Assembly: GCA_977862235.1 (NCBI GenBank)
Contig: OZ374566.1
Span: forward strand, 62,001 to 126,000
Reading direction: 5' to 3'
Source: Dudresnaya verticillata
Lineage: Eukaryota
DNA length: 64,000 nt
The notes beneath the pieces were generated by a model. The model worked only from the letters and a program-made list of their open reading frames with translations, was not told the DNA's origin and made no database searches. Made by a program: the position numbers and the translations under genes. Positions 1 through 64,000 of this stretch are shown here, one piece after another; positions within the stretch are counted from its first letter, which is position 1, and the number at the start of each line of letters is the position of its first letter.

Positions 1-2516
1 GACTACCGCTGGGGTGGGGACCGGGTAATTGCTTGTGTGGAACATCGTTTGCTGCTTTCTGAGGTCCTGCGAGACTCCCCGAAGTGCTTAGGTAACCAGG
101 GGTATACATACTGTCCCCGAGACCACCACTGGTCCTAGAGTTGTTCAGGATTGTCCCAGTTCCATCGTCGAAACCAAAACCACGAGTAGACTGGGAAGCA
201 ACCTGTCCAGCCGGTGGGTAGGGGAACGGATTCGTCCCTGGTGGCGGAGGGATGGCATGAGGAGGATATCCTGCATTCGGGAAGGTAAACATATGTGGGT
301 ATTGGATCGATGGATAACCTGGCATGATATAAGGAGGATTCAGAGGGTCCATATTAGCAGCTAGGGATCCCAGAGTGCTGGTCTTTTCCATATCACCGCT
401 TCCGCGCACTGCTTCCTTCCCAATCCCGTTCGGCATTGTAGTGAGTGTACTCGTGTCTCCAAGACCAGGAATTCCATTGTACTTCCCGCTTCCGGCAGTC
501 ACTGGGGGCATATTCGTTAGTTCATAGGAAGGTACGGATCCCGGTGGCGGGACATTAGAGGTGCCAGGAGTTCCTACATCCCCGGGGGAATCGAATGGAG
601 CAATAGCAGGCGAGTAAGCATGCACTGCTGGCATCATGTAAGGGTTTCCATAGCTTGGTGGGAAGCTCCCACCGGGCGGGAGTGGGAGAACTGGAAACAT
701 TCCTGAGCTCCTGACTCCAACTGAAGACGGCGATCGCGACTTTGACCGCAAAGTCTCATCTGACGTTTTGCTGCCGGGAAGGCCGCTTCCTCCCGTTGTC
801 CTTGGCAACGATGCAGAAGGAACCTCGACGGCATGAGAATCAGATGTTTTCATGAACTGCCTTTCTGTACTGGGTGTAACCACAGCAGTGTCAGGGCCAG
901 GTATATGCTCACTGCGGATGGAGCTCCCCGGCACTGGTTCTGACGATTTCCCAGCGGTTGACCAATTCACATTATCCAGCCCACTTAACCCGAACGATCC
1001 GAACTGAAGGCTCAGAGAATCTCCGGCACTTCGTTCCGCATGCACAGATACATCATCTGTGTCCTCATCGATATCATTGTCGCCGTTCGTAGTGGGAACA
1101 GGCCCGTGTGATCCCCATCCTTGCGGTATTGCTCCATTAGGATCTCGGTGGACATTTACAGACTCTTCCGGTGCAGAAACAGTCGATAGAAAATCGTCTC
1201 CAGGTAAGGCCTCCGCTCTTGAAGGTGCTTCATCTTCGCTAGGCACACGGGATGGATCCTCCTGCTCCGTGTGTGTGCTTCCCTGCCCCTCAGTCGTGAA
1301 AGATTGTTTTTTGGTAACGCTGGGCTCTACAGCTTGAGAACCATCCGCTGTGTTGCACAATATCGAATCGGCTTCCGTCGGGAGCGTCAATAATGAGGCT
1401 GGAACTGGCGCAGGTTGCGCTTCGGTAGTGACTGGGATTTGCTTTGCGTGGCTGGTGCCCGCGGCCGCGACCGCAGCATAATTGAATTTCCTCTTAACAC
1501 TTGTGGGTAAGAGGACGGCCTGCTTCTGATTTGACTTTTGGATTGATGAAGGTAGTAGCCGCACATCGTCGCATTCACGGTCGTCAAGTGCCGGAATACT
1601 GGCGATCTCCTCCCCAGGAACTCGCAAAGTCCAATGCTGTTTCGATACGACGGAATGTGTGGCATCTTCCCAAGCATTTTCGGCTGAGTCTGTCGCTGCA
1701 TCCATGTGGTTAGTCTCAGGCCAGGGATCCGGTTTCCCGGTTGGCCGCTCTCCCCACATGCTATCTTTTGGGTTGCTTTCCCCCGGCCATGTTTGGGTAT
1801 GACCTGGAGACGTCCAAGTCTGCGTCGATGGCTCCGCAAGAGCTTTTGACCCATTCTCCAAGCGCAATTCACCACTCTGAGAAGGGTGCTTCTTCAATGC
1901 CAGACCGTCTTTCGCTTTGACCCGTGTGGAATAGTTTCGAGACCCACGGCGAAAGCCGGTAGGACAGTGGGTATCGTGACAGCATGAGCGATCGTTTTCT
2001 CGTCTACCCTTGTCGCGATCACGGTCACGATCACGATCACGATCACCCTCTCGCTCAAAGCTGCGAGAGTACCCATGCCCAACACGAGGCAAAGCGCCCG
2101 ACCTCGGATATGTAGCAGGCTTCTTCTTTTTTGAGACCCGCGACCAAGTGAAAATCTCATTACCGCTCAAGAATCGCTCAATGGCCATCGTCTCATCCAT
2201 ATGACAAGCGTCCAAAACCCGAACGGCTTCGTCCCGGGACACGTTACATACCTCCACGATGTTGGCGACCTTTTCTTCGTCTACAGCACTGAGTTTCAGG
2301 TTGAGGTCAGCAGATTCTATCTGAAGATTTGCCCCAGTACCCTAGTGACCACGAAACAAGCCACACAAATAGAAAGGAAGGGCGTTAGGAGACGAAAACA
2401 GGCCACAAAGTTTCGGCAAAGGAAAGAGAATGCGATCAGTATCGCTTCGGTTAGTCATTAGTGCCCCGAGAAGCCGCATAATCGTGCCGAAATCAGATGC
2501 GCCATGCGCGTACCAT
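1..2516 (-). CDS. Host gene, UBAP2/UBAP2L/Lingerer-like protein (N-terminal UBA-like domain, low-complexity P/G/S/Y-rich C-terminus); 3' end lies outside the window
   Basis: Manual translation shows the frame is stop-free from 2341 to base 1 (about 780 codons), which explains its absence from the ORF track. The N-terminus KVANIVEVCNVSRDEAVRVLDACHMDETMAIERFLSGNEIFTWSRVSKKKK resembles the UBA + W..V.KKK segment of UBAP2L/GIP1-type proteins. An RD repeat, an LSLQFGSFG motif (about 990-1015) and a P/Y-rich tail follow. Putative exon 1 is the ATG at 2516-2514. Confidence 0.75.
2342..2513 (-). other. Predicted 172-nt spliceosomal intron directly after the start codon
   Basis: The minus strand reads CACC ATG|GTACGC ... 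CTAAC branch-like motifs ... CACTAG|GGT ACT. Phase-0 splicing joins the ATG in frame to the long exon and removes the in-frame TAG at 2342-2344. Confidence 0.6.
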
Positions 2517-3238
2517 GGTGCGGAACAGCTTCGGGCGGCAAAGACAGGCGGACAGAAGCAAAATCGAAACGAAAAGAGTGCAAGGCACGGTGGGCGTTGG
2601 CGCAAAGAGTAGCGGGAGAATGTAGTCCTGAAAGGGCAAGAAATACACGTTCGCTGCTGGCAGCTATCTCTGAGAGGACAGGAACGGATGCCACAGTCGT
2701 TACCGAGCCGGACGAAAACAAAAACGAGAATGTTTGTGCGGCCAAAACTCGGTCCTTGGAAAGGTATTCGTGGCCACTTAAAAACTGCAAGTACCAACGG
2801 AACACTCAGATGGCGTCCCTGCACACCTGCTGTACGTCAGTGGGCAGTGCAGCGTCGGCGTCGGAATTTGTCGGACGGAATTGCCTTGTGTTTTCTCGCC
2901 GTCGCGACGCGCCTTTCTGTGCCGTTTGCGATCACGCAACTGTAATATTGCTGCGTTGCGCTTACAGCGCAAATGGCTTGAAAAAAGACATATCTGGACA
3001 AGATGTCCAGGTGTGATCAGCGCGAATGGTGTCCTGAGTCTGTTACGCCGCTGGAGGATGCGCGGCAAAAGCTGGCAAATTTTATTTGTATTTTGCATCT
3101 TCGCGCGAACCCAGACGGGCTCACGCGAATACCGGCGACGCACGTAATACAAAGCGACCGCCTTCCTCCTCCTTCCCCCCCCCCCCCCCCCCCCCCTTGG
3201 GGGGGTCAGAACAGTAAACAGCTTAAGATCACTAAGAG

Positions 3239-3885
3239 TGTGGTCAGGCTACTGCGAGGGTGTTCCGCCCGAGCCCTGTTCCCTATTATCCCCGTCCGCC
3301 CCGCTAACCCCTTCGCTCGCTAACCCCCTCCCGTCGCGGAAACAAGGTTGCTCTTGTTGCGACCCGCGCGCCCCTACGACTCTCACAACAGAGTCGACGT
3401 ATAAAACCAAGACCGTCCCGGCTGGGCGTCGTACTGGTTGCGGAGGGGCGTGTGCCATGGCACCTGGGGTGCCAGGGGTTTCAATCAAGTTTCTCCCCAG
3501 CCCGGTGATTGGTCAATAGCGTTTCGTCCCCAGCTAAACTTGGCATCCCATTGGCTCCCCTCCTTGCGTCCCCAGCTAGTTCATTGACCACTCTTGGCCA
3601 ACCACGAGCCCCACATCCGTTTCGTCCGCAGCTAAGGACGCGTGTCCCACCTCCACGCCAATCATCCTTCTCACGGCGCATGTCCCACACCCCCCACACA
3701 CCCCTGAGACCTACGGCGAGGCAGCTGCCCGCTGTACGCGTTGTACACGTGTTGGGTGTGACAAGAGTGACAGGTCGTGACACCCGAAAGCGCGCGCTTC
3801 TGTTCGGCCGGCGACGCGGGGGGGATTTGGCGCGGCGCGCCAGCGTCGGCGGCGCATCAAATCACATTTCATTGCGGTGACCACA
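3239..3885 (-). repeat. Probable 3' LTR remnant of a further LTR retrotransposon (element E)
   Basis: Inverted termini TGTGGTCA (3239) and TGACCACA (3885) are of the same style as the other LTRs. A C-rich tract follows at 3886-3922, which is PPT-like on the minus strand. There is no TSD and no partner LTR in the window. Confidence 0.5.
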
Positions 3886-4041
3886 CCCACGCCCTCCCTA
3901 CCCCGCCCACCCCCACCCTCCCAGCGCTCATCCGCACCACGGTCCGCGTCCGCGGTAATCGGTTCTCTTCTTTTTGTTGCCCCTTTGTCCGAAGGGGAAC
4001 ATATATGTGGTATAGTGAAAACCCACGAACTCCGAGACGGA

Positions 4042-4716
4042 TGTGGTGAAGTGAAAGGCACACCTGTAAGGAGAGCTGACCAGGCAATCCCAATAAGGAG
4101 TGATCTCACACGGCACCGGGGTGGTAGAGCTTAGTTCGTAAATCGAAGGGAGTACCTCGAGCGGCAACACCTGTAAGGAGTAAAGGGACGCAACAGACAA
4201 GGGGGACGGTACAGTGCCAGGACAGCTACACCGAGACGGAGGTAGGAGTAATCCGTGCACGGGGCTGGCGAGGGGAAACCGTAAAGGAGTATGAGGGTAA
4301 GGCTTAGGGTAAGTCACTTTGCCCAGGGTTGCGTACCCGTTTACTGTATGACTCGCGGTGGCCACCCATTAATATACTGGGAGATACGCCCCGCGGTCCG
4401 GTCCGTGTGGGCCAGAATCCAATGGGTCTGGTCCACCAGGTGGGTCCGGCCCTACTGGTCCCGGTCACCGTTACGGACATGCTCGGCATTCTCATTGGCC
4501 GGCTGACACTACGTACTGTACAGAATGATTATAATTACCTAATTACAAATAAATCAACTGCTTGACTCCTATTGGTGGTACGTGCAGACTCCAGCAGGGC
4601 ATACAGTGTTACTGTGTCACTGCACTCCGCTTCGGCTTTTGGCGCCAGCTCACCGGTGCGCCGGCCGTGAGTCGGCTCAACCGTCGTCCGCACTCCGAAA
4701 CGGCCGCTTCACCACA
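4042..4716 (-). repeat. 3' LTR of element A (675 bp)
   Basis: Direct repeat of 15103-15769 with about 12 substitutions and one 8-bp indel (CCTATTGG), counted by eye. Confidence 0.97.
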
Positions 4717-4731
4717 GACCCCCCTCCTTAA
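4717..4731 (-). promoter_or_regulatory. Polypurine tract of element A
   Basis: The minus strand reads TTTAAGGAGGGGGTC immediately before the 3' LTR. Confidence 0.85.
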
Positions 4732-4878
4732 ATGGCGACACGTCCTCGTGCGCCTCGGGAGTTGGGTACTCACTCCATTCAGGTATACCGCAACATTCCA
4801 TCATCCACTGCTTTACCAACCGGTGCATCATCTTGCCGATCAACCAACGCGCTCTTCCATTCCGGTGTGCCGCTTGCC

Positions 4879-7595
4879 ATGGCGGTTGGCAGCACTGACC
4901 GCGGGCGGTTCCCTTTTCAGCCGACGCGCCATTCGCAGTCGGCGGGGGAGGTGCCAGCAGCGGAGATCTCCACGCGAGAAGAAGAACCGCGGCCGACCAC
5001 CATACCGGAGTTGCCTATCGTAGGGGCCGGAGCGCCAGGGCGTCCGACGAGCCCGAGGGTGCCACGCCGCCGCATCCAGGGCGAGGGCCCGATTTCGGGT
5101 ACACCGCTTCCGGATCGTCAAGTGGGATGTGGGGCACATAGGCCTGGTAGGGCCATGGGTAACACCGAAATGGAGTACCGCGCAAGCGGTGAGACACGAC
5201 AGGGGGGAGTCACGCCGGTTGCGCCGGAGCAGCAGTGGTCGACTCCGCATGGTCGGACTAGGAGCGTGCACCCACTGCCGTCACCGATGAGGGGCGGCGT
5301 GATTACTCCACCTGGGCCAAGGTCGTTCACTCCAGCTGGGTATCGGGGTCTCGCAAGCTCAACCGAGTACACCGATGAGGGGACGTGGTTGGGTCGCGAA
5401 TACGATCACCGCACCGGTCGGCGTCATCGCACCGAAGAGGAGCGCGACATAGTCCGCCTCCCCCTTCCCGTTTCGGTGTTCGTGATGTATTACGCCGATA
5501 CGCTGGAGGGGCGCCGCTATAACGCCGTGACGGAGTCAAGCGGGCTGATCAACCACAAGTGGTTTCCGAACCGGCAGGAAGAAATGTGGAAGTCCCGCTG
5601 GATTCACTCCGCGTGCCGGACACGGACTCCTCGTGGGTGTGACATCGTATGGGTGCGGTGTCAGGAAGAAGAGGGTTATGCCGAGAAGGTGTTCCGCTTA
5701 TTGGTGTCCGCACATCGGCTGCAGAATCGTCCAGTGGGTGTGGAGTTTTTGTGCTACTCCAAACCGTACGACCAGGGTGTACATTGGTTTGGCAATCCGC
5801 AACGGTGGTCCGACGACGCAGCGAAGGAACACCGACTCCGTTCACGGGATCGCGATGGGCGCCGCTTGGGTAGGGTATTACTCCACACGTGGAATACCCA
5901 CGAATTCTTCCAAGTGCCGGCGTCATCGCACCGCAGCCTCTACCTTACCGCGCCAGAATGGTGGGCAGAATACGAGGTCACCCGCTGGCTTTCGGTTCCA
6001 ACTCCGACTGTGGTGGCGTACTTCACGAATAGGTTCCTTCGACACCGTAATTGGAAAGAGTTACACCCTAGCGGAGAGAAGTCAATCGATCACCCACAGA
6101 TGGCCGTTTTGGAGTTGATCCTGCGTTCGGAGTGGGCGATGTTCGTCCTCTTTTCGTGGCTTCAAGTTACCTATCGCGGTGTGTGTGCTAACACGAAAAT
6201 GACCGATTGGAGAGCCTTCCCAAGGGACAGCACCGAGCCGGAAGGTGGCGACTGCGGGCGCATTTTCGAGTTGCCCGCCAAGGTCGTCGCGCTCATACAC
6301 CAAATGGGAGTAGCCGCGCTCGTGGAGGGGACCGAGTATCCATTGGAGCGCGTGCAATGGTTGTTCACGATCCACGCAAACACCAACTGGAAGAAGACAC
6401 CGGGTTTCGTCGGCTACCATTGGGACGACGACCGGGTGTTGTCCGTTCCGCCGTTGAGTCCAGGGTGCGGTCTACCTTACTACCTGTCGGCGGAGGATCC
6501 CAATCCGGTGTGGTTGCTTGATGAGGAGATGGCCAACTGGCATGCGATGCGATCCCACACCAGGCACTATCCGGTTACGGAGGGGCCACCGAGGCGGTTG
6601 GGACACCGCGAGTGGGGTATGCCGTCTGGGGCACGTGCGCGTGGCGGGAGCCCCTTGGCAGATCAAGAAGAAGTTACACCCGTGGGAATGGTAGGCATCG
6701 AGCCAACGCGTGCAGACCCGAGGGTGCTGGTGCCCCGCGAATCGCCAGAGGTTGAGTCGAGTACCCGCGATCGCGTGGCGGTACCGCCAACTAAGCCCGT
6801 AACGGTGTCTCCAAAAGGAGCAGAGGCGCAGGGGACGAAGGTTGTGCTGCCGCCCCCGTCAGCACTGGAGCACACCGATGCGGTTCCAATCATGACAGTG
6901 GTGCGGCCGAGGGTTAGTGAGGCCCGTACTCCACGAACTACGGGAGAGAAGGTTACCGGCGTGGAGACCCAGCCAGTAGCGCGGGCGGCCAAGACCACTC
7001 AGCTGGGACCCATTGGGATGCCAGAAGACTCCGATGCGGAAGTTACTACCACGCCGATGGGGAAAAGAAAGGCGTCTACACCATTGGGGGTGAATCCGTC
7101 CGCCAAAATGCAGGGCGGTACACCAAACCGGGGCGGCGTTGTCAAACCGACGTCGACAGAGTCCAGTGACTCCGTCGTCTGCGTCACCCCTTGGATCCAG
7201 ATGGTACCGCGGCAAGGCTTACCGACTCCGTCACGGTAAAGGAGGAGAAGGACACCGATGCGGAGATGTCGACGTGGTGCGACGCAGATTTGCGTGTCGA
7301 TGGGGCTGCGCTGCAGCGACTCCGCGATGGGTGTAGGGCCGCAGGTATGCCACTTCCAGCGTCGGCGAACGAGGCCATTAACACCGCTGTGTTGTGGGTC
7401 GGGCGTCTGGCGCACCTACGGCGTACCATTCGCGCTTCGCGTCGACGCATGGCAGACACCGGCAGGAGACTCACCATGATTACCGCAAGGGTGTATGGTG
7501 AGGATATTCCCGACTTGGAGGAGAGTGCGGCGAAAGAGGAAGATACGGAGGCTGACCTGGCGCCGCCAGCGAAGCGTCCACGAAATGCGTTGTAA
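4879..7595 (+). CDS. Antisense accessory ORF of element A, function unknown; one frameshift near 7190
   Basis: 835-aa ORF 4732..7239 continued by 7191..7595. The likely start is ATG 4879, matching the position of the A' start. It is strongly similar to the A' ORF, has a W/Y/R-rich core at about 5380-6560, and AATAAA follows at about 7616. Confidence 0.85.
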
Positions 7596-7979
7596 GCGTA
7601 GAAATGCCACTTGTCAATAAAATCTTGTGACTTTTGTGAGCCCCCCTTCCACTGGCGGAGGGGAAGTGGAATAACACCACTTGTGGAGTGAGTCCCGAAG
7701 TGGCGGGGATACTCTCCACTATGCAAAGCTTTGCGTCTGGTTGACGACCACCTGATACCAGAAGTGGTTGAGCGTTTGCCGGCGATTCACCAATATGGAG
7801 TAGAGCCCCTTAGGCAAGGGTTCTGTGGTTCCCGAGTCCAGAGGTGATGCCCATTTTGTACCAACGCCAAGTCACCAATACAGAGTAGGGCCCCTTGGGC
7901 AAGGGTTCTGTGAACACGGAGTCCACAGGTCATGCCCGATTTTGCAAAAACTCCTACTGCGTGGGTGAGTAGCGACTGG

Positions 7980-10900
7980 TTATCGACGCGGGGGAGCTCT
8001 GCGACGTCGAGCTGCAGCGGCTGCTGTGCGCTTTCTATTCCAATAGCGGTGTATGAAGTTTTGCGGCAACTCCTCAGCGGGTTCATACGTGTCTTGGTCT
8101 GGTGGGTAGCCGTACCAACGCACCTTGTAGGTCATGCCCGTGGGTTCTTCGCGGTGTCCCACGACCTGCTCGATGACATACTCCGTGTCGGCATCAATTG
8201 TTTCCGGCACGGGGGCAGAAATACCGCCTGGTGTTTGGGGCGTTACAGTAATACCACCTGGTGTTTGGGGTACTACTGTGGTACCTCCCGCCTGTTGGGG
8301 TACTGTACCGTCCATGTCGGTGTGTGGCGTAACCGGCGGAGCCAATAGCGGCGCCGGTTGCACGGGAACTCTAATTGGTACCTTAGTGATGCGATCGATG
8401 CTGATGGGAATCAGGACGCCATTTTTCTTGATAGTGACTACAGTATCCGTTGCGGTGTGCACCTCGTAGGGGCCCGTCGATCTTGGGAGGAGCTCTTCAT
8501 TTGCTCCGCAAATTCACCGACGTGGTCAGGGCCTTGGCCCAATCGGTCGCGTTCCTTCCGTTCGGTGGGCCGTAGATTACGCGGCGGGCGATCTACGTAG
8601 ACTTGATCGCCACCGCGGACCACCGGTCGGAAACGCACCTTACGGTCGAATAGGGCCTTGGACTTCAACTGGGCTGCAGTCTGTTTGGTCTGTGCCTTCT
8701 GTAGGGCATAACGCAAACGCCGCATGGTTCCCGGTTTTTGGAGTACGGGCGTCATACGCCCCTCCGTAACGGTTTCTTCCAACTCCACAGGGGTGCCACG
8801 CACAATAATATCCGATGGGTGTCGAGTTAACACCAAGTCTAAGGGAGTAGTATCCGTAATCCGGTGTACCTGCATATTGTAGGAGTAGGTTAACGGCTGT
8901 AGGTATAAATCCCAATCGGTGTGGTGATCCTCGACATAGTGTCGAAGGCGCTGCGCGATGGTTTTGTTAAACCGCTCGGCTTGCCCGTTGGCTTGCGGGT
9001 GGTAGGCAGCGGTCAGCAAATGCCGCACTCCGAGTAGGGCACAGACAGCGTCGAAGAACTTCGCCGTGAACTGTCTTCCATTGTCGGTGAGTACAAATTT
9101 AGGTGCGCCATACGCATACACCCAATGGTCTAAAAATGCGTTCGCCACCACGACGGCTGTAATCGTCCGTAACGGAATGCACCGTGTTAGCTTAGAAAAC
9201 CGATCGGTGATGACCAGTACAGAGACATATCCCCGTTTGGTTTTCGGCAGCGGGCCCAATATGTCCGTAGCGACAAACGCCAGTGGGCCAGTCGCGGGGA
9301 AAAGCTTCATGAACTTCTGATGCCTAAACCGCGTGCCCTTGGTTTTGACACATGAGTGGCAACTCCGAACGGTCTCGAATACATCGTTAGCCATATGTGG
9401 CCAATAGTAGTCTCTCCGTAAGGTGTATTACATCTTAATTCCACCAGGGTGTCCCGACATCAAGGTGTAATGGGCAAGGTACAGGACCCTACCGCGCATC
9501 TGTTGCGGTACCACCTTTTGGAGTGCGCCGTCGAGGGCAGACTTGCGCACAAGAAACCCATGTCGGTCGTAGTCAAATTGTGATCCAGGGGATCCCACTG
9601 ATTCGGCTTTGAGCTTGCAGAAAGTATCTGTTGCTTGCGCGGCTATGAACTCCTCACGGGTAAGGGTCTCATTGCGCATATCCTCTTGTTGGATAACCGT
9701 TTGCCGGAGTGGAGTGGGTGGTACTGTATCCTTTTCAGGCGTAGTATCCGTTTCGGTGTTTCCACTTTCAACGCCTAGGACAAGGCTGCTTGCGGCATCA
9801 GGCTGTTGGTTCTGTTTCCAATTGGTTAGTCGCACACCATGTTGCACTACCCCATTAGGAGTCGATTCCATAACGAAGCAAGGCACTTCTTCATCCAATT
9901 CAGCTTTGTCAGCACCACCTGTTCAGAGTCTTGACATACCGTCTGCGAGTTGGTGCTTGATACCAGGGCGGTATTGTACTTCGAATTCAAATTCCGATAG
10001 GCGTAGGCGCCATCTTGCTAAGCTTCCAGACGCATCGGCTAAACTCAATATCCAGCGTAATGCGTCGTGATCCGTACGGAGTATAAACTTTTCACCATAA
10101 AGGTAGGGGCGTAGCGATAGCATACTCCAAACTACAGCAAGGCACTCCTTTTCAGTGGTTGTGTAATTCTTCTCCGCATCGGTTAGGCTTCGGCTCCAGT
10201 AACCCACTGGTAGATTATCTCCACTAGGTTGCTCCTGGAGAAGGACACACCCAACTTGGTAATCACAAGCGTCGGTATCCAATGTATACTTGAAACCATG
10301 GTGGGGTAAAGCCAATATTGGAGGGGAGATTAAGTGTCTCTTTAACTCCTCAAAGGCGTTAAACTCCGTTTCGGTGAGAGTTCCAAACTCGAATACCAGA
10401 CCCTTGCCGGTTTTCTTATTGAGTGGCGAAGCAATACGTGCGAAATTAGGAACGAAGCGTCGATAGACGTTACATAAACCTATAAAAGAGCGTAATTCCG
10501 TTTGGTTTGTAGGTGGCATAGCCTCCTTAACGGCGAGAATATTCTTCCGTTCCACTTCCAGTTGGCCTGGGCGCACGATGTGGCCCAGATACTGTACGGA
10601 AGTGTCGAAGAAGGCACACTTTGATAATTTCAGAGTTACACCTGCGGAACGGAGTAGCGTGAGGACCTCCTTAAGGTTTTCGAAGTGCTCCGTGACGGTG
10701 TTAGAATATACAATCACATCATCCAGGTAGACTAAGGCAAATTGCCATTTCACCGTAGATAGGATGATGTCAACCGCCCGTTGGAAGGTAGCGGGTGCGT
10801 TCTTGAGCCCAAAAGGCATTCTCCGGAAGCGGTATAATCCATAATGACTGGTGAAGGTGGTTTTGTCACGCTCCTCCTCGGGGATCTCTACTTGCCAATA

Positions 10901-12378
10901 GCCACTATTACAATCCAGAGTGGTGAATACTGTAGCTTCTCCAAGGAAGTCGATACATTCATCCATCCGGGGTAAAGGGTATGAATCCCGAACGGTGACA
11001 GCGTTAAGTCGCCTGTAATCGACACAAAACCGCATGGAGCCGTCCTTTTTAGGAACGAAGACCACAGGGCTGGCCCACTCCGAAGCGGATGGCTCGATCA
11101 CCTTAGCGGACAACATACGATCCACTTCTGCCTTCTCCAGCTCGCACTGTTTATGTCCTGCCCGATATGGTGCTTGATACACCGGTTTGGCACCAGGCAT
11201 TAATTCAATACGGTGTTTCGCGGCAGTTATATTTCCTAACTCGCCGTTCCACATAGTGCTGAACTCCTCGAGGAGTGTAACCACCTTAGCGCGGAGTTTT
11301 TCATCCTTGGCACCAATATGGATGTTATCTTTCCAATCGGTGTCAGGGGTTGTAGTTGATTCCGATACGGTGTTTCCTTTGAATCCATCCTGGGGTGTAG
11401 CCTTGCTGCTTTCATTAGGAGGAGTAGGAAAGAAATTAATATGTCCTCCCCCCTCCTTAAATGGAGGTACACCGTTAACGGTGAGTATGGCAGAGGGAGC
11501 AGCAGTAGTGAGGCCCAGGACGGTAGACTTGGGTAACCGAACCGGTTTGGGGGAAAAATTAGTCAGCCACACCTTAAAGGGTTTGTTAGGGATTATATCC
11601 ATAACTCCTTTAGCCATAAGGGTGAGGTGCTTATGGATGGGTTTGGGATGGTTTTGAAGAAAACACAAACCACCGGTAGGAGTGGTGACCAATGCAAGGG
11701 ATTGGGTCATAGGGGGATAATAAGGGATGTTGCTAGACGGAGCTTTTGCGATACCGAAGCGGATGACACAGGGGGGCTCTGAAGAGTAGAAGCAGCCACC
11801 GTTTTGGAGTATCTGGTTTGTCCCATCAGAGAAACCGGAGAGTGGTGATGAAAAACAACTTTCCGTGCCGGTGGGAGGATCGCCTTGACATGGCGATCAA
11901 TGAAACTGGTTCCCAGAATACACGGAGCAGCGAGGTTCGCGACCACCAGGAAGTGGACTCGAGTACGCAATTCTCCGATACGGACAAAAAGTTGAATGAC
12001 ACCAAGCGGGCGTATAGACCTATTGGACGCATCCCGTAAAGGTGGACTGGCTGCGGGGCGGATCAAAGACAACCAGTGGCGTGGAAGCCGCCTGGCGTTA
12101 ATGAGATTTGGCCCAGCACCAGAATCCAATACGGTGATGAGAGGCAACATGAGGTCATTACTCCTTCCCACGGTAATCTGGATTTTATAATTCTGCCGTT
12201 GTAGAACACAGACAGAATCACCGGGTGGTGGAAATTCAAGGGGGATTTCTGGAATAAAATCAAGGGGGTACTCCATAATGGTGGCGGACTGACACTCCGA
12301 CAAAGCCCGTGCTGGTGGGCGTACCACGTCGCGTTGAGGAGACGGGGACGCCCTTACACGTCTCCTGCGACGTTTTCC
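7980..12378 (-). pseudogene. pol: pol of element A: protease, RT, RNase H, integrase, chromodomain; interrupted
   Basis: Motifs: LDSGAGPN (PR); WASPVVFVPKKDGSMRFCVDYRRLN and YLDD (RT); LDTDAC and EKECLAVVW (RH); H..GHPG, C..C, TDNG and QAERFN (IN); EYVIEQVVGH...YKVRWYGY (chromodomain). Breaks at about 11707 (frameshift), 9923 and 9428 (stops), and about 8460 (frameshift). Confidence 0.95.
8219..8310 (-). repeat. Three 30-bp tandem units in the integrase-chromodomain linker of A
   Basis: Encodes TVPQQAGGT-TVVPQTPGGI-TVTPQTPGGI. Confidence 0.7.
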
Positions 12379-14938
12379 GAATCGGGGTGCGCCATGGGTG
12401 CCTCCTCCACCATATCAGCTGGGGGCTCGCCAACCGCACCACCATCGACAGTCAGCACCCGCGCTGGGCGTTGCTGGTAGTTACCCGGCGGACGATTTCC
12501 CGTATTGGAGTTGGCGAGGGCCTGCCGTTTGAGGAGGAGCGCCTGATAGTTGCGCTCACGCTCTTCCATCAGGGGACCCCTTTCGGTGTCGCTCAGATAC
12601 GGACAAATTTCATGGTCCGGGGAGAGGCACAAGCGATAGTAGCCGCTTCCATAGAGGTGTCTGACATCCGGTGAGGTGTGATCCGTATGCTCTGCAGCAG
12701 GGGATTGTTTTCCAATACGGTGTTCACCCTGCCCTTGACGGGGAGGCGGGCTGCCGTGGGGGTGTCCAATATGGCTGGGATGCTGCCCGGTGGTCCCCTG
12801 ACGGTGTGTGGCGGGGCCGTAGCGGCTATCAGCCGGTCCGTAGCGGGGTTGTCGGGGTGGTGGCATCCGTGGCGCTGGTGGGCGAAGGTTGGGAGTCCGA
12901 GGCGGAGTAGGGTAGACACTACTTGGTGGGGAAGAGTACGCTGTAGTAACGTAACCCCCGACGAGGTGCCAGCGCTTCGACCCGCGCCACCTTCCAGGGC
13001 GAGCACGTGCTCCTCCGATTCAGCGGGATACTCCGAGTAGGTGTACTCCGATGGGGAACCAATCGACAGAACGCCAGAGCGTCGTGACTGACTCTTAGGT
13101 TTTCCATCGAAGACGTGCACCACTGAGGTTTGGCGTCTGGTTGCCGGATGGGATTCTCCAAGCCCTTTAGCGTAGCGGGTGATGGCTTGGTAATCCATAT
13201 GGGGGTGTGTCGCCAGATAATTGCGCATCTGCTGACACGTTCCCGGTAGGAGTCCTTCCACAAACAGCGACTTGAGGGACCTGTCGGAGAATACTGTACC
13301 GCATCGGAGTGCCTTAGTCCAAAGTTTGTTAGAGAATTGCTCTTCCGTTAAGGCGGACGTTTGTCGAAACGACGTTACGTCCGAATACCCTTCGGCAATC
13401 ACCTCATCGGTAGCATAAGTCCTTAGCAAAAAGTTCACCACTTCGGAGTAGGTGCGAAGCATCTCTGCTTGCTCCTCGTCGACCGCCATGGTGCCACCAG
13501 CGAGACGGGCCTGAAGCAAAGCTTCAGCCTGTCCACTTAAGAAAAACTGGAAACACCACAGTGCGGTTCCTTCCGAAATGGAGTTGATGTTACACGCGTC
13601 CTTGAACTTCGCGAGAAATCCAAGGACCGTGATGGGGTCTGTACCGTTAAAGGAGTGGGACTTCATTTGCACCTCCAGCTTTTTGCGGATACGTCCCATA
13701 TTCTGGGACAAGCTAGAGCTGTAGTATGAAATCTTTTTCTCCAGTCGGTATGTTCGGAAATCCAGCGCCTTCACGAACCTGTCGTTCAGGGGCCGGATCA
13801 CCTTTGGGAGTGGCCTATCGACCTCTCGGTGTTTGGCGTCGTGTTTTCTGGCCCGACGCCGCTCGTCCCTATCCGTATCGGAATAGCTCGTATCAGAGCC
13901 GGAGGAATGGGAGGAGTCATGCCCTTTTCGGCGCCTATGGCGCGACTTGCGCTTATTCTTCTTCCTATTGCGGTGTTGGCTATCATCAGATTCCGTACCG
14001 GAGTGTTCTTTGTCCCGTCGCGAAGCGCGTTTGCTCCGTTGCGAACGGTCACGTTCCTTATCGGAGTGGGAGTCCTTGGCCTTTCTGTCAGCACTGTCTC
14101 TACCACTCCGGTCTTGGTTTTTCTTGGAGTCACCATCGGAGTGCTCACTGCCTCTACGCGAAGCCACCGGCACGGTGATACGTTCCCCCGCAGGCACTTC
14201 TGCGGGTCCAGGTACCGTACTCCGATTCGGTTGGGGGTGGTGTGTTGGATCCAATTCGGTGTATTGAGTTTGGGTAGGTAACCCAGGGGCTGCCGCTGTC
14301 CTTACCGGATCGGGCGGAAACACCTGAGCGGGGATTTCTGGCATATACGTCGTTTCTTCCTTGACCGGGAAGTTGTTCCGTATCGGTGTAGGTCCAGAAA
14401 AGGGCTGCTCCTTGGGTCCCGGTAGTGGTTCGGGGATGAGCATCTGCTCGATCTCCGACGCCTGACGCTCCTGACGGATGAGCGTCTGTACCAACTCCGG
14501 AAGGTGTTTCTCCAGGTAGGAGCTAACAATGACCGGAACGGTGTCGGCGAGCGTGGTCTCAACCTCCTTGAACATGTTGGGTTGCACCTCTATACGGAGA
14601 TGCTCCAACACCCGTGGGATGACCTCCGAAAGTATCCAATGGACACGATTGGAGTCACCTGGCTTGGATACACCCTTGCGGGAAGTGTCTGAACCAGGTC
14701 GGGATCTAGAGAGCTTACTGGCTACTCCTTTAAGGAGTTCTTCGGGGTTCTCCATACCGGGGTTCAGGTCGGCAGCATCGCCACGGCGTGTTCTCGTGGC
14801 TGAGGCTACCTCCGGTTCGGTGGGCTCACTGCGGCGTGTTCTCGCAGTAGCGGGCACCTCCGGGACGGTGTTGTCGTCACCGCGGCGTGATCTCGCGGTT
14901 GACGGCACCTCACCTTGATCCGATACGGTAGGGTCCAT
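12354..14938 (-). CDS. gag: gag of element A; frameshifted near 12870-12960
   Basis: 781-aa ORF plus a 170-aa ORF between PBS and pol. The capsid-like core FNGTDPITVLGFL...FLLRTYAT is shared with the gags of B and C, and a basic/Ser-rich region precedes it. Confidence 0.85.
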
Positions 14939-15078
14939 GTTTTCTTCTATTCTTAGGTTACCAAAATGGAATCAACGAGTGTTTTGCCTTGTCCTGCCTT
15001 TACACCAATACGGAGTTGGCACAAAGCTGATCTCCTACCGAAGCGGAGTCCAACGGAGATTCTTCTACCTTGACGGTT

Positions 15079-15096
15079 TTCTGGGTCGGGAGACCA
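15079..15096 (-). promoter_or_regulatory. Primer-binding site of A (probably tRNA-Tyr-like)
   Basis: The minus strand reads TGGTCTCCCGACCCAGAA, 6 nt after the 5' LTR. B and C carry nearly the same PBS. The tRNA identity is inferred from recall of the ...CGGGAGACCA 3' end of yeast tRNA-Tyr. Confidence 0.8.
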
Positions 15097-15102
15097 AAAA
15101 GA

Positions 15103-15769
15103 TGTGGTGAAGTGAAAGGCACACCTGTAAGGAGAGCAGATCAGGCAATCCCAATAAGGAGTGATCTCACACGGCACCGGGGTGGTAGAGCTTAGTTCGT
15201 AAACCGAAGGGAGTACCTCGAGCGGCAACACCTGTAAGGAGTAAAGGGACGCAACAGACAAGGGGGACGGTACAGTGCCAGGACAGCTACACCGAGACGG
15301 AGGTAAGAGGAATCCGTGCACGGGGCTGGCGAGGGGAAACCGTAAAGGAGTATGAGGGTAAGGCTTAGGGTAAGTCACTTTGCCCAGGGTTGCGTACCCG
15401 TTTACTGTAGGACTCGCGGTGGCCACCCATTAATATACTGGGAGATACGCCCCGCGGTCCGGTCCGTGTGGGCCAGACCCCAATGGGTCTGGTCCACCAG
15501 GTGGGTCCGGCCCTACTGGTCCCGGTCACCGTTACGGACATGCTCGGCATTCTCATTGGCCGGCTGACACTACGTACTGTACAGAATGATTATAATTACC
15601 TAATTACAAATAAATCAACTGCTTGACTTGGTACGCGCAGACTCCAGCAGGGCATACAGTGTTACTGTGTCACTGCACTCCGCTTCGGCTTTTGGCGTCA
15701 GCTCACCGGTGCGCCGGCCGTGAGTCGGCTCAACTGCCGTCCGCACTCCGAAACGGCCGCTTCACCACA
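15103..15769 (-). repeat. 5' LTR of element A (667 bp)
   Basis: Copy of 4042-4716, adjacent to the PBS and followed by the TSD ACGGA. Confidence 0.97.
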
Positions 15770-16546
15770 ACGGACAGCTGGCCTGACTTTCCTTAACGGA
15801 CGAGAGCAACACTACCTCCACGGGGTGGTAGAGCAGTTCGCACCGAGACGGGAGAACAGCGAGCGGCTAACCGAGACGGATATTGGGAAGCAACAGACAA
15901 GGGGGTGGTACAAGTGCCGGGACGGACTCCGTAACGGTGGTGGTGGTAGACCGCAACGGGTTCGGCGCGGGGAAAACCGTAAAGGATTGGGCTAAGGTTG
16001 CTTACCCGTTTACCTTAGGAGCCGCTGCGGTGCCGCCCTGATATACAAGTCAGGGTGGCACCGAGCGGTCCGGTCCGTGGGGCCCAGACCCTAGTGCTCT
16101 GGTCCTATGGTGGAATCGGCCCTGCTGGTCCCAATCTCCGACACGGACATGCGCAGCATTCTCATGGGCTGGCGCACTACTCTACATACTTTACAGATAC
16201 TCACTAAAAATAAAGCATAAACACTACAAATACTCCGCTTCGGTTGGTGCGCTCCAGTACTGTACAACAATGCGTACCAGCGTACAGCAATGCGCACAAC
16301 ATCCGACACGGTTACACGTTGCCAGATCATCAGCGTGGCGTATTGCCACATCACCCGTTACGGTTGGCTCGCCGTCGGCGTGCCGCGTGCGCGCCACGGC
16401 TCACTTCACCACAGACCTCCCTCCTTAAATGGCGCCACGTCCTCTGGCGCCCACCGTCACGGATTACCTTTGCTTCCACACCCACACACAACCGATACGG
16501 TTATCTTCCTCAACTCTTCCTCCTCTTTCGTGCGCCCGCTTCCAAG

Positions 16547-18523
16547 ATGGCAGGGGAGAAGAGCAAGCGCTCCACTTCCCCCTTTCAACGGACACGACGT
16601 ACCCGCGCGAGCTCAGCGGCGAGAGCGCCGGGTGCGCCTACCGTTACGGATGCTTCGACTCAAGCGCAGGCCTCGGCCTCGGCGGATGTAGCACCACGCA
16701 CGAAGAGTTGTCGCGTGGGTGTTACCGCAGCGGAATCATCACAGGCACCATCGGCGGGCCGCGGCTGGTCTGTCTACGATCCGAATCGGTTTGCTGCGAG
16801 TGCAGCCACAAGGACCGTGCTACCAGGGAGTGCAGCGATCAACCGTGACGGAGAGGCGCCAACCAAGGACCGCGATGATGCGTTCCGTCGTGGTGGCGAG
16901 GAGCTCAGCTTGGCAGACCTACCGGCCATTCCGTTACGGACACCATCGACACCGGTATCGACGCCGAGTCGTAGGATGGTGTCTAGTCCACATCCTTCCT
17001 CAAGTACACCGAAACGGATGCGTGGGCCCCCGCAAATCAATCCACTTGCACCGGGGCCTTGGTGGCCGGCGGTTCATACCCGTGACGGAGAGTGCGCTGC
17101 CCCGAGTGATTATTGGCCGGGGCAACACTTTGATCATCGCGCGGGGCGCCCGGCTAGAACCGATGCGGAGAGGGCAAAGATGAAGCCCCCGATGACGGTG
17201 GATCTCTTCATTGAGAAATATCCAACCGTCTTGGAAGCAAGAAGGTACAAGGCCGTCATGGCTCAACCCTTCAAGGCGAATCAACGCATTGGCGTTGTTC
17301 CGAATCGGAGAGAATTTGTACGGAAAAGCCGATGGGTTCATGGCTATTGCCAAGCGCGGACCTCTACCGTTTCGGATTTGTTGTGGTATCGCTGCCATGG
17401 GGAGGTAGGATATACCGCAAAGGTGAGTCACCTGTTGGCCAAAGGTTTCCGTCTGCGGGGTGCGCCGGTCGGAGTGCAATTCATTTGCTTCGACCGCCCC
17501 TATGACCAGTCGGTATATTGGTTCCGCTATGCCGACGGGTGGAAGGACGATGCCGCGACGGAGCACCGTTTGCGAACTCGTTCCCGTGACGGAATGCAAG
17601 TTGGCTCACCAATCCTGCATACGTGGAACACTAAGGAGTTATTCCATCTTCCTTATCGGGTGCGTCGTGAATTGTACCTTACAGCTCCGTCATGGTAGGA
17701 TCGTTATGAGGTGACCCGTTGGTTGTCTGTCCCCACGCCTTCCGTCGTGGCATACTTTTCGGCGGACCTACTCACCGAACGGGAGTGGAATTACAAGCAT
17801 CCGAACGGAGAGCGTCCCCCGAATCAAGATCAGCTCGATGTACTGTGGCCATCTTCCGATCGGAATGGGCAATGCTGGTGCTCTTCTCGTGGCTCCAGGT
17901 GGCCTATTACGGAGTACGGTATAACACCAAGTTAGCCGACTGGCGATGCTTCCCACGGGATGAGGATGACCTGCCCGGAGGAGACTGTGGCCGTATTTTT
18001 CAACTTCCCGTAACGGTGATGGCCCTAATTCGCCAAGTCGGCGTAGCCGATTTGGTGACGGGGTCGGCGTACCCTCTCCATCGGGTGGAGCGTCTTTTAT
18101 CCGTACACGGAGAGCAGAATTGGCAACGCACTCCGGGCTTCTTGGGGTATAGTTGGGACAAGGACCGTGTCCTATCGGTGCCCCCGCTTAGGCCCGGAGT
18201 GGGTGAGCCATATTTCCTTCATCGAGAAGATCCGCGTCCGGAATAGTTGGCCTTAGAGGAGTAGGCCCATCGTGGCTATGCTCCTCGCCAAGCACCAAGG
18301 GATGCGTACCGTGACGGTTTAGACGGGGCTGAAGATTGGGGGAGCTGTCAGGAGGCAGCGGGGCGTTCGCGTACAATCGACCCGCGCGATTCCGTTACGG
18401 TGAGGAAGCAAGAAGCAGACCCTTTCTTGGAAGAACAGGAGGAGATCATGCCCGTCGCATCAATGGCAGCGGGTAGCGAGAAGACACCCGCTCCAATCCT
18501 TCCGGTGGTCGCGACGCCTACGT
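16547..18523 (+). pseudogene. Antisense accessory ORF of element A', decayed and truncated
   Basis: Homologous to the A antisense ORF (RKSRWVH, EHRLRTR, LHTWNT, SEWAMLVLFSWLQV, GGDCGRIF). Stop at 17696, frameshift at about 17850, stop at 18244. Confidence 0.85.
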
Positions 18524-18596
18524 CGCCATGGGCGTCGCTACCCACCGAGCCCCGAACTGCTCGGCGGTGTTCCGTCAAGGACGTTTGCACTACAAC

Positions 18597-18614
18597 TGGT
18601 CTCCCGACCTAGAA
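18597..18614 (+). promoter_or_regulatory. Primer-binding site of B
   Basis: TGGTCTCCCGACCTAGAA lies 2 nt after the LTR end ...GCACTACA. Confidence 0.85.
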
Positions 18615-18721
18615 TTGTGCTACGTTTCAACAAGTTACTCCGTCGTGCGACGTCCGACCTTCCGTCTCTAGACGTCCGTCGCTAATCGTCCACGACGTTC
18701 AAGCAACTCTACGACTGCATT

Positions 18722-21276
18722 ATGGCCTCACGATCGCCGCCGTCGCGAGGCCCCAGTTCAAGAAGACCGTCATCCACGCCGGGGAGTGTCCCCGCGTCGG
18801 AGCGGTCGCTACAGCGGATGACAACGAGGTCTGGGCGCCTCGTGAGCCCCGAGATCGCATTGGCCTTTCCGACCGGTCCTGGCCATGATCACTCCCATAT
18901 ATCGCTCAAGAGGGGAGATATACCTCCCCCGCCGATACCCGTCGTCATCCGTACCACCGTTCCCAATGAATCGGCCCTCCGAACCTACCACTCGCATGTG
19001 GATTCCGCTGACACGGTACAAGCCGAAGAGCGACCCGTCGAGGACGGAGCCCAAGCCGACATCGTCGTGGACCAGCCGGAAGTTCCGGTCCACCAACCAA
19101 CCTTACCCGTCGAAGACGACCAAGAACGCCCTGCGGGGCGAAACGTCATAGACGAATCACCAATCCCAAGGGGCTGCTGCCCCTCACCCCACGGCAGTGC
19201 CGGATGTTCACCGGCCAGGCCGTTAGCGCAACCGCGCAGCACGGGAGGTCCACCGCAGGCGTCGACCCCCGCGCGCACACCGCCAGTGGCGTCCCCAGCC
19301 TCCGCCCGCGTTAGTAATCTCACGATACCTCGCGAGCGGATCCGGGAAGTATGCGTCGCTGAAGAAGGTAACTTACTCGCTCGATTCGCGGAGATGCTCG
19401 ACGATAATGTCGGAGGTATCTTCAGCCGTCTATAGACGATGGAAGAAGATCGGGACGGTGCTCTTCAAGGACTCCGTTCCGACCTCGACCGTCTGATGAC
19501 GAACCCCAACCATGGAATAGATGCTCAGCAGCCAACCGCATTGACGGTCCATTCCCAGTCGGAACTGAGTTCACGCGAACGCTTTCAATGATTGGCGACC
19601 CGCTTGGAGCGACTGGAAACCACCAAATGGCGCCAAGGGCTGCCATCTGATGACAATAGTTCCGAGGAAGACCGTCGCCGACGCAAGGATCGTAAGAGAC
19701 GAGGCAAGAATCGCCACAAGTCGCGTCATGGACGGAAGAAGAACCGTCAGCGACGGGGGGACTCATCCCCATCCTCTTCGGACACGTCTAGTGACGACTG
19801 GTCAACAGGCTCCTCGTCTGACGACGACGACCGCATGGCTCACAGCAGTGCCATGCGGCCCCGCGGAAAGCGAAACAAGGGACTGAAGGAGCTGAGCCCC
19901 TCCAATCCGCTCTTCGATCAGTTTCTATCGTACCGCACATACCGTCTTCAAGACGTGGGTCAGAAACGATCTGGACGCGAAACCGGAAAGGTCAAAGACC
20001 ATATCAAGCGACTCGAGTTAACAATGAAGGACGCCGCCTTCAACGGCAGCGACCCCGTCATGGTCCTCGAGTTTTTAACGCGGTTCGCGGACGAAGCGGA
20101 CACGCTAGAGATGAGCGAAGCACAAGCGTTCGTCGCGCTGCCGTACTTCTTACGAGGTACGGCAGCCACGCAGTTCCGCTCCGTCAAATCGACGTCCTCA
20201 CGCCACCGCGGCGGCGTATCATCGTACCCGGAGGCGGTGCACTACCTCCTCCACACGTACGCCACGCCTTCGGCGATTCGAGACGCTTTCCTCGCCCTGC
20301 GGTCGACTAGTCAGAAGGAGGGCGAAGACGAAACGACTTACGGCATGAGACTCGCCGGCGCATGTATTCGTTGCGGTAACGTTTATCCTGAAGGGGAGAA
20401 GATGATAATGTACATCGATGGGTTAGACCCGACGATCAGGTCCTTGGTGGCCCGCTTACGCGAAGAAACGCCGAGGGTGGAGTTATATTTTGAACGTTTA
20501 GTCCACTTCGCGCAGGACGAAGGTGACGCGCAACGCGCAAGACACGGCAGGGCCGGCTCGACGTCAGTAAGACGGGATATAATGGCCCCGGCCCAAGCCG
20601 CTCGCGCATTGCACCCCGCCATTGGCGGCAATCGAACGGTTCTACGTCAACAGACGAGGGGCACGAAGCCTGCCGCACGCACGATGATAGCGGAGTCTTC
20701 CGTCGAGTTCCTTGATGTCACCCGTCATGCGGACGATATGGAAACGCACGCCGATGCGATCTCTATTTGGCCGATTAACAAGCGTCAGTGCTAACTTCAG
20801 CGTTACCAACGGACAGCTACGTCGAAGACGAGGAAACAGGGGCAATGGATCCTACACTCGCCTTTGGGCGTTCCGTTGTGCCCGCACCACGCGTTCCGTA
20901 CTCGGATTATGCCCCCCATGTCCATCGGGCGAGGCCAGGTTGGCAAGACAGGGGTCCGTTCCGTCAAGACGCTCGCAGACAATTGATCTGTTACCAGTGT
21001 TATGCCCGTGGCCACATCGCACCGGACTGCTTCCTCCGCATGAGCGAGTATATGAAAGTGATCGCCAACTATGAAGGCTTAACAGACGCCGAGAAGGCGG
21101 GAGTCCCCGCTGATGCGTACACTCGGTACAAAGAATGCGCTGCGCGCGAAGCAGCACGCCGTGCAGCACGACCACCGTCGCCACGGGGCGGACCTATGCC
21201 GCATGCAGCAGAACGTCATCCGACAGTGATCAATCGCTACACAGCGCCGCTACAACCGCCGCAGGCGAAAAACTAA
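18722..21276 (+). pseudogene. gag: gag of element B, frameshifted
   Basis: ORFs 18722..19435, 19592..20794 and 20788..21276. Capsid-like FNGSDPVMVLEFL...YLLHTYAT and the zinc knuckle CYQCYARGHIAPDC are present. Confidence 0.9.
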
Positions 21277-24200
21277 TGAGGGTACCAACTCCTGACACTA
21301 GGGTGTCGCACCAAGCAGAGAGGCTTCCACCTCGGGTGCTGACATGGAAGGAGGACCCGAAAGTAGTTAACAAATACGCCGAGAGCCGGGTAGACTCGTC
21401 ACAGACGTCCTTGAAGCGCCCATGGCGTAGGTAACAGCCCCCACAAGCCCGGGGACAGTTGTCGTAATGGCCAAAAGGAACTACAAAGTATACGCCGATC
21501 TAGGCGTAACTGTAGGTACCTTGGCACGTAAACGCACTGTCTTTGACACGGGGGCTGGTCCGAATTTCATTCGTATTGACGATATTCCGCTAGAAGCGCG
21601 ATCACGGATCGTATCCAAGAATCTCCCCGTCATATCAGACGCTAACAACAAGGCGATTCAGACCCGAGGCAATATCGACTTATTCGTACGTCTCGGACGA
21701 ACGGTTGTCAAGTTGGAGTTGATCGTCTGTGAACGGCTCGCTGCGCCGGTTATACTCGGTTGCGACTTTTGCGACCGCTTTGTCGAAGCGATTTATCCGC
21801 GGAGTCGCGAGATTGAGTTGGACGCTGGGACTCGTGTCCCTATAACGCGCTGCCCGCTGCGCCGGCCCCCCTTCGTACCCCCGTTGCCAACGGAACAAGA
21901 GTACGGCACGGCCAAAGGGCGAACGTCGCCCAAGATACGCGCTGCGGAACGAACAATCATCCCGCCACAGGCGCAGAAGTGGGTCTCGGTAACGACCGAG
22001 CGAGCAGGGGTCATTACCATCCAACCGTTTGGAACGTTATATGATCGGCAAGTTTTAGACGTTACTAACGGGGTCGCTCAAGTAGAGCCGCGGAGAGTGT
22101 TCCGGATTCTCGTCGCAAATTTTTCCCCGCGTCCGCAAGCGCTCGTCAAAGGACAAGTCGTCGCTACCGCGTTGCCACATCCCACAGCAGTGTTCCCCAG
22201 TCACATAATTCTGGCCGATGTCCTATGTATCACCGAGGAGCAGGCAGCGGAGGAAGAAGCGAATCAAGAATTTCCGATTTCAAACGAATGATGGAGTAAC
22301 GGCGCAGCCGGAAAAATTCGCTAAGTCGATCGAAGCAACTGTAGCGAAACCTCCGTCAGTGGACGAGTTGGACCTCTCTCAGCCGAACATCAAGGACGGC
22401 TGAAGGAGATGCTGCGTAGGTACGCGTCGATGTGGGACGGTTCCTTAGGAGAAATCGCAACCACGGAGAACTATATTGACTTGCTCCCCGGCTCCAGGCC
22501 GATTTCATCCCCGCCTACCGCGCTGGCCCAAAGCAAAGGCAACTAGCTCAAGCGGAGGTGGATCGCATGTTGCGTCAGGGGGTTATCGAACCCGCACAAT
22601 CGCCATGGGCGTCGCCGGTCGTCTTTGCTCCCAAGAAGGACGGTACACTCCGCTTCTGCGTTGACCACCGTCGCTTGAACGCGGTAACGGTACGAGATAC
22701 GTACCCTCTCCCGCGAATCGACGAATGTATTGACAGCCTAGGGGAAGCGAACGTCTTCACCACCCTAGACTGCAATAGTGGTTACTGGCAGGTGCTCATC
22801 AATCCGCGAGATCGCGGCAAGACGGCGTTCAAGTGCCATGCCGGATCGTTCCGCTACAGGCGTATGCCCTTCGGACTTACTAACGCACCGGCCACGTTTC
22901 AACGGACCCTCGATATCCTGCTTGCTGGTTACAAGTGGCGCTCATGCCTCGTCTACCTTGCTGATGTGATCATCTTCTCGAACGATATCGACAGTCACTT
23001 CCGTCATGTTGACGAGATCTTTTCGACCTTGCATCGGGCCGGGGTGACATTGAAGTTAACCCAGTGCGACTTCTTCACCCCGACCGTCAACTATCTAGGC
23101 CATGTGATACGTCCGGGACTATTGGAAGTCGACCGTACGGTCACAGCCGCGTTACGCGAAGCCAAGCATCCGCGGGAACAGAAGGAATTACGGAGCTTTC
23201 TCGGATTGTGCAACGTCTATAGACGGTTTGTATCGCGATACGCGCATGTCGCCGCCCCCCTCAACAAATGTTTGAGGAAAGAGCAAGACTTCCGGTTACA
23301 ACCGTTCACCGAGGAGCAAGCTCGGGCATTCAGCACGCTTGTCGAAGCGGTGACTCACCCGCCCATCCTGGCGTTGCCACAGCAAGGACTACCGTACTCC
23401 ATCGATTGTGACGCGGGTGAATACCAAGTTGGCTGCGCACTCTTTCAAACGCAGCCTGACGGCGAACGGAAGCCGCTTGGATTCTGGTCACTCTCGTTAA
23501 CCGCTCCGGAGCGTAACTACTTGGTATCCGAAAAGGAATGCCTAGCAGTAGTCTGGTCGATCACGATGTTGAGACCGTATCTTCAGATGGAGTCCTTCGT
23601 AGTCCATACGGACCATTCGTCGTTGAGGTGGCTCCTGGAAATCAACGACCCCTCGGGACGGTTAATGAGATGGCGCCTTCGCCTCTCGGAATTCGACTTC
23701 GTCGTGAAGTATAAAAAGGGATACCTGAATACTCAGGCAGATGCCCTCTCACGTCTACAGACGAACGGCGAAACTGTCGAACCAATCGACGATGATATCC
23801 CGTGTTACCACGGAAGTTGCGTCACGGACGAGGATCACTCATTAGGGGATGGCTACGCTCGCGCAGAGAGCGATGTGTCAAACGCCAAGGGCAAAGTCGA
23901 TTTCTTCGAACGAGAGTTCGAGGAGTTTGACCAGATGTTGGTTACCAGCGCGCCACCGGCGGATGAAGTGCTCCTCCGTCAATTGACACAAGAAGAGTTG
24001 GTTCATGCTCAGGTCAGTGATCGATACTGTTCCGAGATCCGGAAACGTCTGGACGACGGAGACACCCTACCGTTTGCAACGGATGAACAGGGACTATTGG
24101 TTCGGACCGTCGAGGCCCGACCCCAAGTCGTTGTACCATCCGCGTTACGCGTTCGATTGCTCCATCTCCGGCATCACGCTAAATTAGCAGGACATCCCGG

Positions 24201-26007
24201 AGGGCGGAAGCTGTACTATACGCTTCGACGCGAGTATTATTGGCTGTCTATGTCGGTGGATTGTTACGCGACCGTCCGCAATTTCGTTACCTGCGCGAAG
24301 AACCGAGTACTGATGCGAAAGAACGTGAAGGAGATGAAACTGTTCCTGGTAACCGAGCCTCTGGAGTTTGTGTCCATCGATGTTCTCGGGGAGCTCATAC
24401 GCACTAAGCGGGGGAATAAGTTCCTACTCGTCATCGTGGACAGCTTCTCGAAGCTGGTCCGGACGGTTCCCTTACGTAATATTACGGCATTGGAAATCGC
24501 TAAGGCGTTTGTTCGACACTGGGTGTTTGTGTACGGCCCACCCAAGAAGCTGCTGTCCGAAAATGGGCCGCAATTTGTAGCCAAGTTGTTCCAGGACGTC
24601 TGCCACATCTTAGGGGTGGAGCATCTCTTCACCACTACGTACCATCCGCAGTGTAACGGCCAAGTGGAACAATTCAATCGAACCATCCTCACCTCCCTGC
24701 GTCACTCCGTAGCAGACTACCCCAAGGACTGGGATTTCTTCACCAATGCCCTGAAGTTCGCGTACAATACGCAACTGCACTCGTCTACCCACCTCGCTCC
24801 ATTCGAGCTGGTGCTCTCTAAGCCCCCGCGGCCATTGTCACTGGAAGCGGAGCCGTCGCTTGAAAGCGTACCCACTGCCGGACATTACTGGACCAAATGG
24901 CGAACCTGGCTGTCCGCATTGATGGGAACCGCTAAAGCGTCGCTCGAGAAGACGCAGGCGCGCTACAAACAGAACTTCGATGCTCGTCTGAGGAAATCGA
25001 AGGAGAAAATCGCCGTGGGCGACTTTGCATTCCTACGGAAGGAATACTTCGCCCGCGGCGGGAGCACCGATCGCTCAGAGCGCAAACACAAGCTCGCGCC
25101 TGTAGCGGATGGACCGTATCGAGTAACCCACGTCAACGACGAGACAGTCACCGTCGACAAGGGCCGTGGAGAACGTGAACGTTTATCCCGGGACCGAGTT
25201 GTATGGGCGCCAACCCCACCAGGGCACACCGCCCCCGCAACCGTGCAGCCACCGGGACCACCTCACGTACCAGGGCCCACTTCCCCCGCGTCAACCGACG
25301 AAGGAGCAGACACCCCAGACACGCCACAGGCGGACCCGGCAGGAGGCACGGGGACACCGCGAAGCACGGACGACTCGCAGGAGCGAATGAATGCAACGCC
25401 GCGAAGTCGCGGGTTAGCAGAGCTCTCTCCCTTCGCCGCCAACACCAACGACGGTTTCTCGCAATCCGTCTCTGGCGAGGAGGAGGGTACAGGCATCCGT
25501 ACGCGAATGGGACACGCAACCTCGGCTTCGCCGGCTACCAATGTAGGTCCCGCTTCGAGCGCATCGACTGCCGATGAGGAAGACCGCGCTAACGCGAAGG
25601 ACGCCACTAGAAGCGAGGACCCAGTACTCAAAAGCGAAGAACCAAAACCCGCTGCGCCAGCGCCCGGGGCACCGACCCAGCGCCTTAGGCGATCGATTAG
25701 TCGAGTACGGTTTGCAGAACCGGTGCAGACGCCCATCACGCAACAAAGCGAACCGCCCAAGGCGTTCCAACGGCAGGAGCCCACGTCGACCGCTGCAAGC
25801 GAGAAGGAGTACGTTATCGAACGGGTTGAGTCGCACGCACACGCGGAAGACGATGAAATACTCTACCGCGTCAAGTGGTTTGGATACCCCGCTTCAGCGA
25901 ATACCTGGGAACCAGTGTCCAGTCTACCACGATCGCACGTCGTGCGGTATCACCGTCAGAAGCTCACGCGTCTGCCACCAAACATTGACGACGCGCAACG
26001 CGGATAA
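21267..26007 (+). pseudogene. pol: pol of element B: PR, RT, RH, IN, chromodomain
   Basis: FDTGAGPN (PR) and a 1149-aa ORF with RT (the catalytic motif reads YLAD rather than YLDD), RNase H, HHAKLAGHPG integrase and an EYVIERVESH...VKWFGY chromodomain. Frameshifts at about 21450 and 22290-22550. Confidence 0.95.
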
Positions 26008-27216
26008 CCCTAGTCAGGGTGGACGCTGGAAGCGAAATACACGCCACATCCTCATACGGATCGACGCGGACGTGCACTCGTTGCGGACGACTGGGGCTTT
26101 AATCAACCGGATCAAGGACGATTGGGTTGGCGACACGCGAATAGGCAACCCTCTTCGGGGGGGTCCGTAAGAACAGAACGGCTGACAGTAGTCAGAAGAC
26201 GTGGAGGGCGCACGCACCACACGAAATCGGGCAACAAACGAAATGGAAAATTTTATTGTGAAAACAATAACGCGAAGGTACCGCCAGCCAGGCGGCGCCC
26301 AACAAACGGGAACCCGAAAAGTGTGTACCCCAGCACTACGAACGTCCACGAGGCAAACCAAGCACAGACGCAACAGACCGTCTCCAACGTCCTCGTCCAG
26401 GCGCGCCACCCACGGCCAAGTCCGAAACTCGCCACCCTTACGGGCGGCGCACGCAACCGCCTCGAGGGTGGCGCCCGCGAACGTCAACGACGTGTCTCAA
26501 GTCGAAAAAGGGGTCGCCCGCAAACACGAGAGCAGAACCAGTCGTCGAAGACGGAGTTGGGCTACGTTTCGTGCACGACGCGCTAATTGCAAAAATGACT
26601 CCGCCGCTGGGCGCGGCAGCCGCACCCAAGAGTCGCAGGAAACGCGTCCAACGCGCGGCGCATCGCCAACCCAGCCGTCCCCGACGCTAACGCAACATGC
26701 CCTACGTCAAGGACGAAAAACCAACCGACAAACGGCTCCCCAACTACATATTCGCTTAAGAAGCGGAATCGCGATTTGAACCAAACGACTATGTCGGCAT
26801 GAGAAAATGGGCCCTCCCAAAAGGGCTTACGCTACTGTAGCGGCATCAAGGAAGGAGAAGAACGCCACCAAGGCGGCACCGCCCCAAGCTTTGACGCAAG
26901 TGCTACTACAGCGAACAGACAACAACAACGTCTATGTGAACCCGACCCGTCGGCTACATACTATTCGCTATCGCAGCGCTCTACATCAAGCGGGCACATA
27001 AGCAACTACGTTTTACAACGGTCAAGTTTATTCGGGCTTCACAAGCGAGGGTAACCCCCGTGCCCGTATGACCTTCCACTACGACCTACGTCGTGAGACG
27101 TGGCACTAACCGTCTATGACGTATGAATCCCTCGCTCGCCGCCCCGCTGCGGGACAAGCGGAGCGACACCAGACGCACTCTCGCGCCCACGAACCGATCT
27201 TAACGATCCAACAACG

Positions 27217-29521
27217 CTACGGCTTTTTTGTCGCAGACGGCTCAGATGGGGCATCATCCCCGACGCCATTGGCGGATTCTGTTAACGCCTCTTCGTATAG
27301 GTCGTCTTCCGTCACCGACGGTGCGCTCGCAGCAGGGGCAGGGACGGACCACAAGGGACCCGCCATAACCACTGCTGTCGAAGTCGCGACATCCGCCGCT
27401 GGCGACGCGCCTGGCTCACAACCCGCCTTAGGCGACGACTGTTCGTCAACCGTCATAGGCGCAGCGTTAGAGTCATTATCCGCCTTAGGCGCTAAACCAG
27501 GAAGCACACTCGCCTCTGGCGGCGGAGCATCCTCAACCGTCTTGGGCGAAGTCGACGGCCCCAGCACCTCCGGTGACGGGACCGCATTAACCGTCAAAGG
27601 CGTTGAACGATCAACATCCGTCACTGACGAAGAGGCCACTGGCGCTTGCGGAACCGCCGTAGGTGCTGCCACCGCACTTGCCTTTGGCGGACTTTTGTTA
27701 ACAACGTCAGTGGACGCAATGGGGGACGAACCCGCACAACCCGCCTTAGGTGACAAAGGCTTTTTCGCCACTCCGTCATTAGACGCTGCACCTTCGTCGT
27801 TAGAAGGCACAGTCGCAACGACGGTCGACGCCGGAACCGCAGCAACGCGGGGCTGCAGAGCAGCCAGCAGCGAGTGCCCGAGGGGCGTCGTGGATGACCC
27901 GCCCGACCCGTCAGTGACGACACCGGTGGCTCGCAAAAATGCGAGCACCGTGTGGCGCTGCTCCTCAGTCCATTCGGGCACTGCAGGAGGGCAATTCGCA
28001 CCGTCAGCGACGTTAGACAAGCCGCCTTGAGGCGTAACTGCAGACGCAGAACTCGAAACGGGCGCAACCATGATGGCATCACCATCACCGTCATTTACGG
28101 GCGCCGAGAGATCAATGGCGCAACCGACGGCAAGCCAACAGGCACAACACCCGACGGTCCTACCGCCGCTGGCGAAGTCACCGTGGGAGCTGTCGCCCCC
28201 GCAGTAAGCTCAACCGCCATAGGCGTAATGATGTCCGTCCCAGACGGTTTAACAGGTCCGCTGTTAGCGTGGAACGCATCCTACTCCGCCATCAAGGCGC
28301 TCAAGTGGGGTGGGAAATCCCCCGCAAAGTCGCAATTCTTGCGCAACCCACGTGGGTGATTCGCTGGCGTGAAGTGGTCCGTACGACGATGACTCTCAGC
28401 TATGTTCTCCGTCGTAAGACGTTTGGTCCACGGGTTGTACCACACCCAATCGCCACAGGCGGAATGGTTTCTACTCATCGCGTAACGCGGACGGTTTGCC
28501 TTACGGCACCTGTTCCCCGATGGCACAGCAACCGGGTCGTCCCAGTTGACGTTATCCGCCACATGGCGTAGATCCCAGAACTCTTGGCAATTCTTGGCAC
28601 CGCCCAGCACTTCAGCCAAGTCAAGCCCGCCAAGGAGGCTGACCACGCGTGGCGGCACATAATAGAGCCGGAAGGTGTCATACACCTCCCACATCCAAGC
28701 GTAAGTTACGTTGATGACCCACTCGGTGAAAACACGATCCAACATCGAGAGTACGGATCCGTCCGCAACTCGGAGCCAATATACATGACACAGGGAGGCA
28801 ATTCAGCCGCAAAGCCCTCGCAGACCTCAAAGTCCCGCCACAACGGTGGGACACGAATGAAGCAATGCGGCAACTTTTCCTGCTCAATGCGATCGACTTG
28901 CGTATCTTGATAAGGCACAAAAACGCCTTTGCGGCGGCACGTTTCGCACTCCCAACGGACGCAGCGCTCCCAATAGAAGGTTCCCATCCTATGCAAGTAT
29001 CGGAAACCCGCTTTCAAGCGTACACCAAGGAGGTTAGCCTCCTGAAGTACCCGCAGCTCAGCCGAAACAGCCACATGGCTTAGTGACAACGTCCCAAGAC
29101 GGTCCCCATACCCAACCTCACCATTGGTGCGGTACTGCCCTTCGTCAAATTCAAAGACGGTGGGCGTCAATACCGACTCCGGATAGCGGGTAAGCCACCG
29201 ATACACGTCAACGAAGAAACGCGCATGCGCATCTGTACGCGTCTGACCGGCTGCAATACGCAGCCAGCCTCTCGGGATGGCGCACCGATGGCGCCAGTCG
29301 TTCGTCCACAAGACGGCCAGGGGCAACTCCCCTGGAAAAACTCCGCTCACAGCGTAATGGATGAGGAGGTCCTCGTGCCGCAGGGCCTCCTGGTCGAACC
29401 AGGGGGCCCGCGAGAATACTCGCGCATCGTTGCGGGGAGTCCTCCCGACAAAGTTGAATGGTGACGGATACACCGGCGCCGCCGAGGGCGCAGCCACTTG
29501 AAGGCCGTTGAACTGGGCCAT
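27217..29521 (-). pseudogene. Antisense accessory ORF of element B (conserved N-terminal half, A/P/S/T-rich tail)
   Basis: ORFs 28706..29677, 28281..28745 and 27217..28071. It is homologous to the + strand ORF of C (FARAPWF/FSRAPWF, YRTNGEV, G.FVPY, CGD.V.Y.PW) and to the D ORF. Confidence 0.85.
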
Positions 29522-29978
29522 GACACCTGAGACGTTGAGTAATCGCACGCCACTGGCGGAGTTCACACGATACGTCAACGACGGTTTTGACTCCGAAGTC
29601 AAATTTACGCCAAAGGTGGAAGCCAACAAACACACGTCAACGACGTTGGACCAAACAACGCCGAAGGCGGAACTCAAAGAAACGCCCTAGGCGGTAAGTG
29701 CACCCACGCGTGCACAGATACGACATCAACGACGGGGTTTCACGCACGCCACTGGCGAAGTTAGTCAACGACACGTCTTCGACGGGAATTCTTCCTACGC
29801 CAAAGGCGGGGGGGAAACTGAACGTGCGTCTTTGACGGGGCTCAACCAACGCCAAGGGCGGGCAAATGCAGACGCGAAGGCGCGGGTGACAGACACGATC
29901 GGCGCTGGAAGAGACGCAGACGCAGGAAGGCAGGCAGGCTGAAGCAGGTTGACGTGTTCGCGTTTTCGGAGGGGGTCG

Positions 29979-30903
29979 TGTAGTGCCAGGGGGTCCCCCT
30001 TTTTCACTTTCAAGCGGGTTGATATCCTGCATCTACCGACGGACGACCGCCAACGGCGCGCTCAACCCGCCCGCCGCACAAACACGTCACCGACGCATGC
30101 CGCTGGCCACTCGCGCCAGAACGGCTCGTTTGGCGTGTAGACCGCACGCCTGAACCGAGGGCACTGTACGGCGCCACGCGTACGCGCATGGCGCAGTGGC
30201 GGGAACATTCGCTGTAAGCGTGGCCCGAGTCCGGATCCAATCGGGATCCCACATCGGGATCTGACATCAGGATTAGGAGGTGTAAGGCACGCGCCTGTAA
30301 GCCTGGCGCATCCGCATGGCTGGCCCGAATCCGGACTGGATCGGGATTGGTGCGGATCGAGATCGCACGCGCCATGGGGCGCATGCGGCTGTAAGGAAGT
30401 ACATCCACGTGTAGGTGTAAGGACTCGAGCAGGGAAGCTACACGTGATCTGTCAGGAGCGCGGCTGCATGACGGGCGGATCTGTCAGACGCGCCTCGGGA
30501 CAACACGTGTCCCGAGTTCCCGCCCGGCGCCTACACACGCGTCGCCGCCGCTAGGTAGTTCTATACTTACTTGATCCGTCTCAGACGTTGAGGTAGACTC
30601 CCGGCAAGCCGGCCTTGGTCCAGACTTCCCCTTTCAGCACGCGCGTACCCTACCGCTGCCTACGGCTAACCGTCTACCTCCCGTGCTTCCACGTCTCTAC
30701 CCGTCTTTGACGTGTTCCCTTTTTGTTCCCGTTTTGTTCCCTTTTGTTCTCCCTTTCCGCCGCGGGCGTTTACAGTCCGCCCAAGGCGAGTCAATTGCTC
30801 TACCACAAGTCGCCCAATGCGAGGCTACTCACCGCCACGGGCGTCGCTACCCACCGAGCCCCGAACTGCTCGGCGGTGTTCCGTCAAGGACGTTTGCACT
30901 ACA
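29979..30903 (+). repeat. 3' LTR of element B (925 bp)
   Basis: TGTAGTGC...GCACTACA termini, preceded by the PPT; the 3' end is repeated at 18524-18594. Confidence 0.92.
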
Positions 30904-31622
30904 ACGGGGTGTGCCCCGAATGCTTGACGGCGAGTTCGGGGTCGACTGTAAAACCCCCCGAACCTCTAGGAGTGCCGTAATGCACGTACAGTAGCGAAGT
31001 CGATTACGCCGGTGAGTGCCGTTGAAGACAGGCGTTGGAACGGGGTACGTAGGCCCGGTTCGCGCGCGGTTCTGTTACCGAAGGCGAAGATGGGGGTATC
31101 GTCGAGTTACTAAGCCTGCTTGGCGCTTTACTGTGGGAGGGGTTCCCCGTATACTACGTATCCCCCGCGTGAGATGCGCGCGGGCTTCTGGCGCCGTTCG
31201 CCTGACACTTGGCGTACGCGCGCGCCACGAGCTCACTAAAATATCGCGCAAAAATATCTAATGTAGAAATACTACTATCACACTGTAAATCGGTGTAAAC
31301 TAAGGGTGCGCATTGCTGGTGCGCACCCGAGCGAGGGTTCCCTCGGATATATTCGGCGCGCGTGTTGCGCGTGTACACGTGGAGACGTGTCGTCCGTTTG
31401 TGCTGTTGGCGTGTGCTTTACGGGCGCGCGCGCACCGTGCCAAAGGCGCGTTGCCCATTGGCTGGATCTCGTACGCGCGGCATCTGCGCACAGGCCCATC
31501 CAAGCCGCCGGTTCTGGGCGTATGCTCTAGCCGCGGGTGATCTGCGTGTACCGTCGTCCGCTCACCGCGCGAGCGGGTGTAGCGGTATAAAACGGGGCTT
31601 ACCGCCGGGGTCTTGCACCACA
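30904..31622 (-). repeat. 3' LTR of C, missing about 120 bp at the B insertion point
   Basis: Aligns to 58592-59307 at roughly 90-93% by eye. Ends TGCACCACA next to the PPT. Confidence 0.9.
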
Positions 31623-32422
31623 TCGCCCCCTCCTAAGAGCGAAACCCGCTGGGCCAACCCCCTTCCTTCGGCGGCAATCGTAACTGTACGGAGTCTCCTC
31701 CGGTTGTGCCTGCGTAGCAACACCCCGCAACATCAACATCCGTCTCTGACGGGACGGCTCATCCGTTGAACTGCCCGCGGCTCTCCGCGTTCCTGCTGTG
31801 AGTGTTATCATCCCGCGGCCGTGTGTGGCGACTCACTACGAAGGCGATTTCGGAAAAATCCTTTTTCCCATGCGGATATTCATGATTTTTTATGCCTCAC
31901 GTTTGGCCCGGGCGAGTAATGAATATCAGCATTTCAAATAAAGGTTCAGCGCATTGATTTCCCATGGCGCACGAATCCAGCGGAATGATTCGTGAATCAC
32001 ATTTTCGCTCTTTTGATGGCGCTTGAGGCCCCTGCAGTATCAATAGTCATACGGTATTCCGTTTCGGTAATGCATCAGTTCCGACCTGTGTGATGTGGCA
32101 AATCGCAAATCTATTTACGCACTGCTATGATTCTGAAACCGCAAAAGTAATGCGTCACAGCATTACCGCGGTAATGCCGCGGTTCCATTTCCGAGTCTAC
32201 TATCGCTGTGCATGCGGCCGCATGGATTTTCTCGCTTTAATTCATGGAAACTGCTGCGTCACATGCGCCGCCCCAGGCAGGCAGGCCTGCCGCATGTTGG
32301 TAGTCCTACGTCTACACTACATAATAGCTCCGTTCTTAACTTCCTCGCTCAGAAGCGCCGTGAACTCTTTGCAAAGTACGTCTCCTTCACGCTGAAAGCA
32401 GGGTACAGATACCTCGAGAACC

Positions 32423-34044
32423 TCAGTGCCTTGCGAGCCTTTTGCAAGGTCGGCCGACCATACGCGAGGACGAACAGCCTGTGCTCGACGCCACGCTACG
32501 TAAAACCCTCGGGGATTTTTGTCGCACACTTGAACCTTGCCGTTTAGTCGGATCTTCGACTCTGGAAGCGACTCGCTTCGAAACGCGAAGAGGATGCACA
32601 AACCTGCAATCTGTGGAACACCATTGCCTACTGTCCCGCATCAGGACTGTGGAAGCATCTTTCGTGCTGTCTGTAGGTCGTGTCATGCTGCGACCGCAGC
32701 TTTTCCGTACGAAAAGGGCACACGGATATGCTGTGTTGTCCTTCGTGTACTCATACGTGCCTAGAATTCGAATTAACCTTCCTTTTTTAGAAGAAACTTC
32801 CTTCGTTAACATTTCGAGCCCGTCGGCGAGTGCAGTTATACCAAGACATCTGCATAGAGTTCCAAAAGATTTGAAACAGATGAACATAACATCAGTCGAC
32901 AATGACGGCCACTGTGTGCTCTCGAAAGATGGGAAGAAGGAGATTGTATTATCCTCTTCCCCAGTCATCTCCATGGGCGACGCGGCCGCGTCGTCTCTCG
33001 TTGCCGCCCATGTCCTAGCGATAATAGCAAACTGCGCCACATCGAAATCTGCAGACACCTTCAAACAGAATTGCGCTGTGTCATTCAGCAGAACTCTGTC
33101 GTCCATGTGATGATCATCACCAGCTTCTCTGTTGAGCCGCGCCGGTATTCTCCTGGCCCGTGTCTTCAGCGTGATTAGCAGACTCTGGGGAGTTCCACGC
33201 AATCTCGGTACTGCTCCGGCCGGGGTACATGCACTCGTATCGGCTGACACTCGTGGCTGTATTGGTGTCTGCGGTGTTTGGTCTTCCAACACATTCGAAG
33301 ATGCACTTCTTCTTATCGTTCTACTACTTGCAGCCTTCTTTCCCTTCCGGCGAGCTGGGGCCTTCTGCATGCAACTGGCCAGGCGATGGCGAAGGAACCC
33401 GAAAACTCTTTCACAGCTTTGATCCAGGCCTCGGTTCAAGCTTAGCTCTATCCGTGCAGTGTTTCTTTGCACTCGACTCTTGATCGTCTCTATCTCTGAG
33501 CCCATAGCAGAATATCGTTGTCGTAGAAAGCTGAACTCACGATTCAAATCAGAACTGTCCACAACTTCCACATCTTGCTCTCACTATTGCGGTATTCGAG
33601 ATCTTGGCTTCCCTGGCGGCGCTGCTGTTGACTCGAAACATTTTCGATAGGCGGGCCAGCCCGCGTTCTCCAACTCAGTAGAGGATTGTCATTGTCCGAG
33701 CGATCTTGTTCCCAGACACGAAGATGTCTACCTGCAATAAATTCAACCTTCTCAACAGTTGCCATATAGTCGTACTGAGTATTGGAAACATACTCTATAG
33801 TCGCGACAGCGATTAAGTCACCGTCGTCAATTTCAACAACGTCCAATACCTCAGCATCCCACCGCACTTCGTCACCATTGTTCATCTCCCATGCCACCTG
33901 TACCCATTCATTGGCAAGCGGCAGAGTGTTGCGCTCCCTGCACCTCCTCATGTTGCAGAGTGTAATGTGCGGATGTTTGCTGATGCATGCAAAAGCATAC
34001 GTCTCCGTACGCGATGAGCAGGCCTGCTCAGGAAACTGTGACAT
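32423..34044 (-). pseudogene. CACTA accessory gene 1, unknown function; N-terminal part resembles a Tudor/Agenet-like beta-barrel
   Basis: Overlapping ORFs 33544..34044 (166 aa; EWVQVAWEMNNGDEVRWDAEVLDV) and 32423..33571 (382 aa, coiled-coil-like start), linked by a frameshift or intron. Confidence 0.55.
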
Positions 34045-34329
34045 AACAATTCACAAATGCGAAGTGCGGGTCAATATCGGCAATTGTGCAACCATGGAAC
34101 AGGTCTGCAGGCCTGTAGGCCTGCAGTGCTCCATTTCGCAACTTATCACGATTCTAGTTCATGAGAGCTTGTAGATCTACGCAGTATTTTGGCTGAATCA
34201 CTTCGAGTACTGGCAAAGATACGCAGAAAGGGCTTATCGGGAATTTGCAACGGCCGTTCCTCCGCGCGCGAGTGCCATACTTTTATCCGTCTCTCCGCGT
34301 AGAGACCTCTACCCGTCAACGCGTCAAGA

Positions 34330-36956
34330 ATGACTCCAACAACTAGGCAAGGCTCAAACAGGAAAACTAGAAAATCAGTAGCAGGCAAGGAAGTATCCGG
34401 ATATGTTGCTGTAACAGCATTAACAAGCAGGCCGAGGCAGTCCCCGGCTTTCAGACGTTTTGTGGGCCCGCCCCCTGGGTGGCCGGAAGAGAGAGGTCGA
34501 CCTCGTGATGTCGACAGATATAACCCCGGCCGGGCTTCGGAAATTGAGGACACGCCGCAATCTCATCCTGACGGTCCTGGGTCGGACGGGTTGACACCGC
34601 AAGATGACAGAGCTGCAAGCAGAAACCGTTCTTGTGCAAAAGAGCCTAAAAGGAGACCGACAACAAGGCGTCTAGGAGAACTCTTACAAAGTCCTGAAGA
34701 TTTAGCCTTGGGCCAGACCCGGCCGGGTGATGCCAGATATGAAGAGTCAGCTTCCACAGAAGAGCGCGCAACGGATAGTTCCGTTCTGAAATCCAGGCGG
34801 CGTGGTTCAGTAAGACGAGAACTGGAAGAAACACCTGACAGCCGGCAGGCATCCATTCCACCAGGGCTTAAGCGTAGGCGTTTAGGTGTAAAGGCTCCTC
34901 GAAGTGTGGCTCACAAGCGTATCGTGCAGGCGCCAAAGACTAGTTCGGCCGAACCGGTCGACGTTTCAGATGAGGGAGGAACTCCTGCTCTCGAAAGGCA
35001 GGTAGAGAAACCCAGACCCAATTTATATGGTGATGAGGGGGACAACACACCGTTGAACATAAGGAGAGGGCCATCTGAAAACCAAGTTCAGCCTTTTTCC
35101 CGAAGCCGGCTTCAGGAGCTATTCAGCCTGGCCAGGCAGTCTTGGGAGCTGTTGCAAAGATATCGAGCCACCGGTCAATTCCGGAAACGGCATTGAAGAG
35201 TATGGAAAATTATCTGAACGGTACCATGAAGACATATGTTCAGTCTATGCAGGATACAATATTGCAGCGCATTGGAGATGTTGAAAGAAAACTATCAGAA
35301 GTTAAGTCTGATATTGAGGAAATGCGTTTTGTTGAACAGTTTAGGTCGTCCGGGCCCGGACAAGGCTCTCATAAGAAGACTGCAAGGGCAGCATTCGAGG
35401 AAAAGCTTGAGAGGCTCACGCCTCATGCAAGGCTCCTGTTCAACCAGACTGTTATGTGCAGAGTACCAAGCAGCTGCATTTCCAACTATACATCTACTGC
35501 TATCTCCAGACAAGATGATAACGGCAAATTGTCGGCCGACATTTTGTGAGCTTTTCTCTTCACAAAGCAAGTGGACCAAGGAAAGAGGACATTCAAAGAA
35601 GCATTGGGAAGACGTTTCAGTGCGTTCCGGTACCTAGTCGTAACAAACGCTGTATTCAATGTGCAACAGAATCTGTTCCTTCAGTTCAGGACTTTGACGA
35701 CGGCAGCGATAGGAAAATGCACAGATGAAGTGAAAGGCTCGAAGCCGGGCGAAGCGGCCGCTTCGCAAACTTCCGGGATGCCAAAGTGTGTAGACGCATC
35801 TGCAGATGGATCCATTGATACCGGAATGGATTACCCCGAATTGTTGAAGCCAAAAGTAATTGTCGAGGAACACATCAAAAACGCGCGGATGCTTTGTGAC
35901 ACAGGGATGGGTAAGGGTCACGATGCTGAACGAGGGCCGGCCGGCAACTAGGAGGATATTTCAGAACGCCCCAAGTCTTTGGCTGTGAAAGACATTCCCA
36001 ATGTTGAGGACATCGCCCTACATGGAGCTTCGAAGGTCTATAAGATAGTCACAGATTGGCTCCTAGAAAGCAGGAAAAAAGCCAAGAACGCGCTATCAGA
36101 GGACCTGACATACATAATGGTCAACTGGAAACAGCTGAACTGTGGGGATATTGATCAGACCACAGTGCGAGTGCGCTGGGCTTCAACAGGGTCTGCAGAT
36201 AATACTGCATCTACCGCGGCCGCGGGGGGGAACACATTCGATGTCGACGATGTGATTGATACTAGTGACATTCCAGACACGACGAGAAAACCCGGCCGGG
36301 CAATAGATATAGATGTCTCTAATACCAACCTGTTTAACGAACTGCTGAAGGAACGCATCGACATGATGTTTAGTGTTTCCCATGATGTGTTTGTACTGCC
36401 GTCAACGTCCGGCGGCCGCCGTAGCGCAGATAGGAAGTCAAGGAAACGCCAAGGTGGGGAGAAGAAGCCACTCAAAAGAATTGTGAACCTCATCGAGGTT
36501 GCCATGAAGTTTTGCGTGGCTTTCACACAGAACTGTTCAAAAGAGTACTCGCCCGAGGTTTTTCTGGGTGCCCACATCAAGTCATTGGAAACAATTGTTG
36601 CCTTGGCTCATGTTCTTCGTATGTTGGTGAAGAAGTTTGTGGCTGTTCATTTTGACGCCAGAGGGAGATATCGCGGCCGCGACATATCAACTTCTGGAAT
36701 TAAGGTTGGCTCTTTGTCACTGGAAACGTTGCTGACGGGGAACTCCAACATGAAGCGGGTACTCACGAGCAGGGCACTTCGGATGACTGAGAAAGAGTAC
36801 GAAGTTCTGAACATGACCGATGACAACTCTGAGGCTAAACGGACCCCATGGGTGTTGCTGCAGCCACTGGTGGGCGCGGCCGCGACCCCTCCATTGGGCA
36901 TGGAGGGGAACTCGTGGCTTGCGATACGACTGGAATCATGGAGGTCTAGCCGTTAA
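34330..36956 (+). pseudogene. CACTA accessory gene 2, unknown function; basic disordered N-terminus, coiled coil and helical C-terminal part
   Basis: Consecutive ORFs 34330..35196, 35142..35549, 35571..35951 and 35979..36956 tile about 870 codons with frameshifts and one in-frame stop. Confidence 0.6.
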
Positions 36957-37389
36957 CGGCATTTATGTAAATGCACAGTCTTAAGCTGCATCTCATATGT
37001 GTTTTTGTGTGCACACACAACCATGTTTCAGACGGTTAACCATATCGTTAACCATATGAGTATGAATAATGGAACTTGAGCTTCTCGCCCCGTCGCGGCC
37101 GCGTGGGGTGAGCAACTCGCAAGGGAGAGAGCATTTTCCAACCCAGTCTTATGAGAAGATATGCATCAACAATCAAGACAATAATGTCAAGTGAGAACTG
37201 AACTAGAGCTCATTTACTCAACGACATAGAATGTAAACATCTACTGTTGTGCACGTTCCAGCACCGGACGGAAATACTAGTAGTTCAAGCAACTGCTCTA
37301 CGCATACTCCAAATGCATGTTAACAATCTTGCATGAAAAGGGCGACCGCCCTTTTCGAGAACGGTCTCAAAGAACCAGATCCGGCCGGA

Positions 37390-40300
37390 CTAGGCACCAA
37401 CCACTGCGATAAGGACCATTACTGCCACCTTGCGGGGCGGCATCGCGATGCTGCCCAGGCACGAAACGGTGTGTCGGCATGCCACGACAGACTGGACTGC
37501 GTACGCTTTGAACACCGTTAGCAGGGCCGACGCCACAATTCGCTCCGTGTGGAGCTCCATATGTTCGCCCGGGCGGGCCCGCGTTACTTTGGAACGGTGG
37601 AGGTGACTTCGGTGAGCCATTAGAGTAGCGAACATGGTCAGTTGCAACTGCGGCATGCCGGTCTGCAGACCATCTATCGCGAAGCCAGTTGTGCTGATAC
37701 ACTCCGTCGCGACCGTCGTGCGCTGAATACCGTGGGCCCCACGACTCGGCGCAGCCGGGCGGGGCGCATAGTCCGGGCCATAGACATGGCAATATCCATC
37801 AACATATCCATTGTAACCGTGTGGGGCTCCGCGGCGTCTATCTTGGGACCCATGGCCCTGTTGCCCATATTCCCGACTATAGTCGCGCAGATGTGCCTCT
37901 AGAGGAGCTCCACGCTCTCGGTACTCACCCTCACGATAACCCCGAGTGTTATAGCGCTCATGGTATGCATTGGAACTGTATTGGTTGCGGTTGCGATAGC
38001 CATGATCATCGTAATAACTGTGATATTGCTGATAATCGTCACGATCTTGATGGCGCCCTGAACCTTGATATCCATCGCGATGCGCGCTGCATGCAGGATG
38101 TCTGTCTCGATTACCCGTGCCCGGCCGGGCCCGGCTGGTCCCGAGCCCTGGGGGTGCAGAAGAGCGATGACAATCGTCGTACCGGTAAGGCGCTGCGGGC
38201 AGTGCCTCTTGTCCTGCCTGCCCAACAAAGCGAGCAAGATCGTCTCTCTCGGGGCGAACGGCAGCCAATTGCTCAAGCACGCAATTTACGTTGCGCGTGG
38301 TATGAGTGAGAGTCTCAAATATGCGGCGGGCCAGCTGCTTCACCGTCACGAAACCGGCATCCAGCCAACCGTGGAGGTGGGCGTATGTCTCCAGACCTTG
38401 AACCATCCTCAGGTCGGGGCCAGTGAGACGGAGGGGAAGCGGTGAGGATTCACGCACTTCCTGGCGGCGAACGTGACGCACAGAGAGTCTCACGTGTCGA
38501 CACTTGGGGTCCAGAACGAACTTCTTTCCTGGGCGCCCATCGCAGATGACGTTTCCTGTTCCAATCCTAGCCTCCACGAAGAAACTGTTTCTTATCCCTT
38601 GAAAAGGCATGACAATTTCGTGGCGCTGCTTCACCTCAAGTCCAAGCGCCGCAAACATCCGAGCAACGATCACCTGACAGTCAATGCGGCCGCATTTTCC
38701 AGTTTCGTCGGCTGCGGTGACAATCTCAAGCTTTTCGAGCGTATCCCTGATTAGGATGATGGCATCGCGACCAAGGATAAATGGGCGACCTCCGTGGATG
38801 GCTTCGTTGTGCCATATTGCTGTGATGAGCGCTAGCACCTCCACCTTGAAAACATCCCAAAGTCGTTGGCGACGTTTCTCATCACGTCCACTCACCATCT
38901 CCTGATGGTAGTACCAAACACAAAGCGGTAGCGGGACGGGAAGAGCAGGAGGTAGCTTGAGGTTGGCCAGCCATTCAGGCACAGCCGGGAACATTTCCTG
39001 CATCTCTTCCAAAGTATACTTCTTGGTCTCAAATGAGACGTATGGGACCAGCAGTTTGCACGCCTCCCGACACCATGCCTCATACACGAAGTCAAGTATA
39101 TGCTTGAATGCATTCCACCACCGACCCAGGATACGGTCAGCGAACAACGGAAGGTCAGTGACAGGGCGTGCCCGCTCTTCTGACAAGTACTTTGACATGT
39201 TGCTGTAATAGTAGCACTCCACATCCGCCCTCGCAAATGTGCGATCGCCTTGCATCGCAGATGGCAACTCATACCACGGTCGCTCGATTCCCATGAGTGA
39301 CCACACATCGTTGGCAGATTTCTGGTCCTTGTAAAGCAGCTTAAGGAACCTTAGCATGTCTGCTTTCATATTAGGGAGGTCTCTTCGCACGTACTGGGTG
39401 AACGACAAACTCCTCTGCACCCTTGTCTTCCATTCCTGTTGCGTGTTGAGGAGATTTATATCAAGTGTTTTCTTATTAAGCTTGTTCCGGATCTGATGCG
39501 CGGTCGCGCTTCGTCGAGGCGGTCGTTGCACACGCGGAAGATTCGCCCATGAAGACTCTAAAGTTGGGACAAGCGCCATCTGCATAGCAGCATGCTGCTC
39601 AGAATGCTGCGCCACTGCAGCGGTGTCGCCTTCAGTATCCATTGCATCTTCTTGCCCGGCCGGGACTGCTCCAGAACTGCTAGCTTGAACTTCGCCCTCT
39701 GTGCGCTTCAGAGCACTCATCGATTCAGCATACGTTAAGTATGGCTGCGACGTTACCTCCATCCGGAACGGCGTAGGAGGGCGGTCGTCAAGGCTTCGTT
39801 CGCGCTCCAACTCAACAGCATCAGGGACGGACATTTTGGTTGTTGCACGCTCTTGAGAAGCAACAACGGGACCTGCAATCTTGGCAACATCATGACCATC
39901 GTTCGCGGTAGCAGGCGCACATCGGATCTCTTCGAGAGGATCAGAGCCGGCAGGGCCCTGTCCGCGCGTAGAAGCTCCTGTGCCACGGCTCGGCGAGGCG
40001 CTATCCTTCTGCTTCTTTAGAATGGAATGTCTTTCTGACTCCAGCAGCATCTCCATCTTCCTCTTTCGAGGCCTGAATCCAGGCAACAAATCCGATGGAA
40101 CATTGGCTCGTGGATTCCCAGCCGGGTTTCCTCCTGCGGTTGTAGCATCCGCCGTCGTATTGGACACAAATACAACCTCTTCCTCTTTTGCTTCTCGCAT
40201 CCCAGGGTCCTTGGGAGGGGCTGAAGGGGCCCGGTTGATTCATTTATCGAGGCGGCGCCGGCCGGCGAGACCAGGAGAGCTGGCGGGGTTTCTGAAGCTT

Positions 40301-40457
40301 CAGCGGGTGCCACGCTCTTGACTTTATCCTTCCGCTTAAGCCGATTGTCGTTATGCGAAGTACCCTTGCCTCCCGGTCCCGTGGCCGCGGCATCTCGAGA
40401 TCTAGTAGTTGCATAGCGGCTTCGAGAACTGCTGCGAGTCTTGACGCGACTTTCCAC
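37390..40457 (-). CDS. CACTA accessory gene 3; shares a domain with the Gypsy antisense ORFs
   Basis: 936-aa ORF 37390..40200, probably extended 5' by 40017..40457. The core LLVPY...VPEWL...VPLPLCVWY...RLWDVFKVEVLALITAIWHNE...GRPFIL is followed by an R/G/Y/D-rich low-complexity tail. Confidence 0.75.
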
Positions 40458-41711
40458 CTGCTTCTTCTTACCGAGACCAGGGCGTTTCCTCTTGCAACGC
40501 GCTCCCGCACTGTCCTCATCAACTTGGCCAACGAGCTTCTTCTTAACAAGTATCGGCTTGGGCGTGGTGATGCTTCATTTCTGAGCTGGCGCGGCCGCGC
40601 CTACAGGCCTGCATGCAGGTCGCCCGGTCTGCGCTGCCGAGCCTTTCGCAAGCTCTGCACGTGCTCCAGCGACAGCTCCAGTAACATGTTGAACTGCAGT
40701 TGCCTTAGCCACTGATGCCTTCTTCTGCGGTGAAGCCGCGATGCTCTTGTTCTGCGGTGATGAAGGGCTTATCTTATTCTGCGGTGCGGGGACTTGTCGG
40801 CCTTTCCAAGACCATCATTGGAGGCGGCGGCCGCCGCGCGATTCTGCATGACACGTTCGCCGACCATGACGGAGCTGGGCTGCGTTTCCCGCAATGCCCG
40901 TGTGTGGAGGGGAGGAGAGAGAAACCAGCGGTGATGCACAGCGCGACTCCGCGGAGTCTTTAGCCATGCGGTTGAGTGCTCTCACACTAGTGTGTAGTGC
41001 GGGCGGGGGTGGGGAGGTTGCTACCTCATGATGCCATGACAGCCGCGGCTGGCCCACGGGCATATAGCTTCTTCGTCGGCACGCTGATTTGTTTACCGAC
41101 GGAGCGCAGTTCGGCCGAACAAGAATTCCATGGCCTCCCATTGGTCAAGGATAAATCTAAGTCGCGTGATTTTGTTGTTAAATCCACAGCTTTGCCTGGG
41201 CAGGCACGTACGTTCAGCCGCAGCTCTGTGTGTGTGGCACGCAGATGCCGGCCTCAAAGGGTTTTTTTGGACAAATCATCTTTGCAAGGCCATCAAACGC
41301 GTGTGCGTGCACGTAACCGTCCCATCACAGTGGCTGTACGCGTATACCGATTCATGGCTGCTGTAAACTGCAGCAATGACGTGTGTATTGCACTGCAGTC
41401 GGGCCCTACTGCAGCTCGAAATACGAAAAAGGCGGGCACGCCCGAGTCGCGGCTCTGCAGTGCGTCCCTCATTACGATGTGAATGAAGCTTGTGGTGTAG
41501 CAACGCGGTCGAATTGCAAAGTCCTCAAAGTGCGGAAACCGACAAACAGCTTTGCAGCGGCGACGCCCGAACGCCCATTGTGCACAGATTTCTATAGCAA
41601 TTGGAGCTCCGAATCCGGTCACGTCCGTCAACGGGAATGGGCGGAAGGAACCGAAAGAAGTTTCAAGGGCGACGCAAAACTAGACTTCGCTCATGGGTGG
41701 AGAGCGTTGGA

Positions 41712-44700
41712 ATGCGAAGCGACTTGAAAGAGCTGTTTCGCCATGAAAGTTCCAACGACGCAGTTGTAGATGATTTCACAAGAGATCGCATCGATGTAAG
41801 CCCTGTCAATACAGGTATCGCGGCCGCGACTGCGACACATGGAGATGGCCCTGGGACAGCTGTCAAATCGGGCAACACGGGGCATTGTCGAACACTAGCA
41901 CTTCCTCCGGGCCACAGAGCGGGTCAAGAGCAAGATCCGCCCCATTTCTCCGACAACGAAAGTGAGTACGACAGAGTGGGGCCCCTCGGCAACGTTGATG
42001 GAGCTATAACTGGTGGCAATCATGTGGATGAGCTTTCCTTACAAGGGTCAGACAGTGACGACTCGGAGAATGACGTGCCTCCCGAAGTATTTGAGACGTT
42101 TAAAGATACCATGGACCTAGGAACCGGAGATTCAGTGAGACGCTGGCAGACTGATCTGTTTCGAGAACATGGAGCACCGGAAGAACTCACGGCCGGCCGG
42201 CCGAGCGCAGACACACATTCAATTTCTCGGAACACCCTGTCGAGGAAGGATGCGAAGAAGTTGCTGCACCGCCGCAAAGATTTTCTGAATAGGGAAAACC
42301 TCTTCGCTCTTGTCAGCGTCTGCAGAAGCGTTTGAATTACGGTTAGACAGTATGCAACGGTTCAACGATTGGGACATTGGCTTCTTCGCGAGGCCTCACT
42401 TCCAGCTTATTCCAACGTTCAGCGCACACTTTTCCCGTTCGCAATCAAGCATTGCTTCCCTCTAAGCCGCAATGTCTCCCTTCCCGTGACTTCGGCTGAT
42501 TTCAAGAAGAAAGCAAGAGGTATTGTGTTCACAACGTATTCCGAGCAATGCCCCGGCGATGGGATTCGCAGGAGGAGGACATTGGCAAATGAGCGGAGTG
42601 GAGCGGCTTTCGCGCGCGCATCATCCGCTATGCAAGAAGCTTCCACTCCGGAGCTGAATGTAGACCATAATGAAAGTCATTGTGGCTTTGGGAACCGTCA
42701 CATGACAGCTCGTAAGTTTGTTCCAGTGAAGATCGTGTGCCCATCGGAATGGGCAAAGATGGATATTGCCACCTTCCCAGTCTTTGAAGAAATGTTTCCA
42801 TCTTTCGACACAACCGACCCCGGCCGGGATCCTGCTCCATATGACTGCATTGAGATCACTAGAGTTGTTCGCAGGCGCGAAGATTTCATCTCCGCAGCGA
42901 ATTGTTTGTTCGTGAAGAATGGGAAGAAGGTGTTCAGGGCCGTCCCGGGTGTGTCAATTGAGGTCATCTGCGGAAACGTTCCGCGATGTGTCGCCAAACA
43001 CCCACCAAATTCTATCGCCTGCGACCTTACTTTCAGAGAACACGGAAAACAGCTCGCTTCAGGTACTATATCGGCGATATGGTGCGTGGGTAGTAAGGGC
43101 AAAGAGGGACCAAGTGCCACCAAAGCATTTGCGGCCGCAAATGGAGTTGAGAATTATATCATCAAGCTCCTCAGCACCGCCGACAAACCTTCATGCGCCC
43201 TGCCCGGTTGTCGCGAGCATCGCAGAGAGGATGCGCCTCTAGTGTCAAGTACGTCGCTGTGCACGGCCATGATACCGGGGGATTTGTGCACCCTGTTTCG
43301 TGTTGATTCAAGCTGGCCATCCAACTTCATTGCTTGTGTTCTCGTGAATAGATTGTGGCGATACAGGGATGGTGAACCATCAGAGTTGCTGGTTTGGATA
43401 CATCTCGACAACAGCTGGAATTCTGGCGTCGAGCACTGCGGACCAGACCTGGCGTACCAGGTGCTCAAGGAAACAACTCCAGTTACGGTTGTGTGTCTCG
43501 GTCAATGTGCATACCACAGAGAAAAAGAGCTGCGTAGAAGAATTCAGGAAGGCGATTCTCCACTGGACTTCAGTTCTCGGCCGAGAAACTTCGGGGTACT
43601 CCCTTCAGGGGAAAGGTACGTTGTATACCGCGTTTTGTTATATTGCGACGACTTTCATCCATGCACGGCTCTTCTTCCCCAGGGCTCTGCGGGGGTGTTT
43701 ACATGCTGCCCTTGGGACTTTCTCCACGCAAGCGCACGAAGCGATCGGCTGTCTGGCTCATCTCGTTAACTTCTCCTGGGGTCAGCAGCAACGAAGTGTT
43801 ACGATACATTATTCCTGATCTTGTGATGAGCGCGAAAGACGGGATTGTTGGCTGCACTCCGAATGGTGATCCCATGAGAATATTTGTTGACCACGTGGGG
43901 TTCATCGCTCACTATCCGGCGGCCGCCAAGACTACTGATGTCATCGGACACGTAGGTATGGCATCCTGCACACATTGCAATTTCCGGAGAGTCCTCAACG
44001 ACGTATGGAGCAAGTTTGGCTACACAGTGCAACTGGACGCCCAGCACTCTTCAAGTCTATGATTTCAGGAACGACATGATGCTATTCGCGTGAGTGGACT
44101 TTGTCGTGCCCAGGCTTCTCGTCTCGGTTTCTCTAGGGAAGAAGATGAAAATGGAATTCAGCCGCTTGTATTTATCGGTCAAGAACTGCAACAAGCTCGG
44201 CCCTTCATCGTGAGAAATCGGAGCGGAGACTTGGTTGCGCCCTGCATGTTTGACCCGTACCGCTCACAGTTGATAGCCCCAGATCATTTTCTTACTGGTC
44301 TCGCTAAAATACTCTGAGCGCTTGTTTCGGAGCCCTGACGAGGGAAGGGCAAGGCCTTGCCGATGTCTTGATGTGCCAAGCCCTTCGATACAACGGCCTC
44401 TTAACTCAGAACTCAGTGTTCGAAAGAACATTACACAGCATGCAACTCTCCGAACTCTACTGCGTTCTTGTCGTCTCAGTTCCCGTGTTCCGCCTAACGC
44501 TCGGCGCTACGCATGAAGCGTATCGTTTGGTTACTTTGTTGCAAAACGTGGTGGCGTTGACGTTCTGGTGGCCAAAAGCAGCGATTGATGTAATTGAAGC
44601 TGTGGAAAACATGCGTGAAGACGGCGGCCGCCGTTACTTAGAAGACTTGCAGCAACGCTCAAAACAGTATGTAGCTTTGTGCAATAGCTACATAGAACAT

Positions 44701-45798
44701 TGTGATTCTGGTAACGACTTGGACAAGGCAAACCTCCATAGGACTCTCGAGCTGTACTGCCACACAATACCGCTATTCGGGCATGCAATACACTTCATGG
44801 AACTCGTGTTCGAATGCGCAGACTCCCCGCTGAAGAGATGCGCTGCTCGAAGCAATCACCATAACGCCCACATTTCAGCTGTTGAACATGTGCTCGGAAA
44901 CGACTGGCAAGGCAGGCTTGCCCTCCTGCGTCATGGGATGAGGACCGCTGGCCAGCGCTCTGGTATGTTGTGTCTCAGGAGTCTCCGGTCACTGCTTCTC
45001 GGGCCCGAGATCAGTCACCTTCCGGATAGTGACGTAGAAGTACGGGATTTGATCAAGTGGATGTATGAGAAGATCTAAGAGGTCTTCGTAGAGCCAGTTG
45101 TGGAGGAACTTCGAGCCGACGGGACAGTCAGTGCCTCTTAGTCGTGCACGGACGCCGAATGGATCTCCGCAAAGCAAGTGAAAGCAAGAAATATGGCCGA
45201 GAGAGTAAGTTATTCTGGTGATACTTGGGAAGAAATCTTTGAGGATGCAATTGCCGCAGTGGTGCAAGCGTTTCGAGATTTCGGAGAGAGTGCGGCCGCA
45301 CCTATCCTGTTCAAAGGTGCGAGACGTGTCCGGAAGACGAGCGTTGCAGGCCCGCAGCGCTCGTACAAACATGACTCGATTTAGAAAGGATCCGTCGTTC
45401 AGTTCATACTGCTACCCAGTGGGGAGTGGAACAAGGTGATGGTACCAACAGACGGGCATAGATGTATCCAATACTCTGCAGTATTGGCTTGCTTCGAATG
45501 GGGTGGTGATAGTGCTCGGGCTATCGTAGCTGGATGCAATTGGGACGAGAGAAAACTGCAAGTTCGCAAGCCCTTGCCACGCAGCGAACTTCAAGTTCTC
45601 AAGATGACGAATGGAGTGCGAAGAATTGGGTTGCACCACAAGTTTGCATTTCGGGAAGGCAACGGAGTGTCGAGTCCAGAGTTGTTCTGCGAGGTATATT
45701 TGGAGCAGCGGAGAGTTCGTCACTCAGAATCGCTTGTAGAAGGCGGTACCTTAACGTACCAGGTAAGAGCACATGGATATCCACCACGAATGGCATAG
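41712..45798 (+). pseudogene. CACTA/EnSpm-type DDE transposase, fragmented
   Basis: Motifs occur in the order expected for CMC transposases: VLLYCDDF (about 43640), SAGGVYMLP, FIAHYPA (D.PA position), GH....CTHC (about 43950), APDHFLTGL (about 44280) and FECADSPLKR (about 44810). It is split across more than six ORFs by stops and frameshifts. Confidence 0.8.
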
Positions 45799-45834
45799 AT
45801 GAAGCACGGTCGTGCTACCCGCATGTCATAATGG

Positions 45835-45889
45835 ACGACCTCGACCGCGCGACCGCGTGACCGCGCGACCGCGCGACCGCGCGACCACA
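45835..45889 (+). repeat. Tandem 8-mer (CGACCGCG) about 6 copies, downstream of the transposase
   Basis: CGACCT CGACCGCG CGACCGCG TGACCGCG CGACCGCG CGACCGCG CGACCACA. Confidence 0.85.
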
Positions 45890-46630
45890 CCCCCGCTCCC
45901 CCGTGTGATCAGCGCGCTGCCTGCGATCAGGCGCGGCCCGTGCGACCAGCACGGGTGTGACCGCGCAGGCCGTTATGCGTGAAATGGGTGTCAACAACGG
46001 GCAGAGGGTATACGAACCGGCTGGCGAACGCAGCGCGCTGCGCATGGCCGCGGCCGCAGTGCGGCGCTAGATGTGATAGGTAGAAAGCATGAAGTAAAGC
46101 ATTAAGAATCATGAATCACCACTGCATTTCCATAGATTGATCCGGTATCCGCATGGAACGGCCGTTTCGGAGCCAAAAGACAATACATAAATTCGTTGCG
46201 AGATGGGAGCGCACGTTGGAATGAATTACAATGCGGTGGCCATGCGTCACAATTGTCAAGGTAATGCGCTAACTAATAACAATGTGCGATTTGATTCAGA
46301 ACAACAACGCATGCGCAGCACGAGTTTTAATGGCGGGTTAGCATAATGACTAATGGGTGGCAGCATTCAGAATCAATTTCTGGGACACATTTTTTGGGCT
46401 CGATCCATTACAATGTCGTGCGGCATTTCCTTCGCGCGTCCGTTTATTTTGATTTGATTATTTTGTAATTGCTCTCGTAGTGCTCCTGTGACGCCTCGTG
46501 GTACCCCGCGTTACAAATTGGACGCCTCGTGGGTGCGCATCGTGTGTGGGCTTGGCCTCGTTAGTTGTCGTCGCGGCTCTGTGCGTATTCCACCCGCACT
46601 CTTTTTTCGGTCATCCGCTGCACGGCCGCC

Positions 46631-48837
46631 ATGAGCCAACCGCCGTCGTCAGCGCCGCCGGGTGCGACGGAGGTTGAGGATTTCTCGGAAATCCAGCCTA
46701 ATACGTCGGAGGCTGTGTCCACGTTCGCCCCCGTGCCGCAACCCGCGCTGCCTTTAGCGCACGTGGCTGGCGACCCACCGGCCATTCCACGTCTACCGTC
46801 GGTTCCTGCCCCGCCTCCATCGGCTCCGTTCATGGCGTGACCACCTCCGCCGACAACGGCGTCGTTGTTGCAGGAAACGGGGACTGCCCCGGTACCAGGG
46901 TCCCAATCATCTCAACCGTCGCCGTCGACGTACGCGGCAGGCTCATCATCGGGGTTTGTCCCCGTTCCTGTCGCATTGGCCCCGCCGGCTATCGAGTACC
47001 CTCGGCCGGCGGAGTTCATTGGCATGGAGGTGGCACAGGATCTCGACCTCTTTGCGCGCGCACCGTGGTTTCACCCACGCGACTTCCGAGCGATGAATAT
47101 CACCGGGCGTTACGTTATCGGTGGTTACTTGCCAGGGGGTCTCCCCGTCGATGTACTGCAGTCGGAAGACTGGCACCTCCACGGGGCGATCCCCATTCAC
47201 CACCTCAACGACCGGCACCGTCCACTGGACGTGGTATTCCGCGATTGTGCTCGCCTTGTCTACCGGTGTCATACGCGCACCCTCGGTCGTGGAGTTTTTG
47301 CGCCGGAACTCGGCGTTGATTACGCGGTATACCGCACGAATGGTGAGGTGGATTAAGTGTGGTATTTGGCCAGTGTAGACCTTCCTCAGTCTTGGCGCGG
47401 GCGTGAGCTGCAGGTTGCGCAGGCGGCGTTACTCTTTGACGTGCAGCTGCGAAATGAGTTTCATTACCTCCGCAAGCGCGGTAGCGCCTTTTGGGACAAA
47501 ATCCGCTTCGAACGTCGTGAACGCTCACGTCTCGGCATCTTTGTTCCCTATCCCCACGTCGAGGGTTCCCTCCTCAGAATAGCGTACCGCCGACGGTACT
47601 AGATAGGTATACCGGGCGCCTGGGCATCAGTCGAGACATGCTAGGGCTTCCTCGTAGAGTTGCCCAACGTGTTCAGGTACTGTATGAGCGCGTTCTTACG
47701 CGACGCGAACACGGGTTTGTGGACGGTGGCCTACACCGAATTCATCGCGAAGGTCGCCATGAATTGGCTTTGGGAGACGTATGATACCCTGAGCTTGTGG
47801 TTCTTACCCCGACGGTGACGTCCCTTCTAGATGAACTAGACCTCCGCACCATGCTCGGTGGGCAAAGTACCGACGAAGAACTTCGCAGATTACTGCAGCT
47901 TCATAGCACCATTGATTGGAACGATCCCGCGGTGGTGACACTGTCAAATAACAAACTCAGTAATCTGCGACGTAACTTTCCGCTGGGTCGACGTCACCCC
48001 ACCTGCGGGGACTTCGTCTCGTATGATCCCTGGCGGCGCCAGCTCGTTGGCGAACACAAAGCGCGGTTTCACCTCGAAAATCCTGTGCCGATGCCGGTGG
48101 ATTATCCCACTGGCTACCTGTACGACGCGATAGAGCCGGGTGTTGATGAGGAGGGGAGCGGAGATTTATCCGATGGCTATAACGTCCGCTCGTCGGGCCC
48201 CGACGTCTCTGCTCCATCAACTTCGGATGCCGACCTGGACGGCCCGCGGTCCCGCGCACAACGCGGGATGCGCGAGGGTGCGGAGTCATCAGCTATGGGC
48301 ACGGTTGTTCGGGTTGCAACTGCTTCGTCACCGGAGGGAACTCCGAGGTCTCGTGATGCGCCGTTGGTCGCTGAAACCGCAGAAGCTGGCTCTCCGACTA
48401 ACGTGGCTGCCACTGGTGGCACATCTGGACCTACCCGGCTCGCTATGGATGACTTTTTGCAGCGTTCCGGGGTTGACCTCGACTTGAATCTCTCGGAGCG
48501 CGAGCTCCGGGAGCGACTCAGCGCTATTCTCGCGGCTACTGCACACGGACGAGGCGATGACGGGGCCCGTTGACACGCGCCAACTGCGACGGAGTCGACT
48601 CCGGTTAATAGTGTGTCCAACCCCCTTGGGGACAGAGAGGCGATGGGTGCGGAGCTGACTCCAGGAGCCGCGAGTACGATTGCAGGTCATGAACCCATGG
48701 AGGTGACCCCGAGGAACCCGCCGAGTGGGGCGGAGTCCTCTCCAGAGAAGGGTGGCGATACGACGGACACCGATGCTGAGCCCGGCGGTGATATCACCGG
48801 TGATCCCATGTTTTCATGGATGAAGCGCACGGATTAG
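46631..48837 (+). pseudogene. Antisense accessory ORF of element C
   Basis: ATG at 46631 in a GCCGCC context. ORFs 46565..46840, 46865..47356, 47357..47602, a read-through segment to about 47810, then 47797..48573. Homologous to the B and D antisense ORFs. Confidence 0.85.
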
Positions 48838-50383
48838 CCGCGTATATGGGCACCCAATGCGCAGGCATGTAGCAGTAGTCGAAGTGGTCGATCCGCGTGA
48901 AAATGTTCGTTGTTTGGTCAACGTGAAATAAAACCCGACTTGCTTAGTTGACCATCCCGCTCCAGTAGTTGGCGTTGCATGAGCTGCTCAAGGCGCCGCT
49001 GAGGCGGACAAGCCGCGTACATGTCCGTGCGTGTGCATCTCGAGGGCTGGAAATGCAGAAGCCAAGTCGCGGCCCGTAGTGTAGCGATCGTTAATGCCCC
49101 TCATCGAGGGAGCTCCGTGTCGGGGCACTTAACGATAGCCGAAGTGGTTTATCCGCGTTTTGGATACTCGTTGATTAACAACGTTGCGGGTATAACGTCC
49201 ATGTCGTTGTTAGACTCGACGTGCCCTTGCCATTCCATAAGGCCTAGCGATGGCGGTTTATACGGTGAACCACGGGAGATTGGCCATTGAATTTCAATGT
49301 GACCCATGGCCATCTCGTTCTACTGCATCCAGTGTGATGTTTTGCCGAGGCGACGCACGTGGAGCGTCCCACGGGACTTGGCCAGGTCTGGGGGCGATAG
49401 GCGAAGCGGTTGGTTTTCGTAAATACGTGCGTTGGTTTACAACGTAAATGACACAGCCCGCTCCCGTTGCCTGGGAGATTTCCTTAGAACTGTCGTTAAC
49501 GCAAAAACGGGCACCGCCGTTTTCCCTATGGAGTCAACAGTATTACGCGAAGCAGTCTTCCCACGTCTGAATATTCTTTGTCCGACAACGTGTTCAAGTT
49601 ACTGCTAGAGCATGCGTCTCCCAGGTATGGCAGTGACTCTTACTAAAGCGGGCTGCCCGAGTGGATGTTTTTATAGAAACAGGGCCGACGCGTTCAAGCC
49701 GATCGTGGCGATTAGGCTGTGTAAGCGTGGCCGCGAAGCGGGATATCCGTGTATTAAGGTTCGTCATTTTCCCAAGTTTCTTCGCTCCCTCGCTCCCATG
49801 CTGCCGTGATCAGCTTTGACGTGAACAAAAGTGTATGTGTATGTCGAGCTCGGTTAGGGGCAGTAGGCTTATGTGAGGTGTGGTTAATCCACGCGTGATT
49901 GTATTGCAACGCTGTTGTTTGTTCATGTTACCTGAACATAACGTATTGTATGAAGCGGTTATCCGCGTAAAGCAGCTCGCTGCCACTAGCGTTAGTATCC
50001 GCCGTCGTGGTCGTAATTGAAGCGGACTGCCAGCGTGAAGATTCCCGCTGATGGCCAGCGTGAAGGCAGACAACGCTTGCCTCACCACTTGACCTCGAGG
50101 GGAACGATCTTATTGGGTCCATGCTAGTGCCCATTATCGCGGAAGTTCCACGCTTTTCTAACAGCAGACGTGGTCCATCCGCATATCGATACTCGTTCAC
50201 GGACAACATAATTCGTTAATCTGATCGTGTCCAATGTTAGGGCCGACGCGCTGGCGCGTATCCGAGCTATGCGGTGATAACCGGAATCACGTGGAGAGCC
50301 ACGATTGCTGTGAGTGGTTCGTTGCTACTCGTTGGTGTACAACGTCGTCTCATCCGTCTTACCATGGTTGGCGAGGAGGAACC

Positions 50384-53300
50384 CTAACCGACCATGGCGC
50401 GATGCAGATTGCTGGGTGTTCCCAATTTCGCCTTGCGGAAGTAACGTAGTACCTGACTGCGAGGTAAATTCTCAATTGGTTCGAGGGTGTTGGATGAACT
50501 TGGGTACCCGAACCATTTGAACTCGTATAGGGTACCCTCATCAGCGTGTTCGTGGTTAACCACTTGGTCTATGACAAACATTGTACGCGGAGCTCCCGCG
50601 GTAGGGTGTACAGTAGAGGGCGCCGTTACTGTAGAGCGAGGATTGGCCTCAGTATGATGAGTCGTGGGTATGAACACTGTATTTTGATCGAATATCACGC
50701 GCCGTGCTGTGGCGGCGCCACCCTTGTTTTGTCGCGGGGTCGACCCCGTTGTGGTTTGGCGCAAGCGTGCACTTCGACGCGGTTGAGTAACGATTGCACG
50801 ACGATTGACCTCGGTGCGTGCCGTCGTTGATGAGGTCGGCGTACTTCGTTGGTCCTCGGAGACGGCTCCGCTCTTGCCGACACCCTCCACACTTGCGGCG
50901 CGCCTGAGCTGTCTGGTCTGTGCACCGTTTGACGAAGATTCGTGAGAGCTGTAGAGGTGATCCTCGCGTGGTTGAAAGAAGGCGTTGCTCACCGGCTTAG
51001 TGCTTATGTCATCTTGCAATGCCGAATCGTGGGTATCCACGTCGCCTCCTATGGTATTCCCGTGGCTATCTACGCCCTCAAACGTCTCGCGGTCTAGACC
51101 GGCGGGGACGAGATCGCGCGAATGACCGACTTGATTGCCGGCATCGGCTACCACGGAGCGGGTCTCCGCGATGACGTCTCGCTTTGATGGTTGGCCACGG
51201 GAAGCAGGTTGTGCTGGTGTCAAGTGGTTATCCACGACCTTGATGCTTCGGCCTTGTGGTTCCTTATCCACGTTATCAATACCAGGGGCGCGCGGAAAGC
51301 GGTCAGCCGCGTGGCCCTCAGTCGGTAAGGGCAACTTAGACTTACCTTCTGCAGCGTGTCGTGCCGTCTCGGCACTAGGCGAAGGCGAATGCGTCGTCTC
51401 CGACTGTGGGATACCCTCGTAGTTACCCGTGCGTAGCGCCGGTGTCTTGCTTTGGGTCCCTCCCGACAAGGGATGACTAGGCCCCGGCAGTGACTCCGTC
51501 GGCACGTCGTTTGCTACTCGCGGTGGTCCCGTTACTCTGCAAAACTCCCCGTAGTCAGGGGCCGTCAAAGGCGGCCCCCGGAGGGCGGTAGGTTCAGAGT
51601 GGCGCGCGTCTGCGACATGGTTTGCGAGCTGCCTTTGACCTATCTGTTCACTCGGGAACGGCCTAACTGACTTCCTGTCATTTGCCGGCGCCGGCGTGGT
51701 TGATGCGGTAGTACAAAAGGCCGAGGGAATCCTCGTTATGATTCTCGCGTACTGTTGGCTGTTGCAAAGTCCAGGGTGGCCCTGTGGCGGCAGATCGGCC
51801 AATCCCCGTTCGCGGTTAATTGGATCTGATGGCAGCGGAGTACTTGGCAGTTGGTTATTGGTTTCGCGGTGCGGTCCGCTGTCGCCTGGCGCAGGAAGTG
51901 CTTCCACGTGGCCCGCTCGTGCCCTTTCGCCATCGGTCGCAAGGGCAGGCTCGAGAGGTACCAGGACCACTCCGTCGCGGTAAATCCGCTCTTGGGTGTC
52001 GTTCCCCATGTTGAGAACGACTGTGTCGCCCTTGGCCTTCACAACCCGATATGGTCCGTAGCTGATCGGCGCGAGTTTATGTTTAGGGGCATCCCTATCG
52101 TAGTGCTCTTTTAGGACGAAGGAGTGCGAACCGTTGCTGATAACTTCCGCGGGTAGCCGCACTCTTGCGTCTAAATCGCGTTTGTAGCGCGCCTGCGACT
52201 TGGCGAGTTCCTTATCCGCGGTTTCCATCAACCCGCGTAGCAATTCTTGCCACTTTTCGCGATATTTCGCTGTCAACGGGAGACTCCGTAGTGAGGGCTC
52301 GGCCTCGATAGCTAGTGGCCGTGGTGGTCGGGATAGGACCAGTTGAAAAGGGGCTAACTTCGTCGTAGTGTGGACCTGCGCATTGTAAGCGTACTTGAGT
52401 GCGTCGCTGAATAAGTCCCAATCACGCGGGTGGTCCGCGACGTAGTGGAGTAGGCTTGCTAGGATTGTCCTATTAAATCGCTCGACTTGCCCGTTAGTCT
52501 GGGGGTGGTACGTGGTTGTAAACAGATTCTTGACATCCAGTAAGCCACAGATAGATTGGAACAGCTTCGCAGTGAATTGCAGCCCATTATCCGATAGTAA
52601 TGTCTTCGGGGGTCCATAGACGAAGACCCAATGGTGTACGAACGCTTTCGCGATCTCCATTGCAGATATTCCTTTTGAGCGGTACAGTCCGCGTGAGCTT
52701 CAAATGGCGGTCCACGATAACCAGTAGGAATCGGTTGTCGCGCTTGGACCGGATGCGTTCTCGAAGAAGGTCAATCAAAACCTGTTCAAACGGCGCTGTC
52801 GCCGGGAATAACCGTAGATACTTGGACAAACGTCTTAGTTTGACTTGATTCTGCGCGCACGTGGCGCAATTCCGGACCATGGTGTCGCAATCCACTGTCA
52901 TTGAAGGCCAATGAAAGTGGCGGCGTAGTGAGTAGAACAGTTTGCGTCCACCCGGGTGACCGGCAATCTTAGCATGATGTGTCATGTGTAGGACACGTGC
53001 TCGAAGCACGAATGGTACCACGACCCGGGGGTCGGCCTCGACAGTCCGGACTAGGATTCCGTCATCATTAGTGCGAAAGGGCAGCACCTCCCCACCGTTA
53101 AGACGCGAACGCAAGTGAGTACAGAACGCGTCTCCCATTTGGGCGTGAAGTAGTTCTTCGGTAGAAATCGGCCGAAGCAAGTCTTCGTCTTGTGTCGGTG
53201 GGCTGGTAACCAACAACCGGTCGAAGGCGTCGTAGTCTTGAGAGAGGAAAGCCTCGTCATCCGTGGCAATAGCGTGGTCGGCCACGGAGCATGGGATGTA

Positions 53301-55814
53301 GTCATCGATAGGTTGCTGAGTCTTGCCTAAAGCGCGCAATCGTGACAGCGCGTCGGCCTGGGTGTTGAGCCGTCCCTTCTTGTACTTGACATCAAAGTCG
53401 AATTCAGAAAGGCGCAGTCGCCATCGCATAAGCCGGCCAGACGGGTCGTTAATTTCCATGAGCCATCTCAGGGACGAGTGATCTGTGTGAGTGTAAAGTG
53501 CTCCAATTGGAGGTACGGTCGCAACGTGGTGACATCCCACACGACAGCGAGACATTCCTGCTCGGATACGGGATAGTTCTTCTCCGCGGCTGTCAGTGAC
53601 CGGTAGAAATACCCGAGAGGGCGCCGCTCACCTTTGGCTGTTGTTTGAAACAGGGCACACCCTACTTGATACTGACTGGCGTCGGTATCGACGGAATACG
53701 CGAGACCGGGCTTGGGTAATCCCAAAATTGGTGGTTCGATCACCGCGGTAATTGGCACGCGGAAAGCCGCGACTTCCTCATTCCCGAATGGTGCTAGTTG
53801 CACAGGTTAGTCTTTCTTGAGCAACGTATTGAGTGGGGCGGCCACGTATGCGTAGTCGGGGAGAAACCACCGGGAGACATTACACAGACCCAAAAAGGAG
53901 CGCAACTCCGTCTGGTTTCGTGGGTGTTGTGCCTCGCGTCATGCTGCGACCGCGGTTTGGACGATACCAAGTTGTCCAGGCCTTATGACGTGCCCGAGGT
54001 AGGTGACTTCATCCGTGAAGAAGTCGCACTTCTTGAGCTTCAGGGTCACCCCTGCTCTCCGCAGCGTAGCAAGGATTTCCTCAACGTGTTGGTAATGCGA
54101 ATCGATATTGCGCGAGTAGATGATCACATCGTCTAGATAGACGAGGAATGTCCGCCATTTAACGCCCGAAAGGAATATATCCAATGTACGTTGAAATATA
54201 GCCGGCGCGTTCGTAAGTCCGAAGGGCATACGACGGTAGCGGAATAGATCCGTGTGGCAAGTAAACGTGGTTTTGTCACGATCTCGGGGTGCAATGGGGA
54301 TCTGCCAATACCCCGAATTGCAGTCCAACGTCGTGAATACCGACGCGTCTCCGAGCGAGTCGATGCACTCGTCCATCCGCGGGAGCGCGTAGGTGTCGCG
54401 CACCGTGAGGGCGTTCAACTGTCGGTAGTCGACGCAGAATCGTAGCGTGCCGTCCTTCTTCGGCACGAACACAACCGGGGATGCCCAGGGCGACTCCGCG
54501 GGCTCTCTAACTCCGGCGCGGAGCATTCGCTCGACTTCGGTCTGCTACAGCTCTCACTGTTTTGGACCTGCCCGATACGGCGGCGACGAAAATGGTCGCG
54601 ACCCCGGGAGTAAATCGATGTAATGTTAGGTGGCGTTAATCTCACCTAATTGGCCGTCCCACATAGACGAATATTTCCCTAGGAGCTCTTTCACACGTAC
54701 TTGATGCGCCAGCGGAAGGTGAGATAGGTCAAGGTCCTCAACTGTTGGTGGTTTCTCGGAGGCTTCCCCGTATCCTGCTTCGGCCTGAGGAGCTGTTTCC
54801 GGCTTGGCGTCTTCGGCGATTTTCGTCAGCCCCAACACATCCGCGAGCTGTCGATGACTCGGAAAGATTACGGTGGGGTGTGGAAGGGCCATCGCCACCA
54901 CCTGCCCCTTCACCAGTGTTGCGGGCGACGCGAGAAGTTCGCGAGTAGGATCCGAAACGGACGCGAGGGCTCGAACTCGGCGATGCCATTCGTGGCGATT
55001 ACTCCCTGTCGTTCGTACGGCGTGTTACTGGGCCGGAGGCAAACGAATCCAGCCAGCTCCGTGGTAACGGTAACCCACGTCTGCGATTGCGCAGGAAGGG
55101 TGGTCTTCAAGCCACGCGCACTTTTTGAGAGGAGCGCCCCTTGGCCTTGCCGAACTCATGTTCTGCTGGTAACGGCGCGTAGTTCGGGGGAGGTTTCATC
55201 GGCCGTCGAGTTATCGGTACCCGTGTACCGTGGTCGAGTTTGAATTCTTTCGTAGAAGGGTAGATAGCCTCGACAAACCTGTCGCAGAAATTGCAACCCA
55301 GGATGACTGGTGCCGCCAACCGCTCGCACACAATGAAGTCGAGTTTGACGACGCAGGGACCAAGGCGGACGATCAGTCCGATTGTACCCAGCGTCGATAT
55401 TGGCTTGCTGTTCGCATCCGCGATCGTGGGTAGGGCCACGGACTTGATTTCGGAGTTCATCTCCGGTGGAGGCTCTGACTTCCGAATGAAGTTGGGTCCT
55501 GCACCCGTGTCAAGGACACTCAGCTTACGAGCGAGCAGGCCCATTCTTGCGCCGATTTCGGCATACACCTTGACGTTTCGCTTCGCGAGGACGCAAACTT
55601 CGTCAGTGTATCGACGCTGCCGTACCCTGTCCCATAGATGGCGCAAGGGGGTAGATCTGCGCGGTTTTTCCGCGTCGGAGATGTCCGTTGGTGGATCGGA
55701 CATCGGCAGGGATAGCCCCGGTAAGTGCGTAGGTTCCTCGCCCCGAGTTCCGTCGGTCGACGATGAATCGAGGGACTCTCCAACCAAGGGGCTAGGAACC
55801 CCACTTAGTTTCCC
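50384..55814 (-). pseudogene. pol: pol of element C: PR, RT, RH, IN, long linker, chromodomain
   Basis: LDTGAGPN (55107..55787), YLDD RT (53939..54526), RNase H (53468..53803), integrase (52587..53555 and 50384..52660) ending FVIDQVVNH...FKWFGY. Many stops and frameshifts. Confidence 0.95.
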
Positions 55815-58326
55815 TGGGCGCGGTTAACCACGGTGTCCTCGCGGCGGAGTACCTGCGGGTGCCTCTCGGTGGTTTGAGGACGGGGGTCAGCGCCCGCCTG
55901 GCGACGTCGTATAGCGGCGAGTTTCACCACTTGGGCGTACGAATCACGGCGGACCCGGGCTTGTTCTTCCGGAGTCAGCGCCTCAAAGTTGCGGATCACC
56001 GACTCCGGGTCGCTAAAGGGGTGAACGCACTCGGTTGAGAGGTTGTTACTTGCGTAGCACGTGAAGCAGATAATCTGCGGTCGGGGCGCATTCCTGTCCC
56101 TCGCGCGGATCGGTACGCGGTCCTGCCACTCCGGCCGCGCTTGTGCAACGTGTCGCGCGTGTTCCTGATACGGAATACGCGGGGCCGGGACGGTACGCGG
56201 AGGTCCACCCCGTTGATAAAATGCTAACGGGGGGTCGGCATACTCGGAGATGGTGTCCGTTGGTAGGTCGGTCGTCGGTATCGACGCGTCCGACTGGAAC
56301 AGGTGAAGTTCACCGTAGGCCTCTTCTCGTTCTTGGCGGGCACCGATGCTCCTGTCGCGGAATTCCACGGATGAATCGGCGAGTAGCGCTGTTGAACGGG
56401 GGCGACTCCGGTTTTTTTTCTTGACAGTTCGGCACCGTCAACGGTGGAGCCCTATTCCTATGGAGGCCCAGCCTTGATCGGTGCGCGTCGCCTTCGTCTT
56501 GAGCATAACCCACAAGATGTTCAAAAGACAGCTCGTCACGAGGCGTTTCCTCTCGACAGAGTGTTACCAAGGAGCGGATAGCTGGGTCTAGCCCATCAAT
56601 AAAGATGGTCATCTTCTCCCACATCGGGTAGGCATTCCCGCAGCAGCTGCATGCTTTGCTAAGCCTCTCGCCGTACTCGGCTTCTTTCTCCCCCTGATGT
56701 TGGCGTGTTGAACGGAGCGCGAGAGTCGCTTCGCGAATGGCGTTTGGCGTCGCGTATGTCCGGAGCAGACAGTTGACTGCCTCGGGCCAAGCGGAATTAC
56801 CTCCGGACGCATTAGACGGCGATGACGTAGCCGAGCGGAAAAGCGAAGCGACATTTCCACGTAGGAAGTATCCGACAGCTGGAAGTTCTTGGGCTTCTGA
56901 AATCTCGAGGGTGTCCGCCTCGTCAATGAAGCGAGCCAAAAACTCAAGAATCATGACGGGTTCTTCCCCGGTGAAGGTATTACCCTTCATCGTCAATTCA
57001 AGACGGCGTATCTGGTCGCGAATCTTCCCTGTTTCACGTCCTGTCCTCTTTTGTGACGTGTTCTCAAGCCGATAACGGCGGTATGACAGAAGTTTGTCGA
57101 AGCGTGGGTCCGTCGGCTTGTGTTCCTTGAGCGACCGGTATTTCGGACCCAGCTTAGAACGGTGGTTCCGCCGGGGTGTGATATCACCGTCACGGCTCGA
57201 GTCTGACCCAAACGAACTGTCCGAAGAGCGCGCAGATGAAGAGGAAGAAGAGGGCTCGCTATCCTCGGGATCACCACGGCGACGACGCCGGTCTTCCTTC
57301 TTGATACGCTTGCAGTCGCGCTTGCGGCGTTCACGCCGTTCACGCGCGAGCTGCGAGGCTCCATTTTCGGGGCTTTCCCATTGCGAGACTCCGCGATTTC
57401 GACTTCGGGAGTCTCGTCATCATCGGGGTAAGCCCTACCGTGGCGACCTCGTTGGTTATCCCCGTCACAGCAGCGGCCTAACGCGCACTTGTAAGCCTGG
57501 TCTTCCAGTCGTGAGAGGCGAGCAGCGACTCGAGTGAATCTCTCCTCTTCGGGTACGGCCCCGGCCTGGCGCGGTTCACCGCGGGCTTCGAGTAGTGCGC
57601 TCACGTCCGCGCGTAGGGTACGGAGGTCACCCGCGAGCGTGGCCTCTGCGGTACCGGCTCGGCCTTCCGTGACGCCTCGATACCAGGCGTTGACCTTGAT
57701 GACCAACTCGTCGTAACCGGCTCTAGAAGGGTCACGCGGTCAGCTGCATTGCGGATGGCGGCGTCGGGTGACTCCTGCAGACCCGCGATGTGTCGCGAAA
57801 GTCGGGACGCGAGCTTTTGGTCCGCGTTAATGCACACAGCGCGAATCGCCGCTCGTGGCAAGGTGGCCCCAGATTGCACAAAAGCGCCAGTCGGGGCCGG
57901 GATTGGAACGGTGTTAAACACCGGTTTTGGGGGTACCGGGTCCGAAGGTACCTCTTCGTACGAGGGCTCGCCCGACGGAGCGTTCTCCGGAACGACTTGT
58001 GTCGGAATCGAGGTAACATCCTCGGGAGGAACTGCTGACGGCCCACCGTCACCCAGCGTGCTGGCGTTGGCGGCCGAGTAGGTAGCGCTACGTACAGAAA
58101 TCTGCGGTGGTAGAGCCTCCGAGGTCATCCCCGTTGGCGGTGGCGGAAACGGCGGCGTCGGTTGTACCGTGGGCGCGTCCGAGCGACGTTTAGCCGTCGA
58201 GTGCCCACCAAAGGCGATGCCAATTTCGGGACTAACCCGGCGTTCTTCTAACGCACCTGAGCGCGTAACAGGGACCGTTATGGTCCCTGGCGTAGACGAG
58301 GTCTTCCTCGATTTCGGCGGTCCCAT
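55805..58326 (-). pseudogene. gag: gag of element C, fragmented
   Basis: ORFs 57601..58326, 56993..57706, 56310..56996 and 55805..56368 resemble the B gag (VSPEI.., ILEFLARF, LLRTYATP). The knuckle is degenerate (CFTCYASNNLSTEC). Confidence 0.88.
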
Positions 58327-58448
58327 CAGGGGAGAAGTGGAATTCCACGGGCGGTAAACGGCTGAACCTTGTGGCTATTCCGGAGAGTTCTCCGTGGGAT
58401 CTTGAGAGGCTGGAAGCGAGGTAAACCTCTCAATTGGTCGAAGTAGTC

Positions 58449-58466
58449 TTCTAGGCCGGGAGACCA
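58449..58466 (-). promoter_or_regulatory. Primer-binding site of C
   Basis: The minus strand reads TGGTCTCCCGGCCTAGAA, 3 nt after the 5' LTR. Confidence 0.85.
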
Positions 58467-58469
58467 CTT

Positions 58470-59307
58470 TGTGGTGCAACACCGAAAAACGGGGATTGCC
58501 CCAACCGTGTTCCACGCGGTCTCCCGCGGGTAGGTAGCAGACGCACCACGCAGTGAGGCGGGCGCCGGAGTGGTGGTAGAGCAAACAGGACACGGGGTGT
58601 GCCCCGAATGGTTGACGGCGAGTTCGGGGTCGACTGTAAAACCCTCGAACCGCCAGGGGTGCCGTAATGCACGTAAAGTAACGAAGGCGATTACGCCGGT
58701 GAGTGCCGTTGAAGACAGGCGTTGGAACGGGGTGCGTAGGCCCGGTTCGCGCGCGGTGCTGTTACCGAAGGCGAAGGTGGGGTATCGTCGAGTTCCTAAG
58801 CCTGCTTGGCTCTTTACTGTGGGAGGGGTTCCCCGTATACTAAGTATCCCCCACGGGAGGTGCGCGCGTGTGTCTGGCGCCGTGCGCCTGACACTTGGCA
58901 TACGCGCGCACCACGAACTCACTAAAATAACGCGCAAAATATCTAGCGTAGAAATACTACTATCGCACTGTAAATCAGTGTAAACTAAGGGTGCGCATTG
59001 CTGATGCGCACCCGAGCGAGGATTCCCTCGGATATATTCGGCGCGCCTGTTGCGCGTGTACACGTGGAGACCTGTCGTCCGTGTGTGCTGTAGGCGTGTG
59101 CTGTACGGGCGCACGCGCACCGCGCCAAGGGCTCGTTGTCCATTGGCCGGATCTCGTACACACGGCATCCACGCACAGGCCCATCCAAGCCGCCGGTTAT
59201 CGGCGTATGCTCTATCCGCGGGTGATCCGCGTGTACCGTCGTCCGCTCACCGCGCGAGCGGGTGTGGCGATATAAAACGGGGCTTACTCCCGGGGTCTTG
59301 CACCACA
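58470..59307 (-). repeat. 5' LTR of element C (838 bp)
   Basis: TGTGGTGCAA...TTGCACCACA inverted termini; repeat of 30904-31622. Confidence 0.93.
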
Positions 59308-59595
59308 GCTTGCACCATATACGTCTACGCCAGGTGTACCACCCGCTACCGGTCCAGCTCCGTCGGTGCTTCCGACGATGGCTTCTCATCAAGCTCACGC
59401 TCTTGGAATTTCTCCCGTTGCGAACACCGGGTACCCGTCAACACCAGAAGTGCGGTACCACGCACAGGCGTGTACGATGCAAGACCTGTCTGGAATGGCC
59501 GCGCCGGCGCAGCCCGGAATGGTGCAGCCTGGCTTGATGTATGCTCCGCCGCCGCCGATTCAGGGATCTCCTGCTCAGCTTGGAGTTCCTGTTCC

Positions 59596-61495
59596 GTTCA
59601 CGGACGACTCGTACGAACCGTAGAGGCCCGGCCACAAACTGCTGTGCCATTCACGTTACTCGCACGCCTCCTACACCTCAGGCATTACGCTAAGTTAGCG
59701 GCACATCCCGGAGGAAGGCAGTTGTATCAGACGCTCCGACGCGAATTCTATTGGCCGTCCATGACGGTACATTGTTACGCAACTGTTCGCAACTGCATTA
59801 CTTGCGCGAAGAACCGCGTCTTGCTACGAAAGAACGTGAAGGAGATGAAGCTGTTCCCGGCTACCGAACCGCTAGAGTTCGTTTGTATCGACATACTTGG
59901 AGAACTCATACGGACGAAACGGGGAAAGAAGTTCCTCCTTGTAATCGTAGACCGCTTTTCGAAGCTGGTCAGGACGGTACCTTTGCGTACAGTTACGGCT
60001 TTAGAAACCGAAAGCGTTCGTTCGACATTGGGTATTCGTGTATGGCCCGCCCAAGCGCTTACTGTCAGATAATGGGCCACAGTTTGTCGCCAAACTATTC
60101 CAGGACGTCTGCCGTCTACTGGGTGTCGAGAATCTCTTCACCACGCCGTATCGCCCGCAGTGTAATGGACAGGTAGAACGGTTTAACCGGACGATACTCG
60201 CATCATTGCGTCATTACGTGGCGGACCATCCTCGCGATTGGGATATGTTCACAGACGCTTTGACGTTTGGTTACAACACGCAGATTCACTCGTCCACACA
60301 GTTATCGCCGTTCGAGTTGGTACTCTCCCGGCCGCCACTCCAGCTGTCGCTCCAAGCGGAGCCGTCGCTGGAAAGCGTCCCCACCGGTGGCCAATACTAC
60401 ACGAAGTGGAGGGCATGGCTGACCGCATTGATGAGTCGCGACAGCGACCTTGGCGCAAACGCAAGCCCGCTATAAGCGAAATTTCGACTCCCGACTACGG
60501 AAGTGTGCCCAGAAAATTGTCGCAGGAGACTTCGTATTTGTACACAAGGAGTATTTCGCCAGAGGCAGCTCGAAGGATCAAGCGGAGCGCAAGCATAAGT
60601 TGGCGCCAGTGGCGGATGGGCCCTACCGAGTGATCAGCGTCGAAGACGGTACGATTACCGTCGACAAAGGACGTAAAGAACGCGAACGCTTGTCAACGGA
60701 CCGCGTGGTTTGGGCTCCGACCCCTCCGGGTCACGTCGCAATCAACACCCCCACGACTGCGGGTCCGCCGCCTAATGGGGTGCCACCAAACCAAGGAGTC
60801 GTCAACGACGAGACGAACGCCGCTGCAGCGACACCCCTGGATGGGAGTGATCAACAGATGCGTGGCGACCGTTCACCACAGGCGTCCGTTCGCGGCTTGA
60901 CCGAGTTGGCTCCGTTCGCGGCCGGGCCCGGTAGTGAGTCATCGCAGTCCGTCTCAGACGACGACCAACCTCAAGGCGTCCGCACCCGACTCGTCGTCGC
61001 CACACAGTCTCCGGATACGCCGCCGTCTGGACCGACTAAGAGCGCCACTGATGTAACCAAGGCTACGCTAAGGAGCGGAGGTCAAACCCCGACCATGTCG
61101 GCAGCGCAAACACCAGACGCAAGCTCATCTCCCGCCGAAGGCGTACGTTCGGTTATACGGGACGATACCACCCACGGCGATCCTCGCGTCGAGTACGCTT
61201 CGCAGGACCGTTGGACGCCCACGGCGAAGGACTAAAGCAGCCGAAGGACCCACCCAAAGCGAAACGTAAGCAACCGGTTGCTGGCAGCGAAGGAGAGTAC
61301 GTCATCGATCGAATCGAGAAGCACGCGTTCGCAGATGACGGAGAGATCCTCTACTTCGTGAAATGGTTCGGATACACAGCCACAGCGAGCACGTGGGAAC
61401 CGGTGTCCAACCTACCCCGTTCGCATATCGTGCGGTACCACCGCCAAAAGCAAACGGACCCTCCACCGAATATCGACGACGCTCGTTTAGGGTAA
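59596..61495 (+). pseudogene. pol: Integrase plus chromodomain of a 5'-truncated B-family element (D)
   Basis: Close to the B integrase (LVRTVEARPQ, HYAKLAAHPGG, CAKNRVLLRKNVKEMK, KHKLAPVADGPYRV, EYVIDRIEKH...VKWFGY). Several frameshifts. Confidence 0.92.
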
Positions 61496-62580
61496 TACGC
61501 CCCGACCGATCACGAACGGACTAACGCCCTGGAACGCCAAAGGTGGAAGCGCGCTCAGGGCGGATCCTCATACACATACCCCACAACGGGACTGTCAGCC
61601 TGGATGAGCCGAAGCGCTGGCACTACAAAAACGCTAGCCATTGGCTCCGGGCGACAGCGCACGGGAAAATACAAGAAAACAACAAAAACAATTATTCGCC
61701 ATAGGCGTCTGGCGAACGGCCAAGTGTCGCTGCGGAGGGGAGTCTCACTACCACCGCTCGCGAGGCAGGGACGTCGCCCGTCTCGGACCACTACCCTGGC
61801 CACTCGACCCACGACGACCGCCCTCGTCGGAATCCCTACGATTACGCGCCGCTACCAACAAAGGGGCGCCACACCACACGCCCCGCGGACGGCGCCGAGA
61901 AGGGGAATGGAAACGTAATCGCTACGCAAGAAGGGGCTAACGCAGTGACACGAGACCCTAATGCGAGAACGTCGCAGACGGGAATGACCGTAGTTACGAT
62001 GTCCGTGCACGACGCGTCGCGTCCAAGGCGGGGATAGCAACGCACCCTACCAGCCAAGTCGACGACACGCGCCGGCCACTTCAAACTACCACTCCAAGGA
62101 CGAGTATACGAAATGTCAACGACGAACCGACTCCGCAAAAATCGACGTCGCGGGGCATACGCCGAGCGCGGACAACGAGACCGACAAGGCGCGACGTGCT
62201 GCCCCTAACGTCATAGACGAATTAACGAAATGCCTCGCTCCCGAACAAAGTCGATGACGGCTCCCTAAGAAATGGCCGACCGAGTCGTTAAGTCGTTCAC
62301 ATCAGCCGTCACAAAGAAGGCGACTTACGGTAACAACGCACACAGCTGCCTTCTCGGCCGAAAATGCGTTTCGAACGGTCGAGCAGGCATCGACCGCGGA
62401 CGCAAGTGCAACCGATTCAACTACAGGGGAGCGACAGGGTGAGACGCGAAAGTAACGGATGTTTAATACGCAGATGCGCTCGGTAACATCGCTTCTATTT
62501 ACTTCCGCTTACTTACGCTAACTGTGGGGCTGCGGCAGCATCGCCGCCACTGGACTCTTACTTCCCCGCTTTTGGCGCAC

Positions 62581-64000
62581 CTAAGTCGCTGGCATCATCG
62601 CCCTCGGCGGATTCGCGAAGGGCTGCCTCGTAGCCATCATCATCCGTCGGAGACGTAGGAGCTGGACAAGGCGGCGTGGCCGCGGGCCGCGAGGCGCCGG
62701 CCACCGTCGCCGCCTTCGCAGTAGTGTCCACTTGCGCCTTAGGCGAGGCTTCGGGCTAGCTAGACGCCTTGGGCGTGGGAATGACTGTCGCAGCCGCCGG
62801 CTTCGGCGACCGTGAGGCCTCGTCCGCCACCGGCGTCGAGCGCAAAGCAATCGCCTTAGGCGTTAACAGGGCATCCTTGCCCTTCGCTCCAGGCGTCTTC
62901 GGAATGCTAACCACCTTCGGCGCAGGTTCCGAAATGATCGCCTTAGGCGCGTCGGGAATTTCCCCCGTCGATGACGTTGGGACAACCTTGCTCGCCATAG
63001 GCGTTTCGCCACTGGAAGGCATCGTCGTAGACGAAGAGCCCACCGCGCTCCCGCCATTAGGCGCCGTAACCGGCGGGGCCGTTGACCCCCGCGCAGGTGT
63101 GGCTATCGAAGTTGGAACCGTCGCCAAGACGCGAGCCCACCAATCCGAGGGCGAACCGCTCGGGTCGCTAGGCTCGACGCCGGCGGCCCGCAGTAGCGAA
63201 AGGACCACATCGCGCTGCGCGGCGTTCCAAGTCGGCACAGCCGGAGGTACTGTAACACCGTCTTGGACGCTTGGAACTGATGGCGATGACCCTGCAACGA
63301 CCGCTGGTGTTTGCACCGGGGCAGCCATGACAGCGTCATCATCATCGTCAGCGACGGCTACGTTCCCCTCGTTGGGAGCAACCGCCACTGGCGTAGGAGA
63401 CGGCCCAGCCGCAATTGCTACATCCGACGCCACAGGCGATTCTACAGCAGAAGCTGACGGCTCAACCGCCATAGGCGTCGCGAAGCCCGTCCCAGACGTG
63501 TGCACCCCGGCGGTGGCAGCGTGAAAGGCGTCCTACTCGGCTGTTAACATGACCAAGTGAGGGGGGAAAATCTCCGACGAAGTCGCACGAGGGCAATAGC
63601 CCACGAGGATGATCCGACGGCACGAACCGGTTCATACGTCGATGACGTTCCGCAATGCTTTCCGTCGTTCGACGTTTGGTCCAGGGATTGTACCAAGCCC
63701 AGTCGCCACAGGCGTGATGGTTGTGACTCATCGCGAAACGCGGACGCCTCGCCTTCCGGCGGCTGTTCTCCAGCGGGCGACTGCTGCGGTATCCCAGCCG
63801 ATCTCACTCGCCACTTGGCGTAAGTCCTAGAATTCCCGGAGGTTCCGCTGACCGCCGAGTGTCTCGGTGAGATCTAAGTCGTTGAAGAACGCTACAATGC
63901 GCGGTGGGAGGTAGTACATCCGAAAGGTATCGTACACCTCCCACAGCCACGCATAAGCAGTGTTGGCTACCTACTCCGTCTGGAAGACGATCCACCACCG
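62581..64000 (-). pseudogene. Antisense accessory ORF of element D; its 5' part lies beyond the window
   Basis: Manual translation from 64000 gives RWWIVFQTE*VANTAYAWLWEVYDTFRMYYLPPRIVAFF, then MSHNHHACGDWAWYNPWTKR and an A/P/S/T-rich tail like that of B. Confidence 0.85.

What the first reader, a model, noticed from the sequence alone, without database searches (positions are those of the whole stretch)
4879..7595. All five Gypsy copies with the relevant region carry a large antisense gene between pol and the 3' LTR, in two divergent but homologous subfamilies
Seen in sequence: A (4879-7595) and A' (16547-18523) form one subfamily. B (27217-29521), C (46631-48837) and D (62581-end) form another. 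Where the 3' LTR is present, the ORF starts about 130-460 bp inside it (for C, after removing the CACTA) and runs against the gag-pol strand. The subfamilies share the pattern (S/T)EW-x7-W ... R(I/M/L)(F/Y).(L/V)P..(V/I)V ... (N/D)W, e.g. A TIHANTNW, C QLHSTIDW, B HVADNVNW. Established knowledge: antisense extra ORFs are known in plant Tat-lineage elements such as Grande, RIRE2 and Retand, which lack chromodomains. They are not a standard feature of chromodomain Gypsy elements. Inference: this is an ancestral, selected third gene driven by antisense promoter activity at the 3' LTR. It shows no evident signal peptide and does not look env-like.
Basis: partly seen in the sequence, partly recalled or inferred. 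Interest (0 to 1): 0.75.

Follow-up and report, generated by a model that had tools for sequence, protein, structure and literature searches.

The report
Antisense accessory gene in Gypsy retrotransposons
All five Gypsy retrotransposon copies in this window carry, backwards between their polymerase gene and end repeat, a conserved gene for a protein whose predicted fold matched no solved structure; it is likely a nuclear helper protein of the element, and a neighbouring DNA-transposon-like insertion carries the same domain.

Summary
All five pol-to-3'LTR regions (A, A', B, C, D) carry a long ORF antisense to gag-pol. A/A' and B/C/D are two subfamilies. Profile comparison shows they are homologous over a core of about 380 aa (hhalign 94-95%, E about 1e-7). 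Third codon positions are randomised while second positions are kept, so the frame evolved as a protein under purifying selection. None of the copies is intact: A has one frame break, and the others have stops and frameshifts. The family is not in Pfam. It has 82 relatives at E<=1e-3 in public protein sets, and the only named ones are 'hypothetical proteins' of the red alga Gracilariopsis chorda. AlphaFold gives a confident, mostly helical core (pLDDT 84, pTM 0.84) with no match in the PDB or BFVD. The protein has disordered arms, a C-terminal helical module and, in the A type, a terminal KRPR-like basic tail. The same core also occurs in a 949-aa ORF inside the 14.6-kb insertion with CACTA-type ends that splits element C. 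My reading is a mobile TE accessory gene, likely a nuclear regulator or anti-silencing factor; that function is inferred. The antisense promoter is untested. This is a new variant of the known class of antisense additional ORFs.

The parts
4040..4716 (-). 3' LTR of element A (TG..CA ends at 4042/4716); the PPT complement lies at 4717-4729
   Evidence: 97% identical to 15101-15769. The TSD is ACGGA at 4037-4041 and 15770-15774. The LTR-end plus PPT block is 89% conserved with A'.
4879..7595 (+). Antisense accessory gene, copy A. Start Met at 4879, one frame break between 7170 and 7236, stop at 7593-7595
   Evidence: The start is homologous with the A' Met at 16547.
5389..6471 (+). Conserved alpha-rich core domain of copy A (about 360 aa)
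   Evidence: The profile finds 82 relatives. AF2 gives pLDDT 83.6 and pTM 0.84. Conserved residues are listed.
7290..7592 (+). C-terminal helical module and basic tail (AKRPRNAL) of copy A, in the second frame
   Evidence: It matches the C-termini of homologs. The equivalent part of P0001 is predicted as helices 458-473, 482-495 and 497-535.
7980..14971 (-). gag-pol of element A (PR, RT, RNase H, INT, chromodomain), with in-frame stops and frame changes
15101..15769 (-). 5' LTR of element A
15821..16412 (-). Diverged 3' LTR remnant of element A'
   Evidence: 68% identical to the LTR of A; a conserved end block at 16396-16451
16547..18523 (+). Antisense gene copy A' (one stop, one frameshift; 3' end cut off by element B)
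27217..29521 (-). Antisense gene copy B (three frames), inside element B (18524-30903, gag-pol on the + strand)
46631..48837 (+). Antisense gene copy C (at least 4 stops, one frameshift), inside element C (LTRs 30904-31622 and 58592-59307, gag-pol on the - strand)
62561..64000 (-). Antisense gene copy D (frameshifted; runs off the window), behind an integrase fragment at 59005-61235 (+)
31834..46482 (.). 14.6-kb insertion with inverted CACTACGA / TCGTAGTG ends, lying between the 3' LTR of C and its antisense gene
   Evidence: None of its 54 ORFs of 90 aa or more has a credible Pfam match.
37393..40239 (-). 949-aa ORF inside that insertion. It carries the same core domain (residues about 216-519, window 38683-39594)
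   Evidence: HMM E 3.2e-11 among 1568 ORFs. hhalign 96.3%, E 1.5e-9, 231 columns.

Best explanation
The stretch is copy A of a conserved protein-coding accessory gene that sits antisense between pol and the 3' LTR in all five chromodomain Gypsy copies of this window, and its product is predicted to be a nuclear protein that likely acts in trans on the element's chromatin or transcription.

Shown here:
- The gene is homologous in two deeply diverged Gypsy subfamilies.
- It evolved under purifying selection.
- It belongs to a family of at least 82 proteins that is absent from Pfam.
- Its core of about 360-380 aa is confidently predicted as a mostly helical domain with no match among solved or viral structures.
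- The core is flanked by disordered Pro/Ser/Thr/Arg-rich arms and followed by a helical C-terminal module.
- The same core occurs in a 949-aa ORF of a DNA-transposon-like insertion in the same window.

Inferred:
- It is transcribed as its own unit, from a promoter in or just inside the 3' LTR. The ATG lies 135-360 bp from the LTR edge.
- The A-type protein enters the nucleus through its terminal KRPR-type tail.
- The long C-terminal helix may pair.
- Elements that replicate by unrelated chemistry (retrotransposon and DNA transposon) carry the domain, so its job is generic to life in the host nucleus. The most likely job is regulating the element's transcription or countering host silencing, rather than reverse transcription or integration itself.

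My odds: about 0.9 that it is a real, selected, TE-borne gene family; about 0.3 for the nuclear regulator or anti-silencing mechanism.
For: Five of five pol-3'LTR regions carry the ORF.

Coding signature:
- A/A' identity by codon position is 0.59-0.63, 0.67-0.77 and 0.34-0.36.
- B2/D2 dN/dS is 0.23-0.34 over 74 codons.
- B versus C tblastx similarity at E 4e-46 lies only in the claimed frame.

Cross-subfamily homology.

Family:
- 82 proteins at E<=1e-3, 22 at E<=1e-10, best 2e-31.
- The named members are multi-copy hypothetical proteins of Gracilariopsis chorda.
- 16 of 19 homologs have no Pfam hit. The other 3 have only sub-threshold coiled-coil-type hits in the C-terminus.

Fold:
- pLDDT 83.6, pTM 0.84.
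- Foldseek against the PDB gave nothing at E<=0.001 for two models.
- BFVD gave nothing.
- VIA-align against 48,161 chains gave a best Z of 3.6 and none at 5 or more.

Architecture: (P0001: core 55-386 confident, 387-452 disordered, C-terminal helices).

Basic tail: strict KRPR/KRQR within the last 8 residues in P0001 (and its 3 cluster mates), P0003, P0004, P0007, P0010, P0017 and copy A. By a loose pattern, 14 of 35 homologs of 480 aa or more have one.

Domain in the insertion with CACTA-type ends.

Literature:
- Red-algal Plavaka (CACTA-superfamily) transposons carry accessory genes that have moved between TE families (bioRxiv 10.1101/2025.02.11.637652, sections 8 and 21 read).
- Plant antisense aORFs are suspected nuclear regulators (PMC7264820, passages; PMC11963269, abstract).
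Against: - There is no expression evidence of any kind.
- No copy in the window is intact, so none need be functional today.
- The B/D-type tails are acidic and lack the basic motif. 21 of 35 long homologs lack even a loose basic tail, so nuclear targeting is not a family-wide feature.
- No DNA-binding or chromatin domain was recognised.
- Many conserved residues are Arg/Glu/Asp/His/Tyr, which would suit an enzyme as well.
- The central conserved helix is hydrophobic (Kyte-Doolittle 19-residue mean 1.4-2.2). Membrane association is therefore not excluded, although AF2 packs the helix inside the domain.
- The insertion has no recognisable transposase. Its class rests on 8-bp termini and no clean target duplication.
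Confidence: 0.5

Rival explanations
1. The protein is an enzyme or a nucleic-acid chaperone that takes part directly in replication or integration of the element, and is not a regulator.
For: About 25 strongly conserved positions are dominated by Arg, Glu, Asp, His, Tyr and Trp. The domain is large and globular.
Against: The same domain sits in an insertion with DNA-transposon-type ends, and such an element does not use reverse transcription. Foldseek and VIA-align gave no clear match to any solved structure, which includes nucleases, recombinases, polymerases and helicases; a weak or missing match does not exclude these folds. There was no Pfam hit.
Confidence: 0.15
2. The family is the same as PAG1, the accessory gene of unknown function in red-algal giant Plavaka transposons, and it was picked up by Gypsy elements. 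This is a question of identity and is compatible with the best explanation.
For: PAG1 has no InterPro or HHpred domain. [quoted passage not shown] Here a homolog lies in an insertion with CACTA-type ends, and the named relatives are from red algae.
Against: No PAG1 sequence was available to compare, because the preprint's supplements are closed. The insertion here has no PAG2-type DNA methylase or SET domain among its 54 ORFs of 90 aa or more, so it is not the described three-gene cassette.
Confidence: 0.3
3. It is a passenger: a captured host gene or a nested independent element with no role for the retrotransposon.
For: No function was shown. Gene capture by LTR elements is known (PMC7264820, passages).
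Against: The position and orientation are the same in five of five copies, across subfamilies with 59% RT-RNase H identity. Purifying selection acted during element divergence. Divergence follows that of pol: B is closer to D than to C, and A is far from all three. The ORF has no termini of its own.
Confidence: 0.1
4. What matters is the antisense RNA (dsRNA or siRNA control of the element), and the reading frame is incidental.
For: Antisense transcripts of retrotransposons without coding capacity exist, for example micropia (PMC7264820, passages).
Against: The frame-specific conservation and the codon-position pattern, a confident fold and 82 protein relatives all show selection on the protein.
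Confidence: 0.05

Closest known systems
Antisense additional ORFs between pol and the 3' LTR (aORF-3R) of plant Tat/Retand-lineage Gypsy elements: Grande gene23, RIRE2, Retand ORF4 with the TRP28/Transposase_28 domain
   Same: Same place and orientation. Conserved within the lineage. Function unknown, suspected nuclear or regulatory. Grande's gene has its own upstream promoter (PMC7264820, passages; PMC11963269, abstract).
   Different: Those elements lack chromodomains and are from land plants. The protein family differs: no PF04195 hit in the window ORFs at E<=0.01 or in 31 family members at E<=5. The gene here is larger, and its predicted core fold matched nothing in the libraries searched.
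brtn, the antisense gene of Boty-like Gypsy elements of Botrytis and other ascomycetes
   Same: An antisense gene between pol and the 3' LTR of a Gypsy element, so the layout is not unique to Tat elements. Boty is listed in PMC7264820. That Boty-like elements carry chromodomains is stated only in this scan's notes, which are unchecked.
   Different: As described in those notes, brtn is small and spliced, with a cysteine-cluster and coiled-coil protein. The protein here is about 900 aa with a helical core and no cysteine cluster. There was no Pfam zinc-cluster hit.
Plavaka accessory genes PAG1-3 of red-algal giant EnSpm/CACTA-superfamily transposons (Petroll et al., bioRxiv 10.1101/2025.02.11.637652)
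   Same: Likely the same host lineage. TE accessory genes that move between TE families. PAG1 likewise has no recognisable domain. Here the domain is in both Gypsy elements and an insertion with CACTA-type ends.
   Different: Identity with PAG1 is untested. The sections read (8 and 21) say nothing about an antisense position in Gypsy LTR elements. The insertion here lacks PAG2 domains.
HBZ of HTLV-1, an antisense gene driven from the 3' LTR (the promoter is cited in PMC7264820; the protein details are recalled)
   Same: An antisense gene next to the 3' LTR. A nuclear protein with a C-terminal helical pairing region that regulates sense transcription; this is a working analogy only.
   Different: No sequence or fold relation. 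A retrovirus of animals. HBZ is a small bZIP protein.

Membership tests
aORF-3R class (antisense additional ORF of LTR retrotransposons) | A long ORF between pol and the 3' LTR on the strand opposite to gag-pol, present in most copies of the family | tested here: met
   Five of five pol-3'LTR regions. LTRs and pol domains confirmed.
aORF-3R class (antisense additional ORF of LTR retrotransposons) | Conserved as a protein rather than a chance ORF | tested here: met
   Codon-position pattern and dN/dS; frame-specific tblastx; 82 relatives.
aORF-3R class (antisense additional ORF of LTR retrotransposons) | Transcribed antisense from its own promoter | not testable with these tools
   No sequencing run could be listed for the stretch.
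TRP28 / Transposase_28 (PF04195) proteins of Retand elements | Match to the Pfam PF04195 domain | tested here: not met
   No hit in 8 window ORF pieces at E<=0.01, 19 homologs at E<=0.01 or 31 members at E<=5.
brtn-like zinc-cluster/coiled-coil antisense genes of fungal chromoviruses | A small protein with a six-cysteine Zn(II)2Cys6-like motif | tested here: not met
   No such Pfam hit. The core has no cysteine cluster among its conserved positions.
PAG1 of red-algal Plavaka transposons | Sequence homology to the published PAG1 proteins | not testable with these tools
   The sequences are in closed supplements of 10.1101/2025.02.11.637652. Only the text was read.
Retroviral/errantiviral env-like third genes | Sense orientation, an N-terminal signal peptide and a C-terminal membrane anchor | tested here: not met
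   The orientation is antisense. The N-terminus is hydrophilic. The only hydrophobic stretch is the central core helix.
Any solved protein fold (PDB) or viral predicted fold (BFVD) | Structural match of the core domain | tested here: inconclusive
   Foldseek found nothing at E<=0.001. VIA-align best Z 3.6. The AlphaFold DB was not available.

The most novel reading that the evidence does not exclude
Red algae harbour a TE accessory protein with a new fold that has hopped between chromodomain Gypsy retrotransposons and CACTA-type DNA transposons. It acts in the nucleus as a general host-manipulation module, for example an anti-silencing factor comparable in role to VANC of Arabidopsis VANDAL elements or TnpA of maize Spm.
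Probability: 0.25. Interest if true: 0.8.

Novelty: new variant of a known kind. Interest (0 to 1): 0.6.

Why it matters
Antisense third genes of LTR retrotransposons are known from plants and fungi, but none has an established function.

Here the gene encodes a large protein family that folds confidently and is otherwise unannotated. It is shared by retrotransposons and by an insertion that looks like a DNA transposon. That sharing narrows its possible role to something both kinds of element need in the host nucleus.

Little is known about how red seaweeds silence transposons. A TE-encoded factor of this kind would give a concrete handle on that question. It would also be a new domain worth solving and adding to the family databases.

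Tried and rejected
- No whole genome is held for the window.
- Sequencing runs: none was listed for 4040-7900, and no RNA holder was listed. Expression therefore stays untested.
- A word-indexed protein search with A residues 200-620 found nothing among 5007 candidates. With the family alignment it returned only P0027.
- ESM Atlas. The A core's best hits scored 0.76-0.77 (fungal clusters, partly DUF3723), which is in the range that shuffled proteins reach. DUF3723 did not appear in the Pfam scans of 31 members at E<=5, so this lead was dropped. The Atlas search with the insertion's 477-aa ORF gave only noise.
- A PDB sequence-profile search gave 0 hits at E<=1.
- Fold searches gave no clear match. 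This does not prove the fold is new.
- Metagenome scans. The first found 15 pattern matches and no relative. The second found one degenerate 1.9-kb relative without context. I therefore could not check whether relatives elsewhere also lie antisense in Gypsy elements.
- dN/dS. dS is saturated for most pairs, so I relied on codon-position identity.
- An intron as the cause of the frame change in A. A 62-bp GT..AG interval (7204-7265) would fit the frames but has a poor donor, so this is unresolved.
- Transposase in the insertion: no Pfam hit.
- Tandem repeats: none relevant.
- The REM1 paper (Chlamydomonas) is not held. What I know of it is recalled and was not used.
- I considered and rejected the ATG at 4732 as the start. 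It lies in the nucleotide-conserved block next to the PPT and is out of frame in A'.
Full report
WHAT IS IN THE WINDOW

The window has about 57% G+C and is a nest of chromodomain Ty3/Gypsy retrotransposons next to an intron-less host gene at 2-2341(-).

Pfam confirms RT, RNase H, integrase and chromodomain in elements A, B and C.
- Element A lies on the minus strand. Its LTRs are 4040-4716 and 15101-15769 (97.0% identical). It has TG..CA ends and a 5-bp target duplication, ACGGA. Its gag-pol (14971 to 7980) carries in-frame stops and frame changes.
- A' lies to the right of A. It is a fragment consisting of a diverged LTR (15821-16412, 68% identical to the LTR of A) and the antisense ORF. Element B cuts it off at 18523.
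- Element B runs from 18524 to 30903 on the plus strand. It keeps only the last 74-76 bp of its 5' LTR, followed by a PBS-like TGGTCTCCCGACC.
- Element C is on the minus strand, with LTRs at 30904-31622 and 58592-59307 (92.1%). It is split by a 14.6-kb insertion at 31834-46482 that ends in inverted CACTACGA / TCGTAGTG.
- D is an integrase fragment (59005-61235, +) followed by the antisense ORF, which runs off the window.

THE OBSERVATION

Each of the five pol-3'LTR regions has a long ORF on the strand opposite to gag-pol.
- Copy A is open for 835 codons (4732-7239). In 500 shuffles of the region the longest ORF had a mean of 179 codons and a maximum of 351.
- The start that A and A' share is the Met at 4879 and 16547 (MA...PFQ.TR). 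The ATG at 4732 lies in the nucleotide-conserved LTR-end/PPT block and is out of frame in A'.
- After a frame break between 7170 and 7236, copy A continues to the stop at 7593-7595.
- No copy is intact. A has that one break. A' has a stop and a frameshift. B is in three frames. C has at least four stops and a frameshift. D is frameshifted.

Pairwise identities:
- A/A': 49-57%.
- B/D: 48-60%. B/C: 32-34%.
- A versus B fails by tblastn (E 0.2-0.4).

A profile of the A-type family does reach the other subfamily. It hits B at 6e-7 and C at 0.005 among 1568 six-frame ORFs. hhalign links both halves collinearly, at 94.5% (E 7.5e-8) and 94.2% (E 1.1e-7).

IS IT A GENE?

Yes.
- For A/A', identity by codon position is 0.59-0.63, 0.67-0.77 and 0.34-0.36. 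This is the pattern of a frame under purifying selection with saturated silent sites.
- Where dS is not saturated (B2/D2, 74 codons), dN/dS is 0.23-0.34. The disordered tail gives 0.5-0.85. Pol controls give 0.06-0.23.
- Between B and C, tblastx finds strong similarity (E 4e-46) only in the claimed frame.
- Divergence follows the elements. RT-RNase H of A versus B is 59% identical, integrase 42% and gag 29%. The accessory core is detectable only by profile. B is closer to D than to C in both pol and the accessory gene. This fits co-inheritance with the element, but it is not a formal test.

THE PROTEIN FAMILY

No Pfam family matches any window copy.

An exhaustive HMMER search with the A/A' core found 82 proteins at E<=1e-3, 22 at E<=1e-10, and a best hit of 2e-31. 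Of the 20 hits looked up, the only named ones are multi-copy 'hypothetical proteins' of the red alga Gracilariopsis chorda. The rest are unnamed. The best named relative of the pol of element B is from Agarophyton chilense, also a red alga. I therefore infer a florideophyte red-algal host.

Of 19 homologs scanned, 16 have no Pfam hit and 3 have only sub-threshold coiled-coil-type hits near the C-terminus. Scanning 31 members at E<=5 added nothing.

AlphaFold2 with 84 sequences gives the core pLDDT 83.6 and pTM 0.84, mostly helices with a few short strands. A full-length homolog, P0001, shows:
- a disordered N-terminal arm;
- the core (55-386);
- a disordered linker (387-452);
- three C-terminal helices, the last about 40 residues long.

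No structure search gave a clear match:
- Foldseek against the PDB, two models;
- Foldseek against BFVD;
- an all-against-representatives VIA-align run, best Z 3.6 with none of 48,161 chains at Z>=5;
- a PDB sequence profile.

The conserved positions are rich in Arg, Glu, Asp, His, Tyr and Trp.

Copy A and six homolog clusters end in a KRPR/KRQR-type basic tail. By a loose pattern, 14 of 35 long homologs do. That this motif looks like a classical nuclear localisation signal is my recollection, not a tool result. The B/D type ends in an acidic tail instead.

The most hydrophobic segment is the long central core helix (Kyte-Doolittle mean 1.4-2.2). AF2 buries it. The N-terminus is hydrophilic, so the protein does not look env-like.

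AN UNEXPECTED RELATIVE

The same profile hits a 949-aa ORF at 37393-40239(-) at 3.2e-11 (hhalign 96.3%, E 1.5e-9, 231 columns). This ORF lies inside the 14.6-kb insertion with CACTA-type ends.

That insertion has 54 ORFs of 90 aa or more, and none has a credible Pfam match. It has no recognisable transposase and no methylase or SET domain. Its class therefore rests on its termini alone.

A 2025 preprint on Bostrychia (10.1101/2025.02.11.637652; I read sections 8 and 21) reports that red-algal giant Plavaka elements of the EnSpm/CACTA superfamily carry accessory genes PAG1-3. PAG1 has no recognisable domain. [quoted passage not shown] The family here could be PAG1.

MECHANISM

Shown: a selected, TE-borne protein with the architecture above, present in two kinds of mobile element.

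Inferred:
- It forms its own antisense transcription unit, starting in or just inside the 3' LTR. The ATG is 163, about 135 and about 360 bp from the LTR edge in A, A' and C.
- At least the A type is imported into the nucleus.
- It acts in trans on the element's chromatin or transcription. The reasoning is that an element that copies itself through RNA and one that cuts and pastes DNA share little except the need to be expressed in, and tolerated by, the host nucleus.

I put about 0.9 on the first layer and about 0.3 on the regulatory or anti-silencing role. The rivals are a replication or integration enzyme, a passenger gene, and an RNA-only function. They are listed with their tests.

COMPARISON AND NOVELTY

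The layout belongs to the known class of antisense additional ORFs between pol and the 3' LTR. Examples are Grande, RIRE2 and Retand with its TRP28 domain, and Boty in fungi (PMC7264820, passages; PMC11963269, abstract).

Boty is listed in PMC7264820, and this scan's own notes on fungal chromoviruses describe several cases (unchecked).

What differs here:
- the protein is a large family with no Pfam entry and no structural match;
- the host lineage is likely red algae;
- the domain is shared with an insertion that looks like a DNA transposon.

My searches for a description in print found none. The terms were 'red alga' + retrotransposon + antisense + 'open reading frame' + Gypsy; Gracilariopsis chorda + LTR + Gypsy; and Plavaka + 'accessory gene'. 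They turned up only the Bostrychia preprint, and the sections I read do not mention an antisense gene in Gypsy elements. Its supplementary tables, which I could not see, may bear on this.

I rate it a new variant of a known kind, with interest 0.6.

Noticed in passing
window 31834-46482: A 14.6-kb insertion with inverted CACTACGA/TCGTAGTG ends, lying between the 3' LTR of element C and its antisense gene. It has several long ORFs on both strands (385, 297, 334, 949 and 245+477+174+256 aa). None has a Pfam match and no transposase is recognisable. It is possibly a Plavaka-type element of red algae.
   Followed up: partly
window 2-2341 (-): An intron-less host ORF of at least 780 aa that runs off the window. 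It has a weak UBA-like N-terminal domain (PF14555, E 0.002, below the cut-off) and a long low-complexity body.
   Followed up: no
window 15083-15095 and 18600-18612: Elements A and B, whose RT-RNase H is only 59% identical, have the same PBS-like sequence (TGGTCTCCCGACC) next to the 5' LTR.
   Followed up: no
window 7787-7944: An 85-bp unit repeated 1.8 times, between the end of the antisense gene and the end of the chromodomain ORF of element A. Retand elements also carry tandem repeats in this region (PMC11963269, abstract).
   Followed up: no
window 24700-25800 and 50500-51900: In elements B and C the integrase and the chromodomain are separated by about 350 to more than 450 aa of low-complexity Pro/Ser/Thr/Ala-rich sequence within the pol ORF.
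   Followed up: no
window 18524-18599 and 30833-30908: Only the last 74-76 bp of the 5' LTR of element B survive (97% identical to the end of its 3' LTR). The 3' LTR of B abuts the 3' LTR of C directly at 30903/30904.
   Followed up: partly
L001 1-1872: A metagenome-collection contig (1.9 kb) holds a degenerate relative of the accessory gene, with an internal deletion and a C-terminal KRLR-type motif. No flanking context is available.
   Followed up: partly

Follow-up and report, generated by a model that had tools for sequence, protein, structure and literature searches.

Why should one transposon carry dozens of short perfect palindromes that share a single centre, GGCC, while their arms differ from site to site? 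A first-pass annotation of the window (the whole stretch of Dudresnaya verticillata DNA analysed here, 64,000 nucleotides) had noticed this array and read it as either a structural tag or the product of a repair process.

The transposon and its genes

The palindromes lie in a decayed DNA transposon recognised by CACTACGA at both ends and by homologs of its transposase. Its parts are as follows.

31834..46482, no strand: CACTA/EnSpm-type (CMCT clade) DNA transposon, decayed copy, 14,649 bp
31832..31833, + strand: left copy of the 2-bp target site duplication (CT)
31834..31860, + strand: left terminal inverted repeat
46456..46482, - strand: right terminal inverted repeat, paired with the left one
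46483..46484, + strand: right copy of the 2-bp target site duplication (CT)
32426..34044, - strand: accessory gene A, from ORFs, probably frameshifted once near 33575; beta-barrel at the N-terminus, weak Tudor-clan lead
34330..36956, + strand: accessory gene B, from ORFs; likely frameshift near 35090 and two stops
37390..40820, - strand: accessory gene C, with a 949-aa open frame at 37390-40239, an approximate 5' end and a conserved core
41637..45798, + strand: transposase gene, disrupted (5 stops, 2 frameshifts), mapped by tblastn and homologs

In the accessible text of PMC12730594, CMCT/EnSpm elements are defined by CA..TG (CAC..GTG) inverted termini, a target site duplication of 2-5 bp and a DDE transposase of the Transposase_21/Plavaka type, the fungal PlavakaA and PlavakaB having TGT..ACA or CATCA..TGATG ends. 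The element here has CACTACGA at both ends, with 20 of the first 27 bases matching between the ends and the first 8 identical, and CT flanks it on both sides, a 2-bp identity that is possible by chance. Its transposase is assigned indirectly, via homologs (25-45% identity) that match Plavaka (E 7e-5) and Transposase_21 (E 1e-5), both below the cut-offs; the broken transposase pieces themselves had no Pfam match, and a CxxC motif is present. Ends of the form CACTA..TAGTG exclude PlavakaA and PlavakaB. The copy has 7 stops among 3,742 modelled codons, and no empty insertion site was found within the 64-kb window. In GC content and dinucleotide make-up the element is unlike its flanks, whose identified genes are retrotransposon genes, so that flank rates stand for a Gypsy-type background and not for host genes. 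The search for a second family copy found none: two terminal patterns matched 4 and 34 loci, and nothing else in these loci resembled the element. The transposase has 96 homologs at E <= 0.001; viral and prokaryote scans contained no relatives.

The accessory proteins are less informative. No Pfam domain was detected in the 14 ORFs covering the four genes (nor, at E <= 1, a PAG2-type DNA methylase, PF01555, or SET domain, PF00856), PDB and PHROG searches with the element proteins were blank, and no ParB-like or methylase motif occurs in any coding frame. Gene A, without a Pfam match, resembled Tudor-type families at 0.79-0.84 when compared with Atlas features, under the 0.9 lead level, and the single-sequence model of its N-terminus (pLDDT 42.5) was too poor for use and gave no clear fold match. 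Gene B had no function match by Pfam or by word-based protein search, a search that also returned nothing for one transposase piece. Gene C has a single homolog, P0099 (29% identity across 300 aa), and no match in Pfam, PHROG or PDB; Atlas gave no usable match for its core, and its single-sequence model (pLDDT 36) was too poor for use. Fold searches with the models of the gene A N-terminus and gene C yielded nothing at E <= 0.001, the best Z of 5.8 belonging to generic barrels. Among these proteins no reader of the palindromes was identified, the sub-threshold Tudor lead being the only one.

Enrichment, covarying arms and the symmetry footprint

Enumeration of the palindromes gave the following features.

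32211..46166, no strand: array of 43 perfect GGCC-centred palindromes, 10-18 bp
Starts 1-15: 32211, 32280, 32448, 32978, 34015, 34249, 34525, 34717, 34943, 35126, 35348, 35530, 35749, 35936, 36214
Starts 16-29: 36291, 36410, 36671, 36875, 37094, 37380, 37573, 38119, 38124, 38683, 39655, 39951, 40256, 40588
Starts 30-43: 40824, 41109, 41818, 42190, 42819, 43126, 43574, 43918, 44348, 44621, 44946, 44997, 45290, 46157
45337..45364, no strand: 28-bp palindrome centred on GGCC, with two mismatches of transition type; probably a decayed site
45834..45890, + strand: tandem 8-bp repeat GACCGCGC, one transition from tandem GCGGCCGC

Within 31834-46482, 43 of 97 GGCC sites are the centre of a palindrome of at least 10 bp, compared with 4 of 221 outside (Fisher p = 1.5e-21). 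Thirteen palindromes are 10 bp long, 16 are 12 bp, 10 are 14 bp, two are 16 bp and two are 18 bp; 30 thus reach at least 12 bp, a length that none of the outside palindromes (1460, 4357, 15418 and 60922) attains. The first-pass annotation had counted the 43 correctly, and all the examples it quoted lie where it had placed them; its estimate of about 85-90 GGCC sites was too low, and it had seen only the outside palindromes at 1460 and 60922, missing those at 4357 and 15418, which are copies of one repeat. Its claim that the enrichment is bounded by the element holds: the best-fitting enriched block, 32217-46161, lies inside the termini, and in the window the array is confined to the element.

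Shuffled controls fell far below the observed density. Markov shuffles of order 1, 3 and 5 produced means of 0.9, 1.9 and 6.1 palindromes (maximum 13 in 200 runs), and synonymous recoding of eight coding segments produced a mean of 1.3 (maximum 6 in 500 runs) where 33 are observed. The arms truly covary, because swapping them among the 97 GGCC sites yields only 3.3 palindromes on average (maximum 12 in 20,000 swaps) instead of 43. This bears out the earlier view that symmetry and not sequence is conserved, though the array is not free of preference: CGGCCG forms the centre of 33 of the 43 sites. Each of the four symmetric hexamers is overrepresented, and the asymmetric ones are underrepresented. 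The centre itself is specific, with GGCC at 43/97, GCGC at 1/85 and the best other centres at 1-9%; a weaker excess at other centres occurs only with a central GC step (18/247 vs 15/681, p = 0.0005). No clear base-composition signal surrounds the sites. The 43 sites fall into 36 different sequences, with 19 different 10-mer cores; this variety, together with covariation far above arm swapping, excludes a fixed-motif tag of the VANC or TnpA type. GCGGCCGC was said to occur about 17 times, and there are indeed 17 copies inside the element and one outside; given that it makes up only 17 of the sites and that all four symmetric hexamers are enriched, a single iterated word of the HIP1 type is excluded as well.

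Is the pattern perhaps that of a genomic compartment, genome-wide in host genes or inherited from a former host or virus, with the neighbouring retrotransposons as the exception? The Gypsy-type background identified in the window and the compositional difference between element and flanks fit this idea. The pattern is absent, however, from 22 partly redundant loci with related transposases (13/1,038 GGCC sites palindromic, the five lower-GC loci among them contributing 0/37) and from 38 unrelated loci (16/1,064), and a literature search, short on subscription journals, found no description of such a pattern, genome-wide or otherwise. We therefore consider a compartment effect unlikely.

Arm pairing is 0.66, 0.65 and 0.63 at pairs 3-5 and then 0.51, 0.36 and 0.31, so that symmetry is level across 10 bp and fades by 14 bp, a footprint of 10-12 bp. 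Of the 21 sites whose palindrome ends at 6 or 8 bp, only 5 are without pairing farther out, up to pair 6. Hairpin energies range from 0 to -6.8 kcal/mol. The hairpin or cruciform proposed by the first-pass annotation would be weak in its free form for the 10-mers (0 to -1 kcal/mol). A stability threshold predicts longer A/T-rich arms, and the results speak against one because arm length does not rise with A/T content (rho 0.16, p = 0.30) and the energy spread is unremarkable (p = 0.45); stability compensation is likewise unsupported by these tests, as is a G-U wobble bias (3 G-T vs 6 A-C mismatches).

The missing wobble bias would also be expected of RNA homodimers, and palindromes might pair identical transcripts in homotypic clusters: zero-spacer palindromes are a predicted determinant of RNA self-recognition in the accessible text of PMC13079385, and duplex energies are strong where hairpins are weak. 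RNA pairing leaves the fixed GGCC centre unexplained, 8 sites lie beyond the modelled gene spans, predicted accessibility is below that of plain GGCC (median 2e-5 vs 4e-4) and a DNA transposon has no clear benefit from self-recognition of its RNA; we rate this explanation as quite improbable.

Spacing, coding context and decay of the sites

The even spacing of the sites had not been foreseen. Only 4 of 41 gaps are shorter than 165 bp, with 12.2 expected, a deficit with p = 0.0003 when corrected over 25 thresholds and p = 0.004 when regional rates are kept. The coefficient of variation (CV) of the gaps is 0.66, lower than for uniform placement (0.97, p = 0.003) and for random GGCC subsets (0.88, p = 0.019), and 26 of the 41 gaps measure 150-350 bp. 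Neither plain GGCC (CV 1.01) nor 37 other palindromes (CV 1.7) are spaced. The most regular stretch is the following.

34525..37582, no strand: 16 sites with gaps of 193, 226, 183, 223, 181, 222, 183, 279, 76, 120, 261, 203, 219, 286 and 193 bp

A fixed period is unsupported, the top periodogram peak near 220 bp being weak and a trough at 260-310 bp lacking. The spacing would amount to about one site per nucleosome. Arm-broken sites lie a median of 123 bp from the nearest perfect site (random 90 bp), and the gaps are not clearly filled by them.

Coding DNA does not avoid the sites. Gene spans contain 35 of the 43, and 8 lie outside the modelled spans; palindromic GGCC shows no coding deficit (35/75 in gene spans vs 8/22 in non-coding DNA, p = 0.47), and in gene B reaches 13 of 19. 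In peptides that a palindrome can encode, the four proteins exceed their own shuffles (z 1.8-4.3), while 81 related proteins average z = -0.07 (sd 1.15), and palindromes in genes probably carry some amino-acid cost. The peptide test is noisy, the related proteins P0013, P0016 and P0077 also having z above 3.

RAG-like transposition passes through hairpin intermediates. Hairpins of a RAG-like transposase, opened off-centre, could leave palindromic P-nucleotides at GG/CC as excision or cleavage footprints; CACTA-type transposases group with Transib and RAG1 (PMC12730594, accessible text), and several transposase sites fall in loops where homologs show gaps. Footprints alter length, yet at two conserved transposase blocks with sites 0/10 and 0/9 homologs are gapped, which makes these sites length-neutral, and non-coding DNA is not richer in palindromes than gene spans. 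An origin as footprints is very unlikely.

The decay of the copy is visible in the sites. About 18-19 broken 12-mers exceed chance, where decay of 1.6-2.4% predicts 6-9 (range 2-23). Their number sits at the upper end of this prediction. Sites are thus broken at roughly the decay rate, and therefore nothing seems to repair them in place in this dead copy. The repair half of the original proposal is thus disfavoured for the locus as it stands today, with breaks persisting and flanks untouched, whereas the tag half gains from the even spacing. Transitions account for 9 of 13 broken sites, as in natural decay, which speaks against a sequencing or assembly artefact, as do the end of the pattern at the element termini and a palindrome that encodes PAAA in agreement with the homologs. 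Two transposase frameshifts in short homopolymers may be read errors, but an artefact as the source of the array is scarcely credible.

Could the palindromes be the work of a mutational drive without function? Fold-back repair, set off in this family's DNA by a nick or by base modification at GGCC, would copy 3-5 bases of one arm onto the other. Perfect palindromes would be the stable end state, and the spacing would mirror a single site being exposed or processed in each nucleosome or Okazaki fragment. We regard such a drive, the main rival of the explanation proposed below, as possible but doubtful. It would account for the all-or-none pattern (compare the conversion argument for Nematomorpha mitochondria in the accessible text of PMC6649704), for the enriched symmetric and depleted asymmetric hexamers and for the weaker excess at other GC-centred tetramers, and red-algal Plavaka elements have DNA-modifying accessory genes (bioRxiv 10.1101/2025.02.11.637652, accessible text). 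Broken cores of the form GACC/GGTC, with C-to-T at the inner C, are also more frequent inside than outside (5/85 vs 2/410, p = 0.002, one of six variants tested), but inner and outer C do not differ significantly (5/85 vs 1/104, p = 0.09). Independent conversion predicts a random GGCC subset, which the short-gap deficit rejects at p = 0.0003-0.004; coding spans show no deficit, and Pfam and motif searches found no nuclease or methylase among the element ORFs. Because flanking GGCC sites are untouched, a drive would have to act in cis. For red seaweeds, the accessible part of an algal methylation review (PMC9861306) gives neither GGCC data nor data on context.

Proposed origin and role, and known systems

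We lean, tentatively, towards an explanation in which palindromes arose by arm-copying mutations and selection among active copies retained them as a symmetry-read tag, about one per nucleosome, for a putative reader. A single event of fold-back or template-switch synthesis would create each site, and such synthesis would also leave the weaker, unspaced excess at other GC-centred tetramers. Template switching creates perfect palindromes in yeast coding DNA (PMC5677150, accessible text), and the array shares with its products the perfect all-or-none arms that need no length change; the fixed GGCC and the even spacing differ from the independent sites without a fixed central word that, on our reading of such studies, template switching predicts. 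Under selection, each site would benefit the element across about one nucleosome length, and a second site within about 165 bp would not be kept because one site already serves that length and another would add little. Covariation can be selected only through pairing of the arms with each other, so what the putative reader recognises would be GGCC together with a mini-hairpin or cruciform stabilised by protein. The likeliest benefit, by analogy with VANC and TnpA, would be chromatin-level self-recognition such as anti-silencing. Conceivably, the tag is a self-marking symmetry code, GGCC plus any self-complementary arms of 3-5 bases, read about once per nucleosome by a putative element-encoded chromatin factor that senses arm pairing. 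The evidence base for a selected tag is one decayed copy.

The transposon itself belongs to a known clade, and the novelty lies in the sequence pattern. To our knowledge, the self-tags described so far in transposons consist of a fixed motif, and the iterated palindromes described so far repeat a fixed word. Neither class accommodates a 4-base core that stays constant while its arms vary freely, yet remain perfectly symmetric, at nucleosome scale in coding DNA. If selected, the array would amount to DNA recognition by symmetry, a means by which transposons tell self from host, and a symmetry code would allow a dense self-tag in coding sequence at little protein cost. If produced by mutational drive, it would reveal a process that copies arms at specific sites and operates in one element only.

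The analogies first drawn, to VANC and HIP1, prove loose, both being fixed sequences and VANC sites mainly non-coding. According to the accessible text of PMC5735166 and bioRxiv 10.64898/2026.08.24.746577, VANC (VANDAL) and TnpA (Spm/CACTA) of Arabidopsis recognise short motifs that are dense and restricted to a single transposon family, and they may serve as a model for the role of the array. In self-tags of this type, an element-encoded protein binds the sites and lowers methylation. Their motifs are fixed (YAGTATTAY, CCVTCGCAAA), mainly non-coding or terminal and often tandem, with a proven binder, whereas here only GGCC is fixed, the arms covary, 35 of 43 sites are dispersed evenly through gene spans and the reader is putative. 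Giant red-algal Plavaka elements (EnSpm/CACTA) with a PAG1-3 cassette, described in the accessible text of bioRxiv 10.1101/2025.02.11.637652, are likewise large; their transposase is related, they too have three accessory genes, and their inverted repeats were proposed as self-binding sites. There the inverted repeats form tandem arrays beside a ParB-like gene, and PAG2 has the methylase and SET domains for which the Pfam search here was negative. Our element showed no such array and no in-frame ParB-like motif, though PAG3 domains (ParB-like plus 2OG oxygenase) came to light only through profile-profile searches in the original study.

HIP1 of cyanobacteria (PMC4390886 and PMC5861425, accessible text) resembles the array in its iterated palindromes within and between genes, its non-random spacing and the debate over selection versus repair. 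The HIP1 word is a single invariant 8-mer whose extensions are fixed too; it is tied to known methylases, occurs genome-wide and is periodic at 10-90 kb, while the array has free arms, a spacing of about 0.2-0.3 kb and one element as its domain, being absent from 49 kb of flank. Nematomorpha mitochondria (PMC6649704) and quasi-palindrome correction (PMC5677150) offer perfect, mutually unrelated, all-or-none inverted repeats in coding DNA, for which template switching was suggested. The Nematomorpha palindromes reach 284 bp, with no fixed centre or even spacing described in the accessible text, whereas those of the array are spacerless, measure 10-18 bp, are all centred on GGCC and lie evenly spaced within one element.

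Number, form and spacing of the palindromes

We enumerated all zero-spacer palindromes in the whole window and sorted them by central tetramer. The first-pass annotation had reported about 43 perfect GGCC-centred palindromes in the CACTA element and near absence elsewhere, and enumeration returned exactly 43 of at least 10 bp among 97 GGCC sites inside, compared with 4/221 outside (p = 1.5e-21); its count of two outside was too low. At 12 bp or more the figures were 30/97 and 0/221 (p = 9e-18). The enrichment is bounded by the element as claimed, the best-fitting block (32217-46161) falling within the termini, and its excess over chance was borne out by every null. Markov sequences of order 1, 3 and 5 gave means of 0.9, 1.9 and 6.1 palindromic GGCC sites, and synonymous recoding of the eight modelled coding segments left 1.3 (maximum 6 of 500) of 33. 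When right arms were exchanged between the 97 sites, with each positional base preference preserved, the mean was 3.3 and the maximum 12 in 20,000. This is far below the observed 43, and the arms therefore covary, implying either that one arm was copied onto the other or that a reader senses arm pairing. Despite covarying arms, a residual sequence preference is seen in the CGGCCG centre of 33 of the 43 sites. The array is real and strongly non-random.

The site footprint is 10-12 bp rather than a geometric tail: pairing was 0.66, 0.65 and 0.63 at pairs 3-5 (counted outward from the centre), then 0.51, 0.36 and 0.31, close to background. Only 5 of the 21 sites stopping at 6 or 8 bp lack further pairing out to pair 6, and most therefore resemble long sites that have been broken. 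All four symmetric hexamers around GGCC are enriched and the asymmetric ones depleted. Palindromes at other centres, once any lying 8 bp or less from a GGCC site are left out, show a smaller excess (39/804 vs. 71/2,665) that is limited to a central GC step (18/247 vs. 15/681, p = 0.0005; remaining centres, p = 0.26). In the element they are clustered, with no spacing-out. Each GACCGCGC unit of a tandem repeat is a single G-to-A change away from GGCCGCGC, and the repeat is therefore one step from tandem GCGGCCGC palindromes.

Other palindromic features inside the element
32160-32177, perfect palindrome of 14-18 bp, other centre
33107-33120, perfect palindrome of 14-18 bp, other centre
39586-39599, perfect palindrome of 14-18 bp, other centre
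40945-40958, perfect palindrome of 14-18 bp, other centre
46029-46042, perfect palindrome of 14-18 bp, other centre
45834-45890, tandem 8-bp repeat GACCGCGC, just beyond the transposase

Even spacing makes the array stranger than the first-pass annotation had it. With one overlapping pair merged (42 positions, 41 gaps), the gap CV was 0.66; uniform points gave 0.97 (p = 0.003), and subsets drawn at random from the GGCC sites gave 0.88 (p = 0.019). Only 4/41 gaps were shorter than 165 bp, where 12.2 were expected (p = 0.0003 corrected over 25 thresholds; 0.004 with four regional rates kept), while 26/41 measured 150-350 bp (median 279). Even spacing was absent in plain GGCC (CV 1.01), five control tetramers (1.05-1.18) and other palindromes (1.7). 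The array thus has an exclusion zone and no strict period. Its ~165 bp approximates nucleosome size, a general figure that may not be the host's repeat length.

Coding context and decay

Gene spans are not poorer in palindromic GGCC than the rest of the element (35/75 vs. 8/22, p = 0.47). In an alignment of the transposase to 12 homologs, two sites in conserved blocks had gaps in 0/10 and 0/9 homologs; the remaining nine fall where the proteins vary or align poorly and say nothing about gaps. Palindrome-encodable peptides exceed their own shuffles in the four element proteins (z 2.2, 1.8, 3.3 and 4.3), compared with a mean of -0.07 (sd 1.15) in 81 related proteins of at least 300 aa, where z rose above 3 in two at 10 bp and in two at 12 bp. 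This noisy test suggests that the element proteins accommodate palindromes by some amino-acid choice. Among the 81, two transposase-homolog fragments, P0013 and P0016, showed an excess of 12-bp-GGCC-palindrome peptides (z 4.6 and 3.4) and may point to other families that carry the pattern.

From seven stops in 3,742 element codons, decay is put at 1.6-2.4%, a level at which 6-9 12-mers would be broken for every 30 left intact (range 2-23). Single arm mismatches at pairs 3-5 were seen at 13 sites (~4 by chance; 9 are transitions) and single core mismatches at 11/666 (2.3 expected; tandem repeat left out). Set against the prediction, these numbers indicate that the array is older than the death of this copy. 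Sites apparently undergo no repair in place. Core-broken sites tend toward gaps (median 238 bp to the nearest perfect site; 2/13 from the tandem repeat), arm-broken sites not clearly so (123 vs. 90 bp), and the ancestral spacing would have been ~250 bp. Broken cores favour C-to-T at the inner C (5/85 in the element vs. 2/410 outside), with no significant difference between inner and outer C (p = 0.09). The inner C of GGCC is the position methylated by HaeIII-type enzymes. TGCA (114) and CATG (89) occur in the element at far higher density than across the remaining 49 kb (130 and 125); relative to the flanks, CA/TG is raised and CG reduced, as would be expected if CpG decay were greater in the element.

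The element, its surroundings and its relatives

The element is delimited as follows.
31834-46482, element termini CACTACGA, terminal sequence with a 2-bp CT target duplication

Its left flank shares 92% identity with an LTR-like repeat at 58920-59307, and flanking genes, where identified, are Gypsy-type. The element apparently lies inside an LTR (30904-31833 plus 46483-46511), ~30 bp from its ACA end; the match to a second copy (58592-59307) ends at 31622, ~210 bp short of where the element inserted. Nested chromodomain Gypsy elements contribute additional LTR-like repeats (4040-4716, 15101-15769, 16065-16451), with hairpins of 26-36 bp (15468-15497, 16028-16063).

The transposase gene (41637-45798, forward strand) contains 5 stops and 2 frameshifts that disrupt it. 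At E <= 0.001 the transposase has 96 homologs, some matching Plavaka and Transposase_21 below cut-off. No Pfam domain was found in the three accessory genes A-C, and gene C has one homolog. Language-model features gave the gene A N-terminal domain (33577-33993, reverse strand) a Tudor-clan likeness (0.79-0.84), a sub-threshold lead that fold searches with a poor model did not confirm.

The palindrome pattern is not general to the transposase clade. In 22 partly redundant metagenome loci with related transposases, 13/1,038 GGCC sites were palindromic (0/37 in the five lower-GC loci), as were 16/1,064 in 38 unrelated loci. A search for a second copy of the family found none. At several ~60%-GC marine loci within L002-L022 (e.g., L003 7992-12039, L006, L007), the order of the related transposase matches is disturbed: the later-protein match lies ~3.6-5 kb upstream of the earlier.

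Origin of the array and comparison with known systems

Two features favour copying as the source of the sites: their pairing is all-or-none, and palindromes at other GC centres show an excess with no even spacing. According to the parts of the reports available, template switching copies arms in yeast coding DNA (PMC5677150) and has been proposed for Nematomorpha (PMC6649704). Arm-copying would thus supply sites, and selection would keep them, with a benefit saturating over ~165 bp. Pure mutational drive, in which GGCC-directed copying has no function, is the main rival and somewhat less likely: copying that acts independently at each site does not space the sites evenly, confine them to the element or bring coding DNA to full density, and saturating selection does all three. 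We therefore tentatively place copying plus selection ahead, with function read from one dead copy. Against it stand marginal hairpins, a search for stability compensation in the arms that found none, and a reader that was not found. RNA self-pairing fits in part: it accounts for zero-spacer palindromes, as far as the available text goes (PMC13079385), but leaves the fixed GGCC centre unexplained, and predicted accessibility at the sites is low.

Our literature search found no description of this pattern. The gene layout resembles that of red-algal giant Plavaka (bioRxiv 10.1101/2025.02.11.637652), which, in the portion of that report available, carries a methylase-SET gene not detected in the element. 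No ParB-like motif was found in a coding frame of the element. A red alga is the probable host. Although, as far as the available sources describe those systems, it fails the fixed-motif and location tests of the VANC and TnpA tags and the fixed-motif test of HIP1, the array may act in a similar way to each of them.
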